From the IMG/VR virus record IMGVR_UViG_3300028886_000058, positions 32,001 through 96,000 of that record: a stretch of DNA of 64,000 nt. One strand, 5' to 3'. A program made the translations under genes and the position numbers. The notes below the pieces were generated by a model. That model was not told the origin of the DNA. It saw nothing but the letters and a program-made list of their open reading frames with translations, and made no database searches. Numbering within the stretch: the stretch's first letter is position 1; every line of letters begins with the position of its first letter. This document shows positions 1 to 64,000 of the stretch, piece by piece. This stretch comes from a virus. Taxonomy: Duplodnaviria > Caudoviricetes.

Positions 1-6
1 ACCATA

Positions 7-28
7 CCGTTTATTGCGACCTTTAAGT
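7..28. repeat. Putative recombination site A (CC-GTTTATT-GCGACC-TTTAAGT)
   Basis: Near-identical to 4550-4571. Overlaps the stop codon of ORF 23..979. Confidence 0.5.
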
Positions 29-979
29 TGATAGGCATTGCACCTTAAACTCCGCAAGCTGTTCCGCTGTCATGTTAATCGGCAAGACAGCCCCAGAATC
101 ATTTGGATCTGTTTTCCACACAACAACCACAGCGTTATATCCGCTTGGCACTTCAAACTCAAGATTGTTTTCATACGACCAAGTGTAATCGCTTGCGGTT
201 TCTGTGTATCTCTTTCTGTCAGCGATATAATACTGCGATCCGTTTGCATTCTCGTTAGTATTATTTGCTCGTGTTGTTGTATCAAAGAATATTGCTCTTG
301 CACCATAGCTTGCATTCAGACCGATGCATTTTATTTTTGCTGTCCCTGTCGGTATTTCCATAGGAACGGGATAACCAATGTTCTCATATACACGCTTTTG
401 ATTAGATCCTGCATCTCCATTTGTTAATTCTGTTGGAGTTGCCATTTGATAGTTATATCCGGAATCAGCTTTGTTTATTGCCATGCTTGCACAAAGCAGC
501 TCCCCGTCATAGCTTTGCACAGCGTTCATCATTGTCAAATAACCATTGTATTCTGTATGACCGGTGTATCCGATATTGCAGTTCGTCTTTGTGAAATTGT
601 TGTTTCCGCTTTGGTTCGGGTCTGTTAGCGTGTTTGCTATAACAATCCCTGTCAGGTATGTGTCTACACTTACAACAACGGAACATGTATCAGAATACGA
701 TCCACTTGTTGCATTAATTGTACAGGAACCTACACCAACTGCCGTGACAAGTCCGTTCGTTACTGTTGCCACGCTTTCATCAGAAGAACTCCATACAACA
801 GGGTCAACAGAATTTGACGGCGTTACCGTTGCAGACAGTAATGTCGTATCTCCTATTGTAGTTATTTCTGCTGAAGAAGGTGAAACATCAATTGCAGTAG
901 TATGCGCTCCGTCAAATGAAATGGTTGTCACCTTGTTTGTTGAAAAATCCGCGCCTTTAATAACCAAAGCCTTTGCCAT
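23..979 (-). CDS. Ig-like (Big_2) domain virion/fibre accessory protein
   Basis: N-terminal half has LSATVTPSNSVDPVVWSSSDESVATVTNGLVTAVGVGSCTINA, a typical Big_2 pattern. Likely start is ATG 979 after GGAGGGAG. Confidence 0.7.
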   Translation of the reverse strand: MAKALVIKGADFSTNKVTTISFDGAHTTAIDVSPSSAEITTIGDTTLLSATVTPSNSVDPVVWSSSDESVATVTNGLVTAVGVGSCTINATSGSYSDTCSVVVSVDTYLTGIVIANTLTDPNQSGNNNFTKTNCNIGYTGHTEYNGYLTMMNAVQSYDGELLCASMAINKADSGYNYQMATPTELTNGDAGSNQKRVYENIGYPVPMEIPTGTAKIKCIGLNASYGARAIFFDTTTRANNTNENANGSQYYIADRKRYTETASDYTWSYENNLEFEVPSGYNAVVVVWKTDPNDSGAVLPINMTAEQLAEFKVQCLST

Positions 980-981
980 GA

Positions 982-2976
982 TTACTCCCTCCAATCCAAC
1001 TTAATGAATCCGTCACCGATTTCGTTTTCATAAACAATTCTTCCGATTGCATCCGTTGCGCTGTTTATCACAACCATGCTACCGCTGGACAAACCCACAT
1101 AATCGCCAAGATTGAAGGATGTAATCCCAACCCTGTCCGTTCTGACATAACCGCTCACTTGGATGTATGCGTCTGTGCTGTCCTCATATACGACCACGCC
1201 ATGCGCCGTATCAGCACTTGTTGCTGTTCTCCACTTCGGGCCATTTTCAGTATCGGCGTACCACTCTACAACATCCCCAACGGAAAGGTCTGTCCTCGGA
1301 TCAATCACGATATCGCCTGTGTTATAAAGCATTCCGGTTGGAAGGTCATAAAGCGGAGATTTTCCACATACACCCATAACCCTTGCGTGTGAAACGCTGT
1401 CAGGCATTGTGCTTCTGATCCACATGAAGTCGCAATCTATGAACGTATACACACTTTTCCCGGGCTGGGTTTCTTCACTGATAGAAGAATCACCAATTCT
1501 GAACCCATGCCCTTTGCAATGCACAAGCCGACATTGCAATCTGTAATTCTGTACTGCACTTGCATGAAGACCCGCATTTTCTCCGAAGTCGCAATCAATG
1601 AACTCATAGTAACCACCACTTATCGGACATCCTGCCCCGTATGTGGTTTCCGGACTGTATGCAATGTTATACCCACGGAAGATGCAGTTTTTTACCAACC
1701 GTTTCAAATGCTTCGCCCCGTTGAACTGCCAATCATCATGCACACAGTAACGGAGATTTGTTGCGATCACAGTAAGGTTTTCAATGGAACTTGTCCCTTG
1801 CAGATTAAGTGTACTGATTTGTCCTCTGTATTTTTGCGTCCATTCTGTTGTATCAAGGTATCCATTCAGCACGATTTCGGAAGGATCACCAATTCCTACA
1901 AGGCTCATACCATTTAGCAGTTTCGGGCCGACAAAGCCTTCCTGTGTTGACGGGGAAGTAGGATCGTCATCGTCATGGATATTTGCGATCTCTTCGTCCG
2001 TATAATCGTCAAGCACATCATATGTGCCTGGATAGATTTCAATCCTGTACGGATTCAGCACATCATTCGCCGTCAAACCTATTGCTTCAAGGCAATCCTT
2101 CAGATTCGTATAATTGCCCGTCCCGTCCTTTTTGATTGTTACGACAGTAGGCTCAATCGGAACATCCCCAAGAACAGACAGCTCAAATGTGATATCCAGC
2201 GTTCGAGAAAATGCAGACGATGAATAAACACCGGAAATCGAATTACAATCCGTTGTTACAATGTGTTCATAATATGCAGAATCACCCCGGACAAAAGATG
2301 CGATTTCCTTGCTACCTTCATAATATGTGACGGGCGAACCATACTCCCACGGCTTTGCTCCGTATTCCATGTGCAGAACAACCTTCTGCCCTTTTTTGAA
2401 AGATCTGTTGATTGTCAACGATAGCGCCGTCCTGTTGAACGATCCTGTTACTGAATACGTTGTGTATCTCCGTCCGTCAAACTGCTTTACAATGAAACCA
2501 CCATCGGCAAACCTTGCAATAGCGTTCCCATTCGTGTCGGTAATGTCTATATCAGGATCAGTTTCTTCCGTAGCCTTGACAATTACATCTTGCGTCCCGG
2601 CATCCGAACTGTCAAAATTCTTTGTCTGAATATGCCCGCCAGCAAGACGCAGAATAACGTTTCCGTTTGCATCCGAAATATCAAGATCAACATCTGTTTC
2701 TGTGCTGTCTTTCTGTTCCGGCAAACCGTTAATTTCGTTCAATAAATTGCTATGATCCGTCGCATGTTTGTCAGCACTAACTACCTTATCGGTATCTCCA
2801 ATACCAGCTGTGTCGTCAATTTCAACACCGCCATTCTGATCCATCCAAACAGGATTCAGACTATTATTAAGTCCGAGCACCTGACCTTCAGTCCCTACTG
2901 TGGCAGGCGCATTAAGTTTTTTTATAATATCTTTATAAAGATCTCCGCTTAATTTAATAGATCCTGTTACTGCCAT
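982..2976 (-). CDS. Tail fibre/spike protein with pectin-lyase-like beta-helix C-terminal region (possible depolymerase)
   Basis: N-terminal fibre module IDDTAGIGDTDKVVSADK. VVTIKKDGTGNYTNL...IEIYPGTY is the usual cap of right-handed beta-helix enzymes, followed by IENLTV/VKNCIF/FIDCDF rungs. Confidence 0.6.
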   Translation of the reverse strand: MAVTGSIKLSGDLYKDIIKKLNAPATVGTEGQVLGLNNSLNPVWMDQNGGVEIDDTAGIGDTDKVVSADKHATDHSNLLNEINGLPEQKDSTETDVDLDISDANGNVILRLAGGHIQTKNFDSSDAGTQDVIVKATEETDPDIDITDTNGNAIARFADGGFIVKQFDGRRYTTYSVTGSFNRTALSLTINRSFKKGQKVVLHMEYGAKPWEYGSPVTYYEGSKEIASFVRGDSAYYEHIVTTDCNSISGVYSSSAFSRTLDITFELSVLGDVPIEPTVVTIKKDGTGNYTNLKDCLEAIGLTANDVLNPYRIEIYPGTYDVLDDYTDEEIANIHDDDDPTSPSTQEGFVGPKLLNGMSLVGIGDPSEIVLNGYLDTTEWTQKYRGQISTLNLQGTSSIENLTVIATNLRYCVHDDWQFNGAKHLKRLVKNCIFRGYNIAYSPETTYGAGCPISGGYYEFIDCDFGENAGLHASAVQNYRLQCRLVHCKGHGFRIGDSSISEETQPGKSVYTFIDCDFMWIRSTMPDSVSHARVMGVCGKSPLYDLPTGMLYNTGDIVIDPRTDLSVGDVVEWYADTENGPKWRTATSADTAHGVVVYEDSTDAYIQVSGYVRTDRVGITSFNLGDYVGLSSGSMVVINSATDAIGRIVYENEIGDGFIKLDWRE
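2726..2747. repeat. Putative recombination site B (CC-GTTAATT-TCGTTC-AATAAAT), inside ORF 982..2976
   Basis: Imperfect inverted 7-bp arms around a 6-bp spacer. Encodes LLNEING on the minus strand. Matches site D. Confidence 0.5.
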
Positions 2977-2992
2977 ATTCTAATCACCTTCC

Positions 2993-4465
2993 TTATTCAG
3001 GGTTAACGTCAGTAATAAACAGCGTTATTGAACCACTTGGTGCCCCCGGCAAAATCATTATGGAAATGGCTACATTCGAGCTGTTCAGCGTATAGCTAAG
3101 ACTTGTATAGTACTTTTCTGTAGCGCTGTTATATCCGATCACGTTTGACTTGTCAGACAGCCTATTCCTTACAAGGTTAACGCCCACATTTGCGTACCTC
3201 GGTGTGTCGCCAGAGTTAGCCATAACTGGAACAGTAACACTAATTACGTTCGTGTTGTCTTTCCATATAGGATTCCCGAAAGTATTTAACGAGAGAAACT
3301 GACCCGTTGTCCCTGCAACAGAAGGCGCATCAAGCTTACCGCTGATGTCTGGTATATCACTCGAATCGGCTTTATCAGATAATTCGCTTACAATCTTATC
3401 TGCACTCCAAATCTTATCAGTGTCACCAGATCCAGCCGTATCATCTATTGGAATGGAAGGGATGTCTGTAATTTTTGCTAGTTTTGTCCCACCAGAACTA
3501 TCGTCGTTACATCCGACATACACATCACCGGAAAGTCGTTCATTACCGTTCCAGTCAAGTGTACGGGCATTCTTTTTTGCTGATGAAGCTGATCCTTTAC
3601 CAACAATCTCTATATAATTTCCTCTATTAGAAGCTGAAGCCGTTGATGGGTCTGCAATGTTATATGATCCAAATGCATGCTGATATGCATGGTTCGCTAC
3701 TGTACCCATTCCTTCAGCATGTGAATATGTTCCGCTTGCGGTTGTAGTATATCCTTCTGCATGAGCAGCGGTTGCAGTCGCTTTAGTAACATATCCCTCT
3801 GCATGTGAATATTTTCCACTTGCCGTCGTAGCCATTCCTTCTGCGTGAGAATATTGTGCTGAAGCAGTCGTTGTGCCGCCTTCAGCATGTGCTCCTTCAG
3901 CAGATGCTGTTGTTGAAGTGCCTTCTGCGTGTGCTCCATCTGCAGTAGCGGATGCTCGATGTCCTTCTGCATGAGCTCCATAAGCAGAAGATCCAGATCC
4001 AGAATTCGCTCTAGTTTGATATCCTTCAGCGTGGTCAGCTTTTCCCAACGCACCACGTCCTGTATCTCCTATGCCTTCAGCGTGGCTGTATTCACCAGAA
4101 GCTATAACAGATGAACCAAACGCAAAGCTACCAGTTCCTGTGTTTCCTGATCTTCCACGACTAAGCGTAGTGTCTAAAATAGTATTTTCTTTATCTGCTT
4201 TGTTGGAAATATCTACAGTTGTCCAAGATCTTCCGCCTTCACCATCTGTAGAAAGTACCTGACCATTAGTTCCTTCTTCGGAAGGTTCATTTATTTTTGA
4301 ACTAAGTTCGTTATATGTTTTGTCTGCAGACCAGACTTTGTCTGTATCTCCTTGACCAGATTCGTCGTCAATAATTGCGACTGAAGTTTCTGATATTCTT
4401 TTACGGAGATCTTTATATAATACTTGTCCGTCTGCAAGAGTCATTAATTTTTTAAGTATATCCAT
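2993..4465 (-). CDS. Fibre/adhesin with YadA-like head (Hep/Hag-type) repeats
   Basis: About 10 tandem repeats of xHAEGxxTxAxx (mostly 14 aa) and two IDD..G.GDTDK.WSADK modules. Start ATG 4465 after GAGGTG. Confidence 0.7.
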   Translation of the reverse strand: MDILKKLMTLADGQVLYKDLRKRISETSVAIIDDESGQGDTDKVWSADKTYNELSSKINEPSEEGTNGQVLSTDGEGGRSWTTVDISNKADKENTILDTTLSRGRSGNTGTGSFAFGSSVIASGEYSHAEGIGDTGRGALGKADHAEGYQTRANSGSGSSAYGAHAEGHRASATADGAHAEGTSTTASAEGAHAEGGTTTASAQYSHAEGMATTASGKYSHAEGYVTKATATAAHAEGYTTTASGTYSHAEGMGTVANHAYQHAFGSYNIADPSTASASNRGNYIEIVGKGSASSAKKNARTLDWNGNERLSGDVYVGCNDDSSGGTKLAKITDIPSIPIDDTAGSGDTDKIWSADKIVSELSDKADSSDIPDISGKLDAPSVAGTTGQFLSLNTFGNPIWKDNTNVISVTVPVMANSGDTPRYANVGVNLVRNRLSDKSNVIGYNSATEKYYTSLSYTLNSSNVAISIMILPGAPSGSITLFITDVNPE

Positions 4466-4496
4466 ATGCTCACCTCGCATTATGTTATAAGAGCAT

Positions 4497-4524
4497 AAAA
4501 AATGGCAGTTTTACGGATCTGCCA
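4497..4524 (-). terminator. Probable intrinsic terminator
   Basis: Minus strand TGGCAG-atccgtaaaa-CTGCCA followed by TTTTTT. Confidence 0.55.
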
Positions 4525-4549
4525 ACCGAAATAAGTTAGTTATGTATTA

Positions 4550-4571
4550 CCGTTAATTGCGACCTTTTAAT
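4550..4571. repeat. Putative recombination site C (CC-GTTAATT-GCGACC-TTTTAAT)
   Basis: Near-identical to site A. Overlaps the stop codon of the small ORF 4567..4668. Confidence 0.5.
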
Positions 4572-4668
4572 TGCCAGAATGCCGCAGTAAAATAACTAAA
4601 CAGATTACACATTCAAGCAGAACGGTTGCAACCGCTCCCGTTATAATCCCACGGATAAAGTCCGTCAT
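4567..4668 (-). CDS. Small hydrophobic peptide, 33 aa (not in ORF track)
   Basis: MTDFIRGIITGAVATVLLECVICLVILLRHSGN. ATGA overlap with the upstream stop codon. One transmembrane-like stretch. Confidence 0.5.
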   Translation of the reverse strand: MTDFIRGIITGAVATVLLECVICLVILLRHSGN

Positions 4669-5003
4669 TCTTCGGTTTCCTCATTGGGTTCCGGTTCCGG
4701 GGGTGTCATGTCCGGGAAAGCACCCTTGCTGTCACGCATGATCTGCCGTCCGTCCGCACGGGTCAGAGTGACCGTCCACATGGCACGGTTGTTCGCCGTG
4801 AGGAAAGCAGATACACGGCTGTAGAATTCTGCCTGTGCAACTTCCAAAGCACGGGATTCGTCCCCGTTGGGGTTCTGCTCTGTTGCTCCATAGTTCCGTG
4901 AATCATAGTTCTTCGGATAGTCCGGTACAACGGACATAATCCCTTCCGGGTGAGAATCGGAAACAACCACCTGCGTTGCGTTTACTGTGAAAATGTTCCT
5001 CAT
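4665..5003 (-). CDS. Hypothetical protein in fibre cassette (possible fibre chaperone)
   Basis: 112 aa, RBS GAAAGGA, acidic PE-rich C-terminus. Confidence 0.6.
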   Translation of the reverse strand: MRNIFTVNATQVVVSDSHPEGIMSVVPDYPKNYDSRNYGATEQNPNGDESRALEVAQAEFYSRVSAFLTANNRAMWTVTLTRADGRQIMRDSKGAFPDMTPPEPEPNEETEE

Positions 5004-5025
5004 GTTTATTACCGTCCTTTCTGAT

Positions 5026-5691
5026 TTAAGTTACCGGAGCAACGTATGTCCCGTTCAATGTTTCATAGCCGAATTCTCCAGTACCATCGTTCGTCAAAAA
5101 TGTTCCAGTGATTATGTTGTAAACCCCGACTTTGTTGTCGGATTTTCTCATGCACGGGATAAATATCCCTTTCCCAACTACTTCAGCATATTTTAGTTTC
5201 AATCTCGTTGTGACTGAAGTTTTGCTGTTATAGTTGAATAATTGATACTGTTTAAGTGTTGGCGAATATCTGTCCCATCGACCTTCATATTCATACACAA
5301 CACCGTCAAAAGTATATGTTGTATTGATTGCGTTTGCTTCTACTTCATAAAATGTGTTGATATCCATTAGCGGTCTTGTGCCACTACCATCGCTAGCTCC
5401 TATATATATAGTTAGAGGTTTTTGTACGTATGGTGATTGTCTTGTTAATGATCCAATTCCGAGTGCCCACATACCCGTTCGTCCTGCAAAGATAGCAGAA
5501 TCTTCATTAGAACCTCCCAATGTGCAAGCAAAGGTAGCTCTTATAATATCATTCATGTCGGATTGGTAAGCATCCGTGTTTATGAAATGGTTTCCATTCG
5601 CTTCAATATATTTAAGTTCGACATATCCGGCAGGAAGCAAGCCCGTTTTCTGCATTGCCAATAACCGTCTGCGGATTCCGTTTACGTCCAC
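5026..5691 (-). CDS. Putative receptor/carbohydrate-binding beta-sandwich tail protein
   Basis: LPAGYVELKYIE..G...INT and FIPCMRKSD..VGVY...F.TN.GTGEF pattern recalled from Firmicutes phage tail modules. GTG start overlaps the end of the upstream gene. Confidence 0.5.
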   Translation of the reverse strand: MDVNGIRRRLLAMQKTGLLPAGYVELKYIEANGNHFINTDAYQSDMNDIIRATFACTLGGSNEDSAIFAGRTGMWALGIGSLTRQSPYVQKPLTIYIGASDGSGTRPLMDINTFYEVEANAINTTYTFDGVVYEYEGRWDRYSPTLKQYQLFNYNSKTSVTTRLKLKYAEVVGKGIFIPCMRKSDNKVGVYNIITGTFLTNDGTGEFGYETLNGTYVAPVT

Positions 5692-8579
5692 GATCCCGCC
5701 ACCCCCAGACATCCGTCCATGATGTTGATTTCATAGGTTGTGTTGGCATCCAAACTGGACGGATCGAATCCGTTCGCCCACCGCATTGTCATTCCTGTCG
5801 GTGGAGTAACTGTCAGAACTGTTGCCGTACTACCGGATTCAAATGTTACATCAATACACCCGGAAGACGGAACAACGATGGTCAAGGTTGAGACCTCGCC
5901 GCAGACGTATCTGACTCCGGCTTTCGCCGTGATGGACGGGGTAGTGCCGCTGACGGAAACAGGGGCATTGAGCATACTGCTGATTGCTGAAAGCGATTTC
6001 TCCGGGTATGTTCCAACTGTTACCGTATCATTCTTTAAGTCCTCTCCTGCCAACTTTGACAACCCATAATAAAGTGCATAGGTCAAATATGCTGGCATTA
6101 TAGGACATAACGAATTTGTCCCCTGTTTTATTTGATTAACGGTTGACCCTTCTACCTTGAGATTCCCGTTAGCATCAATATTTACACCTTTTGTTGCATC
6201 AATTTTAGCAACACCAAGAACAGAAGTCCCTGCAACAGGGACATTTGCAACACCCTGTGATACAACCGAAACATTATTAACCTTTACGTCCGAAACCCCA
6301 CCACCACCGGACGGTGTAGACCAAACAGGGTCAAGGTTGCTATCAAGGGAAAGCACCTGCCCCGCTGTCCCTGCGGTTTCCGGTGCATCCTGTTTGCCGT
6401 TTATTTGGTTCAATAAACTGCTATTCATATCAGTCAGTTTGTCGGCACTAAACGTTACATCCGTGTCTCCGGCTCCAGCAGTATCGTCAATGCGCGTTAC
6501 ACCGAGCATGCTCTGAATAGCGGATTTGGCTTCATCGGTATATGTGCCGACAGCATTGGAGGATGCGCTTTGAGTAGCATCACCTGCAGCCTTTGCTAAT
6601 CCATAAAATGCGGCCTCATGTTGTGTATTTGGAACAATAGGGCGTTTATTATTGGATGCGGGTGTTTTGATATCGCTACTTGTCGCAGGAGCAATATATA
6701 ACATATTATATGTGCCATTACGATATATGCCAGTTGTTGTACTTGAATTGTTTCCGGCACTTACAACACCAATTTGATTTAACCCGGCAAGAGGAATATT
6801 TGCCACGCCGATTTCATTAACAATGCTCGTGCCGTTAATCTGCACATCGCTAATTCCGTATATGTTTATTTGCCAATCCTGTGCCCACGGCAATTTCGAT
6901 AACATCAATGTGCTAAGACCACCAGACCTAACCGGATCAAACGCTGATCCCATAAAAGCAATAAATTGCCCAACGTTTGGTATATTTTCTATAACAGATA
7001 TCGGAAGCTCTGATTGAACATCATTGAGAACAGCTACAGCCTTGATCTTTACGCCATTATCGTGAGCAGTTACAATATCTGAGTCTGTCGTATCGCAAAC
7101 AACCGTGTAAATAGGTTCACCGGGTGGAACTACTCCGCTTCTCGACACAAGCGTAAACGTCACAGTAAGCCCGGGCTTATCTTCCTTGGTTGCGAGGGCA
7201 GTGTCTACGTAACCTTTATTGGCGGCATCTGTAGAAGCAGTTGGATTAGCAAGCTGTGCGATTTTCATGTTCTGAGCTGTATAAACACCGTTCATAGACA
7301 GCATTGGCTCAGTCTGCATTACTGGTATAGTTTCGCTTCCAGAAGAATGAGCCAAAACTATATAAATTATACCTTCAATAGTAACTGTTGTACTGACAAA
7401 GAATATATATGTGCCACGTTGTCTTAATCCAAATATTTGTGCTTTAAAACGTTGCCCGTCACCAACTATAATAGCTTCTATATTCTTTCCACTATCGTAT
7501 GCTTGTCCAATTTCTTCGATAGTCTTATCACAGGTTGCTGTATTATTACCAGTAATAGTATATGTTGCTATCAGATCGGGCTTATCTTCCTTCTCGGCAA
7601 GAGAAGTATTTACACTTGAGAATTCTGTAGTCAGTTTGTCAGCAGACCAAGTAGAGGTTGTATCTCCGGCTCCTCCGTTATCGTTTATGACTTCAAGAGA
7701 AACCGGGATATAAGTAAGTCGCCATGACGGTATGATTGAAGCGCCGAGTAATTCGATGTCGATAAATCCTTCTGAATTTACATCTATTACTCTGCCGCCA
7801 AACACCGCAAGAGTATAAGTCGGACCTCCACCGGGCAACGCTTGGGACTCCACATAAACGGTATTTAGCTCAGAAGGATAGCGCATACTATCATTTCCTG
7901 GTTCCAGAACGTTTGCGATAGCCTTTATACGCTTACCGACATTGTAAGCAGCACCTATTTCATTGAGAGTCCTGTCACACTCGACTTCTGCGGAGTCACC
8001 AGACTGGTCAGGTGTAATAGTAAACGTTACAACATACGGAGCATCCTCTTTTTCTGCAAACTCTGTAGTCAGCTTATTCGCAGACCATGCCCTGTTGGTA
8101 ACACCCGCTCCGGCTGTATCATCAATATAAGATGGTAGTTGCGAAAAAGGAATCTTTCCTTCTTCATCTAAAGTTGCAACACCGTTTGCAACACCTTTTT
8201 CTGATAAGTCTATTTTATTTAAAACTTGCGTTAAAATTTGAGAAGAAATATCGTCTCCAATGAATGGAAGATTATTTAATGGAGTGTTTCCATTTCCTAT
8301 TTTAACGCCTGGATAAGCGACATTATTTATAACATTTCTATCTGTATATATAACAATCTCACCAAGCTCTGGAGTGATTGATTGATTTTCCCAGTAAGTT
8401 GTTGTGTTAATATTCGTTTTTGACAATAGTAAATCAGCATAAGCCATATCGCCTTGTATTGTAATGCCGCCTAAAGAAGGTAGATTTCTCAATTCGTTAT
8501 AATCTGCCGATGCAACAAATGCAGATGTTCTTATTTTTATTTGAGAAGAATTTATTGGGTTGATATTAAATTTATCCAT
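5682..8579 (-). CDS. Modular tail fibre protein
   Basis: N-terminal GEIVIY...GVKIGNG...LPF motif, GVATLDEEGKIP motif, three KED.P..TF/Y..CDxT domains, three WSADK-type modules and two DV.(I/V)N..S.V/YGL.K modules. Confidence 0.7.
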   Translation of the reverse strand: MDKFNINPINSSQIKIRTSAFVASADYNELRNLPSLGGITIQGDMAYADLLLSKTNINTTTYWENQSITPELGEIVIYTDRNVINNVAYPGVKIGNGNTPLNNLPFIGDDISSQILTQVLNKIDLSEKGVANGVATLDEEGKIPFSQLPSYIDDTAGAGVTNRAWSANKLTTEFAEKEDAPYVVTFTITPDQSGDSAEVECDRTLNEIGAAYNVGKRIKAIANVLEPGNDSMRYPSELNTVYVESQALPGGGPTYTLAVFGGRVIDVNSEGFIDIELLGASIIPSWRLTYIPVSLEVINDNGGAGDTTSTWSADKLTTEFSSVNTSLAEKEDKPDLIATYTITGNNTATCDKTIEEIGQAYDSGKNIEAIIVGDGQRFKAQIFGLRQRGTYIFFVSTTVTIEGIIYIVLAHSSGSETIPVMQTEPMLSMNGVYTAQNMKIAQLANPTASTDAANKGYVDTALATKEDKPGLTVTFTLVSRSGVVPPGEPIYTVVCDTTDSDIVTAHDNGVKIKAVAVLNDVQSELPISVIENIPNVGQFIAFMGSAFDPVRSGGLSTLMLSKLPWAQDWQINIYGISDVQINGTSIVNEIGVANIPLAGLNQIGVVSAGNNSSTTTGIYRNGTYNMLYIAPATSSDIKTPASNNKRPIVPNTQHEAAFYGLAKAAGDATQSASSNAVGTYTDEAKSAIQSMLGVTRIDDTAGAGDTDVTFSADKLTDMNSSLLNQINGKQDAPETAGTAGQVLSLDSNLDPVWSTPSGGGGVSDVKVNNVSVVSQGVANVPVAGTSVLGVAKIDATKGVNIDANGNLKVEGSTVNQIKQGTNSLCPIMPAYLTYALYYGLSKLAGEDLKNDTVTVGTYPEKSLSAISSMLNAPVSVSGTTPSITAKAGVRYVCGEVSTLTIVVPSSGCIDVTFESGSTATVLTVTPPTGMTMRWANGFDPSSLDANTTYEINIMDGCLGVAGSWT
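6397..6418. repeat. Putative recombination site D (CC-GTTTATT-TGGTTC-AATAAAC), inside ORF 5682..8579
   Basis: Perfect 7-bp inverted repeat around a 6-bp spacer. Encodes LLNQING. Confidence 0.55.
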
Positions 8580-8583
8580 TTTA

Positions 8584-8952
8584 TCACCCCTCATTTGAAG
8601 CCCATGTGACTTCTCTTGTTAAGATAAATTGACCACATACTGTGGATTTTATAATGTTTTCATGAATCAACTCTATGTCAAATTCATAAGATTCATTTGA
8701 TTTACAAATTGGAAGATTGTTAGTGTCTTCTGGATTAATTTTAATTCTATAAGTTCCCGTATCGATTTTAGAAATTCCACCAGTACTTAACTTTTTTTGA
8801 ATAATAAAATTCTGATCGCTATATTTTTTCTTTACTGTAAAGAAAATTTCTTGAAAATCTATATCCATAATTTTATCAGGTTCTTCATCTATTACAGTAA
8901 ATTCTATATAATAAATATCTCCTCTAGGCATTGCAATTCTCATAACATTCAC
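8584..8952 (-). CDS. BppU N-terminal-like baseplate/fibre adaptor
   Basis: RGD...F.V, FFTVKK, I.PEDT..L, Y.FDIEL, G.F.LT.EVT pattern. Confidence 0.55.
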   Translation of the reverse strand: MNVMRIAMPRGDIYYIEFTVIDEEPDKIMDIDFQEIFFTVKKKYSDQNFIIQKKLSTGGISKIDTGTYRIKINPEDTNNLPICKSNESYEFDIELIHENIIKSTVCGQFILTREVTWASNEG

Positions 8953-8960
8953 CTCTTTTT

Positions 8961-8988
8961 AAAAGGGGAGGCGGTTTCCCGCCTCCCC
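8961..8988 (-). terminator. Intrinsic terminator
   Basis: 10-bp perfect stem GGGGAGGCGG/CCGCCTCCCC with TTTT downstream on the minus strand. Confidence 0.75.
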
Positions 8989-9087
8989 AGATCGTCACGT
9001 ACCAGTAGTAGCTGGTGCACCACTACCAGCCCAAGCAACATAACGACCCATCGCAGAATCAAAACAGCAACCTAAGTTGCATGAGTG

Positions 9088-9378
9088 TTATTCGCCTTCG
9101 GGTTCAGGTTCAGGTTCGGGTTCGGGTTCAGGTTCCGGCTTCACATGCTGAAGCACTTCACGCTTGATCTTACCGGATTCGATAGTACCAAGTTCAACGG
9201 ATTCAAGTTCGACCTTCATGTTCGGATCGGCAACGTTGATCTCGTTGTTCCACATAGCGCTAACCATCAGCGCATACTGTTTCTCCGCTTCCGCACGGGT
9301 GCCATAGGGGTAGTTCGCGGGAGTCTTCCTCTCGCCATTTTCAACATACTGCCTCTGTACATAATAATTAAGTGCCAT
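9088..9378 (-). CDS. Hypothetical protein with (PE)7 tail
   Basis: Start ATG 9378 after GAAAGGTAGG. C-terminus KPEPEPEPEPEPEPEGE. Confidence 0.6.
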   Translation of the reverse strand: MALNYYVQRQYVENGERKTPANYPYGTRAEAEKQYALMVSAMWNNEINVADPNMKVELESVELGTIESGKIKREVLQHVKPEPEPEPEPEPEPEGE

Positions 9379-9404
9379 AATAGTATACCTACCTTTCATT
9401 TATT

Positions 9405-10343
9405 TTAGTCATCATATCTGATGCCATATAATTTTAAGTTAGCACCAGATGGGATTAACGATTTGCCTGTTCCGCTTTGGTATATACGTAAAGATGTTAT
9501 ATATTCAGCAATGTAACTATCTTTAGTCATCATTTGAAGATTCTGTGAACTTCCTTCTGACGAAGCAGAAATAGTCGTTGCTGAGATTGGAGCATTTGGA
9601 ATTGCCTCAACATTGACCCTTGCTGACAAGGTTGACGATGCTGTTACATATGTTATAGATGGAGCACTTGTTGATCCACCATTACCTTGTTGATTTGCAT
9701 AGCCAACTTTAATGTAAAAACTATCTTTGGTTCCTGTTGTAGACGGTCCGGATGTAAATATTGCAACTAATTTGCGAAGCTTGAAAGGCATCTCAAATTG
9801 ATCTTCATCAACACGTATTTCTGTCGAATCTTCAGAAACAGTTACATCATTTATAAGTTCCCATTTCGTATTAGGAATTCCAAGCATCTTACGAATTGCT
9901 TTCAATGCTTCGTCAGTGTACTCGCCTACTTCGTTGGAAGAAGCAGATTGGGTAGCATCACCGGCGGCTTTAGCCAAACCATAGAAAGCGGACTTATGCT
10001 GACTACTTGGCGTAACCGCCACATAAGGCCAAGACCCGTTTTTAATTTGTGTATCAGACGGAGGTTGAAGGACAATATGACGGTTTGTCATATAATGCCC
10101 ATAAGTAGGATTGACGATTACAACCCCGGCTTTGCTTTGCGTTGCTGCGGTTATTTTTGCAACGCCGTTTTCAAGCACGGAAGTGCCGTCAACCAGCACA
10201 TCTTCAACCGGATATTCTTGCGGGGTTACATACAGATCGTCCGGAGAATAATTGACAGTAACGCCGTCAACCGTGATTGTTCCGTTTGCAAAAAGCTGTT
10301 GAGCCTGTGCATTAGTAAGATAAACCACTTTTTGTAAACTCAT
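9405..10343 (-). CDS. Fibre-tip-like protein, paralogue of 14780..15676
   Basis: DVLVDGTSV and FYGLAKAAGDATQSASSN modules, then KMLG...WELI and a distinct C-terminal domain. ATGA overlap at 10340-10343. Confidence 0.6.
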   Translation of the reverse strand: MSLQKVVYLTNAQAQQLFANGTITVDGVTVNYSPDDLYVTPQEYPVEDVLVDGTSVLENGVAKITAATQSKAGVVIVNPTYGHYMTNRHIVLQPPSDTQIKNGSWPYVAVTPSSQHKSAFYGLAKAAGDATQSASSNEVGEYTDEALKAIRKMLGIPNTKWELINDVTVSEDSTEIRVDEDQFEMPFKLRKLVAIFTSGPSTTGTKDSFYIKVGYANQQGNGGSTSAPSITYVTASSTLSARVNVEAIPNAPISATTISASSEGSSQNLQMMTKDSYIAEYITSLRIYQSGTGKSLIPSGANLKLYGIRYDD

Positions 10344-11494
10344 GCTACTGTCCACCCCTTTGCTGTTGCTACTGCAAGTTCTGATGAAGATAATTTTGCT
10401 TCGGAAATATTGCTTAAAGTAAGCGTTTTTCCAGATACTTCTCCAAGTTTTGCAATTATTCCATTAACAAGACTATCATGGCTTAAACTAACGCACGCTG
10501 CCAAATTTATTGATTCGACTATATTATCTCCCAAATAGCAATCTTCAAGAGCATAGCAAGAACTAAACATTGCTCCTGTACTCGTACATTCAGACATATC
10601 ACATCCAGACATATCTAAAGATTTTAATAGTCTACAACCAGAAAATGTGTAATACGTGCTAGTGATTTTAAGTCCATCGGTACGAATGCTTATACTTTTA
10701 ACGTTTTGGTTATCCTGAAAAGTTTGCCCCAATGTTATACTACCAGTTGTACTTGACAAGCCATCAATATTTATAGACTTTGAACTTCTGCTTCCAAATG
10801 TTCTGCCATTAACAGATTTAATATTTTTCGCAACAATATCTATATTATCCCCATTAATGCCGCAACTACCACTATTTATTAATCGCCCAGCATTTTCAAA
10901 ATCTCCATCATTGATGATTATAGATTTCAAGTTAGGGCAAGGAGCAAATCCGTAGCCTATAGACATAAGAGGTGAAATATATAATCTTGCCCGTTCAAGC
11001 ATAATAGTGGATATTCCACCGCTGCCATTTGAATATAAATCAATAGCAGTAGCTGAATATGTTTTTCCATACATCCATAGACATGGTTGATTACTACCAT
11101 TATTATTGCTTGTATTATACATTTTTTTTGCAGCATTTGTTGCGAAACAAAATTGTCCGTTATTCAAATTAGACAATTTTACAACAGCATATTTACAATC
11201 ATCTGGTAAGCTTACAAACACATTAGGACTGGAACGTTCAATTGTAGAGTCATCGAATTCTGATAAAACCCCATTCTTATACGATGCAACAGATAGACTT
11301 GCTGTAGAATAACCGCCAACTGAGAATCCAGCATGCTTAACTTCGGTCTCACAATCATATAAGAAATAAATGCATGCTTCATTACCAGACGGAAGAGGCA
11401 AAGCTTCAATATCTGGCCAATCTTCAGGCTTAACCCATACATTAGGATCAGTCTTTGTCACGACACCAACCGGACTATTCCCAAGATATATCAT
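10340..11494 (-). CDS. BspA/DUF285-like leucine-rich-repeat protein
   Basis: W.KP.DWPDI N-terminus. Repeats TFSGCRLLKSLDMS..D.S..TS...MFSSCYAL. C-terminus A.AKGWTV. Confidence 0.6.
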   Translation of the reverse strand: MIYLGNSPVGVVTKTDPNVWVKPEDWPDIEALPLPSGNEACIYFLYDCETEVKHAGFSVGGYSTASLSVASYKNGVLSEFDDSTIERSSPNVFVSLPDDCKYAVVKLSNLNNGQFCFATNAAKKMYNTSNNNGSNQPCLWMYGKTYSATAIDLYSNGSGGISTIMLERARLYISPLMSIGYGFAPCPNLKSIIINDGDFENAGRLINSGSCGINGDNIDIVAKNIKSVNGRTFGSRSSKSINIDGLSSTTGSITLGQTFQDNQNVKSISIRTDGLKITSTYYTFSGCRLLKSLDMSGCDMSECTSTGAMFSSCYALEDCYLGDNIVESINLAACVSLSHDSLVNGIIAKLGEVSGKTLTLSNISEAKLSSSELAVATAKGWTVA

Positions 11495-14400
11495 GCCAAT
11501 CTCACCACCTCTACGTTGTGGATGCCAATCATGCTCTGAATAGCGGCTTTAGCGTCATCGGTGTATGTTCCCACAGGATTGGAGCTTGCAGATTGTGTGC
11601 TATCTCCTGCCGCCTTTGCAAGTCCGTAAAATGTTGCATTGTGCTGATTTGACGGAACAATCGGCATATTCGTATTTGCCCCGGCTTTTATTCGATCGTC
11701 TGTTGCCTTTGCCGTTGCAATGACTCCTTCATTGCCAGAGGATGTCATTATCAGAATTCCTGTAGCCCCCGTATTTGTTGGGTGCTGTCGAACAACCCCT
11801 AATGCGGACAAACTCGCAATCGGAATATTTGCAACACCAGACGAAACAACGCTCGTACCATTCACCTGTACGTCCCCAACCTTACCAGATAATGCCGTAT
11901 TCATTTCGGCAACTGTCGGTACGGAGTATTCGGCTACGTCATCGTTGTTAATCCATAGCTTATTCTCTTCTTCAGTAGGCTCGGTATCAGAAACGATAAC
12001 CACATTGGATGCTTCTTCGGTGGAAGGAACATCGAGCATGGACTGGATAGCGGTTTTAGCGCCATCTGTGTAAGTACCGACAGGGTTGGAAGATTCGCTT
12101 TGTGTTGAATCGCCACTCGCTTTTGCAAGCCCATAGAAAACAGAAATGTCTTGGTTATACGGAGTGATTGAACGATTATTTGAATTCCCTGTTTTAAGCG
12201 TTGCGTCATTTCTATTTGCGCCTTGCACAGATAGAATTCCGCTCGACGACATTGCTAATCCATTTCCTATATAAGCAACACCGGGAGTCGAACTGCTCGC
12301 AATTGGAATATTCGCCACACCATTACTGACGATGCTTGTACCATTGATCTGAATATCAGTGGGATTTTTGAAACTTATACTCCAGTCTTGCTGTCCCATA
12401 AATGAAGCTTTTGTAAGAACAACATCGCTGAATCCAACATTGCTCAAACCAGAACCAATAGAGTAAAGATCGATAGATCTTCCCATGAACATTATAAGTG
12501 ACCCGACATTCGGAACTGTTTCTATCATGTATAATGGCAACTCAACGCGCATTCCAGCAATATCTGCAACGGCTCTTATTTTTTCTCCATTATCATGAGC
12601 ATTCACGATATCGGAGTCAGTTGTATCACATGTAACCGTATAAGGGTCAGTCTCTTCTTGACCTGGCGCAGTAATAGTTTTATTTGTTATAACAGTAAAC
12701 GTCACTTCAAGTCCGGGTTTATCTTCCTTGGTTGCAAGAGCAGTGTCTACATAATTTTTCGTAGTAGCATCTCCGGAATCAGTTGGCTCTCCAAGATATG
12801 ATATTCTTTTGGAATACGCGATAAATGAAGAGTTTCTATCAAGCATGTCTGTTGCTATAGTTTGATAGAAATAAACTTCCCAAGTTGCACTTGAAGTATT
12901 GCCAAATACTCTTATGAAAACTGGAGCGTCTTCTGGGCTATATGTCGAATCCGCCATAATAGTAGTAACTTGCCCACTTTGACTAAAAAGTAAACGCGCA
13001 GGTAAGGCTGTTTGACCGTATAGAGAAAAGAACGCTTCTACCTTCTTATTATTGGCATACGCTTGTGCAAGTTCTGCTTGAGTTTTGTCACACGACACAG
13101 TAAAAGCAGGAGTCTGCGATGACAAATCCGGAGTAAATGTGAATATCGCCGTAAGATCAGCTTTATCTTCCTTTGTCGCAAGAGCCGTGTCAACATAACC
13201 TTTATTGGCAGCGTCTGCGGAATTAGTCGGATTTGCAAGCTGCGTAATTTTCATGTTCTCTGCTGAATAAACGCCATTCGCAGATAGCATTGGTCTAAAT
13301 TGTATCGCAGGTATAGTTTCACTCCCGGAAGAATGCATCAAAACAATGTGTATAATTCCTTCAAAACCTATCGTTGCACTAACAGCGCACAAATATATAT
13401 CAGGGCGTGGGTTCAATATCATTGGTTGTGCATTAACTCGTAGCCTGTCAGCAACTATAACAGCTTCTATTGTTTTCCCACTGCTATATGCTTGTCCAAT
13501 TTCTTCGATAGTTTTATCGCAAGTTGCTGTATCCGTTCCAGTAATAGTATATGTTGCTATTAGATCGGGTTTGTCTTCTTTTCCATCAAGTGCGGAAGAG
13601 ATAGTTGTCTGAATGCAATTTGTATTCGGAAGTATATAATCATTTACAGCAATATTAGAAGTTGCCTTATAAAGCTTGTTATCATAAATGAAAATATCCC
13701 CAATAGCATATGCGTTGTCAGAAGTATTATCTTCTTCTATAGTTGCAATCATTGCATTGCTGTTTGAAGCAATTGTTTTTAATTCATTTCCAACAGTGAC
13801 TTCGTTCCATTTTGATGAATTAAAAGCTTCGAAAGCAGCGATATCCGTATTTGCTTTATAAAATTTATTTTCATTTATACAATAGTCTCCAGCTTTAACC
13901 GGGAAAAGACCAGTATTAAAAGCGTATGTTTTAGCGAAAAGTCTTAAAATATCTAATTGTGTTTTCTCTCGACTTATGCTTCCATCGCTATTATAACCTA
14001 AGGATATTGTTGAAAAACCGCCTTCCATTGAAGCTGTTTTTACAAAACTTACCATGCTCGGAAGGACAGCCATAAGCTCAAGTCCCATCCCCATGCCCGG
14101 GGCAACTTGAACTATGCACCCATCACATTTTCCATTTGAAGCAGCATCATAAACTTCTTGGAAAGTTAAATTACATACATATTCACCAAGATTAGATCCT
14201 GGAGAGAACACAGGTGTGATATGAAGTTCCGTTTTATCCGCTTTAGAGCTGATGTCAACTTCAGTACTACCAATCATTTCCCATGAATTATTTACATAAA
14301 TGTATTCATCGTAAATATCATGAGTGTCCGGAATCTTAGGCACAAAATAGATAGTATGCGTTTTGATATTTTGTGTCGGAAGTTCCTGCACGATCTGAAC

Positions 14401-14757
14401 ATCGAATGAATTAATATCTTCAAGCACAGAGGATATCTTATTAGCAGACCATGTTTTATTTAGCCCATTAGAATTATCATCAATAATTCTCGTGGCATAG
14501 TCGGACATCTCGTCATCAACACTAGTGGATGCCCAATGGGTATTATCCCATTCTTCAGACGATGGGATATCCACGGTTGCTCTATATAAACCGCCGTCAT
14601 AAATACACAGCGTTCCTCTATTTACTGGAAAAGTAACGTCTTCGTATTTTGGAGCGATTATACTATATAAATCATCTCCTACTTGATTTAAAGAGATAAA
14701 TTCCCCAGTAATGGGATTTTTGTATTTCAGTACCCCAGTTTTAATTGATACTGGCAT
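11491..14757 (-). CDS. Modular tail fibre protein, 1088 aa
   Basis: Three short aromatic modules (YDGGLYRA..WD..HW type), IVQELP...IYFV...YDEYIY...WE.IG module, four CDxT/CNLT domains, two D.Q.NGTS.V+FYGLAKA modules. Confidence 0.7.
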   Translation of the reverse strand: MPVSIKTGVLKYKNPITGEFISLNQVGDDLYSIIAPKYEDVTFPVNRGTLCIYDGGLYRATVDIPSSEEWDNTHWASTSVDDEMSDYATRIIDDNSNGLNKTWSANKISSVLEDINSFDVQIVQELPTQNIKTHTIYFVPKIPDTHDIYDEYIYVNNSWEMIGSTEVDISSKADKTELHITPVFSPGSNLGEYVCNLTFQEVYDAASNGKCDGCIVQVAPGMGMGLELMAVLPSMVSFVKTASMEGGFSTISLGYNSDGSISREKTQLDILRLFAKTYAFNTGLFPVKAGDYCINENKFYKANTDIAAFEAFNSSKWNEVTVGNELKTIASNSNAMIATIEEDNTSDNAYAIGDIFIYDNKLYKATSNIAVNDYILPNTNCIQTTISSALDGKEDKPDLIATYTITGTDTATCDKTIEEIGQAYSSGKTIEAVIVADRLRVNAQPMILNPRPDIYLCAVSATIGFEGIIHIVLMHSSGSETIPAIQFRPMLSANGVYSAENMKITQLANPTNSADAANKGYVDTALATKEDKADLTAIFTFTPDLSSQTPAFTVSCDKTQAELAQAYANNKKVEAFFSLYGQTALPARLLFSQSGQVTTIMADSTYSPEDAPVFIRVFGNTSSATWEVYFYQTIATDMLDRNSSFIAYSKRISYLGEPTDSGDATTKNYVDTALATKEDKPGLEVTFTVITNKTITAPGQEETDPYTVTCDTTDSDIVNAHDNGEKIRAVADIAGMRVELPLYMIETVPNVGSLIMFMGRSIDLYSIGSGLSNVGFSDVVLTKASFMGQQDWSISFKNPTDIQINGTSIVSNGVANIPIASSSTPGVAYIGNGLAMSSSGILSVQGANRNDATLKTGNSNNRSITPYNQDISVFYGLAKASGDSTQSESSNPVGTYTDGAKTAIQSMLDVPSTEEASNVVIVSDTEPTEEENKLWINNDDVAEYSVPTVAEMNTALSGKVGDVQVNGTSVVSSGVANIPIASLSALGVVRQHPTNTGATGILIMTSSGNEGVIATAKATDDRIKAGANTNMPIVPSNQHNATFYGLAKAAGDSTQSASSNPVGTYTDDAKAAIQSMIGIHNVEVVRLA

Positions 14758-14779
14758 ATAATCTCTCCTTTCTAATTAA

Positions 14780-15676
14780 TTATTCCCATTTACGTTTACC
14801 AAATAGATAATAGTTGCATGTTCCTTTTACAGCATCAATCCTTATTTTTGTATAAGTTTTCTTTGTTAATTGCCACTGTGAATTCATTCCGGGCTCAAAC
14901 GCATTGTTTGCAAGAATTGATGGAGAATTTCCGCTTGTATTTCCGTTCGTATAATGTCTTATAATCATTCCGCCCTCTTGTATAATCTCAGCTGTACCAC
15001 CTTTTGCAGTTCCCCCAGGAGCTTGTGTCCATGCTGAAATATAGCAAGCATCATTTGCATTATCGTCATAGTAAAATTTAATTCTTCCATACGCCCCAAT
15101 GCTTGCTTCATTATCCTGTTGCGGAAGAGATATCATAATTCGACAATCTGTTAATTCAAAAGGAGAACCGTTATTATCCGTTGAAATATCAAAATACGTT
15201 TCAGTTTCATTTGTGAACGTACCATTCTTTATCAATTCCCACGGAGCTTCATATAGTCCAAGCATCTTCTGAATAGCAATTTTAGCTTCATCAGTAAACT
15301 CACCAACAGAATTAGATGAGTTCTTCATGTCTGCTCCAGCGAGCTTTGCGAGGGCGTAAAAAACCGATTCGTGCTGATTGTATGGGCAAATTACATCATA
15401 TGAGTTTTCTCCACTTTTAATTAATGAAGAAGTCGCTTTTTTTGTAAAAATTTGACCATTTGAATTTACTTGTATCCCACTATTGCTTGGCTTAACTACA
15501 CCAAGTATATTGCTTGTAGCCATTGGTACATTCGCCACATTATCCGTAACAACACTTGTCCCATTCACCTGCACATCTGTAACATGTGCAGTATCTCCGA
15601 CAGCATTAACTTCTACATAGTCTCCGGTATCGGGGTCTTTGTAGTTAATAACCGCTGATTTAATTGTTAAGGGCAT
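14780..15676 (-). CDS. Fibre-tip-like protein, paralogue of 9405..10343
   Basis: N-terminus shared with 11491 (MP..IK..V..YK.P.TG). DVQVNGTSV and FYALAKLAG modules, then KMLG...WELI. Confidence 0.6.
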   Translation of the reverse strand: MPLTIKSAVINYKDPDTGDYVEVNAVGDTAHVTDVQVNGTSVVTDNVANVPMATSNILGVVKPSNSGIQVNSNGQIFTKKATSSLIKSGENSYDVICPYNQHESVFYALAKLAGADMKNSSNSVGEFTDEAKIAIQKMLGLYEAPWELIKNGTFTNETETYFDISTDNNGSPFELTDCRIMISLPQQDNEASIGAYGRIKFYYDDNANDACYISAWTQAPGGTAKGGTAEIIQEGGMIIRHYTNGNTSGNSPSILANNAFEPGMNSQWQLTKKTYTKIRIDAVKGTCNYYLFGKRKWE

Positions 15677-15689
15677 ACGACCCCTCCTT

Positions 15690-15947
15690 TCAAAAATTCA
15701 AATCAAAAAACATCTCTATGTCAGTAGAGACGCTGTCTTCATTTTCGCCTTTAGTAGTAACAGTCACTTTATCGCCTTGAAGGATGTTTAACATTATCAT
15801 TCCCATAAGGTTCATTACATTAGCACTATTCGTGCCTTTAGTGACCACAACCTTGCATTTAGATTCGGAAACTATGCCTTGTAAGTCCATGATAGGTCTA
15901 ACGTGTATCCCTCTCGGATTACGGATAGTATAGTCAAACGTCCTCAT
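15690..15947 (-). CDS. ptsH: HPr-family phosphocarrier protein (PTS)
   Basis: 85 aa. GIHVRP with His exactly at position 15 and Arg17. L...QGD.VTVT..G..E pattern. Residue 46 is Asn, not Ser. Confidence 0.8.
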   Translation of the reverse strand: MRTFDYTIRNPRGIHVRPIMDLQGIVSESKCKVVVTKGTNSANVMNLMGMIMLNILQGDKVTVTTKGENEDSVSTDIEMFFDLNF

Positions 15948-16089
15948 CGTCTTTCTCTTCTTCTTCTTCTTTGATTATCAGTTTTTCACGATCACGTATC
16001 CACGCTTCACGAATAAACTGCCTCATTTCTTCCGTAAGTCTTCCTTTCCTTACGGTATTCATAACAGCCATGTATTCTTTCTCTGTCAT
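15934..16089 (-). CDS. Small hypothetical protein, 51 aa (not in ORF track)
   Basis: MTEKEYMAVMNTVRKGRLTEEMRQFIREAWIRDREKLIIKEEEEEKDDEDV. ATGA overlap with the upstream stop codon. Confidence 0.5.
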   Translation of the reverse strand: MTEKEYMAVMNTVRKGRLTEEMRQFIREAWIRDREKLIIKEEEEEKDDEDV

Positions 16090-17003
16090 GACGCTACCCC
16101 CAAATCTGTGTAAATGGCAATGCCACCGATTATTTCCACTTCGTACATATGACCTGCTTGAAGAGTTTTATCTCCAACGCTTATAATGTTATCTATACCG
16201 TTGATAGTAATAGAAGTGACCGAACTTGAAGGACATGAGAACAGGAATTTGTAGACAGTATTTTCCGGAGTAAGGCTCTCACTCGCTGTATAAAGTGTCA
16301 AAGTAATAGATTGCTTCTCGCCAAACATCTTTATAAATGGGTATGGATACAGTCCTGCTGTAATTGTTGTTCCACCATGCCGTGATATATAAGGCGTTCC
16401 CTGTGTATTCATTGACATCATCGTTGGATAGAATTCTTCTGGATAACCATGTTCTTCATCAGCAGCATAACAAATGACACTTATAACAAGTAAGTTGACA
16501 TAGGTTTGGATATCCGGGTTTGTACTTTGGAATACAATTCTATCATCAACATAAAACGTTGCCTGTATAATAAAAGGTAATGTTTTTTCTGCTCCGGGAT
16601 ATTGCGAAAAGGGATTAAGTATGGCGTAAGAACATTTTCCTGCACGAATTGCTTCCAGTATCTCATTGAATGTTAGATTACATTCAAGTTCATAGTTTTC
16701 GTTTTCTGTAAAAACAGGGACTACTATCGAGTCTCCCCAGACGGGATTGAGATTATCGTCAAGCTTGAGAATTTGTCCGCTTGTACCCATAGCAGATGGA
16801 GCATCTTGCTTTGTTTGGAACTCTCGGTATGTTGGAACTTCGTAGTCTTCACCAGTTTCATCAGTATCAATCCAAAGTTTAGTGGTTGAAGTCTGTGGCT
16901 CACTATTCCCAACAACAACTTGGCTTTCTGCTCGTCCACGGAGGTCGTCATACAGGAGCATGCCGTCTCCGAGATTCATGTTTTTATTTACTTGTACGCT
17001 CAT
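16086..17003 (-). CDS. Fibre-associated protein
   Basis: N-terminal L.DG..LY.DL motif shared with 2993, EP.....LWID motif, G..GQ.L.LD.NLNPVW module, one CNLT domain. Confidence 0.55.
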   Translation of the reverse strand: MSVQVNKNMNLGDGMLLYDDLRGRAESQVVVGNSEPQTSTTKLWIDTDETGEDYEVPTYREFQTKQDAPSAMGTSGQILKLDDNLNPVWGDSIVVPVFTENENYELECNLTFNEILEAIRAGKCSYAILNPFSQYPGAEKTLPFIIQATFYVDDRIVFQSTNPDIQTYVNLLVISVICYAADEEHGYPEEFYPTMMSMNTQGTPYISRHGGTTITAGLYPYPFIKMFGEKQSITLTLYTASESLTPENTVYKFLFSCPSSSVTSITINGIDNIISVGDKTLQAGHMYEVEIIGGIAIYTDLGVAS

Positions 17004-18697
17004 GCTCCCACCCTCGTTTCATATTCATCTATAATTGCCTGTGTCTCTTGAAGTGTCGCAACTTCAGGGACATCTTCCATAGTCGCAAGTTTAGTTCCGC
17101 CAGTAAAGTCATTGTTACAATTAACATATACATCACCAGTGAAAAGTCCATTGCCTGTTAATTCAGGATTGGCTTTAGGAGCTTTCAAATCAAATTCGCT
17201 TGTTAACTTATCTGCAGACCAAGTAAGAGTTGTGATTCCAGCTCCAGTAGTGTCGTCTATTATTCCTTCGCTAGGAATATATACACCGGTAAGCCATCCA
17301 GGCATAAAAGTTACACCAACTATTGAGATGTCATGCGGACCCTGTCTCTCATATATTTTACCAAAAAACGCAACAGTGTATTGGTTTACATCAAAAGAAG
17401 TCGCCGAAATACTAGATAGTTCTGTTGAAATTGTTGCCATACCATCCGAATACGTTGCAATTGCTTTTATGGTTTTTCCCTCGTTATATGCATTCCAAAC
17501 TTCAACAAGTGTTTTGTCACATGTTGTCGGATAAGACCCATGTTCATTGTCGTACGTAATACTAAAAGTGACTATAAATGGAGAGTCTTCTTTTCCAGCA
17601 AGAGCTGTGTCTATATATCCTTTTGTAGCTGCATCAGATGAAACTGTCGGAGCAGAAAGAGATGTAATTTTCTTATTTTCAGCAGAGAAGTTTCCACCAT
17701 CTATACTCGTTATTTGTCTAGCTGGTCTTACGATCCACGTATTATTTGGTGCACCAACGATACTAATATCAATTGCATAATCATCAAAAAATCTTCCAGT
17801 AACAATAGCCATATACATGGTAACTGTGCCACCCTGAGGATCTGGAAACTCATTAGACATCACATACAGTCCAGGTAGCTCAATTTGCATTTTTGGTAAG
17901 TCTTGATCGATTTCTAATTGCGCTATTGCTTTTATCTTTTTCCCTGAAAAAAAAGCTTCGCCAATTTCTGTAATTGTTTTATCTGCTGTTGCGGTAAGTG
18001 CATTACCATCTTGAACAAGTTCAAACGTAACAACAAGATCTGGTATATCTTCTTTTGTGTTTAATCTTGTTACTAAGTTATCTGCTGACCATGTTTTATT
18101 TAAAACACCAGTATCAGCTGTATCGTCTATTAAGTCTGTATATTCAGGATCTTTAATTGATGCAGTAGTAGTACCATTAACATCGGTAATGGAAATAGTA
18201 GTTACTTTGTCTTCTTTGGTTACTGTAGCAATAGGAGAGAAGCCGTCAAACTCACCTGACTCTTTAGCTTCTTCCAACGCTTCATTAATCGTATGCGGAA
18301 TATCTGCTAATGCAGCTTCCGCTCTTGTAATCCAGTCATCTATTGGATCAGGTATTTCACCAGATGGTAAAATACTTTTAAGAACTCTGTATTGTCCAAC
18401 ATATGACTTGACTACAACTTCGTCTTCAACAAAAGACAGTTGAAGCTCACCTTTTCCTTCATGAATCAAGTCCGAGTTTGTTACATCCCAGACTACTTCA
18501 TCCCCGTCTCTGGTTACAATAGTAGGGTAGGGTTCGCCTTCTGGAGGCTGAACTGTTAATGTAGCGAGAGCGTCGGGGTATTCTTCGAATATTTTTAGAC
18601 AGTCTATTCGAACCTGTGTGTGCAGATTTTCACCAGCAAAGCCTACGGGGATAGTAGCTTTAGCCAAGTCTGCAAGCCGTATGCTAACGGATCTCAT
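17000..18697 (-). CDS. Fibre/baseplate-upper (BppU-like N-terminus) protein
   Basis: G..GEN..T.V.ID N-terminus, AKESGEFDG motif, two KED.P domains, two WSAD modules. Confidence 0.6.
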   Translation of the reverse strand: MRSVSIRLADLAKATIPVGFAGENLHTQVRIDCLKIFEEYPDALATLTVQPPEGEPYPTIVTRDGDEVVWDVTNSDLIHEGKGELQLSFVEDEVVVKSYVGQYRVLKSILPSGEIPDPIDDWITRAEAALADIPHTINEALEEAKESGEFDGFSPIATVTKEDKVTTISITDVNGTTTASIKDPEYTDLIDDTADTGVLNKTWSADNLVTRLNTKEDIPDLVVTFELVQDGNALTATADKTITEIGEAFFSGKKIKAIAQLEIDQDLPKMQIELPGLYVMSNEFPDPQGGTVTMYMAIVTGRFFDDYAIDISIVGAPNNTWIVRPARQITSIDGGNFSAENKKITSLSAPTVSSDAATKGYIDTALAGKEDSPFIVTFSITYDNEHGSYPTTCDKTLVEVWNAYNEGKTIKAIATYSDGMATISTELSSISATSFDVNQYTVAFFGKIYERQGPHDISIVGVTFMPGWLTGVYIPSEGIIDDTTGAGITTLTWSADKLTSEFDLKAPKANPELTGNGLFTGDVYVNCNNDFTGGTKLATMEDVPEVATLQETQAIIDEYETRVGA

Positions 18698-18719
18698 AGT
18701 CTCTCACTTCCCCTTTAGT

Positions 18720-18962
18720 TTACATGTTATTCAATTGATTTATTATTACATTAGGGTCTTTGCCCTTTTGTTTTGCCATGTCGTAAAATAACTGTTTAGC
18801 ATTTCCACCGTTTTGATTTATATAATTTAAAACTTGTCCTAACTGTGAATTATTTTGCGCCAGAGACATAAGTAAAGCGCCCGGGTTTTGAGCATTCCGG
18901 ACGCTTTTAAACATGTTCATTATGCTGTTTCCGCTAAATAGCTGGTTAATTATTGGGTTCAT
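18720..18962 (-). CDS. Small N/Q/M-rich hypothetical protein
   Basis: 80 aa, NPGALL...GGNAKQLFY..AKQKG.DP..II. Overlaps the upstream gene. Confidence 0.65.
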   Translation of the reverse strand: MNPIINQLFSGNSIMNMFKSVRNAQNPGALLMSLAQNNSQLGQVLNYINQNGGNAKQLFYDMAKQKGKDPNVIINQLNNM

Positions 18963-19263
18963 CGAGCAACGCCTCCTCTAAACTTTTCAGTCGTTTATCG
19001 ATAGATGCAAAACGTTCATCCATTCTCATTTCGACAGTTGGTTCAGGAGTGTGTAAAGAAATATCATAAGGAGTCTTAGTTTTATATCCAGCGCCATCAG
19101 TTTGAACAAACCATATAATAGGAGCAGTTTCATCTAATAATAAGACATCGCTGTTTGGTGCCATCTGAAATGCATCAACACCTTGTTCACCGCTTACTCT
19201 GATAATGTGCATCTGCTGTGCTGGCATTTGCATAGCCATTGCATATGGGTTATTCATAATCAT
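18946..19263 (-). CDS. Hypothetical protein
   Basis: 105 aa, IRVSGEQGV.AF.MAPNS.VLLLD...I.FV.TD..G pattern recalled from clostridial phages. Confidence 0.65.
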   Translation of the reverse strand: MIMNNPYAMAMQMPAQQMHIIRVSGEQGVDAFQMAPNSDVLLLDETAPIIWFVQTDGAGYKTKTPYDISLHTPEPTVEMRMDERFASIDKRLKSLEEALLDEPNN

Positions 19264-19293
19264 ATTGTTTCCCCAGTTAATGCCGTTTATAGC

Positions 19294-19605
19294 TTACACT
19301 CCTTTGTACATCGAGATAGCAGCTTTAGCTTCTGCCGCTTTGTCTATATGTCTCCTATGTAAAATATCGTATACCATTTTCATGGCTTCAGAAGGTTCAC
19401 CGTTTTTACGTTTATAATCTTCAATAATTGATACAACTTGAGAATGCAGAGTCATCATGTGCTTCATCTCTTCATCGGCTAAACGGCTGAACATGTCTGC
19501 TAAAGCTACGTTTTCTTCTTTATAAGCTAAAGCACATTTAGCATATTTCATTGCGTCTGCAATTTCTTCATCGATCATAGAGGATAATTTCTCAATAATT
19601 TGCAT
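19294..19605 (-). CDS. Ferritin-like helical protein
   Basis: EE..DA.KY and L..EE..H (ExxH) motifs typical of ferritin/rubrerythrin-like folds. RBS AAGGAG. Confidence 0.55.
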   Translation of the reverse strand: MQIIEKLSSMIDEEIADAMKYAKCALAYKEENVALADMFSRLADEEMKHMMTLHSQVVSIIEDYKRKNGEPSEAMKMVYDILHRRHIDKAAEAKAAISMYKGV

Positions 19606-19624
19606 GGGAAAGTCTCCTTTCAGA

Positions 19625-19726
19625 TTATTCTTCCAACGCCTTCCTTACTTGTTCACGCCATTTTTCAGGAACATCATTGAGGCTCATTTTGCCTTCTCTA
19701 ATTCTTTTAACATATATCTTAACCAT
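19625..19726 (-). CDS. CD1375/XkdX-like small protein, 33 aa (not in ORF track)
   Basis: MVKIYVKRIREGKMSLNDVPEKWREQVRKALEE. Y...I..G.....DVP..WR..V motif. Confidence 0.7.
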   Translation of the reverse strand: MVKIYVKRIREGKMSLNDVPEKWREQVRKALEE

Positions 19727-19728
19727 AA

Positions 19729-20220
19729 TTAAGCCCCCTTGTTCTCAAGTGCAGCTACACGATCTGCAAGACGATTATAAAAACTCCAAAGACGATTAAG
19801 ACTATCATGCATATTAGTTGCAAGAGCAGATGTACTATCAACAGTTGTTTGCATACTATTTACGGAATCAAGAGCGTCTGCAACAAGATCAGCTATCTCA
19901 ATAATACCGTCTATACATTCATCAATGTTTCCTTGAAGGACTTGTTCTGTCCCATCATTAATAACACTCATACGAAACACAGTAGTAACGGTACGATTCT
20001 CAATATTTGTTTCTGCGATAGAAACAACGCATGCATTATACCATTTCATTTTTTCAACATCGTTATCGTCATATTCAATAATTTCATTGCCTTCTCCAAA
20101 CTCATCAAGAAGCTCTGCAAGAGATGCATTAGTCATTATATCAAGAGTTCCAGTTCCATTAATTGGATCAAATCTCCAATCAACATTGTTAAATATAGTA
20201 TCATTGATTTTTATTTTCAT
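19729..20220 (-). CDS. Hypothetical tail-associated protein with C-terminal coiled coil
   Basis: 163 aa, RBS GGAGG, directly upstream of the CD1375-like gene. Confidence 0.6.
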   Translation of the reverse strand: MKIKINDTIFNNVDWRFDPINGTGTLDIMTNASLAELLDEFGEGNEIIEYDDNDVEKMKWYNACVVSIAETNIENRTVTTVFRMSVINDGTEQVLQGNIDECIDGIIEIADLVADALDSVNSMQTTVDSTSALATNMHDSLNRLWSFYNRLADRVAALENKGA

Positions 20221-20238
20221 ATATTTCCCTCCATTTCA

Positions 20239-20892
20239 TCATGCGGTTCTTTGCCATGTATATACAGCAAGATAAGGCGGAAGCGTATCAATAGTTGTCT
20301 GACCACTTATTGTAAAAGGATGATCGTGTGCAAGTCCGTCACCACTTACACCAGTAGTGTCGTTACTCTTGCCAGAACTTCCGGATAAAGTATGTGTATG
20401 TTCACCTTTATAGCCAATGCCGTTGAGATCGTCGTCTGGACCACCAGTATTTACCCCAGAATCAGATTTAATGTATGCCTTGCGTAAATTTATACAATTT
20501 GTAGAAGCGCTATTAAGACCAACTTCTGCCTTAATTTCATGTTGATGACTACCGTTGGTAGATGTACTAAGTGCCTCATTACTTTCATGAGTATGATAAT
20601 ATATATTATGCGCATGACTTGGTATTTCTTCTATTTTTAATCTATGCCCGTCAACAACACCTGTAATGGAATAATTTTTGCTTGCAGATCCGGTTGACTC
20701 ATTGATTGTTAAAGTGCTTCCAGCAGCAGCAATGAATTTATCTTGTATTTGACTCCATTGTGTGTTTTTAAACAAAGTACTTGGATTTATATTTTCCACA
20801 CTCATGTAAATCGATCCAATTGGATAGATTAAGTTTACTATATATTCTTCTGGAAAATCTCTATAAAAAGTGTTTGTAGCCACATTATTCAC
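20239..20892 (-). CDS. Gp10/collar-like short fibre protein, copy 3
   Basis: YPIGSIYMS..NP..LF...W, HxH motifs, LPPYLAVY.W.R. Confidence 0.75.
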   Translation of the reverse strand: MNNVATNTFYRDFPEEYIVNLIYPIGSIYMSVENINPSTLFKNTQWSQIQDKFIAAAGSTLTINESTGSASKNYSITGVVDGHRLKIEEIPSHAHNIYYHTHESNEALSTSTNGSHQHEIKAEVGLNSASTNCINLRKAYIKSDSGVNTGGPDDDLNGIGYKGEHTHTLSGSSGKSNDTTGVSGDGLAHDHPFTISGQTTIDTLPPYLAVYTWQRTA

Positions 20893-20899
20893 CTCCAGA

Positions 20900-21535
20900 T
20901 TACTCTATGCGTTTCCACACATTCACAGCTAAATAAGGTGGAAGTGTATCTATAGAAATAGTAGAGCCAATAAAATCATGATTATGCGATTGACCCTCGC
21001 CTGTACTGTCTGTGTTTACATCAGAAATTTGTTCATTTACAAGACCAGAAATTTTAGCATAACCTGTTGTCCCTGTAACTGTATGAGAATGGCTGCCGCT
21101 TGAAAGAATAGATGTTCCTTCGTGCGAACCAGAACTTGCGTGTCTTGCCGCCCAAAATGTAACGCCAGACCCTGACGAATAATATCCATACCATGTGTGA
21201 ATATGAGTAGATGTATTTTGATCAATAGTATATGATCCTTTATCGTGAAGATGCTGTCCAAGATCGTGTTCATGACTCGGCATTTCTTCTTCTCTAAGAG
21301 TATAATTTCCAACTGTTCCAGCAGGTGTATATTCTTTAGAAAAAACACCTCCGCTATTTATATATGTATTGCCAGCACCAACTAAAAACGTATCTGTTAT
21401 CTGTTGCCACCTTGTTCCCTCAAAAAGATTTGAAGGGTTTACGTTTCCGACATTCATATAAATAGAACCAATAGGATGAAGCAGATCAATTAAGTTCTGC
21501 TTTGTTAATTTATCTTCAAATACAGTACTTGACAT
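20900..21535 (-). CDS. Gp10/collar-like short fibre protein, copy 2
   Basis: HPIGSIYM..NP..LF...W, MPSHEH, HxH motifs, LPPYLAV.VWKR. Confidence 0.75.
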   Translation of the reverse strand: MSSTVFEDKLTKQNLIDLLHPIGSIYMNVGNVNPSNLFEGTRWQQITDTFLVGAGNTYINSGGVFSKEYTPAGTVGNYTLREEEMPSHEHDLGQHLHDKGSYTIDQNTSTHIHTWYGYYSSGSGVTFWAARHASSGSHEGTSILSSGSHSHTVTGTTGYAKISGLVNEQISDVNTDSTGEGQSHNHDFIGSTISIDTLPPYLAVNVWKRIE

Positions 21536-21550
21536 ATATCTGCTCCTTTC

Positions 21551-22183
21551 TTATCTTGTACGTCTCCACATATAAACAGGTAAGTATGGTGGCAAAACAT
21601 TTACTGTTTCAGTTATGCCTGTAAAAGGATGTGCATGAGAATTTCCTTGCCCATATGAACCTGTATTTCCATCTGCTTGTTTCACCGTATAATTATCATT
21701 TAATGTATGACTATGTAAACCAGAAGCAGCCATACCATCATCATTTGGTACTTTCCAGCCGCCACCACCACTTGCTCTTTTTTGCGTTCTTGCTTCGTTA
21801 CCAGATCCGTTTAAACTTGCAGTTGCATTACCTTTTGTATCGTGCGTATGGCTACCAGTTGCATTTGTCTTTAAGGTTCCTGCACCATGCGAGTGTTCAT
21901 TTAAAAGATGTGAATGGCTTGGAATTTGTTCTGTTGACAAATAAGTTCCTTCAACTGTACCAGAAGGAGTTATATCTACTGTTGCGCTACCACCCGTAGT
22001 TCCACCTTCATATGTTTGACCAGCTGCAATCAAAAACCTATCTTGTAATTGAACCCACTCTGTATTAATGAATATTGTTTCCGGATTAACGTTGCTTACG
22101 CTCATATATATAGAACCAACAGGATAAGCAATGTTAGTAATTATAGATCTGTTTATTGGGCGCTCAAATATACGTACTCCCAT
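21551..22183 (-). CDS. Gp10/collar-like short fibre protein, copy 1
   Basis: YPVGSIYMS, IPSHSH, HxH motifs, LPPYLPVYMWRR. Confidence 0.75.
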   Translation of the reverse strand: MGVRIFERPINRSIITNIAYPVGSIYMSVSNVNPETIFINTEWVQLQDRFLIAAGQTYEGGTTGGSATVDITPSGTVEGTYLSTEQIPSHSHLLNEHSHGAGTLKTNATGSHTHDTKGNATASLNGSGNEARTQKRASGGGGWKVPNDDGMAASGLHSHTLNDNYTVKQADGNTGSYGQGNSHAHPFTGITETVNVLPPYLPVYMWRRTR

Positions 22184-22194
22184 TATATATCACC

Positions 22195-23391
22195 TCAAGG
22201 CTCTTCCTGAGGCTCTTCTTGAGATTCCTCTTGAGATTCTTCTTGAGATTCTTCAATTTGCTGGTTCATCAGCAAAACAGATACTGTAGAAGTTCCAATA
22301 ACATCAGAACATGTTAACGTTACTGAATTTAAACCAGTAGTAATAGTAACAGAATCTCTAAAAATTTGAGGAGCGCTATATTCAATTCCGATTGGTTTCA
22401 TGTCGTCTGTTACGCCTTGAATTGTAGTGCTATGAGAATATGATCCGCTTTCATTTGTAACCGTATCTAATGTAACAGAAAATGTTTTATTAGATTCTAT
22501 TTCGGCTTGTAAAGCAGACACAGCATCGTCTAGCTCTTCTTGTAAAGCATCTATAGCAGTTCCAACATCAGTACCAATACTTCCAAAAGAGGATGATATT
22601 TTATCAGCTGACCAAGTTTTATCAGTGTCTCCAGCGCCAGAATTATCATTAATAACATCAGAAATTGCCTCCATCATACCTCTATTATCATCAGCACTTA
22701 CTTTGATATTGTCTGCATAAAGTACTACATCTCCTGTTTGTGTGTTAACAGAAGACACTCTACCTTCACCATCTTGACCTTGATATGTTACAGCATATGT
22801 TTCAACAGTATTCTCATTCCAAGTATAGGTTGTCTTAGCCCAAACATATTTACCTTTTTCTGGAGTCGGAGTAGAAGTCCATGTTCCTCCTATAGGGTGA
22901 TTACTTCCATCAGTACTTGTTTGATAAGTTGTGACAGCTCCGGTCAATGCTTGATTAAAAGACGCAATTTCTTCTGCTGTTAACTCTAAATAATATTTGG
23001 AATTATTATGATACGCAGGATCAGTTGATTCGACATCAATCCCAGAACGCTTACCATTAGCCCAAGACTCTGAGTCTTTGGAGCTGTTTAAAGAGTTTTG
23101 AGCATATTGCGCAGATTCATTTTTATAATTGTATGCAGCTTGAGCATTTATAGTTGAATCGACTAATGTGTCTACCCATTCTTCTACTGTTCCTGTATAT
23201 CCATGTGCAACTGCATAAATATAGTCAGATGCATGTCCAAGTTCCTGTATTTCTCCAGTTCTATATTCGGCTTTTAGTTTTCCTGCGTCTTCGCCTTCTT
23301 CTTCAAGCCACACTCTTATTACTCCGCGATATAAGGCTACATCTTCGTTGAACTCAGCTGTAAAATCAAAAGGAGTAGCATCAAAACTCAT
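22195..23391 (-). CDS. Tail fibre/baseplate protein
   Basis: AVAHGYTGTVEEW, SESWANG...YHNNSKYY, YVWAKT, VSSVN..TGDV and WSADK modules. C-terminal (ESQE)n repeat. Confidence 0.6.
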   Translation of the reverse strand: MSFDATPFDFTAEFNEDVALYRGVIRVWLEEEGEDAGKLKAEYRTGEIQELGHASDYIYAVAHGYTGTVEEWVDTLVDSTINAQAAYNYKNESAQYAQNSLNSSKDSESWANGKRSGIDVESTDPAYHNNSKYYLELTAEEIASFNQALTGAVTTYQTSTDGSNHPIGGTWTSTPTPEKGKYVWAKTTYTWNENTVETYAVTYQGQDGEGRVSSVNTQTGDVVLYADNIKVSADDNRGMMEAISDVINDNSGAGDTDKTWSADKISSSFGSIGTDVGTAIDALQEELDDAVSALQAEIESNKTFSVTLDTVTNESGSYSHSTTIQGVTDDMKPIGIEYSAPQIFRDSVTITTGLNSVTLTCSDVIGTSTVSVLLMNQQIEESQEESQEESQEEPQEEP

Positions 23392-23960
23392 TATGTTTCA
23401 CCCCCTTCTTGATCGATATATCCGTCAATAATTGTTTGTGTTTCTTCCTCTGTGGCAACTTCATGATCTTCTGCTACATCAGGCATTGTACCGTCAACAA
23501 TATGATCTCCGATATTTGTGTCATAATGTTGTACACCTGTAGAATCTATTATTTCTTTGCTTGCCATTCTTGACTCGTCTTTCATATATACGTTCAACTG
23601 TATGCGATATTTAGACTTTTCTTTAAAGAGTAACGACTCGCCTTGCGATAAAGTAAGCAATACTCTAGTTTTATGTATTTCATCCCAATGCTCATTATTC
23701 CATTGTTCTGCTATTTCAATTTTCTGATTTGATTTGTATAATTTATTTTCGTGCTCACATAATGTACCTTCTGTAATAGGCACCTCTAGAGCAGAATAGT
23801 TTAAAACATAATCTGGAATATATTCTTCGAAATTAGAAGTGATTTTTTTAATAAGAATTACATCATTGTTTTGCTTATAAGTAACAATAACACTATCAAT
23901 TTGATCTGCTACAAATGGAACAGTAAATTGTTGCGCAATAGTTTCTCCTGGATTAAACAC
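23391..23960 (-). CDS. Baseplate-associated protein
   Basis: Follows Tal. VTYKQ and L.LSQ.ESL.F motifs with an inserted aromatic module (KLYKS...WNNEHW). Confidence 0.55.
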   Translation of the reverse strand: MFNPGETIAQQFTVPFVADQIDSVIVTYKQNNDVILIKKITSNFEEYIPDYVLNYSALEVPITEGTLCEHENKLYKSNQKIEIAEQWNNEHWDEIHKTRVLLTLSQGESLLFKEKSKYRIQLNVYMKDESRMASKEIIDSTGVQHYDTNIGDHIVDGTMPDVAEDHEVATEEETQTIIDGYIDQEGGET

Positions 23961-26900
23961 TTAAATCACTCCTTTCTTGTTTTCCAGATATTCTATTCTT
24001 CTACGCAATGATTGAATTTCTTTAAGTAAAACAGGAATTAATTGAGTATAGTCAATTGCCTTATTATTATCGTTTTTTGTGCATATTTCAGGCAACACTT
24101 TTATTGCTTCTTCGTATATTAAACCAAACTTAGTTTCTTCATTTGGGTCGTTATTATACACGAAAGATACAGGGTTAAGATTATCAATAGTTTTCCCTAC
24201 ATCATTTAATGGCTTGATGTTATGTTTTACATCTTTTGATGATGCGCTGTGAACAGTACCATAGAAATGTAAGGGTTGTCCGCTTCCTATTATATTGATA
24301 ACTTGATTAGAAATATCAGCTATAAAATCACAAGAATAATTTTGATTTGTATTATCTGGGCGAATAGACACTTGATAATCTTTACCATTAATTTCTAAAG
24401 CACTAAGTTTTCCGTCTCTTGTTACATAAAAATCTGGTTTTGCGCTAGTGGATAAATCATCTGTATATTCTCCTCCTGCCCAAAACACGATACCTTCTCT
24501 GTTTGCAAACCCAAAAGTACTGTTTGTAATTTCAGTATTGTTTCCGATATGAGTCTCTCCGATTTGCATGTTTGCAATAGAAGATCCTTCTGTAGAAGAT
24601 AATACGCCATCTACAGAGACGTTATGTGCTGTTAATATTCCATCGCTTGTTACATTAAAATTAGTAACGTTATTATCATCCTTTATATCAATTATTCCAC
24701 CATTAATTAATATACTGTCTGTCTTAGCTGTACCATCTTTGTTGATAATAAATTTTCCAGCACCAAGATTAATTCCATTTGTACCAACATAAATACCATT
24801 ATGCGTGGTATCATCAATGCTCATAACGCCATTTCGGATATAAGTGTTTGAAGCATCAGACCCAATATCTAAGTTATTTCCACTTCCAACTGATATTTCA
24901 CCAGGGAGATCAATATTTAATGTTTCATTTCCTAACACTCTTGCGTTACCAGTGTCAGCATCTAAAGTAAATTTTTGACCAGTTATGCTTTTTTGTGCAT
25001 TTTCAAGCTTGGTTTTTAATATCGCACCATCGCTTAAAAATGTTTTTCCGTCATCCATATGGACACTTTCATCGTCGTCGCGATAAATAAAGTCTCCACC
25101 AAAGTTAACACCATCTGTGCCTAAATACACACCAGGTTCTGTGCTTGATAAACTGTCTGTGCCAGCATACATATAGTCTCTCTTAACAATTTCAGGGTTT
25201 TCTTCGTCAACTTCTTGACCCAAAGTAAACCCAGCGATCATAGCACCGGAAGTGTTAATGTTGCCAGAAATAATAACTTCGCCTTGACCGTCTAAATTAA
25301 CTTTTAAATTAGGAGAGTCGAGCTTAAACGTTGCTTCTGCTGTAACATCCAATATGCCTTCTGTGCTAATTGATAAGCTACCTCCGGCTTTAATAGCCAT
25401 GCTACCGCCGGATTCGATATTTAAATTGCCGCCAGACTGAACATTAACTTCTCCGCCAGATTTTACATCAATCTTTCCTGGGTTTTCAGCGTCTCCTGCG
25501 CGAATCTCAATCATGGAGTCGCCGTCTCCTAAAGCCCCAGCTGGTCTGGTACCGTCTGTAGTTGCAAATAAAACCAAAGCTTTATTACTGCTAATTTCAA
25601 GTTCTTCACCAACAGTAGCGTCAATTTTATCAGCAGTAATACTTCCAGTCTCGATTAATTTAGCTGATAATGTTCCTGCCGTTATAGCATCGGCAGAGAT
25701 ACCTTGTCCAGTAGCAATAGTCCTAAACACTGGTTCACCTTGGGCGTCCTTTGTGTCACTTAACATCCAGCCGTCACCAGATAACATCATAGAAGATTTA
25801 CCGTCAGAAGACTCGAACACCATTCTTCCTTTGTCATCTGTGTACCAGTTGGCTGCTCCACCTACCAGTTTGTTTTTACCAGTTTCCAATGAACCTTCAA
25901 GTTTATCTGCTGATAATTTACCAGATCCGCTTAAAGCTGCAGCTCTTTCATAAAGAGTCTGCTTGTTCTTTGTTTCATTAGAAACTTCAGCAATACGAGC
26001 CATAACGTCAGAAAAGTCATGTTGACCAATGAGACTTAAATTAGTGTTTACTTCTATTTTAGTCTGCCATGGTTTGTCATAACATTTCTCAAGTTTGTCT
26101 ATATAAGCCCAGCAGTTTATTTTGATTTCTGGATCTATTAAATGAACAGCATCAGTAACCTCTATATCCGGATATTCAATCTCTTCTATTTTAGTATCAT
26201 CATCCGGTTCTTCGTCTAATTCATGACCTTTTTTAAAGCCAAACGAACTTCCATATTGATCAACAAAAGTAAACGAATAACTTACTTCGGGTTTAGCAAC
26301 CTTCTCAAAGTTATCTAAAGCATCAGCGTAAAGCTTATCTTCGTCTCCTTCGATATACGAGTCATCAGACCAGAAACCTTCTCGAAGCATATCGCCAAGG
26401 AAAATATTTAAGTTATTTGTCTTTTCTTCTATAGCTTGTTGAGCATCTACCATTGCTTGGTATTCTTGCTCATATGCTCTGTCCGAAATTTCTCCGAATT
26501 TCTTTACCAGATTATTTATTCCGATAAGTTCTCCATCATTAGTGATAGGATATAATTTAGTGTATTGCTTATCAGATAAGAACATTTTATCCTGATAGTC
26601 TTTAACTTGGATATAATCTGTATCATAAAACTGTTCAGTACTCATTGCACGAACATATCTTGCATTTGCTGGTGTTGTAATAGTTCCAATACCATTAACA
26701 GGTTCAGAATTAATAAATGTTTTTGTGTTTGTATAGAAAAATAGTTTCGTACTAGAAGAAAAACTATATTTATATAACGTATTTTCGTATACAATAGAAT
26801 GACCAGTAATATAAGCTTCTCCACCTGTAGCAACGCCACTGTCGTCAATTTCTCCACGGTTTACTTTGGAAAAATCAATAATGTTTTCAGTAGGGAAGGT

Positions 26901-29225
26901 TATTGTATCATATGTCCTTGTTGTTGCTGTTGAAACAATGTTAGAAGAAGGAGAATCAACATATACATATCCTTTTATTGTATCTAATGTTAATGTAGTT
27001 CCAGCCGGCAAATCTGCATGAGTTGAAAATACCCAATAAAAGTCATAATCAGAATTAATAGCATAATTCCCTTGATCTAAAGGATTGACTATTTCATAAA
27101 GATATTTTTCGTAATACCCATGGTATGCCATATCTCTAGAGCGACATGAATGGAATACGATATTGGTTCTTGCACCAACACGCTGCTCTTCTAACGATTC
27201 AAGAAGCTTCCATTCCCCGCCTTCTCCATGATAGAACTTTTTCATCTTGCGGTCGTAGAAATATTCATTGTCTACTTCATCAGGAGTTTCTTCTTGAACA
27301 TATAACCTATGCCATTCTGTGTCTCCGCGTTCTGCCCAGCAGAAATAAAGTTCACCATCTTGAATAGTGTGTTTATAATACTTATAAAACCAACCGTAAT
27401 TAGCCAGTTCGACTTCAGGGAATTCTTCTCCAAATAAAATAGGATGGTATATCGTATCATCCTTAACAGCTTCTGAAAGCTTATCAGGCAAAGCATCATC
27501 TGTAGAAATAGCTGTGCCTAATCTTCCAGACATACTATCGGTACAGAACAGATAAAACTTATCATCTTCCGACCAGGTAGGCACTTCGTCTACACTACAC
27601 CAAAGAGTTATCTTCGTTGGCTCATCATCTTGCAAACTATAGTCAAAATCTCCGGGTTCGCCTTCTGAATTTAAATAATAGTTTCCTTCGGAGTCCATAA
27701 TAGCTTTTACATAGAACTTTTCAAAAGTAACAGGTTCTGTGTTGTGTAAAATATATAAAATACTGGCGCTTGAAGGAATTGGCAAACCATTGTCTTTAAT
27801 TTGTTTTGCAACGTGCCATCTGAAATAATTCTTTTTAGCTTCACGATAATCTGAGCGATAAACAACTCCATTATCTCCGACACTATTGTTTATAACAAGC
27901 CGCAGATGTCCATCGTCAGATTCATAGCCGCTTGTAGTCGAAGCTTTAGAAACTGAAAGCTTTAAGAAACCAGTATTTGATTGAGCTAAGTCACTTAACT
28001 CCGTAAGACTGTTTACGAAAGCAGTAGAGTTTTCAATGCTTGTTTTATAATACTTAGGCATTTCCCTTTGATACTTAGCAACTTCCTGAAGATGTTCATC
28101 AGTAAATAAACCAACATCGTCATAATAATCAAAGTTGAAAAGCTCTGGAGTTAAATTGTCTACAAGCTTAACGGTAGGGGAGGGAAGTTCTGTTCCAAGC
28201 TGTGCATCGCATTTGTGATACGCATGACCAGATGTATCATCCCACAAATAAGATCTGGACGTAAAGTCTTTTCTGGACCAAATTAATTTATTACCTTCTG
28301 GCACATCTTGTGTAAGTTTGAAATACTGATTAATGCCGTCGTCATCTTCAAACCAAACAACATCACCATTATTATATCCTTCAGATATAAATTCATATTC
28401 TTTATGTTGGCACGTTTGAATACTGCACATACCTAGATTGGCATCACCATAAGCTCCGTAAGCATAAAACTTGGTTGCCATATTCTCGGTGTTTGTCGTT
28501 CTTGTTAAACTATGAATATTCCTATCGTAATGAAGCTCAATTATATCAGATAAGCCTTCTTTTACTTGATCTGGAATTTGTCCTGCCGGAGTTTTTGAAA
28601 ATGGGTTCATCGGAAGAATGTCTACTTTATGTGTATCTCCGTGATAAATAGCTTTTGCTTCGAATAGATCACACATGTCAGATACCATCTTGAAAGCCCC
28701 AGTTTTCAATGGTGCAGTCAGGCTCCGTACTTTGGTTGACCCATCTTCCTCTTTAAAGTCTGCAACCTCACCTGGTTCCCAGCCACTGCCTTTCAGAATT
28801 GCGTCAAGTAATTGATATGCAGTACCGACATTATTTCCTTCGTCATCTGAAAACTCAAGGTTAAGATTTTTCGTCTTTAACAGTTGGCTGATATGACCAG
28901 CCGTAACTTCAACAGTCTTAGAGAAGTTATTATGGTTTATCTTGTTTTCTGAAATTAAAAACCAGTCAGTTTCATAATCGTCAACCAAACGAATTCGATA
29001 ATCAGCGATCAGATAATTAAGACGATAATTAGGTTCTTCATCATTTTCTCCATAACATACTGATGGGATAGAAAAGTTTATAGTTTTCCATCCGTTACGT
29101 TCATGCGTAACAACTACATTTGTAGCTTGTCCTGAGATATCAGAATTATTGTCATAAAGATTGCATAACACTTTATTAGTATAATCGCATATATCAAGTG
29201 TTAATTTCCTTGTTCGCCCCTTCAA
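23961..29225 (-). CDS. Baseplate hub/tail spike (Tal-like) with C-terminal S74-like chaperone domain
   Basis: Position after Dit. ISADAITAGTL/GSITADKI beta-helix repeats. C-terminal SSKDVKHNI..L...L.PV.F.Y...GLI.EE...IDY..LIP.L...IQ.L. Confidence 0.75.
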   Translation of the reverse strand: MKGRTRKLTLDICDYTNKVLCNLYDNNSDISGQATNVVVTHERNGWKTINFSIPSVCYGENDEEPNYRLNYLIADYRIRLVDDYETDWFLISENKINHNNFSKTVEVTAGHISQLLKTKNLNLEFSDDEGNNVGTAYQLLDAILKGSGWEPGEVADFKEEDGSTKVRSLTAPLKTGAFKMVSDMCDLFEAKAIYHGDTHKVDILPMNPFSKTPAGQIPDQVKEGLSDIIELHYDRNIHSLTRTTNTENMATKFYAYGAYGDANLGMCSIQTCQHKEYEFISEGYNNGDVVWFEDDDGINQYFKLTQDVPEGNKLIWSRKDFTSRSYLWDDTSGHAYHKCDAQLGTELPSPTVKLVDNLTPELFNFDYYDDVGLFTDEHLQEVAKYQREMPKYYKTSIENSTAFVNSLTELSDLAQSNTGFLKLSVSKASTTSGYESDDGHLRLVINNSVGDNGVVYRSDYREAKKNYFRWHVAKQIKDNGLPIPSSASILYILHNTEPVTFEKFYVKAIMDSEGNYYLNSEGEPGDFDYSLQDDEPTKITLWCSVDEVPTWSEDDKFYLFCTDSMSGRLGTAISTDDALPDKLSEAVKDDTIYHPILFGEEFPEVELANYGWFYKYYKHTIQDGELYFCWAERGDTEWHRLYVQEETPDEVDNEYFYDRKMKKFYHGEGGEWKLLESLEEQRVGARTNIVFHSCRSRDMAYHGYYEKYLYEIVNPLDQGNYAINSDYDFYWVFSTHADLPAGTTLTLDTIKGYVYVDSPSSNIVSTATTRTYDTITFPTENIIDFSKVNRGEIDDSGVATGGEAYITGHSIVYENTLYKYSFSSSTKLFFYTNTKTFINSEPVNGIGTITTPANARYVRAMSTEQFYDTDYIQVKDYQDKMFLSDKQYTKLYPITNDGELIGINNLVKKFGEISDRAYEQEYQAMVDAQQAIEEKTNNLNIFLGDMLREGFWSDDSYIEGDEDKLYADALDNFEKVAKPEVSYSFTFVDQYGSSFGFKKGHELDEEPDDDTKIEEIEYPDIEVTDAVHLIDPEIKINCWAYIDKLEKCYDKPWQTKIEVNTNLSLIGQHDFSDVMARIAEVSNETKNKQTLYERAAALSGSGKLSADKLEGSLETGKNKLVGGAANWYTDDKGRMVFESSDGKSSMMLSGDGWMLSDTKDAQGEPVFRTIATGQGISADAITAGTLSAKLIETGSITADKIDATVGEELEISSNKALVLFATTDGTRPAGALGDGDSMIEIRAGDAENPGKIDVKSGGEVNVQSGGNLNIESGGSMAIKAGGSLSISTEGILDVTAEATFKLDSPNLKVNLDGQGEVIISGNINTSGAMIAGFTLGQEVDEENPEIVKRDYMYAGTDSLSSTEPGVYLGTDGVNFGGDFIYRDDDESVHMDDGKTFLSDGAILKTKLENAQKSITGQKFTLDADTGNARVLGNETLNIDLPGEISVGSGNNLDIGSDASNTYIRNGVMSIDDTTHNGIYVGTNGINLGAGKFIINKDGTAKTDSILINGGIIDIKDDNNVTNFNVTSDGILTAHNVSVDGVLSSTEGSSIANMQIGETHIGNNTEITNSTFGFANREGIVFWAGGEYTDDLSTSAKPDFYVTRDGKLSALEINGKDYQVSIRPDNTNQNYSCDFIADISNQVINIIGSGQPLHFYGTVHSASSKDVKHNIKPLNDVGKTIDNLNPVSFVYNNDPNEETKFGLIYEEAIKVLPEICTKNDNNKAIDYTQLIPVLLKEIQSLRRRIEYLENKKGVI

Positions 29226-29239
29226 TCTTATCGCCTCCT

Positions 29240-30331
29240 TTATGCGAACGTTGGTTTATACGAAAAATTCAGTTTGTCTAAATTCATTGTTGTCTTTGGA
29301 GTAATAATAAGTTCGTTCATAGACACGACCATTGTTTTTTCATTTCCAGAATGTTCAATTTCAGGAGTAACAGTAAACCTATCAACATCGCTGTTAATTT
29401 GTTCGACGATCTTTCTCCACCTGTTATCAATATAAATATATTTACCAATCAAATTAATATGAACCTGATTAGTTAGCATAACAGTATTTCCCGGTTCATA
29501 ACAAGCAAACAACTGTCTCATTGGTTCTCCAGCTGGCTCCAGTTCGATAAACCCTTCGTCATGGTACATAAAAGCTAATTCGCTTTCGGAAGATCCTCTG
29601 AGGAGCGTTTTGCCGCTGACACCGTCTATGTAAACTTCTTTATCAGAGTCAGTTGTATCAGCTCTGGAAATAGCTACTAAGCCACAAGTTTGGTTCGTTG
29701 TTTTGTTATAGATAGTAACTCCGTCACCAACATCACCAGCTACGATAATGCTGACATGAGCACGTTCAGTTCCGGGGTTTAACAACAGAATTTCTGTTTG
29801 TTCTGTTAAGTTAGTAAAAGAAGTTTGCGGAACCATGTCTTCGTTTTCTGGCATAGCTGTATTGCGCATAACTCTAAAATGATCAACATCCGTTAGTTCG
29901 TTGTACATTTTATCGCTTCTTGCATATGGATAGTATGCTTTCATGTTGATAGTAACTAATCCGTTCATATAGTTATTCAGTTCAGGATGAGGCACGCTTG
30001 TTACAGTTGCATAGTAATAACACCAAGGTCTACGTGCAAATATAAGTTTACCCGCCTTACCAATTCTGAATAGATTATGTATTTTAGCCATAACACCTTC
30101 ATCCAACGAAGATTCTTCAAACAAACAACGAAGTCTAAACTCCTTTGGTTGTTTTGAAGATCCATAATAGTATCCGCCATTATGTCCTTCGAAGGTTTCT
30201 TCGTAGATGTTTGTTTCGGCGGGAGCATATACATATGTATCTTCTTTTTCCGGCACATAGGTTAAGCCGAGATCAGCAATATCTATACCGCAAAAAGAAA
30301 AGCCGCCTTCAATTAACTTGTCGCACTGCAC
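29240..30331 (-). CDS. Distal tail protein (Dit)
   Basis: Directly after the tape measure gene. FSFCG.....GL, G.L.F...P..YYYA and F/M.AYYPYA motifs. GTG start after AGGAGG. Confidence 0.7.
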   Translation of the reverse strand: MQCDKLIEGGFSFCGIDIADLGLTYVPEKEDTYVYAPAETNIYEETFEGHNGGYYYGSSKQPKEFRLRCLFEESSLDEGVMAKIHNLFRIGKAGKLIFARRPWCYYYATVTSVPHPELNNYMNGLVTINMKAYYPYARSDKMYNELTDVDHFRVMRNTAMPENEDMVPQTSFTNLTEQTEILLLNPGTERAHVSIIVAGDVGDGVTIYNKTTNQTCGLVAISRADTTDSDKEVYIDGVSGKTLLRGSSESELAFMYHDEGFIELEPAGEPMRQLFACYEPGNTVMLTNQVHINLIGKYIYIDNRWRKIVEQINSDVDRFTVTPEIEHSGNEKTMVVSMNELIITPKTTMNLDKLNFSYKPTFA

Positions 30332-30357
30332 AAGTTTGCCCTCCTTCCTATGAATGT

Positions 30358-30390
30358 GGAGAGAGAAGAGCGTCAAGCCCTTCTCTCTCC
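30358..30390 (-). terminator. Hairpin downstream of the tape measure gene
   Basis: GGAGAGAGAAG/CTTCTCTCTCC stem. No clear U-tract. Confidence 0.4.
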
Positions 30391-30455
30391 TTTATGTCTT
30401 TTTTCGAATGGTCACATTTTAAACAATACGAAAAGAAATTATAACAATACGTAAA

Positions 30456-33400
30456 TTACCAAGCATATGCAGCTAAATTGAACCCGTCTTTTTGCAATTC
30501 TTTAGTGAATGCTTTACCAACTCTACGAGCGACCTCATCGTAATCAGCATCGCTCTCAAGACGAGCTTCATAAAGATTGACGTTAACATCTCCAACATTA
30601 ATACCGCCTTTTCCAAATGCGCTTTCATCAAGATGTGTCATGTAAGGTGAAGTTTTAATATACGTAAATTCATCAAGCATTGCACGTAGTAAAGCAGTGT
30701 CAGTAGAATCAAGGAAAGCTTCTGGTTTAGTTTTAGTTCCGTCAACCCAAGCTGGTCCAGTATAGTCTACAAGACCGCCGTTTAAGAACGTTCCTACGTT
30801 TTTCGCTTTTCTGCCACCCGCATTCACAGTTCCGTTTTTGTCTTCTTGATATATATTACCTGTTTGACGTTGAACGCCACCTTTTTTTGCAAATTCAGAT
30901 ATGGCTGCGTCTTTAGCAGCATTTTTAGATGATTTCCATCCTCCACCAGCCAACAACGTTGTATTATCAGATTTTAAACCAAATGCTGTTGCATAGTAAT
31001 TTGCATATCCACTAGGACTACTACTAGAACTGCTGCTACTGCTGCTACTTGAACTTTTCTTTTTCTTTGGTTCATCTTTTTTCCCAATACCTTCATATTC
31101 ACTAAATTGGCTCATGAAGTCAGTATACAAGTCTTTATGGGGTCCGCCGATAATAGCGTCAAAATAATCTTTAAGATTGCCAAAATCAGAATCAGCACTG
31201 TCCCATTCAACTTTGTAGGTCCAATCTTGCATATCGTCAATCTTGTCTAATATTTCATGAGTATCGTATAGTTCATATTTATCGTCTTTATCTGCAGCAA
31301 TCATACGATCATACATATAGTCAAGATTCATTTCAATTGCTTTTTTACCAGCTTCAGAAGCCATTGCATAAGAATCGCTGCCAAGCATATAATCCATAAA
31401 GCTTTCTTTAGAAGAACCATATCCTTCTACTTCATCCCAATAGGTTTGAAGCTCATGTTTCATTACATGCCAAGTATCTTCCCAACCTTGTTCAAGCTGT
31501 TTGCGACGTTCTTCAGAAGCATTTTTATATTCTTCATCGTCTTGAGCCATGAAATTAACAAAGTCATCAAAAGTACCGGATAAAAGTTCAGTTACTTTAT
31601 CTCTAAATGTATCATAGTGACTTAGTCTTTCATTTAAATTTTCTTCTTCTGTGGATACGAATTCATCCAGCGCTTTTATCTGATCTTCATAAAGCTTATT
31701 TTGAGCAGCAGCTTGTTCATCAGCAATGTTCCAAGCAAGATCTCGTTCAATTTCTTCGATCTTCTTAGAAAGTTCTTTAGCGTCTTTTGTACGAGATTGA
31801 TCTGCCTGAATTAATGCTAACTGTTGTTTGAGCCGAGAAAGTTCTTCCATTTTATCTTCTTGGTTCATAGCATCTTTCTTTGCTTTTATTCTTTCGTTTA
31901 ACAAAGCCTTCTGTTCGTTCAAAGCTTCTTTCTGTTTTTGAATTGTTTTCTTAATCAAGGCCCATTCATCTTGGTAATTCTTTTTAATTACGTTTATTAT
32001 AGTATTTTCCATAGTAACTGTAGCATTTAACATATTCTTTTCTGTTTGTATTCTATTTCTAATTTCTTTATCTATTGCATTTTCAACATCAGTATGAGCT
32101 TTTATAATAGCTTCCTGATTCTTTCTGATTTTTTCCGTTAATTGTTCTACAGTATTTATTTCAGATTTACGAGCTTCTTCCAGTTTATAAATTTCAGCTC
32201 TTACTTGTTTGTATATCGGAGAACTGCTATCTAATGTATCATAGAAAGCTCTTAATATTTCAAGTTGATTTTCTATATTCGATGTACGTTCATTATGAAG
32301 CCCTTGTTCAACCTCAAGAGCTCTACCGTAGTTAGTAAGCTCTCCAAGGTTCTGGAATTTGGTTTCATCGTATTGAACAAGCTTAATTTGGTGTTGATTA
32401 AGATCGTCGATTACAGAGAACGCATCAACAATATTTTGGAAACTAACTTGTTCTATCTCATTCTTGAGATCAATTATCGCATTTGAAGCGGATTTAGAAC
32501 CTTGCTCAAGTTCCCAGATGCCTTCTGTTACTATTTTCCACGCGTCAGAATATTCTTCTATTTCACCATTTCCAATAGCAGTATCAAGCATCTCTTGGAG
32601 ACTATCTCGTTGGGCTTCCTGTTCAATAGCAATTTGCTCTTGAAGTTCAGCTTGCTCACGAAGCATCTGGAGATATCCCTCATTATTGCTTTCTTTTTTA
32701 TATGCTTCGCCTTGCAATTGAGCCATTTGAAGCTGTGCCTGAAGAGGTTTAACAGCATCTTCAACTTGATATCTTGCTTGATCAACATAAGACTGCGCAA
32801 TTGCTTGATCTCTTTCGATCTTGTCGACGTCAAGCTGATGTAGCATTTCATCGTAGCTATACAATGCTTCTTTAGCATTGTACCAAGATTCAGTTTCAGA
32901 CCATCCATCTTCTTCAAGTTGAGCCATTTGTGCACGAGCACTGTTTGCTGCTTCTTGATAATACTTGTACAACTCTTCATTTTCTGCTTTAATCCCGCGA
33001 ACAGTATCGCGATATTCATCATACATATGAAGCATTTGATACGCATTACCATAACTTTCAAAGTTATTAATGTTATGTTGCGCATCCATAGAATTGCGTT
33101 CAAGCTGAGTAGCAATATTTCCAAGACGTGCTTCATTAAGCGCAATAGTATCTTGCAAGAATTGATTCTCAAGATCAGCATTTTCAGCTTGCAACTGCCA
33201 GATATGATCTCTTACGTTCAGCCAATTCTTTGAGTTTTCCTTATACTTTGTAAGAAGATCTTCATATTCTTTTATGTCGTCATTATTCTTTTTAATATCT
33301 TCTTTGTATTGACTAAGAATGTCGTTTTGGGTAGATTCATACTTTCCAAATTCTTCAGCAAGCTGATAGTTCTGAGCTTGTTTCTGGAGTATCGTAGCAC

Positions 33401-36400
33401 GTTGAGTAGCTGGTTTTTCTTCGTTTTCTTGCCTTATTTCTACTATTGTTATTTTCTTACCTTCTAAATCATCAAGAACATTCTTAATATTGTTGAGTTC
33501 TTCTTCGTAAGAATATAACTGCTCTGTTGCTTTCCACCAGTCATCAGAATATTTAGATAATCCACTTCGATAATTCTTTAATTCTTCTATACTCTTTTGA
33601 TACTGGGCTTCAAGACGAGATTGAAGGTTTATTTCCTTGTCTACTGTAGATAAATAATTGTCATAATCATTCATCTTTTCGTAGTGTATTTCATCAATCT
33701 CGAGCATCTTTTGCTCGTGCTGCAAAGCGGCAAGATCATGCTTTTGTTTTTCAAGAAGCTTATCGAGGCCAGATTTACCTCCACCGCCTCCTCCGCCTCC
33801 GCCGCCACCATGAGATCCAGTTCCTTTTACACTATCAATAACAACTTTACCAGATACATGTGTCCCATCGTCGGTGACTTCATAATGAGCGTCAACACCC
33901 ATGGATTGGAGCAACGCAATTAGCTTTGCTTGCTCTTCAGACATCGCGCTGCCAACGCCTTCAACGATGTCTTCCATTGAAACATTCCATGATCCGCCTT
34001 CAAGATTAACAGTTGGTCCTCCAGGAATTGTTAACGTTTCTCCGTTAATATATTCGCCTAAAACATCAGAAAGATCATCTATATAATTGTTTGCAAAATC
34101 CTGTAGCCCAGCAATGTCACTTGCTTCGTTTTCCTCTAGCGCTTTTAATATCGCGTCATTAAATTTTCCTGATTTTAATTCTTTATCGCTAAGGTTAAAC
34201 CCTGTCATTTCTTTTACAGCAGATAATGTATCCTTATCACGTTTTCCTTTTTTAAACTGATCAGTATAATATTGATTTTTAGCAACTTTTGACAATTCTG
34301 AACGTAAATTCTTAAAAGCAGATGTTTGTTCTTGTATTGAGCTACTATCATCGTGCATCGCTTTTCTGGCATCACGCAAAGACTTTGTAATATTCTTTTG
34401 AGCTTTGTTCCATTCATCTGACGTCTTTCCAGACTTTTTTAGAATTTCATCATAACGCTCATTTGTCTCGTTGAAATCATCTAGCTCAATTCCAGCCTCT
34501 TGTACTGCTTCAGCAACAGCAGCCCATGTATCAAATCCTTCTATTCCAGACGTATAAGCCTCAAAAGAACCAATTCTATCGTTATTGCGTATTGCGCTTA
34601 TGTCGTTAGAATTTATAATTTGTTGTAAACCTTGATACCTCTGGGAATTTGTTAATCCAGACACGCCGTTTGCAGCATTGTTGACAATAGTATTTGCATA
34701 TAGCTGGTCTAAATCAGAAAGATTCTCGTTTGGATTGAACGTCGCTAAACGTTCTGTCATGTTGCCATCATCTAAAAACCATGATCCGTTTTCGAAATAA
34801 GCACCCTCCGGAAGATTTAACCCCACTCCATTTTGGAAATCAATAAGACTATTTCTAACGTAATTAGAATATCGCGTGTTTCCTGTAATTTGACTTAAAG
34901 CCTCATATCCGGCTTCTTGATCTGCAATGTCTCCTTGTAAAAACGAGAGCGCTCTATCGTAAGTTTCTCCAGATGTAAGCACTTCTGTTATATTGTTAAA
35001 AGATTCAGAAGCTGAAGCAGCTGCTTGAGCAAGCATCAATAAAACTTCAGAAGCTTCATGCCCAGAAGCTTCAACATCGGAAAAGTCTATGTTTCCATTT
35101 TCATCTGCTTTAACGCCAATATCGTTGAATTTTTTACGAAGTTCTTCTGAAGAATTTAAGAGATCTGTCCAGTTTTGAACATCAGTATCATTAATTGCGT
35201 TTGCAAGATCTACAAACGATTTAATGCTACCATTAGAAAGCGAATTATAAATCTCATTAGCAGCAATTGCGCCTTTGTTTTGTTGTTGATACTGTAATTG
35301 CTGATAATTAAAAGCTCCACCAGCAGACGTCGAAGACAGCTTAGCTTTTTCTAAACTCTCTTGTTCTTGTGCAACTCGAAGTGCTTCATTGTTTTCGTTA
35401 AACGCTAATTGCCTTAATTCTTCTGATGGAGTTTGCCCGTTTTCTATTGCCCATTGATATTGTTGACCATAAGTTCCAAGACTTGAAACAGCGGCAGAAT
35501 AAAGATCATAGTCGGTATCTTTTGTTAATACTCCATTTAACAATTGCATCCTTGCATTTGCTAATTCAGAATCTGAGTATTTACGCGTTGTATCAGCAAG
35601 CAAGGCAGATCTATCAACAGTACTGCTACTTGGCTTATTATAGTCAGCTAATATTTTTTCGTATCTTTCTTGTATATACGAAGGCACAGAAAAGAACGTG
35701 CCATATTGTGCCATATTATCTGATGCAAAACCAATAGTTCCAGTACTCTCATCATATTGATATCTATATTCATTTCCTGTTGTGCCATAAAAATCATTTA
35801 ACTCTGCTAAAGCAGCTTGGCGAATAGATTCATCTGTTTTTTGATCTTCTTCTGCTATTCTTTGCTCTGTTAACTTTATGGCTTCTTCTCTGTTGTTCTG
35901 TATTCTTTCTTTTGACCATCCGGTATACGACATCATCGCATTAAGCTGTTCTTCAGCAGTGCCATTTCTAAATAAAGCAGCTTGTTGCGCATTGTTGTAT
36001 AAAGTGTTTTCAAATTCAAGCTTCGCTTTAATGGCGAATTCTCCGCCTTTTTGAAGCCCTTCAACTAAGGCCGCAGTTCCTTCAAGTACTTTATTAGCGG
36101 ATTCTAATTCAGATACTCCTGTAACTGCTATTTGTACGTCTATCTCTCTTTTAAGATTAACCCCTTCTTGAGATCTGCGCTGGAAAAGATCCATTTGCAT
36201 ATATTTCTCAAGGCCAGAAATACTTTTAGCAGCACTCCACTCGTCTTCTGTCCATTGAGTTAATCCTGTTTCAGCTTCTGTAAGAGAATCATATCCTAAT
36301 ACTTTTTTAGCTAATGAAGCTGCTTGTGAATTGGTGTATTGTTTTCCTGTACCAAATGCAATTCCCTTTTCAGCAAGCGTTCTTCTTACAAGGTTTTCAT

Positions 36401-39400
36401 ATTCAGAACCAACATATGTTCCTGTTTCAAGAGCATTAAGAATATTATCTGCATTATCTCCAAAATAAGTTTGGAATGATTTATATCCGTCGCTATTTCT
36501 GTATCCTTCTATAAGATTTGGTTGCGATGAAAGAAGATTAATTATTTCTCCCCAAGATGAAGATATACTAGCATTAGTTGCTTTACCTGTAACAGCATTT
36601 TCCAGTCCGGATTTAACAATATTAATATCGTTACCTAGCCAACCCAATAAAGCTTCTGGAGTATCAAATATAGCATTTGCCAATACAGAATCCAGCCCAG
36701 CAGAAGCATAAGCACTTTTTAGCTCGTCAATTGATTCATATTCAGATATTCCTTTAATTCTATATCTCGACAACGAGCTTAAATATGCCTTTTGAAGTCT
36801 TTTATCGTATTCCTCATCAGATTCTCCTTGATACTGAGAACCAGTAATTTCTTGAGCAAGCAACATAGCAGCATCTGTACTTATTGGTTGTCCGTTTAAT
36901 ATGCTTGCTATGCTTGTTTGAAGATTGTTTGCATTGGCTTGTTGTATTTTAGCTGATATAAGTCTATCTGCAGTTTGATAAGCAACATTTCCGTTTGCAT
37001 TTTTTATGCTTGTGTATTCTAAACCGTTTGTTCTGACAAATGCTTTTGCTTCGTCTTCAGTAGTAAAACCTTTTCCGTTAACAAAATACGACCATGCATC
37101 TTCCGGGGCATTCTCTTCAACAAAACGATTTATATAAGCGCTTGGATTGTTGCTATTTAAAAAGCCAGTAAACACACGAGAAATTAATGGAGTTATTGCT
37201 TCTGTACTTAAAAGACCTTTTTTTGCTCCTTCTTGAATCAGATATTCTGGCAATATTTCGTTAGTTTCTTGGTCTACAACGTTCTTAACTATGTAGTTCT
37301 TAAGTGTTTTTTCTAAAAATTCAGAATCATACACATCACTTGCATTTGCCAATGATTCGATAGGAAAGTCTTTTACCATATTTTGAGCAAAATTTAAATC
37401 AATTTGCCTTTTAGCAATGTCTAAATTTTCTTGCATTTCCTGGTTCATTAAACCTGTAACTACATTTTGCCAAAAAGAAGTTGCATCTTCATTAGATATT
37501 TTATTTTCCTTTTTATTCTTTAAAGCAATTGCAACAGGATCAGTTCCATACATTATATCAATATAATCTTTAAAATCTTTGTTTTCAGAATATAAAGAAA
37601 CTAATGCATTTACTCTGCTTTGATTATCTTTATTGGCAGCACTTTCTGTGTTAAACTTACGAATAATTTCTTCTGGTGTTTTATCTTTATATATATTATA
37701 TCTGTCATTTGCTTCTTTGTAATCAGAGTAAGTATATGAACCAGATTCCATACCAGACATTATGGCATAAAGAGAACTTTCATTTGGAACATATTTTGAC
37801 TTAATCCAACTAGAAATTCCTGTTTTTAAATTTGAGATGCGTTGTGGTGTAAAAGATTCTTCATATAATAAATTTTCATAAGTTTGTTGAGATGTTTTTG
37901 CCTCATAATCAACTGCTTCCTGAACTGTTTGACGAGTGTTTTCTTTAAGATACTTTTTGCCTGTTTCGCTAGCGCTTTTTACAGCATTTTCCCAGTTAGA
38001 AAGATCTTTAATTGCATTTAGAATTGACGCAGAAACTTCTGGAAACGCATTCTTTAAATCGTATAACCCTTTTGTAAGATTGTTTTCCGCTTGTGACTTA
38101 GCTACTGAGTCTTGAGAATCTTTTAAATCATTATATGCTTTTCCTAATCTCGTAACTTCATCTATGACATTTTGTTTGCTGTCATATGATTCATCTCTTA
38201 TTGCTTTTGATTCTTCGTTGCTTGTTAATAAACTTTCTTTATATTTATTAAACTTTTCTTTTTCACTTTGGAAATTTAAACCTGCAAATAATCCTTCAGA
38301 CAGAGCACCTCCGGCAAGTCCAGCAACCAACATAATTAATGTGGTAATCGGAGCAAGCTTGCCTCCACTAAGCGCCAATGCAGCAGTAGCAGCTGTAATC
38401 GCAGAGATACCTCCAGCAATAACAGAAAATCCATGCTCTATTCCATTATTATTAGATATCATTTGCAAGAATCCAGATATTCCATCAAGAACACCAGTTA
38501 CAACACCGCCATTAACAAAGCTTTCTACAACAGCGTCCCAAGAACTCTTTAATTCATTCATTGACGCTGAAAGACTCTGCATTGCGACTTCATATTTTGT
38601 TTGCGTTATTCCACTAGAGTTTTCAGCTAAGCCAAGATATTTATCTAACGTTGCACCATTATCTTCTGACATGCCCTCCATTAATGTTGCGAACACATTT
38701 GTCTGGCGAGTACCAGCCATCGCGTTCATAACAATATTCTTTTGGGCGTCGCTTAAATTTTGCCATACTTTTGATAAGTCAGACAAAACTTCATAAGACG
38801 AACGCATTTTACCTAATGTTTTATCGTCCCAAAGATCAATTCCAACAGATTGTAAAGCAGCTTCAGCATCTGACGCCGTAGTTGCTTCGCCGTTCTGATC
38901 GGATGTCCATTTACTAAGACTTAGTCTCCTCATTCGAGTAAATACAGTTTGAAGAGCTGTGCCTACTTGTGTTCCGCTTAACTGCGTATCACTTGTACCA
39001 ATAGTTAAAAGAGCTGTCAATTCAGAATAAGAAACACCTGCAACTTTAGCCGCAGCCGCAGCTTTCTGCATACCTTTGCCAATTTCGGCAGCAGTTGTAG
39101 CAGCAGAGTCACCAAGCGCAACAAGAGCATCCATAGCTGCTTCTGCAGATGGAACAAGATCATTTTGTAAAGCTGTTGTAATTATTTTTGTTGCTTCAGT
39201 TACGTTTAATTTAGTTACTGTTGCAAACTTAATAATGGACTCTGTACGAGAAGAAACTTCAGTATCACTTAATCCTTGACGATAAAGCGCCGCTTCAACA
39301 CCTGCAACATTAGATACTGATGTGCGAAGACCCAATGCTTTACTTATTGTTTGTGAACGAATTCCAGTCATATCCTCATCAGACTTTAAAGTTATGGCTT

Positions 39401-42400
39401 GAATTTCGTTCATTGAAGCGTCAAATTCTTTTACGAAACGTTTTGTTTCCTGAAGCGCTTTTTGGAACAACTGACGTCCAAGACGTGTAGCTAACCTGCC
39501 AACAACGTCTCCGAATTGAGAAGTAATAGCCATTGCTGTAGCCATTGGATCAGATAATTGTTCAATAGCTTTTCCGGCCTCAAGCGAAGCAGCTTCAAGT
39601 TCTTCAACTTCTTTTTTTGTGTTTTTATACTTATCGCTTGAAGTATCTCCGCTTTTTATATAGCTGTTTAACTGCTCTCTTTTTTTCGTCAGATCTTCAT
39701 TTATTGATTGCTGTTTATTTTCCCATTGGGATAACGCAGAATCTCTTCTGTCTAAAGCACGAACCAAGAACCCATTGCGAGTACCAAGACCATGCCTTTT
39801 CATTTGATCCATTTGACGAATAGACTGTTTTATGCGTAAACTGTCTCGTTGTTCACGGATATCGTTTTCAGCTCTTAATTGTTCAATATAATCGTCTTCA
39901 TTGTATTGATCATAATAACTAAGCAAAGAATCTAATCTTTCTTGTTGTGCAGCAGACAGTTTTGTTTTACCGTATCTTTTTTGAATACTTGCTTTTTCTT
40001 GCTTTATTTTTTCTGTTTGTTCATGAGCCGCAATATTAATTTGTTCATCTGTAGACAATCTTAAGCTACTTACATTACCAGCAATTCTAGCTTTTCTTGA
40101 TTCAAAATCTGCGAATGATTTGTCAATAATATTATCGCCATATGCTTTCATAGATGATATGGATATCATCTTATCAAGACTTTTCATATAATTGGCATAT
40201 TCATCAGATTCTTCATCTATGCCAAATTCTTTTGCGTATAATTTAGCATTTGCTTTTAGCTGTTTTACTGATTTTATATAAGATGTCATTTCGTCAGAGA
40301 TGGAAGTAACATTCGATGTCTTTTCACCAGAAGCAAGATCATCTAAATAATCTCTTGACTGATTAAGTTCGTCCCATACGTCTTTTTCGTTCTTTTTTAA
40401 ATACTTTGATTTTTCTTTATTTAATTTGTTCTGTAATGCCGCAGCTTCTTTTCGTTTTGGAATGAATATTTCATTCTGCGCTTCTATTTCAGCGATCTCA
40501 TTCTGAAGCCTTATTTTTTCTTCTTCTGTTTCGGCACCTTTTAGTTCAGCTTTTTTCTTTTTTGCATTAGTTTCATTTGATTCAATTTTGCTTTTAAGAA
40601 CTTCATATGCATCAGAAGCAGCTTCTATTTGTGCTGTAAGATTTTTAAATTCTTCGACCTTGCTGTTTGCCTTTTTCGATGCGACTTCTTCTGTATTGAT
40701 ATTATGTAATAAATCATACGCATCCTGTAAATTTTTAACAGAAGCATCAGGCAATATCGCGTCTAATCCAGAACGAGCTCTGTCTACTTGATCTCTCAGC
40801 ATATCTGCTTGAATAAACATTCCAGCATTTTCAAGATCATAAATAGTGCCTTGTTGCATAGCAAGCTGTTCATAGTTTCTAAGCCATGCGTTTCCTCTAA
40901 GTCCTTGCTTGCTTGCATCGTTTTTCCAGATAAAACTATTGATTCCGGAAACGGTTTGCATTGCTTTATTATATTCGTCATGCATTACAAGAGCCGCGCC
41001 GACACCTTCGCCAGTATTGCTGCCAACTTGAGCTTGCATATGTTCAACACGATTTTGTTCTTGCTGTAACGTATTTGCAATTTCGCTAAATCCGCTATGC
41101 CCAAACATATCGTCTAAAGCTTTACTAACCGCTAAAACTTGATCCATTTGGAATCCATTTTCCGCTAAGGTTTGGATAAGACGAGTTCCTTCTTGGGCCT
41201 TCTCGAGATTCTTTTGTATTGCTTCTGGAGAAGAATTAATCTGGCTTAGTCTGTTCTGTATCGGTTCAACGATATGGATACCTTCTAGTCCTCCGGCGGC
41301 AAGGCCTTTCGACTCTAAATAACCTGGAATAGCGCTTGCATACAACAACTGTTGCATTTGCCACATAGCTCTATCATGCGCTGTTGCATGAGGATAGTTC
41401 TTTAAGTCGCCAATTGAATACTGACCAGTTTTCCTGTTGCGTACCAATAAGTCGAAATAGCCTTTGCTTGTTACGTCTTCTTCTTCGCCTTTTTCATTCT
41501 TGTTTATTTTTTTACCAAGATTAAACGTAAGAGGAGAATTCTTTTCACCAGGACTTGTCGCGCCTTCTACGGCAACAACCTCATATTCGCTTTCAGGAAA
41601 TAAGTTCACTAAGCTATTACCAAGATAATTTTTTATATTTTTATAAGAATCTGTATTTTTAAGTTTCTTTACTTCTGCTTTTGATAAACCTTTTTTACCC
41701 ACATTATCGTCGAAATATTTTTCAAAATCTCCAACAGCTTCTTGTGCGGCTTTTGCTAATTCGTCTTCTGTCATTAATGTTGGGTTTTCTTCTAAGGCTC
41801 TTGCCATTCTTTTTCTCATAAATCCTTCAACGGCTTCATGAGTTGCCCAACCAAGATGTGTATACGGAGTAACATCTTGCTCTTTTCCGCCAAGATAATG
41901 TTCTGCCCATGCTGTTGGATTTTTCATTAATGATGCAAATAAGCTAGGAGAGAACTGAAGCTGATCAAGCTTTTTTGCGCGTGTTTCTTGATCAAAAGTG
42001 GCAATTTGAGATAATGTATCGTTACGTTCTAATAAGCGCTTTGCCTCTGCTTCTTGTTTTAATGCGTTATTAGATAAAACTTCTCCTTGCACATAGCCGC
42101 TTAAATCTGTATGACCTATAAGATTTGTTAAACCAATTTGATTAAGCTGACCAAATAAATCTCTATTAGCTCCAAGAATTGAAGAATTTTGAGTTAAAGC
42201 ATAAGAAACAAGGTTGTCTATTACAGATCCGCCTTGAGAAGCTAATCTTGATTTTGCAATTGCAGCGTCTGAGCGACGTAAATCAGTTCCTTTTAAAAGA
42301 CCATTTTGTCTTTCTTGAGCTACACGTTTTTCTTCTTCTTCGGTTGCCCTTGCTTTTAATTGCAATAACTGTGCAACCATTACATCAGACGGAGCCAAGT

Positions 42401-45400
42401 AATCTGCGTTAACAATGCCTAGCATTGTATCACGTAATCCAAGCTTCATTCTTCCAACAGCACTATTAGGATCTATTTCTCCATTAGCCGTCTTAAGAAT
42501 TTCATCCCAGTTATATCCTTCGTTTATGTCGTACCCGTACACATTCTTCGCAATAAAACGAGCAAGATTTTGAGATCGCATACTGCCACTCATACTTGCA
42601 GAAGGAAGATTTATACCGAAGAAATTCTTTTTCCTGAGTTCTTCAGGATCAATGTTTCCAAACTCGTCTCTGGATTTATCTACCATTCTATACCATTCAC
42701 TGAATGGTTTATATTTTCCAATAATAGATTGTTGTTGGCTACTTGTGTTTCTACCTTCGCCTTTTTTACCTTCTGTTGAGTTTGCATTGTATTGTCTATC
42801 AGCATCGATCAATGCAATTGCTATCTCTGAATCTGGTGTCATTTGAAACGCATTTCGAACTGTTGCGTTAGGCGTTCCCATCGAAGACGATTGCAAAGCA
42901 TAGTCAGACATCCATACTGCCGCGTTCTGTGCACCCTTTTTAGTTCTAAAATCAGTAGAAAAACTGTTTCCATGTTCTCTGAAGCGCCTTAAAACATTGT
43001 CTCTTTGCTTAAGTTGTTCTTCGGAAAGATTTCCACTTTCATATAATTTTTTATTATTCTTTACAGTAGCAGTAACTATTTTGTCCATTACTTTTGCAAT
43101 TGATGCTTTTTTCTCTTCGTTCGTAGCAAGTTCAATAATCTCCATTACGTCGCCGTCGAAATCAGCGCCTTGTAAAAGCTGCATCAATGGAGATGTAGTT
43201 GAGATATATAAACCATACGGATCTAATCCTATAGATTCTGCGAATTTTGAAATAGCATTATCGCCTTTCGCATTCATCACAGCTTGAACAGATTGTCCAG
43301 TTGCTGGGTATCTGCCAAGACCTAATTTGCTTGCAAGTGTTTTTTGGAACAAGACTCTATTGTCCCCAAGTGTCAATTCATTGAGTCTATTTTGCACTTT
43401 CTTTGGAAGTTGCTCAAAAGCCGACATAGTTTCGCCATTACGCTTTGTCTGCATATCAGCATTAAACGCATCAATTAACCATGGAGCAGCCATTCCTTTA
43501 TATGCAGATGCGTTTTCTGGAAGCATAATGTCTCCACGCAACATTCTTGCCATAATTGCTTGGCGGTAATCAGAAATTCTATTTTGAATAGCTTTGCTTC
43601 CAAAAAGTTCTGGATGCTTAGCAAGCAAATCGTGTGTTTCACCTTCGGCAAATAAATGATTCATTGCATAATCGTAGTTACCGACATTTTTATAATGTTC
43701 GATAAAAGATCTTGCAAACAACATGCTATCTGATTTATCCATTGAAAGTGTTTGCGCTAACTGTCCAGATATCCATCTTGTTTTACCGTTTGCGTCGCTG
43801 TAAAGTTTATTAGCATATATTCCTTTTTGAATATCTTTTTGAACTTCTTTTGTTATTTCTTCATTTGTCATTCCTGCGAAACGAGCGTTTGCATTTTTCA
43901 AGTCCGCAGCGTTAACAATCATATCAACGTCTTTGCCAATCTTGATGCGTTTACCAATCTTAATTTCCTTACCTTTATCATCAAGACGAACATTTCCATT
44001 TTCATCTAATAAAGCTTCTTTTTCTGCGTCAGATCCAGTATACGACGAAAGATAAAGTTCGCCACCGTAAGCTTCTATAAGTTTCTCAATATCTACAGCA
44101 GAAAGTGCAGACTTAATACCATGTGCACGACCTTGGAAACCTTTCTGTACAAATCTGTTAGAAATAATACTAGCACCGTTTAGTCCAGCGCCGCCATTTC
44201 CTTTTGTAGTGTCTTCAAGATCAACAACAACAATGTTTTGAGGCATTTCAGACCCAAATAATTTTTGAATGCTTTTGCCTGGCGTTGCGTTTTTATTTCT
44301 ATATTCCATTGCAGCAGCATATGTTTTCCAATCAGAAAAATCTGTCATTCCTAATCCAGCTGAAAAATATGTAGGATCTTCTTTGTTTATTTTGTCAAAG
44401 ATGCTTTTCCTAACAAATTCAGCTCCCATTTTAGGATTTATTCTGGATAAGACATATCTTTCATTCGCATCGTTCTTTCCTTTGCCGGAAATACCATGTT
44501 GAAACACATCAGCGTATTGATTAATTAAAGCTTTTCTTTCCGCTGCTGGTAAATTTGGATCACCAAGACGCGGATCAACCTCAAGATAAATTACATCGTC
44601 TGAATACGCATTATGCTTTTTGATACCGCCTTTGCTATTACGCATAATAGTATTAAGATGCATACTTTCGTCAACTGCAATGTGATGATAGTCTTTGTAA
44701 TTATCATATGTTTTTCTATCGTTCCAATTTCTATTGTTTTTTATATCATCTAAGTTATAAAAAGCAACTTCATAACTATTCGGAACAGGAGAATAATTAA
44801 TCTTTCCTGCTGAATACATTACGTTTTGCTTGTTTCTTCTTCCGCTATTTATCTTATTATAATCTTGTTGGGAATATCTTTCTGCTTCAAACCATCCATA
44901 TTCATCACTTAACCTTCTTGCGGCAGACATTCCACCCATAAATCTTTTGTTTGATTTGCGAGCTATTTTATCCCAGACGGCAGGATCATTAACGTCTGTG
45001 ATGCCGTACATTCCCATACCCTTTGCTGAATTCACAAGATCATCATATAAATAAGCGCCCATTGACTTGACCATGCCTCTGGACACGTTCTTCTTGACAA
45101 AGAGTTCACCATTTTTTCTTTGTACGATTTTAGCTGCTTCAGCAGCGTCAGCTGCAAACTGGTTATTCATCAACAAAGAATATAATGCTTGAGTTTCTTT
45201 AGCCGTTAATGATTGCGAATTTGCTTTTAATGCTTTTGCAAAATCAGGACTTGAGACATTTGCTGTACCAGTATTTATTCTTTTAAAACCTGTTGGAAGC
45301 ATATCCTGAAAACTGTCAAAAAGATGTTTTGCAGATCCTGTGCCAGTTGCTATTCTATTCATGAACGAAGCACGTTGAGTTTGACCTACACCTTTAAGAA

Positions 45401-45974
45401 TTGCCAGTCGGAAAATATCATCAACGTTACCAGAAGTATCATTTCCTAGTAATGCAGAACGCATTGCTTTGTATTTTTGTGTCGCTTTTATAGAAGCTAG
45501 GATTTGATCATCAGATGCCAAAGAACCGGTTTGTCTATAAATTTTAGTCGCATCTCTTGCCATTCCCATTAACTGAGGCATTAACGACTTCATTTGCTTT
45601 TGAGTATATGCTGTTGTTTGAGAGCCTATCTGCGATGTCAATTTCTGGATGGTTTGCACATCAGAAATAACGGCAGACAAACTTCTTGCCAAATTATTGA
45701 ACTCTGTTGTTTTAATATCCATTTGATATGAATCAAGTTTTCCAGCTTTTATTTGATCATTTATCAAAGACATATTGTGAAGAGTATTTGTGACGTTTTG
45801 AGATGCTTCATCAAATTGAGCACCAGTTTCTGGCAAAATAGATTCCGCATTCTTTTTTGTTTCTTTAATTGTTTTATTAAGTCTTTCACCCGCTGTAACA
45901 AGAGAGTTAAAATTCTCAACCGAATTACCAAAATCAATTTCAAAAGAAATTACACTTTGATTCTTTTCTGGCAT
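30456..45974 (-). CDS. Tape measure polyprotein, 5172 aa, with N-terminal RNA polymerase-like and PD-(D/E)xK nuclease domains
   Basis: Located between tail chaperones and Dit. TP901-type core around 38500-39450 (FDASMNEIQAIT...GTALQTVFTRM...AMAGTRQ.N.F..LM). C-terminal GGLVDYTGPAWVDG..KPEAFL. GADFDGD at 43149-43169. Nuclease motifs at 41335-41960. Confidence 0.9.
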   Translation of the reverse strand: MPEKNQSVISFEIDFGNSVENFNSLVTAGERLNKTIKETKKNAESILPETGAQFDEASQNVTNTLHNMSLINDQIKAGKLDSYQMDIKTTEFNNLARSLSAVISDVQTIQKLTSQIGSQTTAYTQKQMKSLMPQLMGMARDATKIYRQTGSLASDDQILASIKATQKYKAMRSALLGNDTSGNVDDIFRLAILKGVGQTQRASFMNRIATGTGSAKHLFDSFQDMLPTGFKRINTGTANVSSPDFAKALKANSQSLTAKETQALYSLLMNNQFAADAAEAAKIVQRKNGELFVKKNVSRGMVKSMGAYLYDDLVNSAKGMGMYGITDVNDPAVWDKIARKSNKRFMGGMSAARRLSDEYGWFEAERYSQQDYNKINSGRRNKQNVMYSAGKINYSPVPNSYEVAFYNLDDIKNNRNWNDRKTYDNYKDYHHIAVDESMHLNTIMRNSKGGIKKHNAYSDDVIYLEVDPRLGDPNLPAAERKALINQYADVFQHGISGKGKNDANERYVLSRINPKMGAEFVRKSIFDKINKEDPTYFSAGLGMTDFSDWKTYAAAMEYRNKNATPGKSIQKLFGSEMPQNIVVVDLEDTTKGNGGAGLNGASIISNRFVQKGFQGRAHGIKSALSAVDIEKLIEAYGGELYLSSYTGSDAEKEALLDENGNVRLDDKGKEIKIGKRIKIGKDVDMIVNAADLKNANARFAGMTNEEITKEVQKDIQKGIYANKLYSDANGKTRWISGQLAQTLSMDKSDSMLFARSFIEHYKNVGNYDYAMNHLFAEGETHDLLAKHPELFGSKAIQNRISDYRQAIMARMLRGDIMLPENASAYKGMAAPWLIDAFNADMQTKRNGETMSAFEQLPKKVQNRLNELTLGDNRVLFQKTLASKLGLGRYPATGQSVQAVMNAKGDNAISKFAESIGLDPYGLYISTTSPLMQLLQGADFDGDVMEIIELATNEEKKASIAKVMDKIVTATVKNNKKLYESGNLSEEQLKQRDNVLRRFREHGNSFSTDFRTKKGAQNAAVWMSDYALQSSSMGTPNATVRNAFQMTPDSEIAIALIDADRQYNANSTEGKKGEGRNTSSQQQSIIGKYKPFSEWYRMVDKSRDEFGNIDPEELRKKNFFGINLPSASMSGSMRSQNLARFIAKNVYGYDINEGYNWDEILKTANGEIDPNSAVGRMKLGLRDTMLGIVNADYLAPSDVMVAQLLQLKARATEEEEKRVAQERQNGLLKGTDLRRSDAAIAKSRLASQGGSVIDNLVSYALTQNSSILGANRDLFGQLNQIGLTNLIGHTDLSGYVQGEVLSNNALKQEAEAKRLLERNDTLSQIATFDQETRAKKLDQLQFSPSLFASLMKNPTAWAEHYLGGKEQDVTPYTHLGWATHEAVEGFMRKRMARALEENPTLMTEDELAKAAQEAVGDFEKYFDDNVGKKGLSKAEVKKLKNTDSYKNIKNYLGNSLVNLFPESEYEVVAVEGATSPGEKNSPLTFNLGKKINKNEKGEEEDVTSKGYFDLLVRNRKTGQYSIGDLKNYPHATAHDRAMWQMQQLLYASAIPGYLESKGLAAGGLEGIHIVEPIQNRLSQINSSPEAIQKNLEKAQEGTRLIQTLAENGFQMDQVLAVSKALDDMFGHSGFSEIANTLQQEQNRVEHMQAQVGSNTGEGVGAALVMHDEYNKAMQTVSGINSFIWKNDASKQGLRGNAWLRNYEQLAMQQGTIYDLENAGMFIQADMLRDQVDRARSGLDAILPDASVKNLQDAYDLLHNINTEEVASKKANSKVEEFKNLTAQIEAASDAYEVLKSKIESNETNAKKKKAELKGAETEEEKIRLQNEIAEIEAQNEIFIPKRKEAAALQNKLNKEKSKYLKKNEKDVWDELNQSRDYLDDLASGEKTSNVTSISDEMTSYIKSVKQLKANAKLYAKEFGIDEESDEYANYMKSLDKMISISSMKAYGDNIIDKSFADFESRKARIAGNVSSLRLSTDEQINIAAHEQTEKIKQEKASIQKRYGKTKLSAAQQERLDSLLSYYDQYNEDDYIEQLRAENDIREQRDSLRIKQSIRQMDQMKRHGLGTRNGFLVRALDRRDSALSQWENKQQSINEDLTKKREQLNSYIKSGDTSSDKYKNTKKEVEELEAASLEAGKAIEQLSDPMATAMAITSQFGDVVGRLATRLGRQLFQKALQETKRFVKEFDASMNEIQAITLKSDEDMTGIRSQTISKALGLRTSVSNVAGVEAALYRQGLSDTEVSSRTESIIKFATVTKLNVTEATKIITTALQNDLVPSAEAAMDALVALGDSAATTAAEIGKGMQKAAAAAKVAGVSYSELTALLTIGTSDTQLSGTQVGTALQTVFTRMRRLSLSKWTSDQNGEATTASDAEAALQSVGIDLWDDKTLGKMRSSYEVLSDLSKVWQNLSDAQKNIVMNAMAGTRQTNVFATLMEGMSEDNGATLDKYLGLAENSSGITQTKYEVAMQSLSASMNELKSSWDAVVESFVNGGVVTGVLDGISGFLQMISNNNGIEHGFSVIAGGISAITAATAALALSGGKLAPITTLIMLVAGLAGGALSEGLFAGLNFQSEKEKFNKYKESLLTSNEESKAIRDESYDSKQNVIDEVTRLGKAYNDLKDSQDSVAKSQAENNLTKGLYDLKNAFPEVSASILNAIKDLSNWENAVKSASETGKKYLKENTRQTVQEAVDYEAKTSQQTYENLLYEESFTPQRISNLKTGISSWIKSKYVPNESSLYAIMSGMESGSYTYSDYKEANDRYNIYKDKTPEEIIRKFNTESAANKDNQSRVNALVSLYSENKDFKDYIDIMYGTDPVAIALKNKKENKISNEDATSFWQNVVTGLMNQEMQENLDIAKRQIDLNFAQNMVKDFPIESLANASDVYDSEFLEKTLKNYIVKNVVDQETNEILPEYLIQEGAKKGLLSTEAITPLISRVFTGFLNSNNPSAYINRFVEENAPEDAWSYFVNGKGFTTEDEAKAFVRTNGLEYTSIKNANGNVAYQTADRLISAKIQQANANNLQTSIASILNGQPISTDAAMLLAQEITGSQYQGESDEEYDKRLQKAYLSSLSRYRIKGISEYESIDELKSAYASAGLDSVLANAIFDTPEALLGWLGNDINIVKSGLENAVTGKATNASISSSWGEIINLLSSQPNLIEGYRNSDGYKSFQTYFGDNADNILNALETGTYVGSEYENLVRRTLAEKGIAFGTGKQYTNSQAASLAKKVLGYDSLTEAETGLTQWTEDEWSAAKSISGLEKYMQMDLFQRRSQEGVNLKREIDVQIAVTGVSELESANKVLEGTAALVEGLQKGGEFAIKAKLEFENTLYNNAQQAALFRNGTAEEQLNAMMSYTGWSKERIQNNREEAIKLTEQRIAEEDQKTDESIRQAALAELNDFYGTTGNEYRYQYDESTGTIGFASDNMAQYGTFFSVPSYIQERYEKILADYNKPSSSTVDRSALLADTTRKYSDSELANARMQLLNGVLTKDTDYDLYSAAVSSLGTYGQQYQWAIENGQTPSEELRQLAFNENNEALRVAQEQESLEKAKLSSTSAGGAFNYQQLQYQQQNKGAIAANEIYNSLSNGSIKSFVDLANAINDTDVQNWTDLLNSSEELRKKFNDIGVKADENGNIDFSDVEASGHEASEVLLMLAQAAASASESFNNITEVLTSGETYDRALSFLQGDIADQEAGYEALSQITGNTRYSNYVRNSLIDFQNGVGLNLPEGAYFENGSWFLDDGNMTERLATFNPNENLSDLDQLYANTIVNNAANGVSGLTNSQRYQGLQQIINSNDISAIRNNDRIGSFEAYTSGIEGFDTWAAVAEAVQEAGIELDDFNETNERYDEILKKSGKTSDEWNKAQKNITKSLRDARKAMHDDSSSIQEQTSAFKNLRSELSKVAKNQYYTDQFKKGKRDKDTLSAVKEMTGFNLSDKELKSGKFNDAILKALEENEASDIAGLQDFANNYIDDLSDVLGEYINGETLTIPGGPTVNLEGGSWNVSMEDIVEGVGSAMSEEQAKLIALLQSMGVDAHYEVTDDGTHVSGKVVIDSVKGTGSHGGGGGGGGGGGKSGLDKLLEKQKHDLAALQHEQKMLEIDEIHYEKMNDYDNYLSTVDKEINLQSRLEAQYQKSIEELKNYRSGLSKYSDDWWKATEQLYSYEEELNNIKNVLDDLEGKKITIVEIRQENEEKPATQRATILQKQAQNYQLAEEFGKYESTQNDILSQYKEDIKKNNDDIKEYEDLLTKYKENSKNWLNVRDHIWQLQAENADLENQFLQDTIALNEARLGNIATQLERNSMDAQHNINNFESYGNAYQMLHMYDEYRDTVRGIKAENEELYKYYQEAANSARAQMAQLEEDGWSETESWYNAKEALYSYDEMLHQLDVDKIERDQAIAQSYVDQARYQVEDAVKPLQAQLQMAQLQGEAYKKESNNEGYLQMLREQAELQEQIAIEQEAQRDSLQEMLDTAIGNGEIEEYSDAWKIVTEGIWELEQGSKSASNAIIDLKNEIEQVSFQNIVDAFSVIDDLNQHQIKLVQYDETKFQNLGELTNYGRALEVEQGLHNERTSNIENQLEILRAFYDTLDSSSPIYKQVRAEIYKLEEARKSEINTVEQLTEKIRKNQEAIIKAHTDVENAIDKEIRNRIQTEKNMLNATVTMENTIINVIKKNYQDEWALIKKTIQKQKEALNEQKALLNERIKAKKDAMNQEDKMEELSRLKQQLALIQADQSRTKDAKELSKKIEEIERDLAWNIADEQAAAQNKLYEDQIKALDEFVSTEEENLNERLSHYDTFRDKVTELLSGTFDDFVNFMAQDDEEYKNASEERRKQLEQGWEDTWHVMKHELQTYWDEVEGYGSSKESFMDYMLGSDSYAMASEAGKKAIEMNLDYMYDRMIAADKDDKYELYDTHEILDKIDDMQDWTYKVEWDSADSDFGNLKDYFDAIIGGPHKDLYTDFMSQFSEYEGIGKKDEPKKKKSSSSSSSSSSSSSPSGYANYYATAFGLKSDNTTLLAGGGWKSSKNAAKDAAISEFAKKGGVQRQTGNIYQEDKNGTVNAGGRKAKNVGTFLNGGLVDYTGPAWVDGTKTKPEAFLDSTDTALLRAMLDEFTYIKTSPYMTHLDESAFGKGGINVGDVNVNLYEARLESDADYDEVARRVGKAFTKELQKDGFNLAAYAW

Positions 45975-46130
45975 AATTAACGCCTCCTAAATGTTTATTT
46001 ATATTTCAAACAGCAAAATGCTGATAATTACAAACTTAAAAAATATATTTAAAACAAAGTAAAATCCTGACTTATAACCCTGGTGGTTTAAATGCCGAGA
46101 AAAAATAGCAACTAAGTTCAGGATAAGTTA

Positions 46131-46152
46131 GGGGAGTGCCTAAGCACTCCCC
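46131..46152 (-). terminator. Hairpin after ORF 46159
   Basis: GGGGAGTGC/GCACTCCCC 9-bp stem. Weak U-tract. Confidence 0.4.
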
Positions 46153-46158
46153 TTAACG

Positions 46159-46521
46159 TTAAGAATTTTTAAAATTCTCCCAATCTTCATTTTCACGATT
46201 AGCTTTCATGAATTCAGTTACTTGCTTTATGTAAGCCGTTTCTTCTTGCAGCATTGCAGGTTCTACTTGCATTGTTATAATTTCATATAGCCAGTTTAAA
46301 ACTTCAGGTTTTTTAGAGTTAATGGTGTTTCTTTTTTCAACTTCAAGTTTTAATGTTTCATAAATATTTTCCCAGCTTGCAGTTTCATCTGAAATATCAG
46401 ATTTATTTAGTCCATTCTCTTTTAGTATTTGGAACCACATCGGCTCAAGATAGAATAATCCATTATCAGCCTGACTAATAGTTAAATCATTTGCCTTATT
46501 TATAAAATCAATATATAACAT
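46159..46521 (-). CDS. Hypothetical protein
   Basis: Likely start ATG 46521 (MLYIDF). No recognisable motif. Confidence 0.55.
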   Translation of the reverse strand: MLYIDFINKANDLTISQADNGLFYLEPMWFQILKENGLNKSDISDETASWENIYETLKLEVEKRNTINSKKPEVLNWLYEIITMQVEPAMLQEETAYIKQVTEFMKANRENEDWENFKNS

Positions 46522-46522
46522 A

Positions 46523-46696
46523 TCATTTCGCCTCACCTTCAAGAGTAACGGTTTTTATTTTTTTCCCAAATAACAACTGTTCTTCAGAATATTCAATCTT
46601 ATTAATATCTATTCTTCCGTACTTGTTATGTCGATACATGACAACAGAATCTTTTGGCAATTTCTTTAATTCAGTAATAAGCTCTTTAATGGTCAT
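46523..46696 (-). CDS. Small protein, 57 aa (not in ORF track)
   Basis: MTIKELITELKKLPKDSVV... RBS GAGGTG. Paralogue of 46701..46865. Confidence 0.6.
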   Translation of the reverse strand: MTIKELITELKKLPKDSVVMYRHNKYGRIDINKIEYSEEQLLFGKKIKTVTLEGEAK

Positions 46697-46700
46697 ATGA

Positions 46701-46865
46701 TCACCTCAAAACAACAACAGAAGAATAATTATACTGAGAAACAGAGCTGTCTAAAAAATATGAACCGTCGCAAAGTTCTACTTCGCCTATTTCTTTAAGA
46801 TCGTTTACAACAGGTAAATCCATTGGCATGTTCTCTAATTCTTTAATTAGATCTCTGACTGTCAT
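46701..46865 (-). CDS. Small protein, 54 aa (not in ORF track)
   Basis: MTVRDLIKELENMPMDLPVV... RBS AAGGTGG. Confidence 0.6.
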   Translation of the reverse strand: MTVRDLIKELENMPMDLPVVNDLKEIGEVELCDGSYFLDSSVSQYNYSSVVVLR

Positions 46866-47550
46866 CAGATCCACCTTCTTTTTTCCAAGGGAACAAGAAC
46901 TTTAACCAGCTTTTCTTTTCATCTGGAAGAACGCCTAAGACAACTTGTTTTTCCGGTTCGATCTTATTAAGCTGAGCAAACAATTGTTTTCCTACACTAA
47001 TAACACGTTTAATATTTGAATTGTTGTAGCATATTTTCATTGTTGCAAACATTTCGTATTCATTAGAACCAAACGTGAAAGGATTTTCATCAGCAATATC
47101 CATTAAATGAATGACAAACTGTTCGAACGAAGCTTCATTATTAGACAAATATGCTTCGTTAACCAATTTAATTACATATTGAACGTCTTCTGCTTTTTCA
47201 GATTTAATTTTTTCTTGTGCGCGTTCAGCTTCTTGGATTTTCTTTTCTTCCTGTTCTGCTTTTTTGTCATAGATATATGGTTGCTTTGGATCTAACTCGC
47301 ATAACCTTTTTGCGTGTTCAATCATCCTGCGACGATTTATCTTTTGATCTACATATCCTCTTGCCCAAATAGAATAGGCTTTCTGCATTTGGAAAAACTC
47401 TTCATATTCGGGTGTGTTATAAGGAAATGGATTCTCGGTTGCAAGCTGCATCCAGCATCTTGCACACTGTTCGACAACGTCCATATTTCCTTCCTTATAA
47501 CCTTGTTTCATATTGGCAAACATGACATACATTTGATTATTTACGCTCAT
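46843..47550 (-). CDS. Hypothetical protein with internal duplication
   Basis: Likely start ATG 47550 (MSVNNQ) after AAGGAG. Two copies of M..A.ENPF.....EYE.F..M...Y. Confidence 0.6.
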   Translation of the reverse strand: MSVNNQMYVMFANMKQGYKEGNMDVVEQCARCWMQLATENPFPYNTPEYEEFFQMQKAYSIWARGYVDQKINRRRMIEHAKRLCELDPKQPYIYDKKAEQEEKKIQEAERAQEKIKSEKAEDVQYVIKLVNEAYLSNNEASFEQFVIHLMDIADENPFTFGSNEYEMFATMKICYNNSNIKRVISVGKQLFAQLNKIEPEKQVVLGVLPDEKKSWLKFLFPWKKEGGSDDSQRSN

Positions 47551-47563
47551 ATAGCACATCTCC

Positions 47564-47944
47564 TTATATTGGTAATCCATCAGCCCAGCTGATATCACCA
47601 AGCTGATCTTTAAGAGCTTTCTGAGAAGCTTCTTTAGATTTTGCTTCAACAACTTTAATTTGTCCCATAAGACCCATAACACCAGTATTTGGTTTTCCAC
47701 CATTTTTAAGTAATGGATTAGCAGCTTGAACAATTTTTGCACTGTCTTTGGCGAAAGAGTTTCCATATAGGTTGGAAATAGACTCATAATTAATTCTCTT
47801 ACCAAGTGCTTCCAATACAGCTTGGAACCAAACATATGCCATATTATTGATCTTATTTTCATCTACTTCGCCCAGGTGAGCGGCGACAGCAGCTGCTGCT
47901 TCGTCAAGGTTTAACGCTTCGCTGCCTGGGCTTCCCTGTTTTTT
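47564..47944 (-). CDS. Tail assembly chaperone, frameshifted C-terminal part (gpGT-like)
   Basis: The -1 frame is open from the slippery heptamer AAAAAAC (47938-47944) into ORF 47564..47842. Confidence 0.7.
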   Translation of the reverse strand, partial: KKQGSPGSEALNLDEAAAAVAAHLGEVDENKINNMAYVWFQAVLEALGKRINYESISNLYGNSFAKDSAKIVQAANPLLKNGGKPNTGVMGLMGQIKVVEAKSKEASQKALKDQLGDISWADGLPI

Positions 47945-48465
47945 CTTGCTTGCTCTTCTTTCTCGTCTATGTGGTTGATACGTCCAAATATTTTACAAAT
48001 TTTATCTATAGTGTCCGCATCTATTTCATCATAGTTATCCCTTACAAAATCAGAGCTATCAAAAACAGCAACAAGAAAATCATATAATAACTGGTCTGCA
48101 CTACGTCGTTCGTCTATAACCCCTTTGTCATAAGTTAACAACTCGTGCAACGGAACAGCCTTGATAATTCCATAGCCAGACGCAGCTTTATTTCGAAAAT
48201 ATTTTAATTTGGTTGGTTTGATTTCAATTTTCTCACCGTTAATAACAACACAATTTTCTTCAATTAGATTAGAAGGTTTATCTTCTTTTTCAGGGGAAGC
48301 TTCTGGAGTAAAGTCTAATTTTTTTGACTCTATCGGAGTTTCTGTATTTTTTTCTGATTCCTTTGGTTTTTCTTCTTTAAACGGTAAATTATCCGGAGTT
48401 GCCGGATTAGTAATAACACTTTCCGGAAGATCCGTAATATCACTTGGAACTGGTAATCTAGGCAT
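47911..48465 (-). CDS. Tail assembly chaperone (gpG-like)
   Basis: Between the tail tube and tape measure genes. Start ATG 48465 (MPRLPVP). Ends near the slippery site. Confidence 0.7.
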   Translation of the reverse strand: MPRLPVPSDITDLPESVITNPATPDNLPFKEEKPKESEKNTETPIESKKLDFTPEASPEKEDKPSNLIEENCVVINGEKIEIKPTKLKYFRNKAASGYGIIKAVPLHELLTYDKGVIDERRSADQLLYDFLVAVFDSSDFVRDNYDEIDADTIDKICKIFGRINHIDEKEEQARKNREAQAAKR

Positions 48466-48484
48466 TTTCCTTTCTCCCTTCGAT

Positions 48485-48520
48485 AAAAAAAGGGGAATAC
48501 TGCATGTTACAGTATTCCCC
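48485..48520 (-). terminator. Intrinsic terminator after the tail tube gene
   Basis: 11-bp stem GGGGAATACTG/CAGTATTCCCC followed by T7 on the minus strand. Confidence 0.8.
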
Positions 48521-48571
48521 AAACATTATATCCTACTGTAACCTTATATATAAACCTTAAGCAAGATACAA

Positions 48572-50325
48572 TTAAGCAGCAGGAGTCTTGATATAAGCGA
48601 TGCTATAGCAAGCCTGATCCTGACGCTTTGCGTCCATAGCGGCAATCGTGAACTGGAAGGTATTCGCAGTCTTGTAGGACGCATCGAAACCGGGCTGAGC
48701 AGTCACGCGGCACTTGTACACACGGACATACACATGACCGATGATAGAGCTGTCGGTGCAGTCGTCACCGTTACCATACACGGGATAAACCATGACGGCT
48801 TCGCCCATAGCAGAGCTCTGGTTGGTGATGTTAGCTTCTTGAGCAGCTTCCCTGTAGAAGTAGTTAACTTCCACTTTGCCACCTTCGACATCGCTAGACG
48901 CAAAGGTGATCTTCGCAGGATTCGCGCCAGAAGCAGCAGTAACCTTGAATTTACCTTCGGTAGGAGTCTGCGCAGTCTCTTCCATGCCAGCAATAGACAC
49001 AGAACCAGACACAGGGTCCTTCAGAAGCTGCACTTCATTCTGACCATCAAGAGTCAGGAACTCAGTCATAGGAACTTCATAGTTCGCGTTAGCTTCGAAC
49101 TTGGTTGCATTCGTCATAACGAACAGATCAGCTTCAAACTTACCGGAAGTAACCTGCATTTCAAAGGTAGACTGACCAGGTAAGTAAGCAACAGGGAACA
49201 GAGACCAACCAGCGTTAATTTCGGTGTAGTTTACCTGAGGGCTAACAGAGGCCTGCGTGAGTTCGTCGAAATAGAACACACGACCATCGCAACGTTTAAA
49301 CCACCATTATGTTTAATAAAGCTCGCTAGGCTTTATCCATTATGCTCTATATTACTATAGAGTTCAGACTATATCATCATCCTAAAAAGGATGGCTCCCA
49401 TTTCAGCCGCCAATCGCTTGCGGCTTACGTCTTTCGACTAGTCGTTAGGCATTTACAAATTGTATGTGGAGTCCATTTATCGTGCGATTATTATGACACG
49501 CATGACTAATTGAAGATTTGTTTATATTTAGTCTTCTAGCTGCTTCTGAAATAGATTCAAAAACTTCATTAGTTTCAACGACAATTATGCGTTTCATAAA
49601 ACTTCTTTTTATTTCTCTTGAACGTTCTTTAAACTCTTCAGAACGTTTTTTACCACGATTTTTCTCTGCACTTTTCATTATCGAATCCATAGATATTACT
49701 TGTTTAGCTCTTGCAACTTTTATTTTTTGTTTTGTTTCTTCTGAAACAATTTTATTAATATTTGCTTGTCTTATTTTTTCTATTGATTCTTCTGAGTGTT
49801 TACAGGCAAATCCACCCGCATCGATATTATATCCATTGTTTATTGTATCAAAGTTTTTAATTAATAATCTTTCCATGTTTGCTGCTTCTTGGACGGTAAG
49901 TTTTGAAGCAATGACTTCATGATCAAAACTATCCCATCCATATTTTTTTATAGCTTTATAAAATTTATCACAATGAATATAACCTGATCCGTCTTTACCC
50001 CATCTTAAAGAAGGTTTCTTTACACCAGTAATTCCAATATACATTTTCCCGTTAAGTTTATTAATATGGGCATAAACAAAATAAGTATCATTCAAAATAA
50101 TCATAAAAAGCTCCTTATACAATTTGATTTAGCACGGTAAGTTGTCTTTTTATGGTACCTTTCCTTTATATTTATTTTCGAAAGGCTTCAAAATTAGGCA
50201 CCTAACTAAAAAGAGTTTCTCCGTTTAGAGAGCTTTATCGATATGCGTTACCGCATAAAGGGACACAATTTTATCCGAGGCACGTCAGCAATATAGCCCT
50301 GAAACTCTGGAATATAAGTAGCCAT
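48572..50325 (-). CDS. Major tail tube protein, two exons (50325-50273 and 49304-48572), 261 aa spliced
   Basis: Exon 1 MATYIPEFQGYIADVPR has an RBS (AGAGGT) and joins in frame to (M)WFKRCDGRVFYFDELTQ. Position between connector genes and chaperones. Strong codon bias. Confidence 0.8.
49305..50272 (-). ncRNA. Group I self-splicing intron, 968 nt
   Basis: 5' exon ends in U and pairs GGAU/GUCC (P1 with U-G wobble). P7 elements GACUA (49439-49443) and GAUAUAGUC (49367-49375). Terminal G at 49305. Confidence 0.85.
49445..50122 (-). CDS. Intron-encoded GIY-YIG homing endonuclease
   Basis: FVY...NGKMYIGIT, conserved R, E and GYN residues, NUMOD3-like HSEES..KI/SEETK.KI repeats, C-terminal NUMOD1-type HTH (FESISEAAR.L). 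Confidence 0.9.
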   Translation of the reverse strand: MYKELFMIILNDTYFVYAHINKLNGKMYIGITGVKKPSLRWGKDGSGYIHCDKFYKAIKKYGWDSFDHEVIASKLTVQEAANMERLLIKNFDTINNGYNIDAGGFACKHSEESIEKIRQANINKIVSEETKQKIKVARAKQVISMDSIMKSAEKNRGKKRSEEFKERSREIKRSFMKRIIVVETNEVFESISEAARRLNINKSSISHACHNNRTINGLHIQFVNA

Positions 50326-50455
50326 AATACATGACCTCTTTCTGGATATATTTATAACAAATCACAGCCTCCGAGCTTCCCCTCACATTGGCATAGATTA
50401 GTTATACTAAGAGAGGCCTTCAAATAACCTTTGATACTTTTGCCTGTATCTAGGC

Positions 50456-50920
50456 TTAATACACTTTCATATATCTGAAAGCTATAGTATATCGGGCGTA
50501 ACCAGCAACTCTTGTGCCCATATCCCAATCTCCAGCAACCCAGAATCTATATCCTGTATCAGCAAGATATCTTTCCTGTGTTAAAAGTTTAATAAGTCTA
50601 TTTGCAATCAAATGTGTTCTCAATTGCAACCTATCGTCTCCGACATTATGTAACTCGCTTTGTTTTACATATATATCAAAAGTCATTAGATTCTTTGTTA
50701 TATTTGGAACACTTGTTTCAGTTCCTTGTGCATCAGCATAGACTATTCTACAAACTTCGTCTGTTAATAGCTGATTGGTATACCCAGCCCGAATAAAATA
50801 TTTATCGATAAATTGTAAAATGTTGGTTTTAGGTGGAATTTTCATTAAAACCTTTAAGTCATGATCCGTCCAGATAACTTTACGAATAATAGTATTCCAT
50901 GCGTTTATCCATCCCATCAT
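50456..50920 (-). CDS. Probable tail terminator/completion protein
   Basis: Position just upstream of the tail tube gene. TFDIYV...L.R...IA..L motif. Confidence 0.5.
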   Translation of the reverse strand: MMGWINAWNTIIRKVIWTDHDLKVLMKIPPKTNILQFIDKYFIRAGYTNQLLTDEVCRIVYADAQGTETSVPNITKNLMTFDIYVKQSELHNVGDDRLQLRTHLIANRLIKLLTQERYLADTGYRFWVAGDWDMGTRVAGYARYTIAFRYMKVY

Positions 50921-51432
50921 GACGCAACACCTCCCAACATTTTCTTTATTTCGCCCATAGCGAATTCTTTTGCAGCATTCTGAATTTCATCCATAGTTGG
51001 TCCATTAATAGAAACATTTACATATATCGAATCAATTACTTGATTCGTAGCTTCTATTTCATCTGGATTGTCTTTAAATTCAGAAGCTATTTTTATATAT
51101 TCGTTTTTTACGATGTTCGTAAGAAACATTTCAATATCATTTGCAGAACCTCCGCTTAAAAGTTCTGTTATGTGATCTTGAATTTCTTCGTTTATAACAG
51201 AAGATATTATTTTTTTAGAATTTTCTTCAGCATATCCAGCAGCTTCAGAACCTTCTGTAAAAATACCTCCAGTAACAGCGGCTCTAGAAGGTCTGGTTCC
51301 TCCTTGTGGAAGTATTATATCTCCACCAGTAACAGAAGGAGGAGAAATACCTTCATCCATTAACTCTCTCCATGACTCATTCGAAGATGTGATTTCATAG
51401 GATACGGTTACTGTAAAATTACTCGTACTCAT
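50917..51432 (-). CDS. Hypothetical neck/connector protein
   Basis: Position only. Acidic. Likely start ATG 51432. Confidence 0.4.
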   Translation of the reverse strand: MSTSNFTVTVSYEITSSNESWRELMDEGISPPSVTGGDIILPQGGTRPSRAAVTGGIFTEGSEAAGYAEENSKKIISSVINEEIQDHITELLSGGSANDIEMFLTNIVKNEYIKIASEFKDNPDEIEATNQVIDSIYVNVSINGPTMDEIQNAAKEFAMGEIKKMLGGVAS

Positions 51433-52198
51433 GTAAACCACCAGCCGCTCTTTTAGCCTGAAGTTTTAACGTTCCATGTGTGCTTGTAATATCAACACCT
51501 ACAAAATTGACATCAACAATTTCATATGTTGCGTTTTGCCAATCAAAATGCTGTCCAATTTTTATGTTTTTAGTTTGATTATTATATTGAACAGTCATCA
51601 AAGTTAAGGCATCCGCAATTGTGCCGGGAGTCCCTGATACAGCTACATAGCCAGGTCTTCCATCATATCTGCAAGCATTAGCAGGAATATCTTCGCATAT
51701 TATTTTCAAATTTTCAGACATGTCATCAGACGCGTATGTTTCGTTTGATATAACATATCCTTCATCATCTATTACATATCCTTCCTCGTCAACTGTAGAG
51801 TCTTTATATTCATATACTTTCAAATATAAATTACATCTTAAAGCACGAGATGGAATATTGTTAGACTCTTTATGCCCATCCCAGTCAAGAATATAAATAG
51901 TCTGATCTGGTTCTATAACAATATCACCTTTTTGTATCCCGCTTGTAAGAGAACATCTGATATTCATATTGTTATCTGTGTTCTCATAACGGCTTTTAGT
52001 AGAATCAGGATATAACTCGCCACGAACATAAGTTGGTTCATAGTTGTCGTTAAATTTGTCATACCAGTTATGTAGAAGTTCAAAATCCATAACTGTATTT
52101 GGAATGTCATTATTTAAGAAAGCGTCGAAATCTGCGGCAAGTGTCCTTGGGACCCTAAACCGCTTGGATGTACCTTGCGGTACGTAGGGAATAGACAT
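51419..52198 (-). CDS. Probable head-tail joining/closure protein
   Basis: Position. I.KGDIV...Y...L.CN and IG..F.W...YEI..V beta-barrel patterns. Confidence 0.5.
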   Translation of the reverse strand: MSIPYVPQGTSKRFRVPRTLAADFDAFLNNDIPNTVMDFELLHNWYDKFNDNYEPTYVRGELYPDSTKSRYENTDNNMNIRCSLTSGIQKGDIVIEPDQTIYILDWDGHKESNNIPSRALRCNLYLKVYEYKDSTVDEEGYVIDDEGYVISNETYASDDMSENLKIICEDIPANACRYDGRPGYVAVSGTPGTIADALTLMTVQYNNQTKNIKIGQHFDWQNATYEIVDVNFVGVDITSTHGTLKLQAKRAAGGLHEYE

Positions 52199-52210
52199 AT
52201 TGCCACCTTC

Positions 52211-52543
52211 TTATTTGTTTAATGTTTTTGCGAGAAATTCGCTAAATGACATTGTAGATCCTTTGATCCCTTTGTAAGATAAATTTTCAGGCAAACGTTT
52301 TATTGAATTTGCCTGATCTAATATCTTATGCCTGATTTTGTTAAACTTTTCAGTTAACTCAGGAGGCCATTCATTTTTCTGTTTGTTCCCAGAAAAACAA
52401 TAAAAAGCATCTTCAATGTCCATTAGAACTCGTTTCAGTTCAAGACTGAGCATTTCAGTATAATCTATAAAACCGTATTCCTTTTCAACAACAGTTTCAA
52501 GATCTTTGTTTTTATACTCAATTTTCACTTTAAAATCACTCAT
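52211..52543 (-). CDS. Hypothetical protein
   Basis: 110 aa with RBS, F.KIR.KILD..N...R motif. Confidence 0.55.
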   Translation of the reverse strand: MSDFKVKIEYKNKDLETVVEKEYGFIDYTEMLSLELKRVLMDIEDAFYCFSGNKQKNEWPPELTEKFNKIRHKILDQANSIKRLPENLSYKGIKGSTMSFSEFLAKTLNK

Positions 52544-52549
52544 TTTCCT

Positions 52550-52987
52550 TCACCCTTCATCACGAGCCATCATTTTATGAAAAACACGAATCCGTTCTCT
52601 TTCAAGAGTATCGAGCTCTTGTTGAATTGATTTGTATCCTTCTTTTGCTCCGGTTACAGATAAAGCATTGGTTGTATAACTTACAGCTCCATCACCAGAC
52701 AAGTCGCTTAATACAAGATTTAAAAATCTCATATTGCTAATAATGCGAATATATTCCTCTTGAAGAATGTTAAAATCAAAATCATAAAACAGAGTATCGG
52801 CTTCGTCAGTTGTGAACAAAGTTTGGTCATAATAATCAGGATGGTTGATATCAACAAACAATTTCTTAATAGAATGCACAATGATCTTAACGTAATCCTT
52901 TTCGCTTAAAGGATACGGAGTGTTACGCCATGCGTTTTCATTTTCAAGCTCGTCAGCAGCTTCATAGATGTTGTACAAATCAACCAC
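52550..52987 (-). CDS. Probable head-tail adaptor
   Basis: Position after the capsid genes. Helical, with a terminal coiled coil. Confidence 0.45.
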   Translation of the reverse strand: MVDLYNIYEAADELENENAWRNTPYPLSEKDYVKIIVHSIKKLFVDINHPDYYDQTLFTTDEADTLFYDFDFNILQEEYIRIISNMRFLNLVLSDLSGDGAVSYTTNALSVTGAKEGYKSIQQELDTLERERIRVFHKMMARDEG

Positions 52988-52998
52988 TCCATTCCTAA

Positions 52999-53466
52999 TT
53001 ATTCTTCGCTTTCTTCTTCATCTAAAAGATCGCGGTTCGGCATTTTAGAATTTAAGACCTTCAGTTTGCTTGCTGGAAGATCCATCTTTTTGCCAACTTC
53101 CCAGATCTCATGAAGTTCAACGGGATCGTCAATTTTACTAATCCACGTCTTGAAAGCATTAAAAGGTTTCTTAAGATTAGTCTCAATTTCTTTAGCGTTG
53201 TGATGTACTTCGGTAGATTCATCGGTGAATCCACCAACGTCTTCAAGCGCTAAATCCTTACCAGAATCATCTACTGGTACAAGCATTTTCGCAGAGAAAA
53301 ATTTCTTGCGATTGCAAATGCTCTCAATGTAAAGAATATCGTTTACGGACAAAACAGCAAAACTGCCCGGCTTAATGTTGATAGATTGTTGTCCGTTGTT
53401 TACGTACACACCAATTGCATGATTGCACCGATTATACACACGGTACCTTGCATCTCCATTAATCAT
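52999..53466 (-). CDS. Hypothetical capsid-downstream protein
   Basis: 155 aa immediately after the capsid terminator. Confidence 0.55.
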   Translation of the reverse strand: MINGDARYRVYNRCNHAIGVYVNNGQQSINIKPGSFAVLSVNDILYIESICNRKKFFSAKMLVPVDDSGKDLALEDVGGFTDESTEVHHNAKEIETNLKKPFNAFKTWISKIDDPVELHEIWEVGKKMDLPASKLKVLNSKMPNRDLLDEEESEE

Positions 53467-53487
53467 AATTCCTTCTTACCTTTCATT

Positions 53488-53520
53488 AAAATAAGGAGCG
53501 GGGCTTTTACACCCCGCTCC
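53488..53520 (-). terminator. Intrinsic terminator after the major capsid gene
   Basis: GGAGCGGGG/CCCCGCTCC stem followed by TTATTTT on the minus strand. Confidence 0.75.
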
Positions 53521-53527
53521 GGTTTTG

Positions 53528-54529
53528 TTAGCCAATTTCGTAAGCACCGATAGTAGGAATGCTTCCAACAACAAACGCAGCACCGAAGCGCTGAGTAAGT
53601 TCGGTTTCAAACGTATGATCATCAATCGTCTGCTGAGTCATGCTGTAGGTCGGACCCTCATTCAGAACTTTCAGATTCTTTTGATCATTGCCAACACCAG
53701 AAGAAATAATATAGATCCAATCCTCATTCAGAATAGGAGTGGTCTTACCATCTTCATAAGCGTTGACCATAGAAATAACGCTAGCACCATTGTAACGTCC
53801 AAGGTAACCAGTGTTATTCTTCTCGTCGATCATGCTACCGCTGTACTGTATGCTCGTGTTAGACACAGGAGCACCAGCCAGAGCAAACAGACCTTCGACA
53901 GCAGCAGCGTCACCAACGAGTGACACGCCGCCAAGACGCTTAAAGTACATCAGCTGGTCATCCAGCGTAGCCTTCACGATACCGGTACCAGTGCCATAGA
54001 ACGGACTCTGATACTGAGAAATAGCATTGTGCAGAACCTGCTCCACATACTTCAGTTTCAGCATGGTGAATTCCTTGTTCGCATCGCGAATCAGGTCAGG
54101 CATGTTGATACGATTCATGCGAATATCCCAGATGTTGATAGCGGGACGGCTCGCAATTTCAAAAGTATTAATGGAGAACTGACGGTCAGTCACATAGCTA
54201 CGAGCAGTCGTAGCACCAGTAGCCTGAATGAACGCCTTGATACCAGCGGTCTTCATCCGATACATAGGCCTGTCGCCAAGCGCCACGTTACGAATATCAC
54301 CGAAGGTTTCCATGAAGTTCAGAGAATTCTGCTGCAGTTCGTTAATAGTGAACGCAATGATCTGACCAATTTCGTGCTGATGCTGAGGAGACATGTCCTG
54401 AGCCAGTTCATTCACGATAGCGGAAGCTTCTTCGACCTTATCGGAGTCGACCCGTTCATTACGGACCTGAGCAGCCATTACTTTAATAAGCTTGCTGTCC
54501 TTATCCACTTTAATTTCAGCCATTGTCAT
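53528..54529 (-). CDS. Major capsid protein
   Basis: 333 aa, follows the scaffold and decoration genes, strong RBS AGGAGGTG, biased codons, G.LG.Y.G..V motif, downstream terminator. Confidence 0.75.
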   Translation of the reverse strand: MTMAEIKVDKDSKLIKVMAAQVRNERVDSDKVEEASAIVNELAQDMSPQHQHEIGQIIAFTINELQQNSLNFMETFGDIRNVALGDRPMYRMKTAGIKAFIQATGATTARSYVTDRQFSINTFEIASRPAINIWDIRMNRINMPDLIRDANKEFTMLKLKYVEQVLHNAISQYQSPFYGTGTGIVKATLDDQLMYFKRLGGVSLVGDAAAVEGLFALAGAPVSNTSIQYSGSMIDEKNNTGYLGRYNGASVISMVNAYEDGKTTPILNEDWIYIISSGVGNDQKNLKVLNEGPTYSMTQQTIDDHTFETELTQRFGAAFVVGSIPTIGAYEIG

Positions 54530-54537
54530 TCACCTCC

Positions 54538-54978
54538 TTAACCAATAGTACCATCGGCTTTAACGCCATACGCAGTGCCAACAACAGGAGTCCCGGTCAC
54601 GTTATTAGTAACGAATTCTTCACCAACAAGGATGGGATGGGCACGCATAAGCTCGCCAACGGGTTGCGTGTAATCACGCTTGTCATATTCTTGATAATCC
54701 TCAACGTTGAATTGACGCTCATTTTCAACGAAGTAATACCTCTTCGCCAGAGTGTCAGCAACAAAACGATAAGCAGTCACACCGCCATAGATGTCAGTCA
54801 CTTCCGTGCAAACAAACTTGGTAGTAGTGTCAGCCGCACCCGGCAGCACCAGCTTATCAGCATTAGCGCCAGTTCCCTGAACCATCAGAAGTCCGTTGGG
54901 CACAGCAGCAGCAGCGCCGTTAGACCACCGACCTTCATAAACATAGCCCTGAAGCTTTGTCATATAGCCACTAGCCAT
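54538..54978 (-). CDS. Probable capsid decoration/stabilising protein
   Basis: 146 aa, Gly/Ala/Thr-rich, located between scaffold and capsid genes. Confidence 0.55.
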   Translation of the reverse strand: MASGYMTKLQGYVYEGRWSNGAAAAVPNGLLMVQGTGANADKLVLPGAADTTTKFVCTEVTDIYGGVTAYRFVADTLAKRYYFVENERQFNVEDYQEYDKRDYTQPVGELMRAHPILVGEEFVTNNVTGTPVVGTAYGVKADGTIG

Positions 54979-55011
54979 ATTCGGTCATTCCTTTCAAAAG
55001 AATTTCTTTGC

Positions 55012-56289
55012 TTAGGCTTTCTCAAGCAAAGAGTATGAAATATTTTTTGTGTCCTTTTCCAGAAGACTATATTTGTTCTCCGTGGAAATAGTACCCATGA
55101 ACGGATTAATTTCACCGACTACTGACTTGGCTTCAGTTGCTTTCTGCTCTTTCAGTTCGGCTACTTCGTTCTTAAGACTGTTAACAACTTCCATTAATTC
55201 AGCGATAAGTTGTTCAGCGGTCTTCTTTTTGGAGTCATAACTATCCTGATTAATCTCATCAGGAGTTTCATCGTCGCTTTCATCGCCGTCTTCGGGATCA
55301 TCATCTGCGGCAACTTCCTTTTTAGCGTCTCCGGAGTCTTCTTCTGCCACAACAGAAGGATCGCTATCAGACGCTTCAGCAACGTGTACACCGTCGACTG
55401 TCTCCACGAGATTTCCTTCAACTACGTTACTTGTCTGAGTTTCAACAGTTACTGCCTGGAAAACTTCTTTTCCGGTTTCAGTATCATAGGCACTCTGAGT
55501 AGTGCGTTCTACATGATTCTCGTGCATAATAACAGCAGCGGTTTCGTCTTCAGCCTTTTCCTTTTTCTTGCAGGCTGCTTCTTCTTGTTTTTCCTCCTCA
55601 GACTGCACTTCTTGTGCAGTTTCTAGAGAAGATTCGTTTTCAGCCAGTTCAGGCTGATCAGTTTCAACAACTTCAGCCTTGTTTTCGACTTCTGCCATTT
55701 CCTCATCACCCTTTCTGGTCTCATCTGCTTGCTGTGCAACTAATTCAAGTGCTACAGCATCTTCGCAGGCGGGGTAGGTCACAATGGCTGTGCCTTCCAA
55801 ATAATTGTTTTCAGACGCATCGATTAAGATCGTATCATCATCAAGTTCTTCATATTCACCAACAGAAAGCTCAAAAGAAAACTTTAAGTTTCCTTCTGCG
55901 AATAATTCAGATATTGCTTTACTAAGTTTTTTATTACGCTTAGGAATTCTTGCATATCCGATTAATGCGCATCCGCTTTCAATAGGTTGTTTTTCGAACT
56001 TATAGAAAGATCCAATCTGCGTAGAATGAAATTCGCCTGTTTTTGTGTCATACAGATGACCAAGGCGAGTGTAGTTTCCGCCTATTAATGCTTTTTTGTC
56101 AGCATACAGCGGAAGCCCAACATACCGCGTTTCATTACCTACGATTTCATCAATGAAAGCTTCGGTAACTCTAGCTCCATTAAGATTAGCCTCAGGAGCT
56201 TCGCAGATGCGAGCCTTTACAGTCATGAACACATCAGACTGCTGGATTTCGGAGATGACAGAAGCAAATGTAATTTTGCTCATAAACAT
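55012..56289 (-). CDS. Prohead protease/scaffold protein
   Basis: N.NG, FSFEL and GTAIV..PA motifs in the N-terminal half. Long acidic C-terminal half. Confidence 0.65.
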   Translation of the reverse strand: MFMSKITFASVISEIQQSDVFMTVKARICEAPEANLNGARVTEAFIDEIVGNETRYVGLPLYADKKALIGGNYTRLGHLYDTKTGEFHSTQIGSFYKFEKQPIESGCALIGYARIPKRNKKLSKAISELFAEGNLKFSFELSVGEYEELDDDTILIDASENNYLEGTAIVTYPACEDAVALELVAQQADETRKGDEEMAEVENKAEVVETDQPELAENESSLETAQEVQSEEEKQEEAACKKKEKAEDETAAVIMHENHVERTTQSAYDTETGKEVFQAVTVETQTSNVVEGNLVETVDGVHVAEASDSDPSVVAEEDSGDAKKEVAADDDPEDGDESDDETPDEINQDSYDSKKKTAEQLIAELMEVVNSLKNEVAELKEQKATEAKSVVGEINPFMGTISTENKYSLLEKDTKNISYSLLEKA

Positions 56290-56368
56290 TCTCCCTTTGC
56301 TTTGCGTTCAGTGGGGGAAGACAAAGAGCGCAAGGCTAATCTATGATAAACACCGTAAGGTGTTATCA

Positions 56369-57571
56369 TTAAAATATAATTGGGTATACACATCTACGTC
56401 CATACCCTTCTTCGACTAGTATCGCTGTAGCGCCAGGTAAGGCTCCGTATCCTTTGCTTTGAGCATAAGGATCTATTCCGCAAAAACTTGGAACACGTTC
56501 AACGAATACGTTTCCGTCCGGAATTATTCCGGTTGTGAAAGATTGCGTTTTGTGTAAATGTCCGATGATAAAAGCATCAATTGGTCTTTGATATAAATTG
56601 ACATAATCTTTAGCCATTGATTCTATATCTGTGTTTTGACCATGCAGCAATAAATATTTATATCCGCATACGTCTATCAATTTTGTCATAGGAGCATCGT
56701 TGTCTTCAATCAAAACAGATACTTGATCTTCGAACCTCGCATATAAATAATGCATCACAATGCGCTCCATGTTTTCTTCAGGAAACTGTCCTGCTTTTGA
56801 CCCAAGAGGACGTATTTCTCCATGGTTTCCTCTGACAGCGTATACGCGAATCGGTATATTAACAGACTCTTCAAGTTTGACTAACCATAAGGTAAATGTT
56901 TCAGCAAATCTCATAGAACTTTCAACAACTCCAAACTCTAACCTTTGAAGCTGGCTCGCTCTTAAAATACCGTCCAGCATATCACCTACAATCATAATAG
57001 TAAGCTGATCTGGATTTTCTTTTTCGCATATTTGAATAATATGCCTTAAAAGCTGACCTATACGTTTTTCAAAAACTTGCGAGTCATATTCGTTAATTAT
57101 TTTTCCATCCAATCCCATGACGCTAAAATTAGCACCATAATGGAAGTCACCCATACAAACAAGAAGATCTTTTCTTACTTTTGTTTGCTTTTTATGTGGA
57201 ATATTAATTTCTATTTTAGGCAAAAGCTTTATTGCCTCACGAACACTTTCACATATCAATTCGGTACGGGAAAATTCGCGCATGTTTCTATTAATATCTC
57301 TTTGAATATCGTATAGCTTCTGACGCTCTGTAAAACCTCTGTCAATATGTTTCTGGCTTTCTGTATCGAATACCATTCCTGCAGTTTGTGCAAGATCAAT
57401 ACCGACGCCTATTTTTCTTAAAGTGTCAGTGCTGCAATCAAGATCGTATTCTTTAACAAGATCAATCCAACTTTTACTGCTATGCCTGCATTTTTTATCG
57501 ATTATTTCTTTTACAAGCATTTGCATTTCCTGTTGACCTAACTCGTCAATATTCTTGCCCAAAAAATCCAC
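56369..57571 (-). CDS. Calcineurin-like metallophosphoesterase
   Basis: All five motifs present: GDFHYG, GDMLDG, GNHG, LHG, GHLH. Confidence 0.85.
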   Translation of the reverse strand: MDFLGKNIDELGQQEMQMLVKEIIDKKCRHSSKSWIDLVKEYDLDCSTDTLRKIGVGIDLAQTAGMVFDTESQKHIDRGFTERQKLYDIQRDINRNMREFSRTELICESVREAIKLLPKIEINIPHKKQTKVRKDLLVCMGDFHYGANFSVMGLDGKIINEYDSQVFEKRIGQLLRHIIQICEKENPDQLTIMIVGDMLDGILRASQLQRLEFGVVESSMRFAETFTLWLVKLEESVNIPIRVYAVRGNHGEIRPLGSKAGQFPEENMERIVMHYLYARFEDQVSVLIEDNDAPMTKLIDVCGYKYLLLHGQNTDIESMAKDYVNLYQRPIDAFIIGHLHKTQSFTTGIIPDGNVFVERVPSFCGIDPYAQSKGYGALPGATAILVEEGYGRRCVYPIIF

Positions 57572-57591
57572 ATCCTTTTTAAAAGAGGAAA

Positions 57592-57634
57592 ATGCCGGGG
57601 CTTACATCGTTCGAATGCCCGGCATACCTCCAAA
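57592..57634 (-). terminator. Hairpin after the portal gene
   Basis: ATGCCGGG/CCCGGCAT stem with TTT downstream on the minus strand. Confidence 0.4.
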
Positions 57635-57695
57635 ATGTACGCATTGCAACAGCGCTAATAAAAAATGGTGGTCGCTTGCAAGAGGCGTTGGTAGG

Positions 57696-59249
57696 TCATT
57701 CTTCCATAGATCCTTCAGGGTTAGATGGTTTAGGTTGTTTACCCCTGATTGCATTTTCAGGATCTGATGTTCGCTCGGTCTCGTCCATTTCCGGACGTCC
57801 GACTTTTTCCTGAACATATTCAGTGTTGCCTATTTCACGAGGAAGCATAGCTTCGTCTGTTCCATCAGACTTTTCTTTCTCACGGTTTTCTCTTTCAACT
57901 TCAAGAGAATAACCTTGAGTCTTAAGCATATGATCAGTAGAAATAACACCTTTCTCCCAAAGTTCAACAGCTTTTTCACGCAAAGCCTTTTTGCCTTCGA
58001 TAGAAAGAGGCTGAAAATGGAATTCAGGAGTTTCTTTTAAGTTATATGTGCCTGGAATTACTTCGGCAAGACGCTTGTTGATTTGCGTCATCATGTCACA
58101 GAATTCGTCCCTGATGGCATTAATACGAGCCTCTGCCGTTTCTGTTGAAATCTGAGCAGAAGCAAACGTAGAACCGTCTTCCGATATACCAGTAACCAAT
58201 AATCCGCTAATGCCTCCGGCAGCTAATATATCATTATTAACATTGCGATACTTGTCCCATTGGAACAAGTCATCCATGTCAAACTGAATTGTTTCTGCAG
58301 AAGCTAAATGATTAGTAACAGCTAAAGGAGTGCCGCTCATAGCCGCAAGGAAAATTCTTCTCACCGCAGACAATTGAGCCTGATCTGGAAGAATGTCGTT
58401 TGTTTTAGAACTCTCGCCGTATTTAACATGGACAAAACTTCTCTTGCCAATATTAAGCATTGCGTCTTCATAACTTGAAATAAGTTCCTTTTTAGATAAC
58501 GCTCTTAAAGCAGCCGCAATAAACGGAATGGCGTATCTCTGCCAGCTTTCCTTCGATCCTTGTAATACAAATGTGTTAGCGGGATCAAGCTGCGCATACT
58601 GCTGACCAGCTTTAACTGCTTTTTGAACTTCTTCCGGATAACCCTTTAAAATATAATCCGTGTTGCTGTCTTTTACATACTTTTCAGTAATACTGTAAGA
58701 CTTCATCTGAATTTCGTTGATAATGCTTTGGCAGTCATAATCAACAATAGGAGTTCCGTTAAACATAGTGTTACCGATTCTCCATTTGTTTATCGGTAAT
58801 GTTATAAGATCTCCATCCTTTAGATAACAACACACATTATTGTATTTAGTAAACTCAAGCATAATAGCATCGAGTTTTTCTCTTAGCCGCATACGCTTAT
58901 ATTGTTCTTCGTATAAAGCGTATGTTTTTTTCTTAGACCCTGTTAAGTACCATTCAGAACAAGTAAGAAAAGGAACAAATACATGTTTCACGATTCCGTG
59001 AATAATAGGATCAGCATCTGTATAATAATCAGCAAGCTGATAAAAACTTTGAATGTTGTCCTGCTTATTACGTAAAATGTTTACATAATCATAGCTTGAT
59101 AATTCGCCTGAAAATGTAAAATTAGAATTAGTAAAGCTTTGAATCGTTTCCTGATCCTGTTCCTTGCTTGCGCCAACTGCAATAGTTTTCTGGGGCTGAA
59201 CAGCCACAGTTGTCTTAGTTCGACCAAATAACTGGTCAATCAATCCCAT
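57696..59249 (-). CDS. Portal protein
   Basis: 517 aa directly after the terminase. I....GIS..L, A......I..IR..F and C-terminal GRP motifs. Confidence 0.75.
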   Translation of the reverse strand: MGLIDQLFGRTKTTVAVQPQKTIAVGASKEQDQETIQSFTNSNFTFSGELSSYDYVNILRNKQDNIQSFYQLADYYTDADPIIHGIVKHVFVPFLTCSEWYLTGSKKKTYALYEEQYKRMRLREKLDAIMLEFTKYNNVCCYLKDGDLITLPINKWRIGNTMFNGTPIVDYDCQSIINEIQMKSYSITEKYVKDSNTDYILKGYPEEVQKAVKAGQQYAQLDPANTFVLQGSKESWQRYAIPFIAAALRALSKKELISSYEDAMLNIGKRSFVHVKYGESSKTNDILPDQAQLSAVRRIFLAAMSGTPLAVTNHLASAETIQFDMDDLFQWDKYRNVNNDILAAGGISGLLVTGISEDGSTFASAQISTETAEARINAIRDEFCDMMTQINKRLAEVIPGTYNLKETPEFHFQPLSIEGKKALREKAVELWEKGVISTDHMLKTQGYSLEVERENREKEKSDGTDEAMLPREIGNTEYVQEKVGRPEMDETERTSDPENAIRGKQPKPSNPEGSMEE

Positions 59250-59268
59250 TGGAACTCAGCCCCTTTCA

Positions 59269-60939
59269 TTAAAACTTTCCAAACGTTCTTGCGATACGTT
59301 TAGATTCCACGTCGTCAAATCCACCTGTAATGCCAACACATACAGGGCCGTGTTTATGTAAACGAATGCTTTCCTTTTCAAGTTCTGAAATGTAATCGTT
59401 GCCCATAGCCAAAGATGAATACCTATCCTTGTGCATAGTTGACTTAGGAACATCGTACAAAACATTTCCGCTTGCGCCTATTTTTCCTACAACGTTACCC
59501 ATCTCTATCTGTAAAGCATCCGCTTCAATAAAATTAGCAAACTCTTCTTTGGACATTCTGTCTTTTTTCTCTTTTATCGCTCTTGAAGAAGAAGGAAGCT
59601 CTATCGTCTGTTTTTCAAGAGCAACCCTTAAATTCGTATAGATTCTTTGGTTTAAAGTATTTACAGCTCTAAACGGGTGTAAAGCTTGTTGAGCATCTGG
59701 ATTAGCCAACGGCTCATCATCAACTACTAATGGAGGATATTCTCTTCCAGACTCTATATCTATCCATGGCTTGTCAAAGAATCTATCGAAACTATCTCCG
59801 ATTCCTCGTGCGTCGTATACTATTTTTTCGGAATTGGGAAATTTGACATGAAAATATTTTCTGACTTCTTCAGCCAGAAAATCTAACGGTTCACCGTTAT
59901 ATGAACGTATATGGACGACTTGTTTATTAAACGAGCCGTCTTTTTTTTCAGTAAATTTTTGTATCATAAGAACGCTGTTATCAGAACCTTTTGCTTTTGA
60001 CGTAGCTATGTCTAAAGAAATAATATATCGAGATTTGGAACCTTTAGGTTGTTCCATCTCAATGTTATTTAAAGTTCTGCAGCTTTGAACCAGATCGTAA
60101 GGAAACGCAGAGTCTTCTGCTGCTCCTATGAATTTTGATTCATATTCCATTTGGAAAGTAATGTCCGGTAAGCTTCTGCGTTCTTCTTCGTAATATTCTT
60201 CAGTCGTTAAACCTTCGTTGATAGGGGTATGGTAATCCAAAACACAGGCAAAATATCTTTTATCTCCTCTTGCTCTGCGTTGGATAATCCTTTCAAACTC
60301 TGTAAAAAACTCAAACGACTTAGGACAAGCCGATGTAATATAAACCAGTTTGGAAGGGAAGTCATCGAAGCCATAAGCCCTGCAATTGTATCTTGTCTCA
60401 TTACGAGTAGGAGATACTACAGATTTTAATACTTCCATGTTTACATCACGGGCTTCGTCTACAATAACCAACTTAGCTCTTCGAGAACGAGCGCTTCCAA
60501 TTGCAACAGACTCAATCATGCTTCCGTTTTTCAAAGTACAAGTTGAACTGTCTTTGGAAATAGAAACATAAGTCCTTGCGTTTGTAGGTTTAATTTCGTT
60601 GGCGAAGTTCTCGTTTTCATTGGCTAAGTCTCGTATTTTCTCGGCAACTCTTGTTGCTTGATCAGCTGTAGGAGCTACTACTAAAACTTTAGTTCCTGGA
60701 TATAAAGAACCTAATGATACAGCAATAAATGCTATTAACCATGTTTTACCGTATCCACGAGGAGCAACTACGGCGGACACCATAGCGTTCCCGACTTCTC
60801 TTGCTATAACATGCTGAACAGGAGTTAATTTAACAGGCGCAAATGCATTTTCAATAAACATATCCATATGCGTCCTGAAATAAATTATCTGTTGCTCAAT
60901 AACATTCCATGAATTTATCTGCCCAGGTCGTGCAATCAA
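59269..60939 (-). CDS. terL: Terminase large subunit
   Basis: Walker A APRGYGKT, Walker B LVIVDE, F.MEYE..F, nuclease motifs ISLDIA, YDARG.G and KDRYSSL. Confidence 0.92.
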   Translation of the reverse strand: MIARPGQINSWNVIEQQIIYFRTHMDMFIENAFAPVKLTPVQHVIAREVGNAMVSAVVAPRGYGKTWLIAFIAVSLGSLYPGTKVLVVAPTADQATRVAEKIRDLANENENFANEIKPTNARTYVSISKDSSTCTLKNGSMIESVAIGSARSRRAKLVIVDEARDVNMEVLKSVVSPTRNETRYNCRAYGFDDFPSKLVYITSACPKSFEFFTEFERIIQRRARGDKRYFACVLDYHTPINEGLTTEEYYEEERRSLPDITFQMEYESKFIGAAEDSAFPYDLVQSCRTLNNIEMEQPKGSKSRYIISLDIATSKAKGSDNSVLMIQKFTEKKDGSFNKQVVHIRSYNGEPLDFLAEEVRKYFHVKFPNSEKIVYDARGIGDSFDRFFDKPWIDIESGREYPPLVVDDEPLANPDAQQALHPFRAVNTLNQRIYTNLRVALEKQTIELPSSSRAIKEKKDRMSKEEFANFIEADALQIEMGNVVGKIGASGNVLYDVPKSTMHKDRYSSLAMGNDYISELEKESIRLHKHGPVCVGITGGFDDVESKRIARTFGKF

Positions 60940-61853
60940 ATTGCATCACCTTCGTCTTCCCTTAAAGACTCAACAACGTAGTTTAAACTTTCAATAGTCA
61001 TGTCCACTACGTCTTTAGGCCAATCTATAGGTTTAACACACGGATACCCATGTGTTTCACAATACATAGTTGTTTCTGCCCAATTGTTTAATGTGTTTTT
61101 ATCTCCGGGTTTACGCTTACATGCTGCGAAATTACCAGTTTTCATAAGTAAGTCAAGTTGGGCAGTTGCGTCTTTAACGTCCTGTAATGAACACCTTCCA
61201 GCCATATAATCATTCTGAACCTTATCTGCCATTAAAGAAGCCTTGGCTACTTTTTTAGCCGTATCTCTTAAAGCAGTGTCAGAAAGATCAAAGTCCTCCT
61301 GTAAACCATTGTAATAGTTTTCAAGGTATTCAATTTCAAGTTCCTTGAATTCTCCGTTAAAGAACTCGTTGTATGTTTTTATATTTTTGTCTTTTGTTTC
61401 TGTGATCTTACCATTCTCTTTGGCTTCATCGTAAGAATTGGTGTGCGGATCATTTAAATGTTCTTCATATTGATAGTTCTGGGTTAATCTAAAAAGCTCA
61501 GGCATAATTGAACATGCTATATGCTCAAGCAAAATATTCTTCCTGTCTTCATTAGACTTTTGATAAACAGCAGACTTTGACGCTTCGAGCTTTGCTTTTT
61601 CTATAGCATTCTCCCAAACATTTTCTTTCCATTGCCTGTTATTTTCCCAAAAGTATCTTCGCATTTCATCTTTAGTTTGGATCTTGGCTACACAGTTTTT
61701 GCACCATTTATCCTTTTTACCGTTTTCTACCCAGTCTTTGTTTGAAAAGAATTTTGTTAAAGGATAAGTCTGGTTACAGTGTAAACATAAACGTGTCTGA
61801 ACTGGCGGCTTTGACTTTGGCGTTTTAGATAAGATGTAAGGCATCAGTCTCAC
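60936..61853 (-). CDS. Zinc-finger protein, candidate terminase small subunit
   Basis: CLHC and CKNC pairs. Overlaps the terL start. Confidence 0.5.
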   Translation of the reverse strand: MRLMPYILSKTPKSKPPVQTRLCLHCNQTYPLTKFFSNKDWVENGKKDKWCKNCVAKIQTKDEMRRYFWENNRQWKENVWENAIEKAKLEASKSAVYQKSNEDRKNILLEHIACSIMPELFRLTQNYQYEEHLNDPHTNSYDEAKENGKITETKDKNIKTYNEFFNGEFKELEIEYLENYYNGLQEDFDLSDTALRDTAKKVAKASLMADKVQNDYMAGRCSLQDVKDATAQLDLLMKTGNFAACKRKPGDKNTLNNWAETTMYCETHGYPCVKPIDWPKDVVDMTIESLNYVVESLREDEGDAI

Positions 61854-62197
61854 TCCGTATCATCATTAAAAACTTTAAGTACGTCGTCTTCTCCAATTAA
61901 CTTTCTCTCGGCTGGAGTTAAGTCTTCAGATTTTAAGCTAATGTAACCGTCTTCTAAAGACTTCACAGCATCTTCAACATCTCTGAAGAACTGCTGGTTA
62001 CGAACCTGATTATAAAACTCGGCTAAAGCCAAAAACAGTTCAGGTGTTTTAGTGTACTTATATTTAACTATTGGATATTCATTATTTTTCTTTGCGTAGG
62101 TATACCTGATACCTTTGTCTTTAAGAAATTCAACTTCACGTTTCCATTGCGTGGAATATTCCTTATCGAACACGTTTTTTGGAATCTTGTCGTACAT
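61850..62197 (-). CDS. Hypothetical protein
   Basis: Likely start ATG 62197 after GGAGTG. EV.FL...GI.Y......YKY.KT.ELF..L motif. Confidence 0.6.
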   Translation of the reverse strand: MYDKIPKNVFDKEYSTQWKREVEFLKDKGIRYTYAKKNNEYPIVKYKYTKTPELFLALAEFYNQVRNQQFFRDVEDAVKSLEDGYISLKSEDLTPAERKLIGEDDVLKVFNDDTE

Positions 62198-62782
62198 AAT
62201 AATCACTCCATTAATCTTATTTTGTTCACTTATGCGTAAAAGGACGAGATGCGCTAGCATCTCTCCCTTATAACGGTTTTCGAAAGACACGCTAAAAAAA
62301 GATAAAAAAAGATACATTTTTCCCCAATGTGTTTTTTGTTTTGTTGTTGTTTTTTTATTTGTTGTGGGACGAAGTTTTTATTTGGCGTAATCTTTTTTGG
62401 ATATATAAATGCAAAAGTATTACGCCAAAAAGGGAACATTCATATTAACACATGGGAATGTTCCTTTTTTTGTTTTGAATGAGCTTTGAATTAGTTTTGA
62501 ATTGGTTTTGAAAAATGAGTTGGAAGGGAACATATGTGAAACTTTGAGCGAAGCGAAAAGTTTCACAGCGTAAATTAACGCGGAGCGAGCGAAGCGAGCG
62601 GAGCGTCACGCTGCAACGGAGATGTTTGGAACAAGCACACACGTTGCTTCGGACATCTACGGAACAAGAATGGCTGCTGGATGCACCCGTGCCAGCGAGC
62701 ACACTGCCAATGCGGGTTGTTTGGCAAACCGAGTAGCGCACGATACGCGCACAACATGGAGAAACGAATGGAGGAAAGCAAA

Positions 62783-63013
62783 ATGATGTACACGGTTAAC
62801 TACGTATACTCCGAAATCGGAAGAATTTCTATTGTGAACCACATTGGTTCTGCAGTTGAGATCGCAGAACGTACTGTAATTAAGTTTGCATGTCTGGAAG
62901 ATGCGCTTGCCATAGCACGAATGATGAAAACAAAAGGATATAACGTCTTCGTCGGTGACACTAATGACTCTGAGGCGAGATATCTCATTCCTCGTGAGTC
63001 TATGGAATTCTAA
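62783..63013 (+). CDS. Small hypothetical (early-type) protein
   Basis: Start ATG 62783 after GGAGG. Confidence 0.55.
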   Translation: MMYTVNYVYSEIGRISIVNHIGSAVEIAERTVIKFACLEDALAIARMMKTKGYNVFVGDTNDSEARYLIPRESMEF

Positions 63014-63071
63014 ACCCGTCTGATGATGGCTGGTTGGTCACCAGCCGAAACATGCGTTGGAATGTCACTGG
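63014..63071 (+). ncRNA. Hammerhead-like ribozyme (type I)
   Basis: CUGAUGA (63020-63026), stem II GGCUGG/CCAGCC, GAAA (63047-63050), stem III ACAU/AUGU, GUC triplet ending at 63066, stem I CCCGU/ACUGG with one mismatch. Confidence 0.55.
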
Positions 63072-63149
63072 AAACCGTCATGTCTCAAAAACATGAATAA
63101 AAAATGGACACGGGTACCAGCCGTGTCCAAGGAAAGGGGTATTACTACT

Positions 63150-63572
63150 ATGTCTACCACCAACAATGTTACCAACAATGGTAACAAAAATCAAGTAGTT
63201 CTATCTTGGGACTACATGGATAAAGAAAACTTTGTCCATAAAAACAGCATGTGTTGTTCTTATGAAGCAGCTCTTGCGTTTTGTGAGCAACTCAAGAGCT
63301 CACCAGATGTAACTAACGTCTTCATCACAAACGGTGAAGAAAAGTTCGTTACCGTCGTGTGCGTGTTTAGCAACAGCACTAAACAGTACACGTATCTTTG
63401 CAAAAAGCCCGTTAAAGCTGGTTCTTCAGTCCTAGTTGATACAACTTATGGGCTGAAGATTGTCAAGGCTATCAGGAGCGAGATCAAAACTCGTTCCGAA
63501 CTTACAAAGGTAATGCCTATGTGTAATTATCGTTACATCGTAGGCACAGTCTACCTTGATAAGGAGGTGTAA
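63150..63572 (+). CDS. Hypothetical protein
   Basis: Start ATG 63150 after AAGGAAAGGGG. C-terminal V.F....K.Y.Y......G..V.V.T..G domain. Confidence 0.6.
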   Translation: MSTTNNVTNNGNKNQVVLSWDYMDKENFVHKNSMCCSYEAALAFCEQLKSSPDVTNVFITNGEEKFVTVVCVFSNSTKQYTYLCKKPVKAGSSVLVDTTYGLKIVKAIRSEIKTRSELTKVMPMCNYRYIVGTVYLDKEV

Positions 63573-63574
63573 CA

Positions 63575-63658
63575 ATGATCTATTGGATCGTTGCCATAAT
63601 CCTTATTGTTGTTCTTGTTCCTGATGTGGTCAAGTACTACAAGGAATACTACAAATAA
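63575..63658 (+). CDS. Small membrane peptide, 27 aa (not in ORF track)
   Basis: MIYWIVAIILIVVLVPDVVKYYKEYYK after AAGGAGGTG. Confidence 0.55.
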   Translation: MIYWIVAIILIVVLVPDVVKYYKEYYK

Positions 63659-63669
63659 ATGTAAATATT

Positions 63670-63703
63670 GAGAGTAGGAGATCCACTTGGGTCTCCCTCT
63701 TTC
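63670..63703 (+). terminator. Hairpin after the small peptide gene
   Basis: GGAGATCC-ACTT-GGGTCTCC stem extended by AGAG/CTCT. Confidence 0.4.
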
Positions 63704-63791
63704 AGTACTTACTGACGTTTAGTTGCAGATTAACGTAACTGTAACAGTTCAACTCGGCTAAAGAGAATTAAATTATTTTGGAGGTTGCACT

Positions 63792-64000
63792 ATGTTTAAT
63801 TCTATCAAACCTTTAACTTATCTCGAAGCTCGTTCAAACCTTTCCATCTACGAAAAGAATATGGCTTTATCTGGATTACTGTCGAGTTTGTCTAAAAACC
63901 GCTTAACTAATGAAGAAAACTTTGATGGCATTGGTATCACGCTTGCAGATACAGAAGACTATGTATATGCAGTAATTCCCTGCGTTGGAGCAAAATTCAT
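63792..64000 (+). CDS. Hypothetical protein, truncated by the window edge
   Basis: ATG 63792 after GGAGG. Frame is open to the end of the window. Confidence 0.55.
   Translation, partial: MFNSIKPLTYLEARSNLSIYEKNMALSGLLSSLSKNRLTNEENFDGIGITLADTEDYVYAVIPCVGAKF

Follow-up and report, generated by a model that had tools for sequence, protein, structure and literature searches.

A repeated 16-nt core at the tail-fibre/lysis boundary of a temperate cattle-gut phage: a probable slot for exchange of host-recognition genes

The host range of a phage depends on its fibre and tailspike genes, and how such genes are exchanged is the question raised by a locus in a temperate phage of the cattle gut. The window analysed here is a stretch of 64,000 nucleotides from the 124.6-kb genome of this phage; fibre genes, a 4,543-bp block and lysis genes follow one another, and two short sites, A and C, bracket the block. 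The original prediction had described four related sites in one orientation (A to D), each with 7-nt arms around a 6-nt spacer (the arms of D being perfectly inverted), and had proposed that they delimit two insertable or excisable fibre cassettes, B-A and D-C, on which a tyrosine recombinase would act. The four sequences and their common orientation were confirmed, as were the overlap of A and C with stop codons and the in-frame placement of B and D in a shared context. The locus is probably a hot slot for accessory host-recognition genes at the boundary between the tail-fibre and lysis modules, with genes gained and lost through recombination at a core sequence in A and C. It has the look of an ordinary exchange of host-recognition genes by recombination, and a new enzyme-driven switch is not favoured.

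The block comprises a fibre gene (fib495), a beta-helix tailspike gene (fib664) and a gene for an Ig-like protein (Table 1). The structure model of fib664 (pLDDT 80.5) has a fold that matches pectin methylesterase, K1 capsule lyase and phage depolymerase with E-values of about 1e-5. Outside the block, the product of p228 may be a partner in fibre assembly. The two predicted cassettes are indeed more GC-rich than the genome (0.443 for B-A and 0.461 for D-C vs 0.377), if modestly so, but the stretch between them also reaches 0.423. The D-C segment proved not to be cargo: it is the most conserved backbone of the locus, and most of 18 related loci have both p112 and the C-terminal domain of the fibre. 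In the relatives L135 and L138, p112 and a small membrane-peptide gene abut the endolysin gene directly, with neither core nor block.

Table 1. Coordinates of genes, sites and other features of the locus in the window
Feature	Position	Strand	Basis or remark
Intrinsic terminator, 5' arm, after core A	1..12	-	remaining hairpin and U-run lie left of the window
Core copy A, TTAAAGGTCGCAATAA (gene strand)	11..26	-	overlaps TAA of the Ig-like gene (23-25)
Ig-like (Big_2) protein, 318 aa, last block gene	23..979	-	PF02368, E 3e-12; structural/tail Ig-domain PHROGs
Accessory fibre block, between the two cores	27..4553	-	repeat unit 4,543 bp; missing from X5 contig, L135 and L138
fib664, N-terminal linker modules and right-handed beta-helix domain, tailspike/depolymerase-like	982..2976	-	sequence and structure model
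Site B	2726..2747	-	codons (N)LLNEING, end of helix at fib664 residues 68-83; mosaic junction
fib664 linker module IDDTAG...SADK...LLNEING	2726..2820	-	83% identical to L005 12771-12857
fib495, fibre protein, two IDD..G..SADK modules and SHAEG-type repeats	2993..4465	-	phrog_25468
Terminator hairpin and U-run downstream of core C	4497..4523	-	folding and comparison with L005
Core copy C, TAAAAGGTCGCAATTA	4554..4569	-	overlaps TAA of the 33-aa membrane-peptide gene (4567-4569)
small34, 33-aa membrane-peptide gene, last backbone gene before the slot	4567..4668	-	100% identical to L005 over 118 nt (4601-4718)
p112, conserved backbone gene, PEPEPE tail	4665..5003	-	recurrence in related loci
p228	5026..5712	-	accompanies the fibre C-terminal domain in relatives
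fib970, main modular fibre	5682..8579	-	domain make-up and related loci
Site D	6397..6418	-	codons (S)LLNQING in fib970; paralogue of B
fib970 third linker module IDDTAG...SADK...LLNQING	6397..6491	-	sequence comparison

Sites A and C are direct copies of a non-palindromic 16-nt core, T-W-AAAGGTCGCAAT-W-A. Over 22 nt they match at 19 positions, and the best unrelated 22-mer in the genome reaches 16 of 22; by this sequence measure their likeness exceeds chance, and it extends into the terminator region beyond. Core A runs into an intrinsic terminator (window 12 to -18) with a 14-pair stem and a T-run (dG -15.9 kcal/mol, z -4.9). Each core-bearing genome has exactly two cores (two in G000, two in G001), and among these four copies the 16 nt are invariant while the flanks on either side vary independently. 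The core is known from two phage lineages and from sequencing runs X3 and X5, and exact-match scans of viral, metagenome and genome collections yielded no other related core. No sigma-70-type promoter was found in either core; a 9/12 match downstream of the C terminator is a weak consensus match. A and C are probably copies of a small intergenic boundary cassette in which the invariant core is followed by an intrinsic terminator.

An empty-slot allele was observed in X5, a cattle-gut run from a study independent of the source. A 6,808-nt contig of this run follows the window at 96.5% identity along the lysis genes and then passes from window 12 directly to window 4556, skipping 4,543 bp. The two sides of the junction (12|13 and 4555|4556) have 12 letters in common, and the contig retains one chimeric core whose left half is C-like and whose right half is A-like. 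A repeat of 12 nt cannot mislead an assembly made with k=31. An exact A-to-C joint of this kind bears out the idea of an insertable or excisable fibre cassette, but the unit gained or lost extends from C to A and consists of whole genes, not of the B-A and D-C pairs first envisaged.

A second cargo occupies the same slot in L005, a locus of a complete 62-kb phage. Apart from the likeness described here this phage is unrelated to that of the window, and outside the fibre region the two share only three proteins, all weak matches of unknown function. L005 has its two cores in the same orientation, after a small34 homologue, with a different 2.3-kb cargo between them. Its second core, also followed by a hairpin and U-run, is together with its terminator 95% identical over 76 nt to the region of window C (4497-4571 vs L005 14866-14941). 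This core-plus-terminator unit stands at the left block end in the window and at the right block end in L005, indicating that it has moved between contexts.

The contigs of run X3 are short and of low depth (2-5x) and may come from more than one phage. They carry window 13-2747, the B-A block, at 99.6% identity (9 differences in 2,418 nt) and unlike sequence past both ends, visible for 26 letters past A and 100 past B, so that B-A stood up as an exchange unit. The X3 backbone pieces are just 90-94% identical to the window, a disparity that points to recent transfer of the B-A unit. At A the homology ends directly after GGTCGCAAT (window 12|13); the X3 piece at C likewise ends after GGTCGCAAT, with only 7 letters remaining beyond. 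The core serves as a boundary in at least three independent arrangements: around the cargo of the window, around that of L005, and in the context seen in X3.

Recombination between core copies would allow whole gene blocks to be gained, lost or replaced. The probable route is general short-homology recombination with co-resident phages or prophages as partners, and an excised circle could be an intermediate, as proposed for the PeSL cassettes of T4-type phages. Two points weigh against this route: 16 nt is a short length for homologous recombination, and a search of the genome for annealing proteins yielded neither RecT nor ERF. We infer both the pathway by which the copies recombine and the core's primary function. 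The allelic variation lies between strains or samples, as seen by comparison of assembled contigs; no joint going back 4,543 bp occurs among these contigs, which drop rare variants and cannot show absence. An empty slot, one cargo and a second cargo in an unrelated phage form a natural series whose junctions are placed to within a few bases, and a nearly identical fibre tip is seen moving between lineages. The locus poses the testable question of whether short boundary sequences, not dedicated enzymes, guide how host-recognition genes pass from one gut phage to another.

A rather unlikely alternative is that no exchange system exists. The core would then be kept for a local function, for instance as a regulatory element associated with 3' ends or terminators, the LLNxING stretch at B and D would be kept for protein structure, the X5 allele would be a one-off slippage deletion, and the other breaks would be ends of conserved elements in fast-diverging sequence. 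Spontaneous deletions between direct repeats of 12 nt are common, and the limit of two copies per genome, the narrow distribution of the core and the position of B and D within a structurally conserved linker all fit this account. It is harder to square with the number of independent arrangements bounded by the same core, with the displacement of the core-plus-terminator unit from one block end to the other, and with the gap in identity between the X3 block and its backbone.

The recombination-driven exchange favoured here would extend to fibre tips through a different kind of joint. B and D each close a 95-nt IDDTAG...SADK module at its 3' end, in frame, encode LLN(E/Q)ING and match at 19 of 22 and 25 of 28 positions, which is beyond chance but within a homologous coding module. 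The genome has eight copies of the IDD..G..SADK module in six genes, and after every copy comes a short linker of helix and proline; B closes the helix at residues 68-83 of the fib664 model, immediately ahead of the beta-rich domain, and homologues carry a related peptide at this position (e.g. DLKSSIN..PE.KDS). We propose that B and D are protein-linker sequence and not enzyme targets. They would mark the end of a short helix between the anchoring N-terminal and receptor-binding C-terminal parts of the fibres, and crossovers there would give in-frame working chimeras, since the stretch is conserved among otherwise unrelated fibre genes. Fibre tips could be exchanged through such linker crossovers, the B-to-A unit being one example.

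Homology in relatives was expected to break at the sites, and it does so at A, B and C. Breaks at B were observed in three comparisons: at 2747|2748 in X3; at 2722 in L005, where the module is common up to that position and nothing is shared beyond; and no more than about 10 aa after B in P0136, which has an unrelated N-terminus and, starting shortly past B, matches fib664 at about 95% identity. Site D is another matter, with L005, L141 and L152 collinear across it at the protein level; no near-identical relative covers this site. Other joints at the locus fall in motif-free places (in the terminator T-run, after SADK in X5 record 14, and at fib970 residue 879/880), which indicates general mosaicism.

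The remaining alternative, in which a site-specific tyrosine recombinase, either the integrase of the phage or an enzyme of its host, would act on A to D in a direct-repeat shufflon or integron-like system of receptor swapping, is improbable. A tyrosine recombinase gene was expected left of coordinate 1 and was found there: a PF00589 gene at window -6029..-5016, 5 kb left of A, is the only recombinase of the phage. It is a phrog_1 'integrase' (E 3.5e-41) with a weak arm-binding-domain match, occupies the customary position past the lysis genes, and at 39.6 bits stays far below the cut-off of the Xer/integron-integrase model (220). The integrase of the 62-kb core-bearing phage is 22% identical to it, a coreless relative also encodes an integrase, and no other recombinase or nuclease common to the two core-bearing phages was found. 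The search for serine recombinases (PF00239) came up empty, and no PF00589 or PF00239 match lies inside or beside the blocks.

The anatomy of the sites points the same way. A canonical tyrosine-recombinase core site has inverted arms around an identical 6-8 bp overlap, whereas here, counted from the letters, D alone has the perfect inverted arms predicted for it (7/7), and A, B and C reach 3/7, 5/7 and 4/7. The spacer is GCGACC in both A and C, and B (TCGTTC) and D (TGGTTC) differ from this and from each other; between the partners originally proposed, such differences would block strand exchange. The degenerate pattern given with the original prediction recovers B, C and D but misses A. The likeness between the two kinds of site is also near background over 22 nt: B matches C at 16 positions (background up to 15), and D does no better than background. 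Compared by sequence, the four sites are two pairs, A/C and B/D, and a single family is not shown. LLNxIN, moreover, occurs in 0 of the first 70 fib664 homologues checked, and their junctions scatter over residues 17-142.

Part of the evidence would nonetheless suit an enzyme. A and C form a compatible pair with the same spacer, and theirs is the exact junction observed in X5; homology stops sharply at either end of this very short core, in four copies from two phages and in several independent contexts, a picture that a site-specific site would also give, and B-type sites show sharp edges on either side in different comparisons. Both families contain AATWAACGG, which extends in A, B and C up to CG[C/A]AAT[T/A]AACG(G); both B-like sites of L005 have the first 11 bases of the longer motif and end ...AACGT. 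The shared CG[C/A]AAT[T/A]AACG and the single orientation could reflect a common recognition element. There is, finally, a slim chance that the 16-nt core, perhaps with CG[C/A]AAT[T/A]AACG in the fibre genes, is the true target of a host-encoded or unrecognised enzyme that serves an integron-like pool of circle-excisable cassettes among unrelated rumen phages, inserted at the fibre-lysis slot; if true, this would be a new kind of phage cassette system. The core is not built like the imperfect palindromes of integron attC sites.

Among known systems, the closest analogue of the core-bounded exchange is PeSL-type shuffling in T4-like phages. In RB49 an ORF lies between two PeSLs, and the corresponding place in phi1 is occupied by one chimeric PeSL (Arbiol et al. 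2010, PMC2839356), much as two copies surround the cargo in the window and one chimeric copy remains in X5. In both cases non-essential genes are flanked by copies of a short intergenic cassette that includes a terminator stem-loop, and the proposed route is recombination between copies, possibly via a circle. PeSLs differ in that they are about 100 bp long, carry a strong sigma-70-type promoter, number dozens across hyperplastic regions and surround ORFans; the conserved part here is 16 nt plus a variable terminator, has no recognisable promoter, occurs twice per genome and surrounds receptor-binding genes in temperate cattle-gut phages. The block also resembles the morons of the HK97/HK022 concept: extra genes lie between neighbours that are adjacent in relatives (L135, L138, X5), with a terminator on each side and a deviating GC content (0.434 vs 0.377 for the genome). 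Classical morons, however, lack a repeated core boundary, usually carry lysogenic-conversion rather than virion fibre genes, and are expected to have their own promoter, for which the 9/12 match is a weak candidate.

Fibre-tip inversion systems (the Rin shufflon of Bifidobacterium prophages, PMC6109161; Min/Gin/Cin of p15B, Mu and P1; the R64 shufflon) likewise use short asymmetric repeats and in-frame junctions between a constant N-terminus and alternative C-termini, and they too change the receptor-binding tip. They rely on a dedicated invertase beside the locus, inverted sites and promoterless C-terminal segments, and they invert within one population, whereas the locus described here has no dedicated recombinase, all four sites are direct, the genes are complete with their own starts, and the variation, known from contigs, is between strains only. 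At B the pattern resembles the domain mosaicism of receptor-binding proteins (Smug et al. 2023, PMC10684548; tailspike modularity, PMC10408124), in which breaks fall at domain boundaries and exchangeable receptor-binding domains at the C-terminus follow a conserved anchor or linker at the N-terminus; it differs in that three comparisons (one at the protein level only) place the junction within about 25 nt, at a linker motif that is defined. Both the core and the LLNxING linker provide defined joints for studying how chimeric fibres remain functional. Within L005 itself, the main fibre and the slot fibre have copies of a 114-nt internal repeat (92% identical) whose start coincides exactly with the two B-like sites.

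The window spans bases 32001-96000 of one virus record (124,601 bp, 37.7% GC), and all genes of the region lie on the minus strand. The record has a terminal overlap of 182 bp (G000:C1:1-182 identical to 124420-124601, outside the window); nominally 'linear', the record is probably a complete genome, circularly assembled or terminally redundant. The genes that continue leftward of the window encode an endolysin bearing SH3, another SH3 protein and, with other products of the lysis region, a holin. An Rfam search of the 12-kb stretch gave no match, and no family was found for fib664, p112 or p228 in Pfam, PHROGs or NCBIfam. The accessory fibre gene fib495 carries about ten degenerate SHAEG-type repeats (phrog_25468), a repeat family that also fills a 932-aa fibre at the related locus L005.

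Genes of the fibre region (window coordinates; negative values lie left of the window start)
Feature	Coordinates	Strand	Place in gene order
fib1088	11491-14757	-	first
fib970 (main modular fibre)	5682-8579	-	second
p228	5026-5712	-	after fib970
p112	4665-5003	-	after p228
small34 (33-aa membrane peptide)	4567-4668	-	after p112
fib495	2993-4465	-	after small34
fib664	982-2976	-	after fib495
Ig-like protein	23-979	-	last listed, after fib664
Tyrosine recombinase (337 aa)	-6029..-5016		

The slot between the fibre genes and the lysis genes is filled differently, or not at all, in other phages. At two related loci (L135 and L138), p112, a small membrane-peptide gene and the endolysin run together without a gap, so the fib495, fib664 and Ig-like genes are extra in the window phage. 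Public sequencing runs were compared on G000:C1:29001-41000 as assembled contigs. In one of them (X5), a cattle-gut metagenome from a study other than that of the source, a 6,808-nt contig at depth 11 tracks the lysis side as far as window 12, differing at 103 positions and by 2 gaps over 3,012 nt. From there it jumps 4,543 bp to window 4556, and the two sides of the jump have 12 letters in common. This junction is the product of A x C, the two intergenic sites: one chimeric core, then terminator A and the endolysin. A 12-nt repeat cannot mislead a k=31 assembly into a misjoin, and the flanks are 3-8% unlike the window; X5 represents a different strain and not an artefact of the same data. An insertable or excisable fibre cassette, as in the original prediction, is thus real, but its bounds are A and C and not the pairs proposed there. 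The 62-kb L005 phage, unrelated to the window phage outside a fibre region with patches of 83-100% nucleotide identity, carries in the same slot, directly past its small34 homologue, a different 2.3-kb cargo between two cores, encoding a fibre-like protein of 151 aa and two further proteins of 380 and 128 aa; the phage's own lysis genes and integrase come next. Over 118 nt, from the end of p112 into the start of small34 (window 4601-4718, L005 12383-12500), the two phages are 100% identical, which indicates a very recent exchange between different phage lineages. The p112 PEPEPE tail (window ~4680-4700; L155 7687) differs in length among close relatives, with an 18-nt insertion in X5 and p112 cluster members ranging from 112 to 120 aa.

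When A and C are aligned with the two L005 copies, an invariant 16-nt core emerges, T-W-AAAGGTCGCAAT-W-A, with unrelated flanking sequence on either side. Directly past A, AAACGG starts a hairpin of 14 pairs that leads into a U-run (dG -15.9 kcal/mol, z -4.9), and past C there is a GGCAG...CUGCC hairpin, also with a U-run; core C and its terminator form a 76-nt unit 95% identical to L005 14866-14941. Exactly two cores in the same orientation are present in each of the two complete phage records, and a third relative has none. A sigma-70-type promoter was not found in the core. The 15-mer core pattern had at least 119 matches in the viral contig collection, all of them chance except the L005 contig, and the exact 20-mer, sought in viral, metagenome and genome collections, returned the L005 contig and three matches resembling chance. 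In one of the latter (L153 1283-1302, on an unrelated metagenome contig), the 20-mer, core plus AACGGTA, spells MAKVAINGMG, with which a GAPDH-like gene begins; the matches on two Deltaproteobacteria contigs (L159, L160) probably have the same cause, and such gene starts are a source of chance hits for anyone scanning with the core motif. A 15-codon ORF, MVILTIPFYLFSQRR, spans terminator A from window 4-6 leftward to about -44, ending in the endolysin ribosome-binding site, and is probably fortuitous.

The four sites described in the original prediction as 7-6-7 recombination-like were found exactly as written and in a single orientation (gene strand: A, ACTTAAAGGTCGCAATAAACGG; B, ATTTATTGAACGAAATTAACGG; C, ATTAAAAGGTCGCAATTAACGG; D, GTTTATTGAACCAAATAAACGG). 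Both A and C include the preceding gene's stop codon, and B and D, inside fibre genes, encode LLN(E/Q)ING in frame, as had been proposed. The inverted arms hold for D, with complementarity of 7/7, but not for B (5/7), C (4/7) or A (3/7). When the whole genome was scanned with each 22-mer for its best non-self match, C found A and B found D, each at 19/22; B versus C reached 16/22 where ordinary background extends to 15, and D matched neither A nor C better than background. The sites therefore form two pairs and not one family of four. The motif AATWAACGG links the two pairs; A, B and C share a longer form of it, up to CG[C/A]AAT[T/A]AACG(G).

Each of B and D ends an in-frame module of 95 nt (IDDTAG.GDTD..SADK, then a short helix) on its 3' side. 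The module is present in eight copies in six genes of the source genome, every copy preceding a helix-and-proline linker of one kind (e.g. ELSSKINEP, EFAEKEDAP). Between the fib664 and fib970 copies, identity is ~70% and rises to 25/28 at the site; right past it their similarity ends. The AlphaFold model (mean pLDDT 80.5 for fib664) places B at the close of helix 68-83 and the start of the beta-rich part just beyond, the linker itself being of low to moderate confidence (~41-67). In its C-terminal part this predicted model resembles phage depolymerases and right-handed beta-helix carbohydrate enzymes (E ~1e-5); a sequence search of solved structures with fib664 gave no match, and a search of IMG/VR gave no relative of it and only distant relatives of the endolysin. 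More than 100 homologues of the fib664 domain have unrelated N-termini, with homology starts spread over residues 17-142, and LLNxIN occurs in none of the first 70 checked, many of which carry a related peptide at that place.

Sequence comparisons with X3 (a second public run), L005 and P0136 each show B as a mosaic junction. Six X3 contigs, short and of low depth, cover window 13-2747 with 9 differences in 2,418 nt and continue into 26 unlike letters past window 13 and 100 past window 2747; the X3 backbone pieces (small34, p112) are just 90-94% identical, the strand convention of the pieces having been fixed from paralogous pieces of the source contig. L005 is 83% identical to window 2808-2722, with no identity past 2722, and what the X3 and L005 comparisons have in common is B itself, +/- 4 nt. 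P0136, a 741-aa protein in the 90% cluster of fib664, matches it at ~95% identity onward of a point just past B; its N-terminus is unrelated. The main fibre and the slot fibre of L005 contain one B-like site each (TTATTGAACGCAATTAACGT), and a 114-nt repeat, 92% identical, starts exactly at both; a diversity-generating retroelement pair was rejected as an explanation of this repeat, its mismatches lacking adenine specificity. In X5 record 14, fib495 homology (L155 6395-7451, window 3395-4451) stops right past the second SADK module of fib495, and next to it in that contig lie 33 nt resembling the C-terminal domain of fib970 (L155 ~8917-8949, window ~5917-5949), which suggests a further domain swap at a linker module. 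Among the run contigs, which cannot show absence, there was neither a joint at B or D, nor a circular-cassette ('goes back') joint, nor, in X3, X5 and X7, near-identical cover of D.

The reading of D-C as a second cargo block fails. Proteins of L005, L141 and L152 align collinearly through D, and the fibre C-terminal domain and p112 are present in most of 18 related loci, making D-C conserved backbone. The GC of B-A and D-C is mildly raised, as had been claimed, but the slight rise runs across all of 1-6400 and is not confined to the two blocks.

These observations agree with modular shuffling at boundary sequences that are short and conserved. A core-plus-terminator cassette would set the slot for whole accessory fibre genes, and the conserved in-frame linker would let fibre tips be exchanged; the A/C event may have been either an insertion or a deletion. 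Among described systems, the PeSL cassette of T4-type phages comes closest; RB49 has an ORF flanked by two PeSLs and phi1 a single chimeric PeSL, and recombination through a mini-circle has been proposed for PeSL shuffling (PMC2839356). Site-specific recombination at these sites would account for core edges that are sharp on both sides, a spacer that is the same in A and C, and a sub-motif common to both site families, and the tyrosine recombinase expected left of the window start is indeed there (PF00589, E 3e-15). This enzyme matches phrog_1 'integrase' (E 3.5e-41), with a weak arm-binding-domain match, occupies the usual integrase place past the lysis genes, and scores far under the Xer and integron-integrase cut-offs. 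The L005 phage has an identical core and an integrase just 22% identical to that of the window phage, the L135 phage has an integrase and no core, and the two core-bearing phages have just three weak matches of unknown function in common outside the fibre region, all of which argues for an ordinary integrase. No serine recombinase, RecT or ERF was found in the source genome. The Rin, Min, Gin and R64 inversion systems reach the same outcome as proposed here (PMC6109161); three of their hallmarks were looked for and not seen, namely a recombinase dedicated to the locus and beside it, sites in inverted orientation, and segments lacking promoters. We consider a site-specific mechanism at the core or the sites unlikely. 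The core was also rejected as an integrase attP core, there being no AATWAACGG copy near the integrase.

The genes fib970 and fib1088 share long paralogous segments of 76-80% nucleotide identity (window 7177-7589 versus 13163-13578; 6507-6610 versus 11530-11633), and fib1088 ends at about the point where fib970 carries on into a third linker module. Further upstream, the IDD..G..WSADK module recurs in proteins of 565 and 398 aa (window 17000-18697 and 22195-23391).

Follow-up and report, generated by a model that had tools for sequence, protein, structure and literature searches.

A tape measure protein with a predicted N-terminal two-barrel RNA polymerase and nuclease in an uncultured gut phage: a candidate polymerase ejected at infection

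The tail ruler protein of an uncultured cattle-gut phage with a 124.6-kb genome is 5172 aa long and carries, ahead of its ruler part, a predicted single-chain two-barrel RNA polymerase (RNAP) and a nuclease-like domain. It is encoded in the window analyzed here, a stretch of 64,000 nucleotides corresponding to positions 32,001 to 96,000 of the IMG/VR record IMGVR_UViG_3300028886_000058. The reading favored in this work, at a probability of roughly 0.7, is that this tape measure polyprotein is ejected and that its polymerase transcribes the pre-early genes. The design itself, an RNAP fused to a tape measure protein, is known: in Thermus phage P23-45, virions carry an active RNAP in the N-terminal part of gp96 (PDB 8H2N/8H2M), and the pre-early genes that it transcribes include that of a non-virion polymerase (PMC10770324), so the precedent invoked in the preliminary description of this DNA is real. 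What is new here is the other polymerase family, the other host group and the added nuclease.

The giant gene and its neighborhood

The gene (P0001) is a single unbroken ORF on the minus strand (30456..45974), as are all features of the window described below, and the start methionine of its product is the aligned start in 39/39 homologues. The product is a phage tail tape measure protein: its core, aa 2212-2421 (38712..39341), matches Pfam PF10145 (PhageMin_Tail) with E 3e-29 and 102.8 bits (cut-off 33.2); 10 PHROG tape-measure families match the protein, the best with 1.8e-28; and the gene occupies the tape-measure slot, 3' of the head and tail genes and immediately 5' of the gene for the distal tail protein Dit (29240..30376; phrog_33, E 5e-18). 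The claim that the RNAP motifs and the tape-measure core share one frame is thus borne out by this ORF. Dit is followed downstream by a 1754-aa tail-tip/fibre protein (23961..29225) matching PHROG tail fibre and baseplate families. The large terminase (59269..60939; phrog_2) opens the structural operon to which the tape measure also belongs and is nearest, in tblastn, to those of Clostridium phage c-st (31 % identity) and of SPbeta-like phages (27 %).

From the N to the C terminus, the protein would consist of a leader of ~300 aa, the polymerase, a helical linker, a RecB-type nuclease, a coiled-coil ruler with the core, a membrane hairpin and a C-terminal module. The region that precedes the polymerase core, aa 1-314 (45033..45974), is partly conserved (R201, P227, G289). 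The putative hairpin consists of two hydrophobic segments found by a Kyte-Doolittle scan at aa 2515-2566 (38277..38432), in keeping with the transmembrane domains typical of many tape measure proteins (PMC10770324). The C-terminal module, aa 5066-5172 (30459..30779), is conserved, with GG.VD.TG.AWVDGT... in the family consensus.

Predicted fold and motifs of the polymerase and the nuclease

Structural modeling supports the assignment of aa ~315-1150 to a complete single-chain two-barrel RNAP of the QDE-1/RDR/YonO clade, with the core delimited by the AlphaFold2 model, VIA-align and hhalign at aa ~315-1152 (42519..45032). The model, which spans aa 181-1300, has a pLDDT of 84.3 and a pTM of 0.82, the pLDDT falling below 50 in its residues 1-36 (aa 181-216). 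The 17 best VIA-align entries are all single-chain two-barrel RNAPs (Z 13.1-6.4, 376-543 residues aligned), and the first unrelated chain follows at Z 4.0. These entries include RDR2 (Z 13.1, 516 aa, 3.8 A), QDE-1 (Z 10-11, ~540 aa, model residues 135-972), P23-45 gp64 (Z 9.2), P23-45 gp96 (8h2n_A; Z 7.8, rmsd 4.4, 376 residues) and gp66 from phi14:2, a crAss-like phage (Z 6.4, 534 aa). Foldseek retrieves QDE-1 at E 1e-9, and matches in BFVD are phage RdRP-like proteins and pieces of crAss-like virion RNAPs. Double-psi barrels are therefore predicted, the model matching two-barrel RNAPs only.

At the sequence level, the profile of the fused domain aligns in hhalign with the PF05183/YonO-like family of the phage itself (92.6 %, E 4.5e-7, 372 columns), and the four motifs all fall into line; on the YonO-like side they read DG..I, R..W.K, RNP and DYDGD. 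No Pfam family, PF05183 included, is matched at E <= 0.1 within aa 1-1700, the domain is not recognized by PHROGs, PDB sequence searches yield no match to it, 8H2N included, and BLAST detects no similarity to the two free polymerase paralogues of the phage. Since a PF05183 match is absent and the link appears in profile-profile comparison only, the fused domain would be a separate sequence family within the clade. With YonO of the Bacillus prophage SPbeta and the PF05183 family it shares the single-chain two-barrel organization and the order of the motifs DG..I, R..K, RxP and DxDGD, and the phage backbone is distantly SPbeta-like in its terminase; YonO, however, is free-standing, whereas the domain described here forms part of a structural protein. 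The best structural matches are Neurospora QDE-1 and plant RDR2 (Z 10-13, 510-540 residues, both barrels), but they are only about 10 % identical and are RNA-templated eukaryotic RNA-silencing enzymes from an unrelated biological context.

The polymerase motifs, as read in the sequence, are beyond chance. In the beta-like barrel, the motifs (D/N)G..IS (aa 599-605) and FQGRxxGxK (aa 613-621) together cover 44109..44183, within LNGASIIS (aa 598-605; 44160-44183) and GFQGRAHGIKS (aa 612-622; 44109-44141), and are followed by AADLKN (aa 689-694; 43893..43910), which holds K693, the second invariant lysine of this barrel. The beta-prime-like barrel contributes GRYP (aa 887-890; 43305..43316), its RxP motif with R888 and P890, and LQGADFDGD (aa 934-942; 43149-43175) with the metal-binding loop DFDGD (43149..43163). 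The distance from RxP to DxDxD is 47 residues, within the [RK]xPx{20,100}DxDxD filter of Chaban et al. All motifs lie where the preliminary description had placed them, except that the start given for GFQGRAHGIKS, 44112, is short by one codon. The substitutions against which it had cautioned, NG for DG and KS for KG, are present but represent ordinary variation in the family rather than an anomaly: residue 599 is D in 26 homologues and N in 13, and residue 622 is A, S, T or G.

Conservation, counted over 39 homologues (39 clusters at E < 1e-30), bears on the possibility that the domain is an inactive polymerase relic retained as a structural plug or assembly scaffold. Such a relic would sit well with the failure of curated family models (Pfam, PHROGs) to recognize the domain. 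Yet the three metal-binding aspartates D938, D940 and D942, the RxP residues R888 and P890, and, in the other barrel, the basic residues R616, K621 and K693 are invariant (39/39) despite divergence to ~25 % identity, as are G600, Q614 and D918; G941 is conserved in 38/39. The expected conservation of the aspartates is thus confirmed and extends to the other barrel, and a relic, like an artefact of assembly or gene calling, appears highly improbable, both being already largely refuted.

Between the polymerase core and the ruler, a helical region (aa ~1153-1342; 41949..42518), modeled as confident helices in both AlphaFold2 models, leads to a predicted nuclease, in agreement with the RNAP-nuclease-ruler order proposed initially. 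The second model (pLDDT 85.8) indicates that aa ~1343-1625 (41100..41948) fold as a PD-(D/E)xK nuclease of the RecB/AddB/Cas4 type: Foldseek matches with probability 1.0 include AdnA (5e-5), AddB (6e-5), the Cas4-family ACE1 (1e-4), Dna2 and RecE, over a range from 5e-5 to 2e-2, and the motif D1508, D1523-x-K1525, Q1541xxxY1545 is present, its residues being the majority ones among 18 aligned homologues. Pfam has no match in this region. As a guess, the nuclease may process host or incoming DNA ends.

Recurrence of the fusion

Searches of 1.84 billion representatives found 64 homologues; the full-length ones are nearly all 3.7-6.0 kaa in size and match at their own residues ~300-1450, and PF10145 is found in 8/8 of those with precomputed Pfam data. 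The polymerase-tape measure architecture is common to all giant relatives, about 30 independent proteins from different assemblies with an identical layout, and the fusion and the domain order are retained down to ~25 % identity. In addition, the fusion is spanned by a 103.7-kb contig at depth 125 that is identical over this stretch, and two other studies contribute low-depth contigs that tile it at ~97-98 % identity. The fusion is therefore real and not an assembly artefact, a conclusion for which the recurrence in giant relatives weighs more than the deep contig, because the latter may be the window's own source. Contigs from RNA libraries are also among the matches to the fusion stretch, but they carry no information on virion content or on pre-early transcription. 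The samples are from cattle and sheep gut, and one relative is found in an Acutalibacteraceae MAG; the host is probably a member of the Clostridia and, as suspected at the outset, belongs to a group other than Thermus.

Two free YonO-type polymerases are encoded elsewhere in the genome, a YonO homologue of 941 aa (genome 2435-5260) and a protein of 812 aa that is 29 % identical to YonO (genome 97656-100094), the gene of the latter beginning roughly 3 kb from the start of the plus-strand early block. This complement, which the preliminary description does not mention, sharpens the analogy with P23-45. On two contigs of one MAG, relatives likewise combine a giant tape-measure polymerase with a YonO-like gene or two such genes. 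A search upstream of the candidate early genes detected no promoter-like motif in common, a point against the reading favored in this work.

Possible injection and comparison with known systems

By analogy with P23-45 gp96 (Chaban 2024), packaging, ejection and early transcription are probable for the present protein. In a long-tailed, siphovirus-type phage, the giant protein would be incorporated in the tail and, upon infection, ejected into the cell envelope, where the N-terminal polymerase would meet the entering DNA and transcribe the first (pre-early) genes without host RNAP. These would probably include the gene of the 812-aa polymerase, and the two free YonO-type enzymes would then take over the later gene classes.

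The likeness to gp96 (found also in P74-26, G20c and TSP4) comprises the giant tape measure (5,002 aa there and 5,172 aa here), a single-chain two-barrel RNAP with a DFDGD loop in the N-terminal fifth, the siphovirus tail module and, at other loci, free polymerase gene(s) belonging to the same broad clade. The differences are likewise several: two free polymerases are present here and one in P23-45; the structure is nearer to QDE-1/RDR2 (Z 10-13) than to gp96 (Z 7.8); a RecB-type nuclease lies between polymerase and ruler; and the phage is from a mesophilic setting, the cattle/sheep gut, where its host is probably one of the Clostridia rather than Thermus. A metallopeptidase domain has been reported in gp96 (PMC10770324), whereas no Pfam metallopeptidase family is matched in any third of the 5172-aa protein. 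Comparison of the family profile with gp96 aa 1-1250 in hhalign gave no better than E 0.066, over 68 columns that lie outside the motifs, in a single-sequence test of low power in which a true relative also scores weakly (E 0.017); as no sequence similarity is detected in it, the analogy is one of fold and architecture. Virion location and activity have been demonstrated for gp96, while the present protein is known from its sequence and model. The two-barrel fold is further shared with crAss-like phi14:2 gp66 (PDB 6VR4), and gp66 and the N4-type virion polymerases resemble the role proposed here in that a polymerase residing in the particle within a very large protein is ejected to start transcription, although these are podovirus head or ejection proteins and not tape measures. 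The N4 virion enzyme is a T7-like polymerase with a different fold.

Against injection stands the difficulty of fitting a folded ~95-kDa polymerase with a nuclease into the tail tube, a problem likewise unsolved for P23-45 (PMC10770324).

An unlikely alternative to injection is that cleavage, before tail assembly or in its course, releases the polymerase with or without the nuclease to work in the producing cell, for instance in late transcription or in RNA synthesis linked to replication. The lumen of the tail is narrow; the tape-measure gene sits in the late structural operon, so the fused enzyme is made late anyway; proteolytic processing is frequent among tape measures; and YonO of SPbeta, a relative of the clade, reportedly acts on late genes. 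However, two free YonO-type polymerases are already present for intracellular work, the retention of fusion and domain order to ~25 % identity argues that the physical link matters, and in P23-45 the fused enzyme belongs to the virion and acts on pre-early genes.

Somewhat less probable still is that the ejected domain is active mainly in something other than gene expression, such as pulling in the genome by transcription, making RNA primers or copying RNA templates, with the assistance of the nuclease. Its best structural matches, RDR2 and QDE-1, are RNA-dependent, a DNA nuclease is fused alongside, and Chaban et al. proposed a coupling between transcription and the translocation of DNA through the tape-measure pore (PMC10770324). 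Against this, those phage members of the clade that have been tested, gp96, gp64 and phi14:2 gp66, are described as enzymes that transcribe DNA templates; the roles in question are not told apart by sequence and are compatible with early-gene transcription.

Beyond the injected polymerase, a more far-reaching scenario can be put forward as quite tentative: that a YonO/QDE-1-clade polymerase and a RecB-type nuclease became joined to the tape measure in an event separate from that in the Thermus phages, in a widespread lineage of ~100-150-kb gut/rumen Clostridia phages, in which a cascade of three polymerases, one injected and two made in the cell, would render gene expression wholly free of host RNAP and the nuclease would have DNA at the entry pore as its substrate.

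In the literature searched, reports of tail-delivered transcription are confined to P23-45 and its close relatives. The standard annotation by Pfam and PHROGs is blind to the N-terminal 1700 residues of the present protein, so giant "tape measure" genes in metagenomes should be checked for hidden enzymes. The occurrence of the same design in an unrelated mesophilic lineage of animal-gut phages suggests that a polymerase placed at the tape measure's head-proximal end is a solution that recurs, not a curiosity. A second, sequence-diverse family thereby becomes available for studying the storage of a ~95-kDa enzyme in or behind the tail tube, its passage through the Gram-positive envelope and the division of promoters among three related polymerases.

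The giant tape measure protein and its predicted enzymatic domains

The virus record measures 124,601 bp and has ends that overlap by 182 bp; CheckV puts its completeness at 92 %. The window takes up the middle 64 kb of the record. The structural genes form a minus-strand operon that begins with the large terminase (window 59269-60939), passes the genes for the portal and a capsid-like protein, and reaches a giant ORF of 15.5 kb and 5172 aa (window 30456-45974), directly followed by Dit (window 29240-30376) and a 1754-aa tail-tip/fibre protein. The terminase has its closest relatives in Clostridium phage c-st and SPbeta-like phages. One gene within the head and tail cluster codes for a homing endonuclease of the GIY-YIG type (phrog_314, E 2e-35; window 49445-50122, minus strand); the non-coding gaps on either side of it are unusually long (genome 81280-81444 and 82123-82455, in coordinates of the whole record). 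An exonuclease gene (phrog_284, E 4e-43; window 56369-57571, minus strand) has the portal gene on one side and the genes of the capsid region on the other, an odd site for a DNA-metabolism gene.

The giant ORF encodes the tape measure protein of a tail of siphovirus type: it carries the tape-measure core domain PF10145 at aa 2212-2421 (Pfam, E 3e-29), matches ten PHROG tape-measure families and contains two hydrophobic segments at aa 2515-2566. The ruler part also includes two homopolymeric runs of more than 10 residues, one of Gly (from aa 4056; window 33780-33809, minus strand) and one of Ser (from aa 4974; window 31026-31055, minus strand), which may act as flexible hinges or be tracts prone to slippage. 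No Pfam or PHROG family was detected on aa 1-1700, and sequence searches of the PDB with phmmer and with the family profile returned coiled-coil noise only and no polymerase match. All the polymerase motifs listed in the preliminary description were located where it had placed them, in the single frame of the giant ORF.

The predicted structure of this region is that of a two-barrel RNA polymerase. An AlphaFold2 model of aa 181-1300, built with a 25-row alignment, reached a pLDDT of 84.3 and a pTM of 0.82. In a Foldseek search of the PDB, all matches at E <= 0.001 were single-chain two-barrel polymerases, namely QDE-1 (1e-9), RDR2, and gp64 of Thermus phage P23-45 and P74-26 gp62 (2e-4), with gp66, the virion RNAP of phi14:2 (a crAss-like phage), next (1.4e-3). 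VIA-align ranked RDR2 highest (Z 13.1; 516 residues, 3.8 A), followed by QDE-1 (Z 10-11; ~540 residues), gp64 (Z 9.2), the tape-measure-fused virion RNAP gp96 of P23-45 (PDB 8H2N; Z 7.8, 376 residues) and, last of these, gp66 (Z 6.4). The scores then drop, with an unrelated chain next at Z 4.0 and beta-prime subunits of multisubunit polymerases after it at Z ~3.5. Matches in BFVD comprised gut-phage "RdRP" proteins, pieces of crAss-like virion polymerases and P23-45 gp64. Based on these structural matches, the predicted polymerase core spans about aa 315-1152.

A second model, covering aa 1300-1720 (pLDDT 85.8), matches RecB-family nucleases, including AdnA (5e-5), AddB (6e-5), the Cas4-family protein ACE1 (1e-4), Dna2 and RecE. 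The residues D1508, D1523-x-K1525 and Q1541xxxY1545 are present, and each is the majority residue in the homologues. The order of polymerase, nuclease and ruler proposed earlier is borne out, with the RecB-type model match lying between the other two. A predicted polymerase and a predicted nuclease, both apparently intact, are covalent parts of the tape measure protein.

Conservation, assembly support and occurrence

When aa 300-1450 were searched against 1.84 billion representative proteins, 64 relatives were identified, of which 39 had E < 1e-30. With few exceptions, the full-length relatives are giants of 3.7-6.0 kaa that match at their own residues ~300-1450, and PF10145 is present in all eight relatives obtained in a word-indexed search. 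Across 39 aligned N-terminal regions, the positions that never vary are G600, Q614, R616, K621, K693, R888, P890, D918, D938, D940 and D942, exactly the residues expected of a polymerase. The departures that had been flagged as caveats, NG in place of DG and KS in place of KG, proved to be ordinary variation within the family: position 599 holds D in 26 sequences and N in the other 13, and position 622 is A, S, T or G. The fused domain found no match by tblastn in 50,697 deposited phage genomes or in a peptide-pattern scan of IMG/VR.

The fusion is not an assembly artefact, a possibility that the preliminary description had raised as a test: a 103,659-bp contig of depth 125, probably from the source run of the window, covers positions 38500-46500 with zero differences, and a stronger argument is the architecture common to independent homologues. 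The region is also tiled, at ~97-98 % identity, by contigs of low depth from two further studies, one on cattle and one on sheep. Contigs of an RNA library (run X5) cover parts of the tape-measure gene at 100 % identity, these being uninformative on transcription or its timing. Four studies of cattle and sheep gut metagenomes contain the phage DNA.

In one Acutalibacteraceae MAG, two different contigs (C1 and C9) both encode a giant tape-measure polymerase, in ORFs of 4957 and 5692 aa. The first of these contigs bears one YonO-like polymerase locus and the second bears two, and two of the three loci are split into two ORFs. The split ORFs lie at C1:88382-90816 (695+301 aa) and C9:28287-31025 (595+365 aa), with the splits at about model positions 547 and 458. 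Since the giant tape-measure polymerase gave no match in 400 other sampled genomes of the MAG's order, the phages with the fusion look to be mostly free phages rather than common prophages.

Free polymerases and the origin of the fusion

Counting the tape-measure domain, the phage encodes three two-barrel RNA polymerases. The two free enzymes, both of the PF05183 (RdRP/QDE-1) family, are encoded on the plus strand outside the window, at genome 2435-5260 (941 aa) and 97656-100094 (812 aa). The two are paralogous, with 25 % identity (E 7e-34), and the 812-aa protein shares 29 % identity with YonO of SPbeta (E ~1e-44). The stretch with the 941-aa gene also encodes, on the plus strand, a reverse transcriptase at the record start (PF00078, E 3e-19; genome 291-1433) and a PHP and DNA polymerase III alpha N-terminal fragment of just 521 aa (12333-13898), which suggests a split or truncated replicative polymerase. 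Nearby genes encode a primase-helicase (7158-9023) and a PD-(D/E)xK nuclease (9225-10073).

BLASTP revealed no similarity between the fused domain and the two free polymerases. Profile-profile comparison of the fused-domain family with the free YonO-like family gave a probability of 92.6 % and an E-value of 4.5e-7 over 372 columns, with the DG..I, R..K, RxP and DxDGD motifs all in register. Comparison of the fused-domain family with gp96 as a single sequence (hhalign) gave nothing useful, a test of low power in which a true relative treated alike scores only E 0.017. Together with the Z-score ranking, these comparisons suggest that the fusion came from a YonO/QDE-1-type gene, independently of the fusion in Thermus phages.

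In the literature searched, a tape-measure-polymerase fusion is described only for the P23-45 group. The entries of Supplementary Data 4 of PMC10770324 include gut Siphoviridae with two free polymerases, and the supplementary files of that paper, as far as a term search reaches, contain no tape-measure-fused form outside Thermus phages.

A possible role in early transcription

A plus-strand early block starts at genome ~94.5 kb. A search of 54 intergenic stretches for exact 11-14-mers and for 9-mers with one mismatch yielded AT-rich words only and no common early-promoter motif, and a sigma-70 consensus scan of the early block was uninformative (73 sites versus 62.5 +/- 7.9 expected). Two strong terminator-like hairpins occur on the plus strand of the block (L003:7647-7676 and L003:14506-14534, L003 being a stretch of the record outside the window; genome 102647 and 109506). 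Both are built on one loop and stem core, GGGAG...GATGGGAGC...CTCC, followed by a T-run; they recall the conserved terminator motif that has been reported in P23-45 and may represent a phage-specific terminator signal.

Ejection of a tape-measure-fused enzyme and pre-early transcription by it can be proposed on the basis of P23-45 (PMC10770324). By analogy, the tape measure protein would be ejected at infection, and its N-terminal enzyme would meet the entering DNA at the pore and transcribe the pre-early genes, a free polymerase gene among them. The position of the 812-aa YonO-type gene, which begins about 3 kb into the early block, fits such a P23-45-like scheme.
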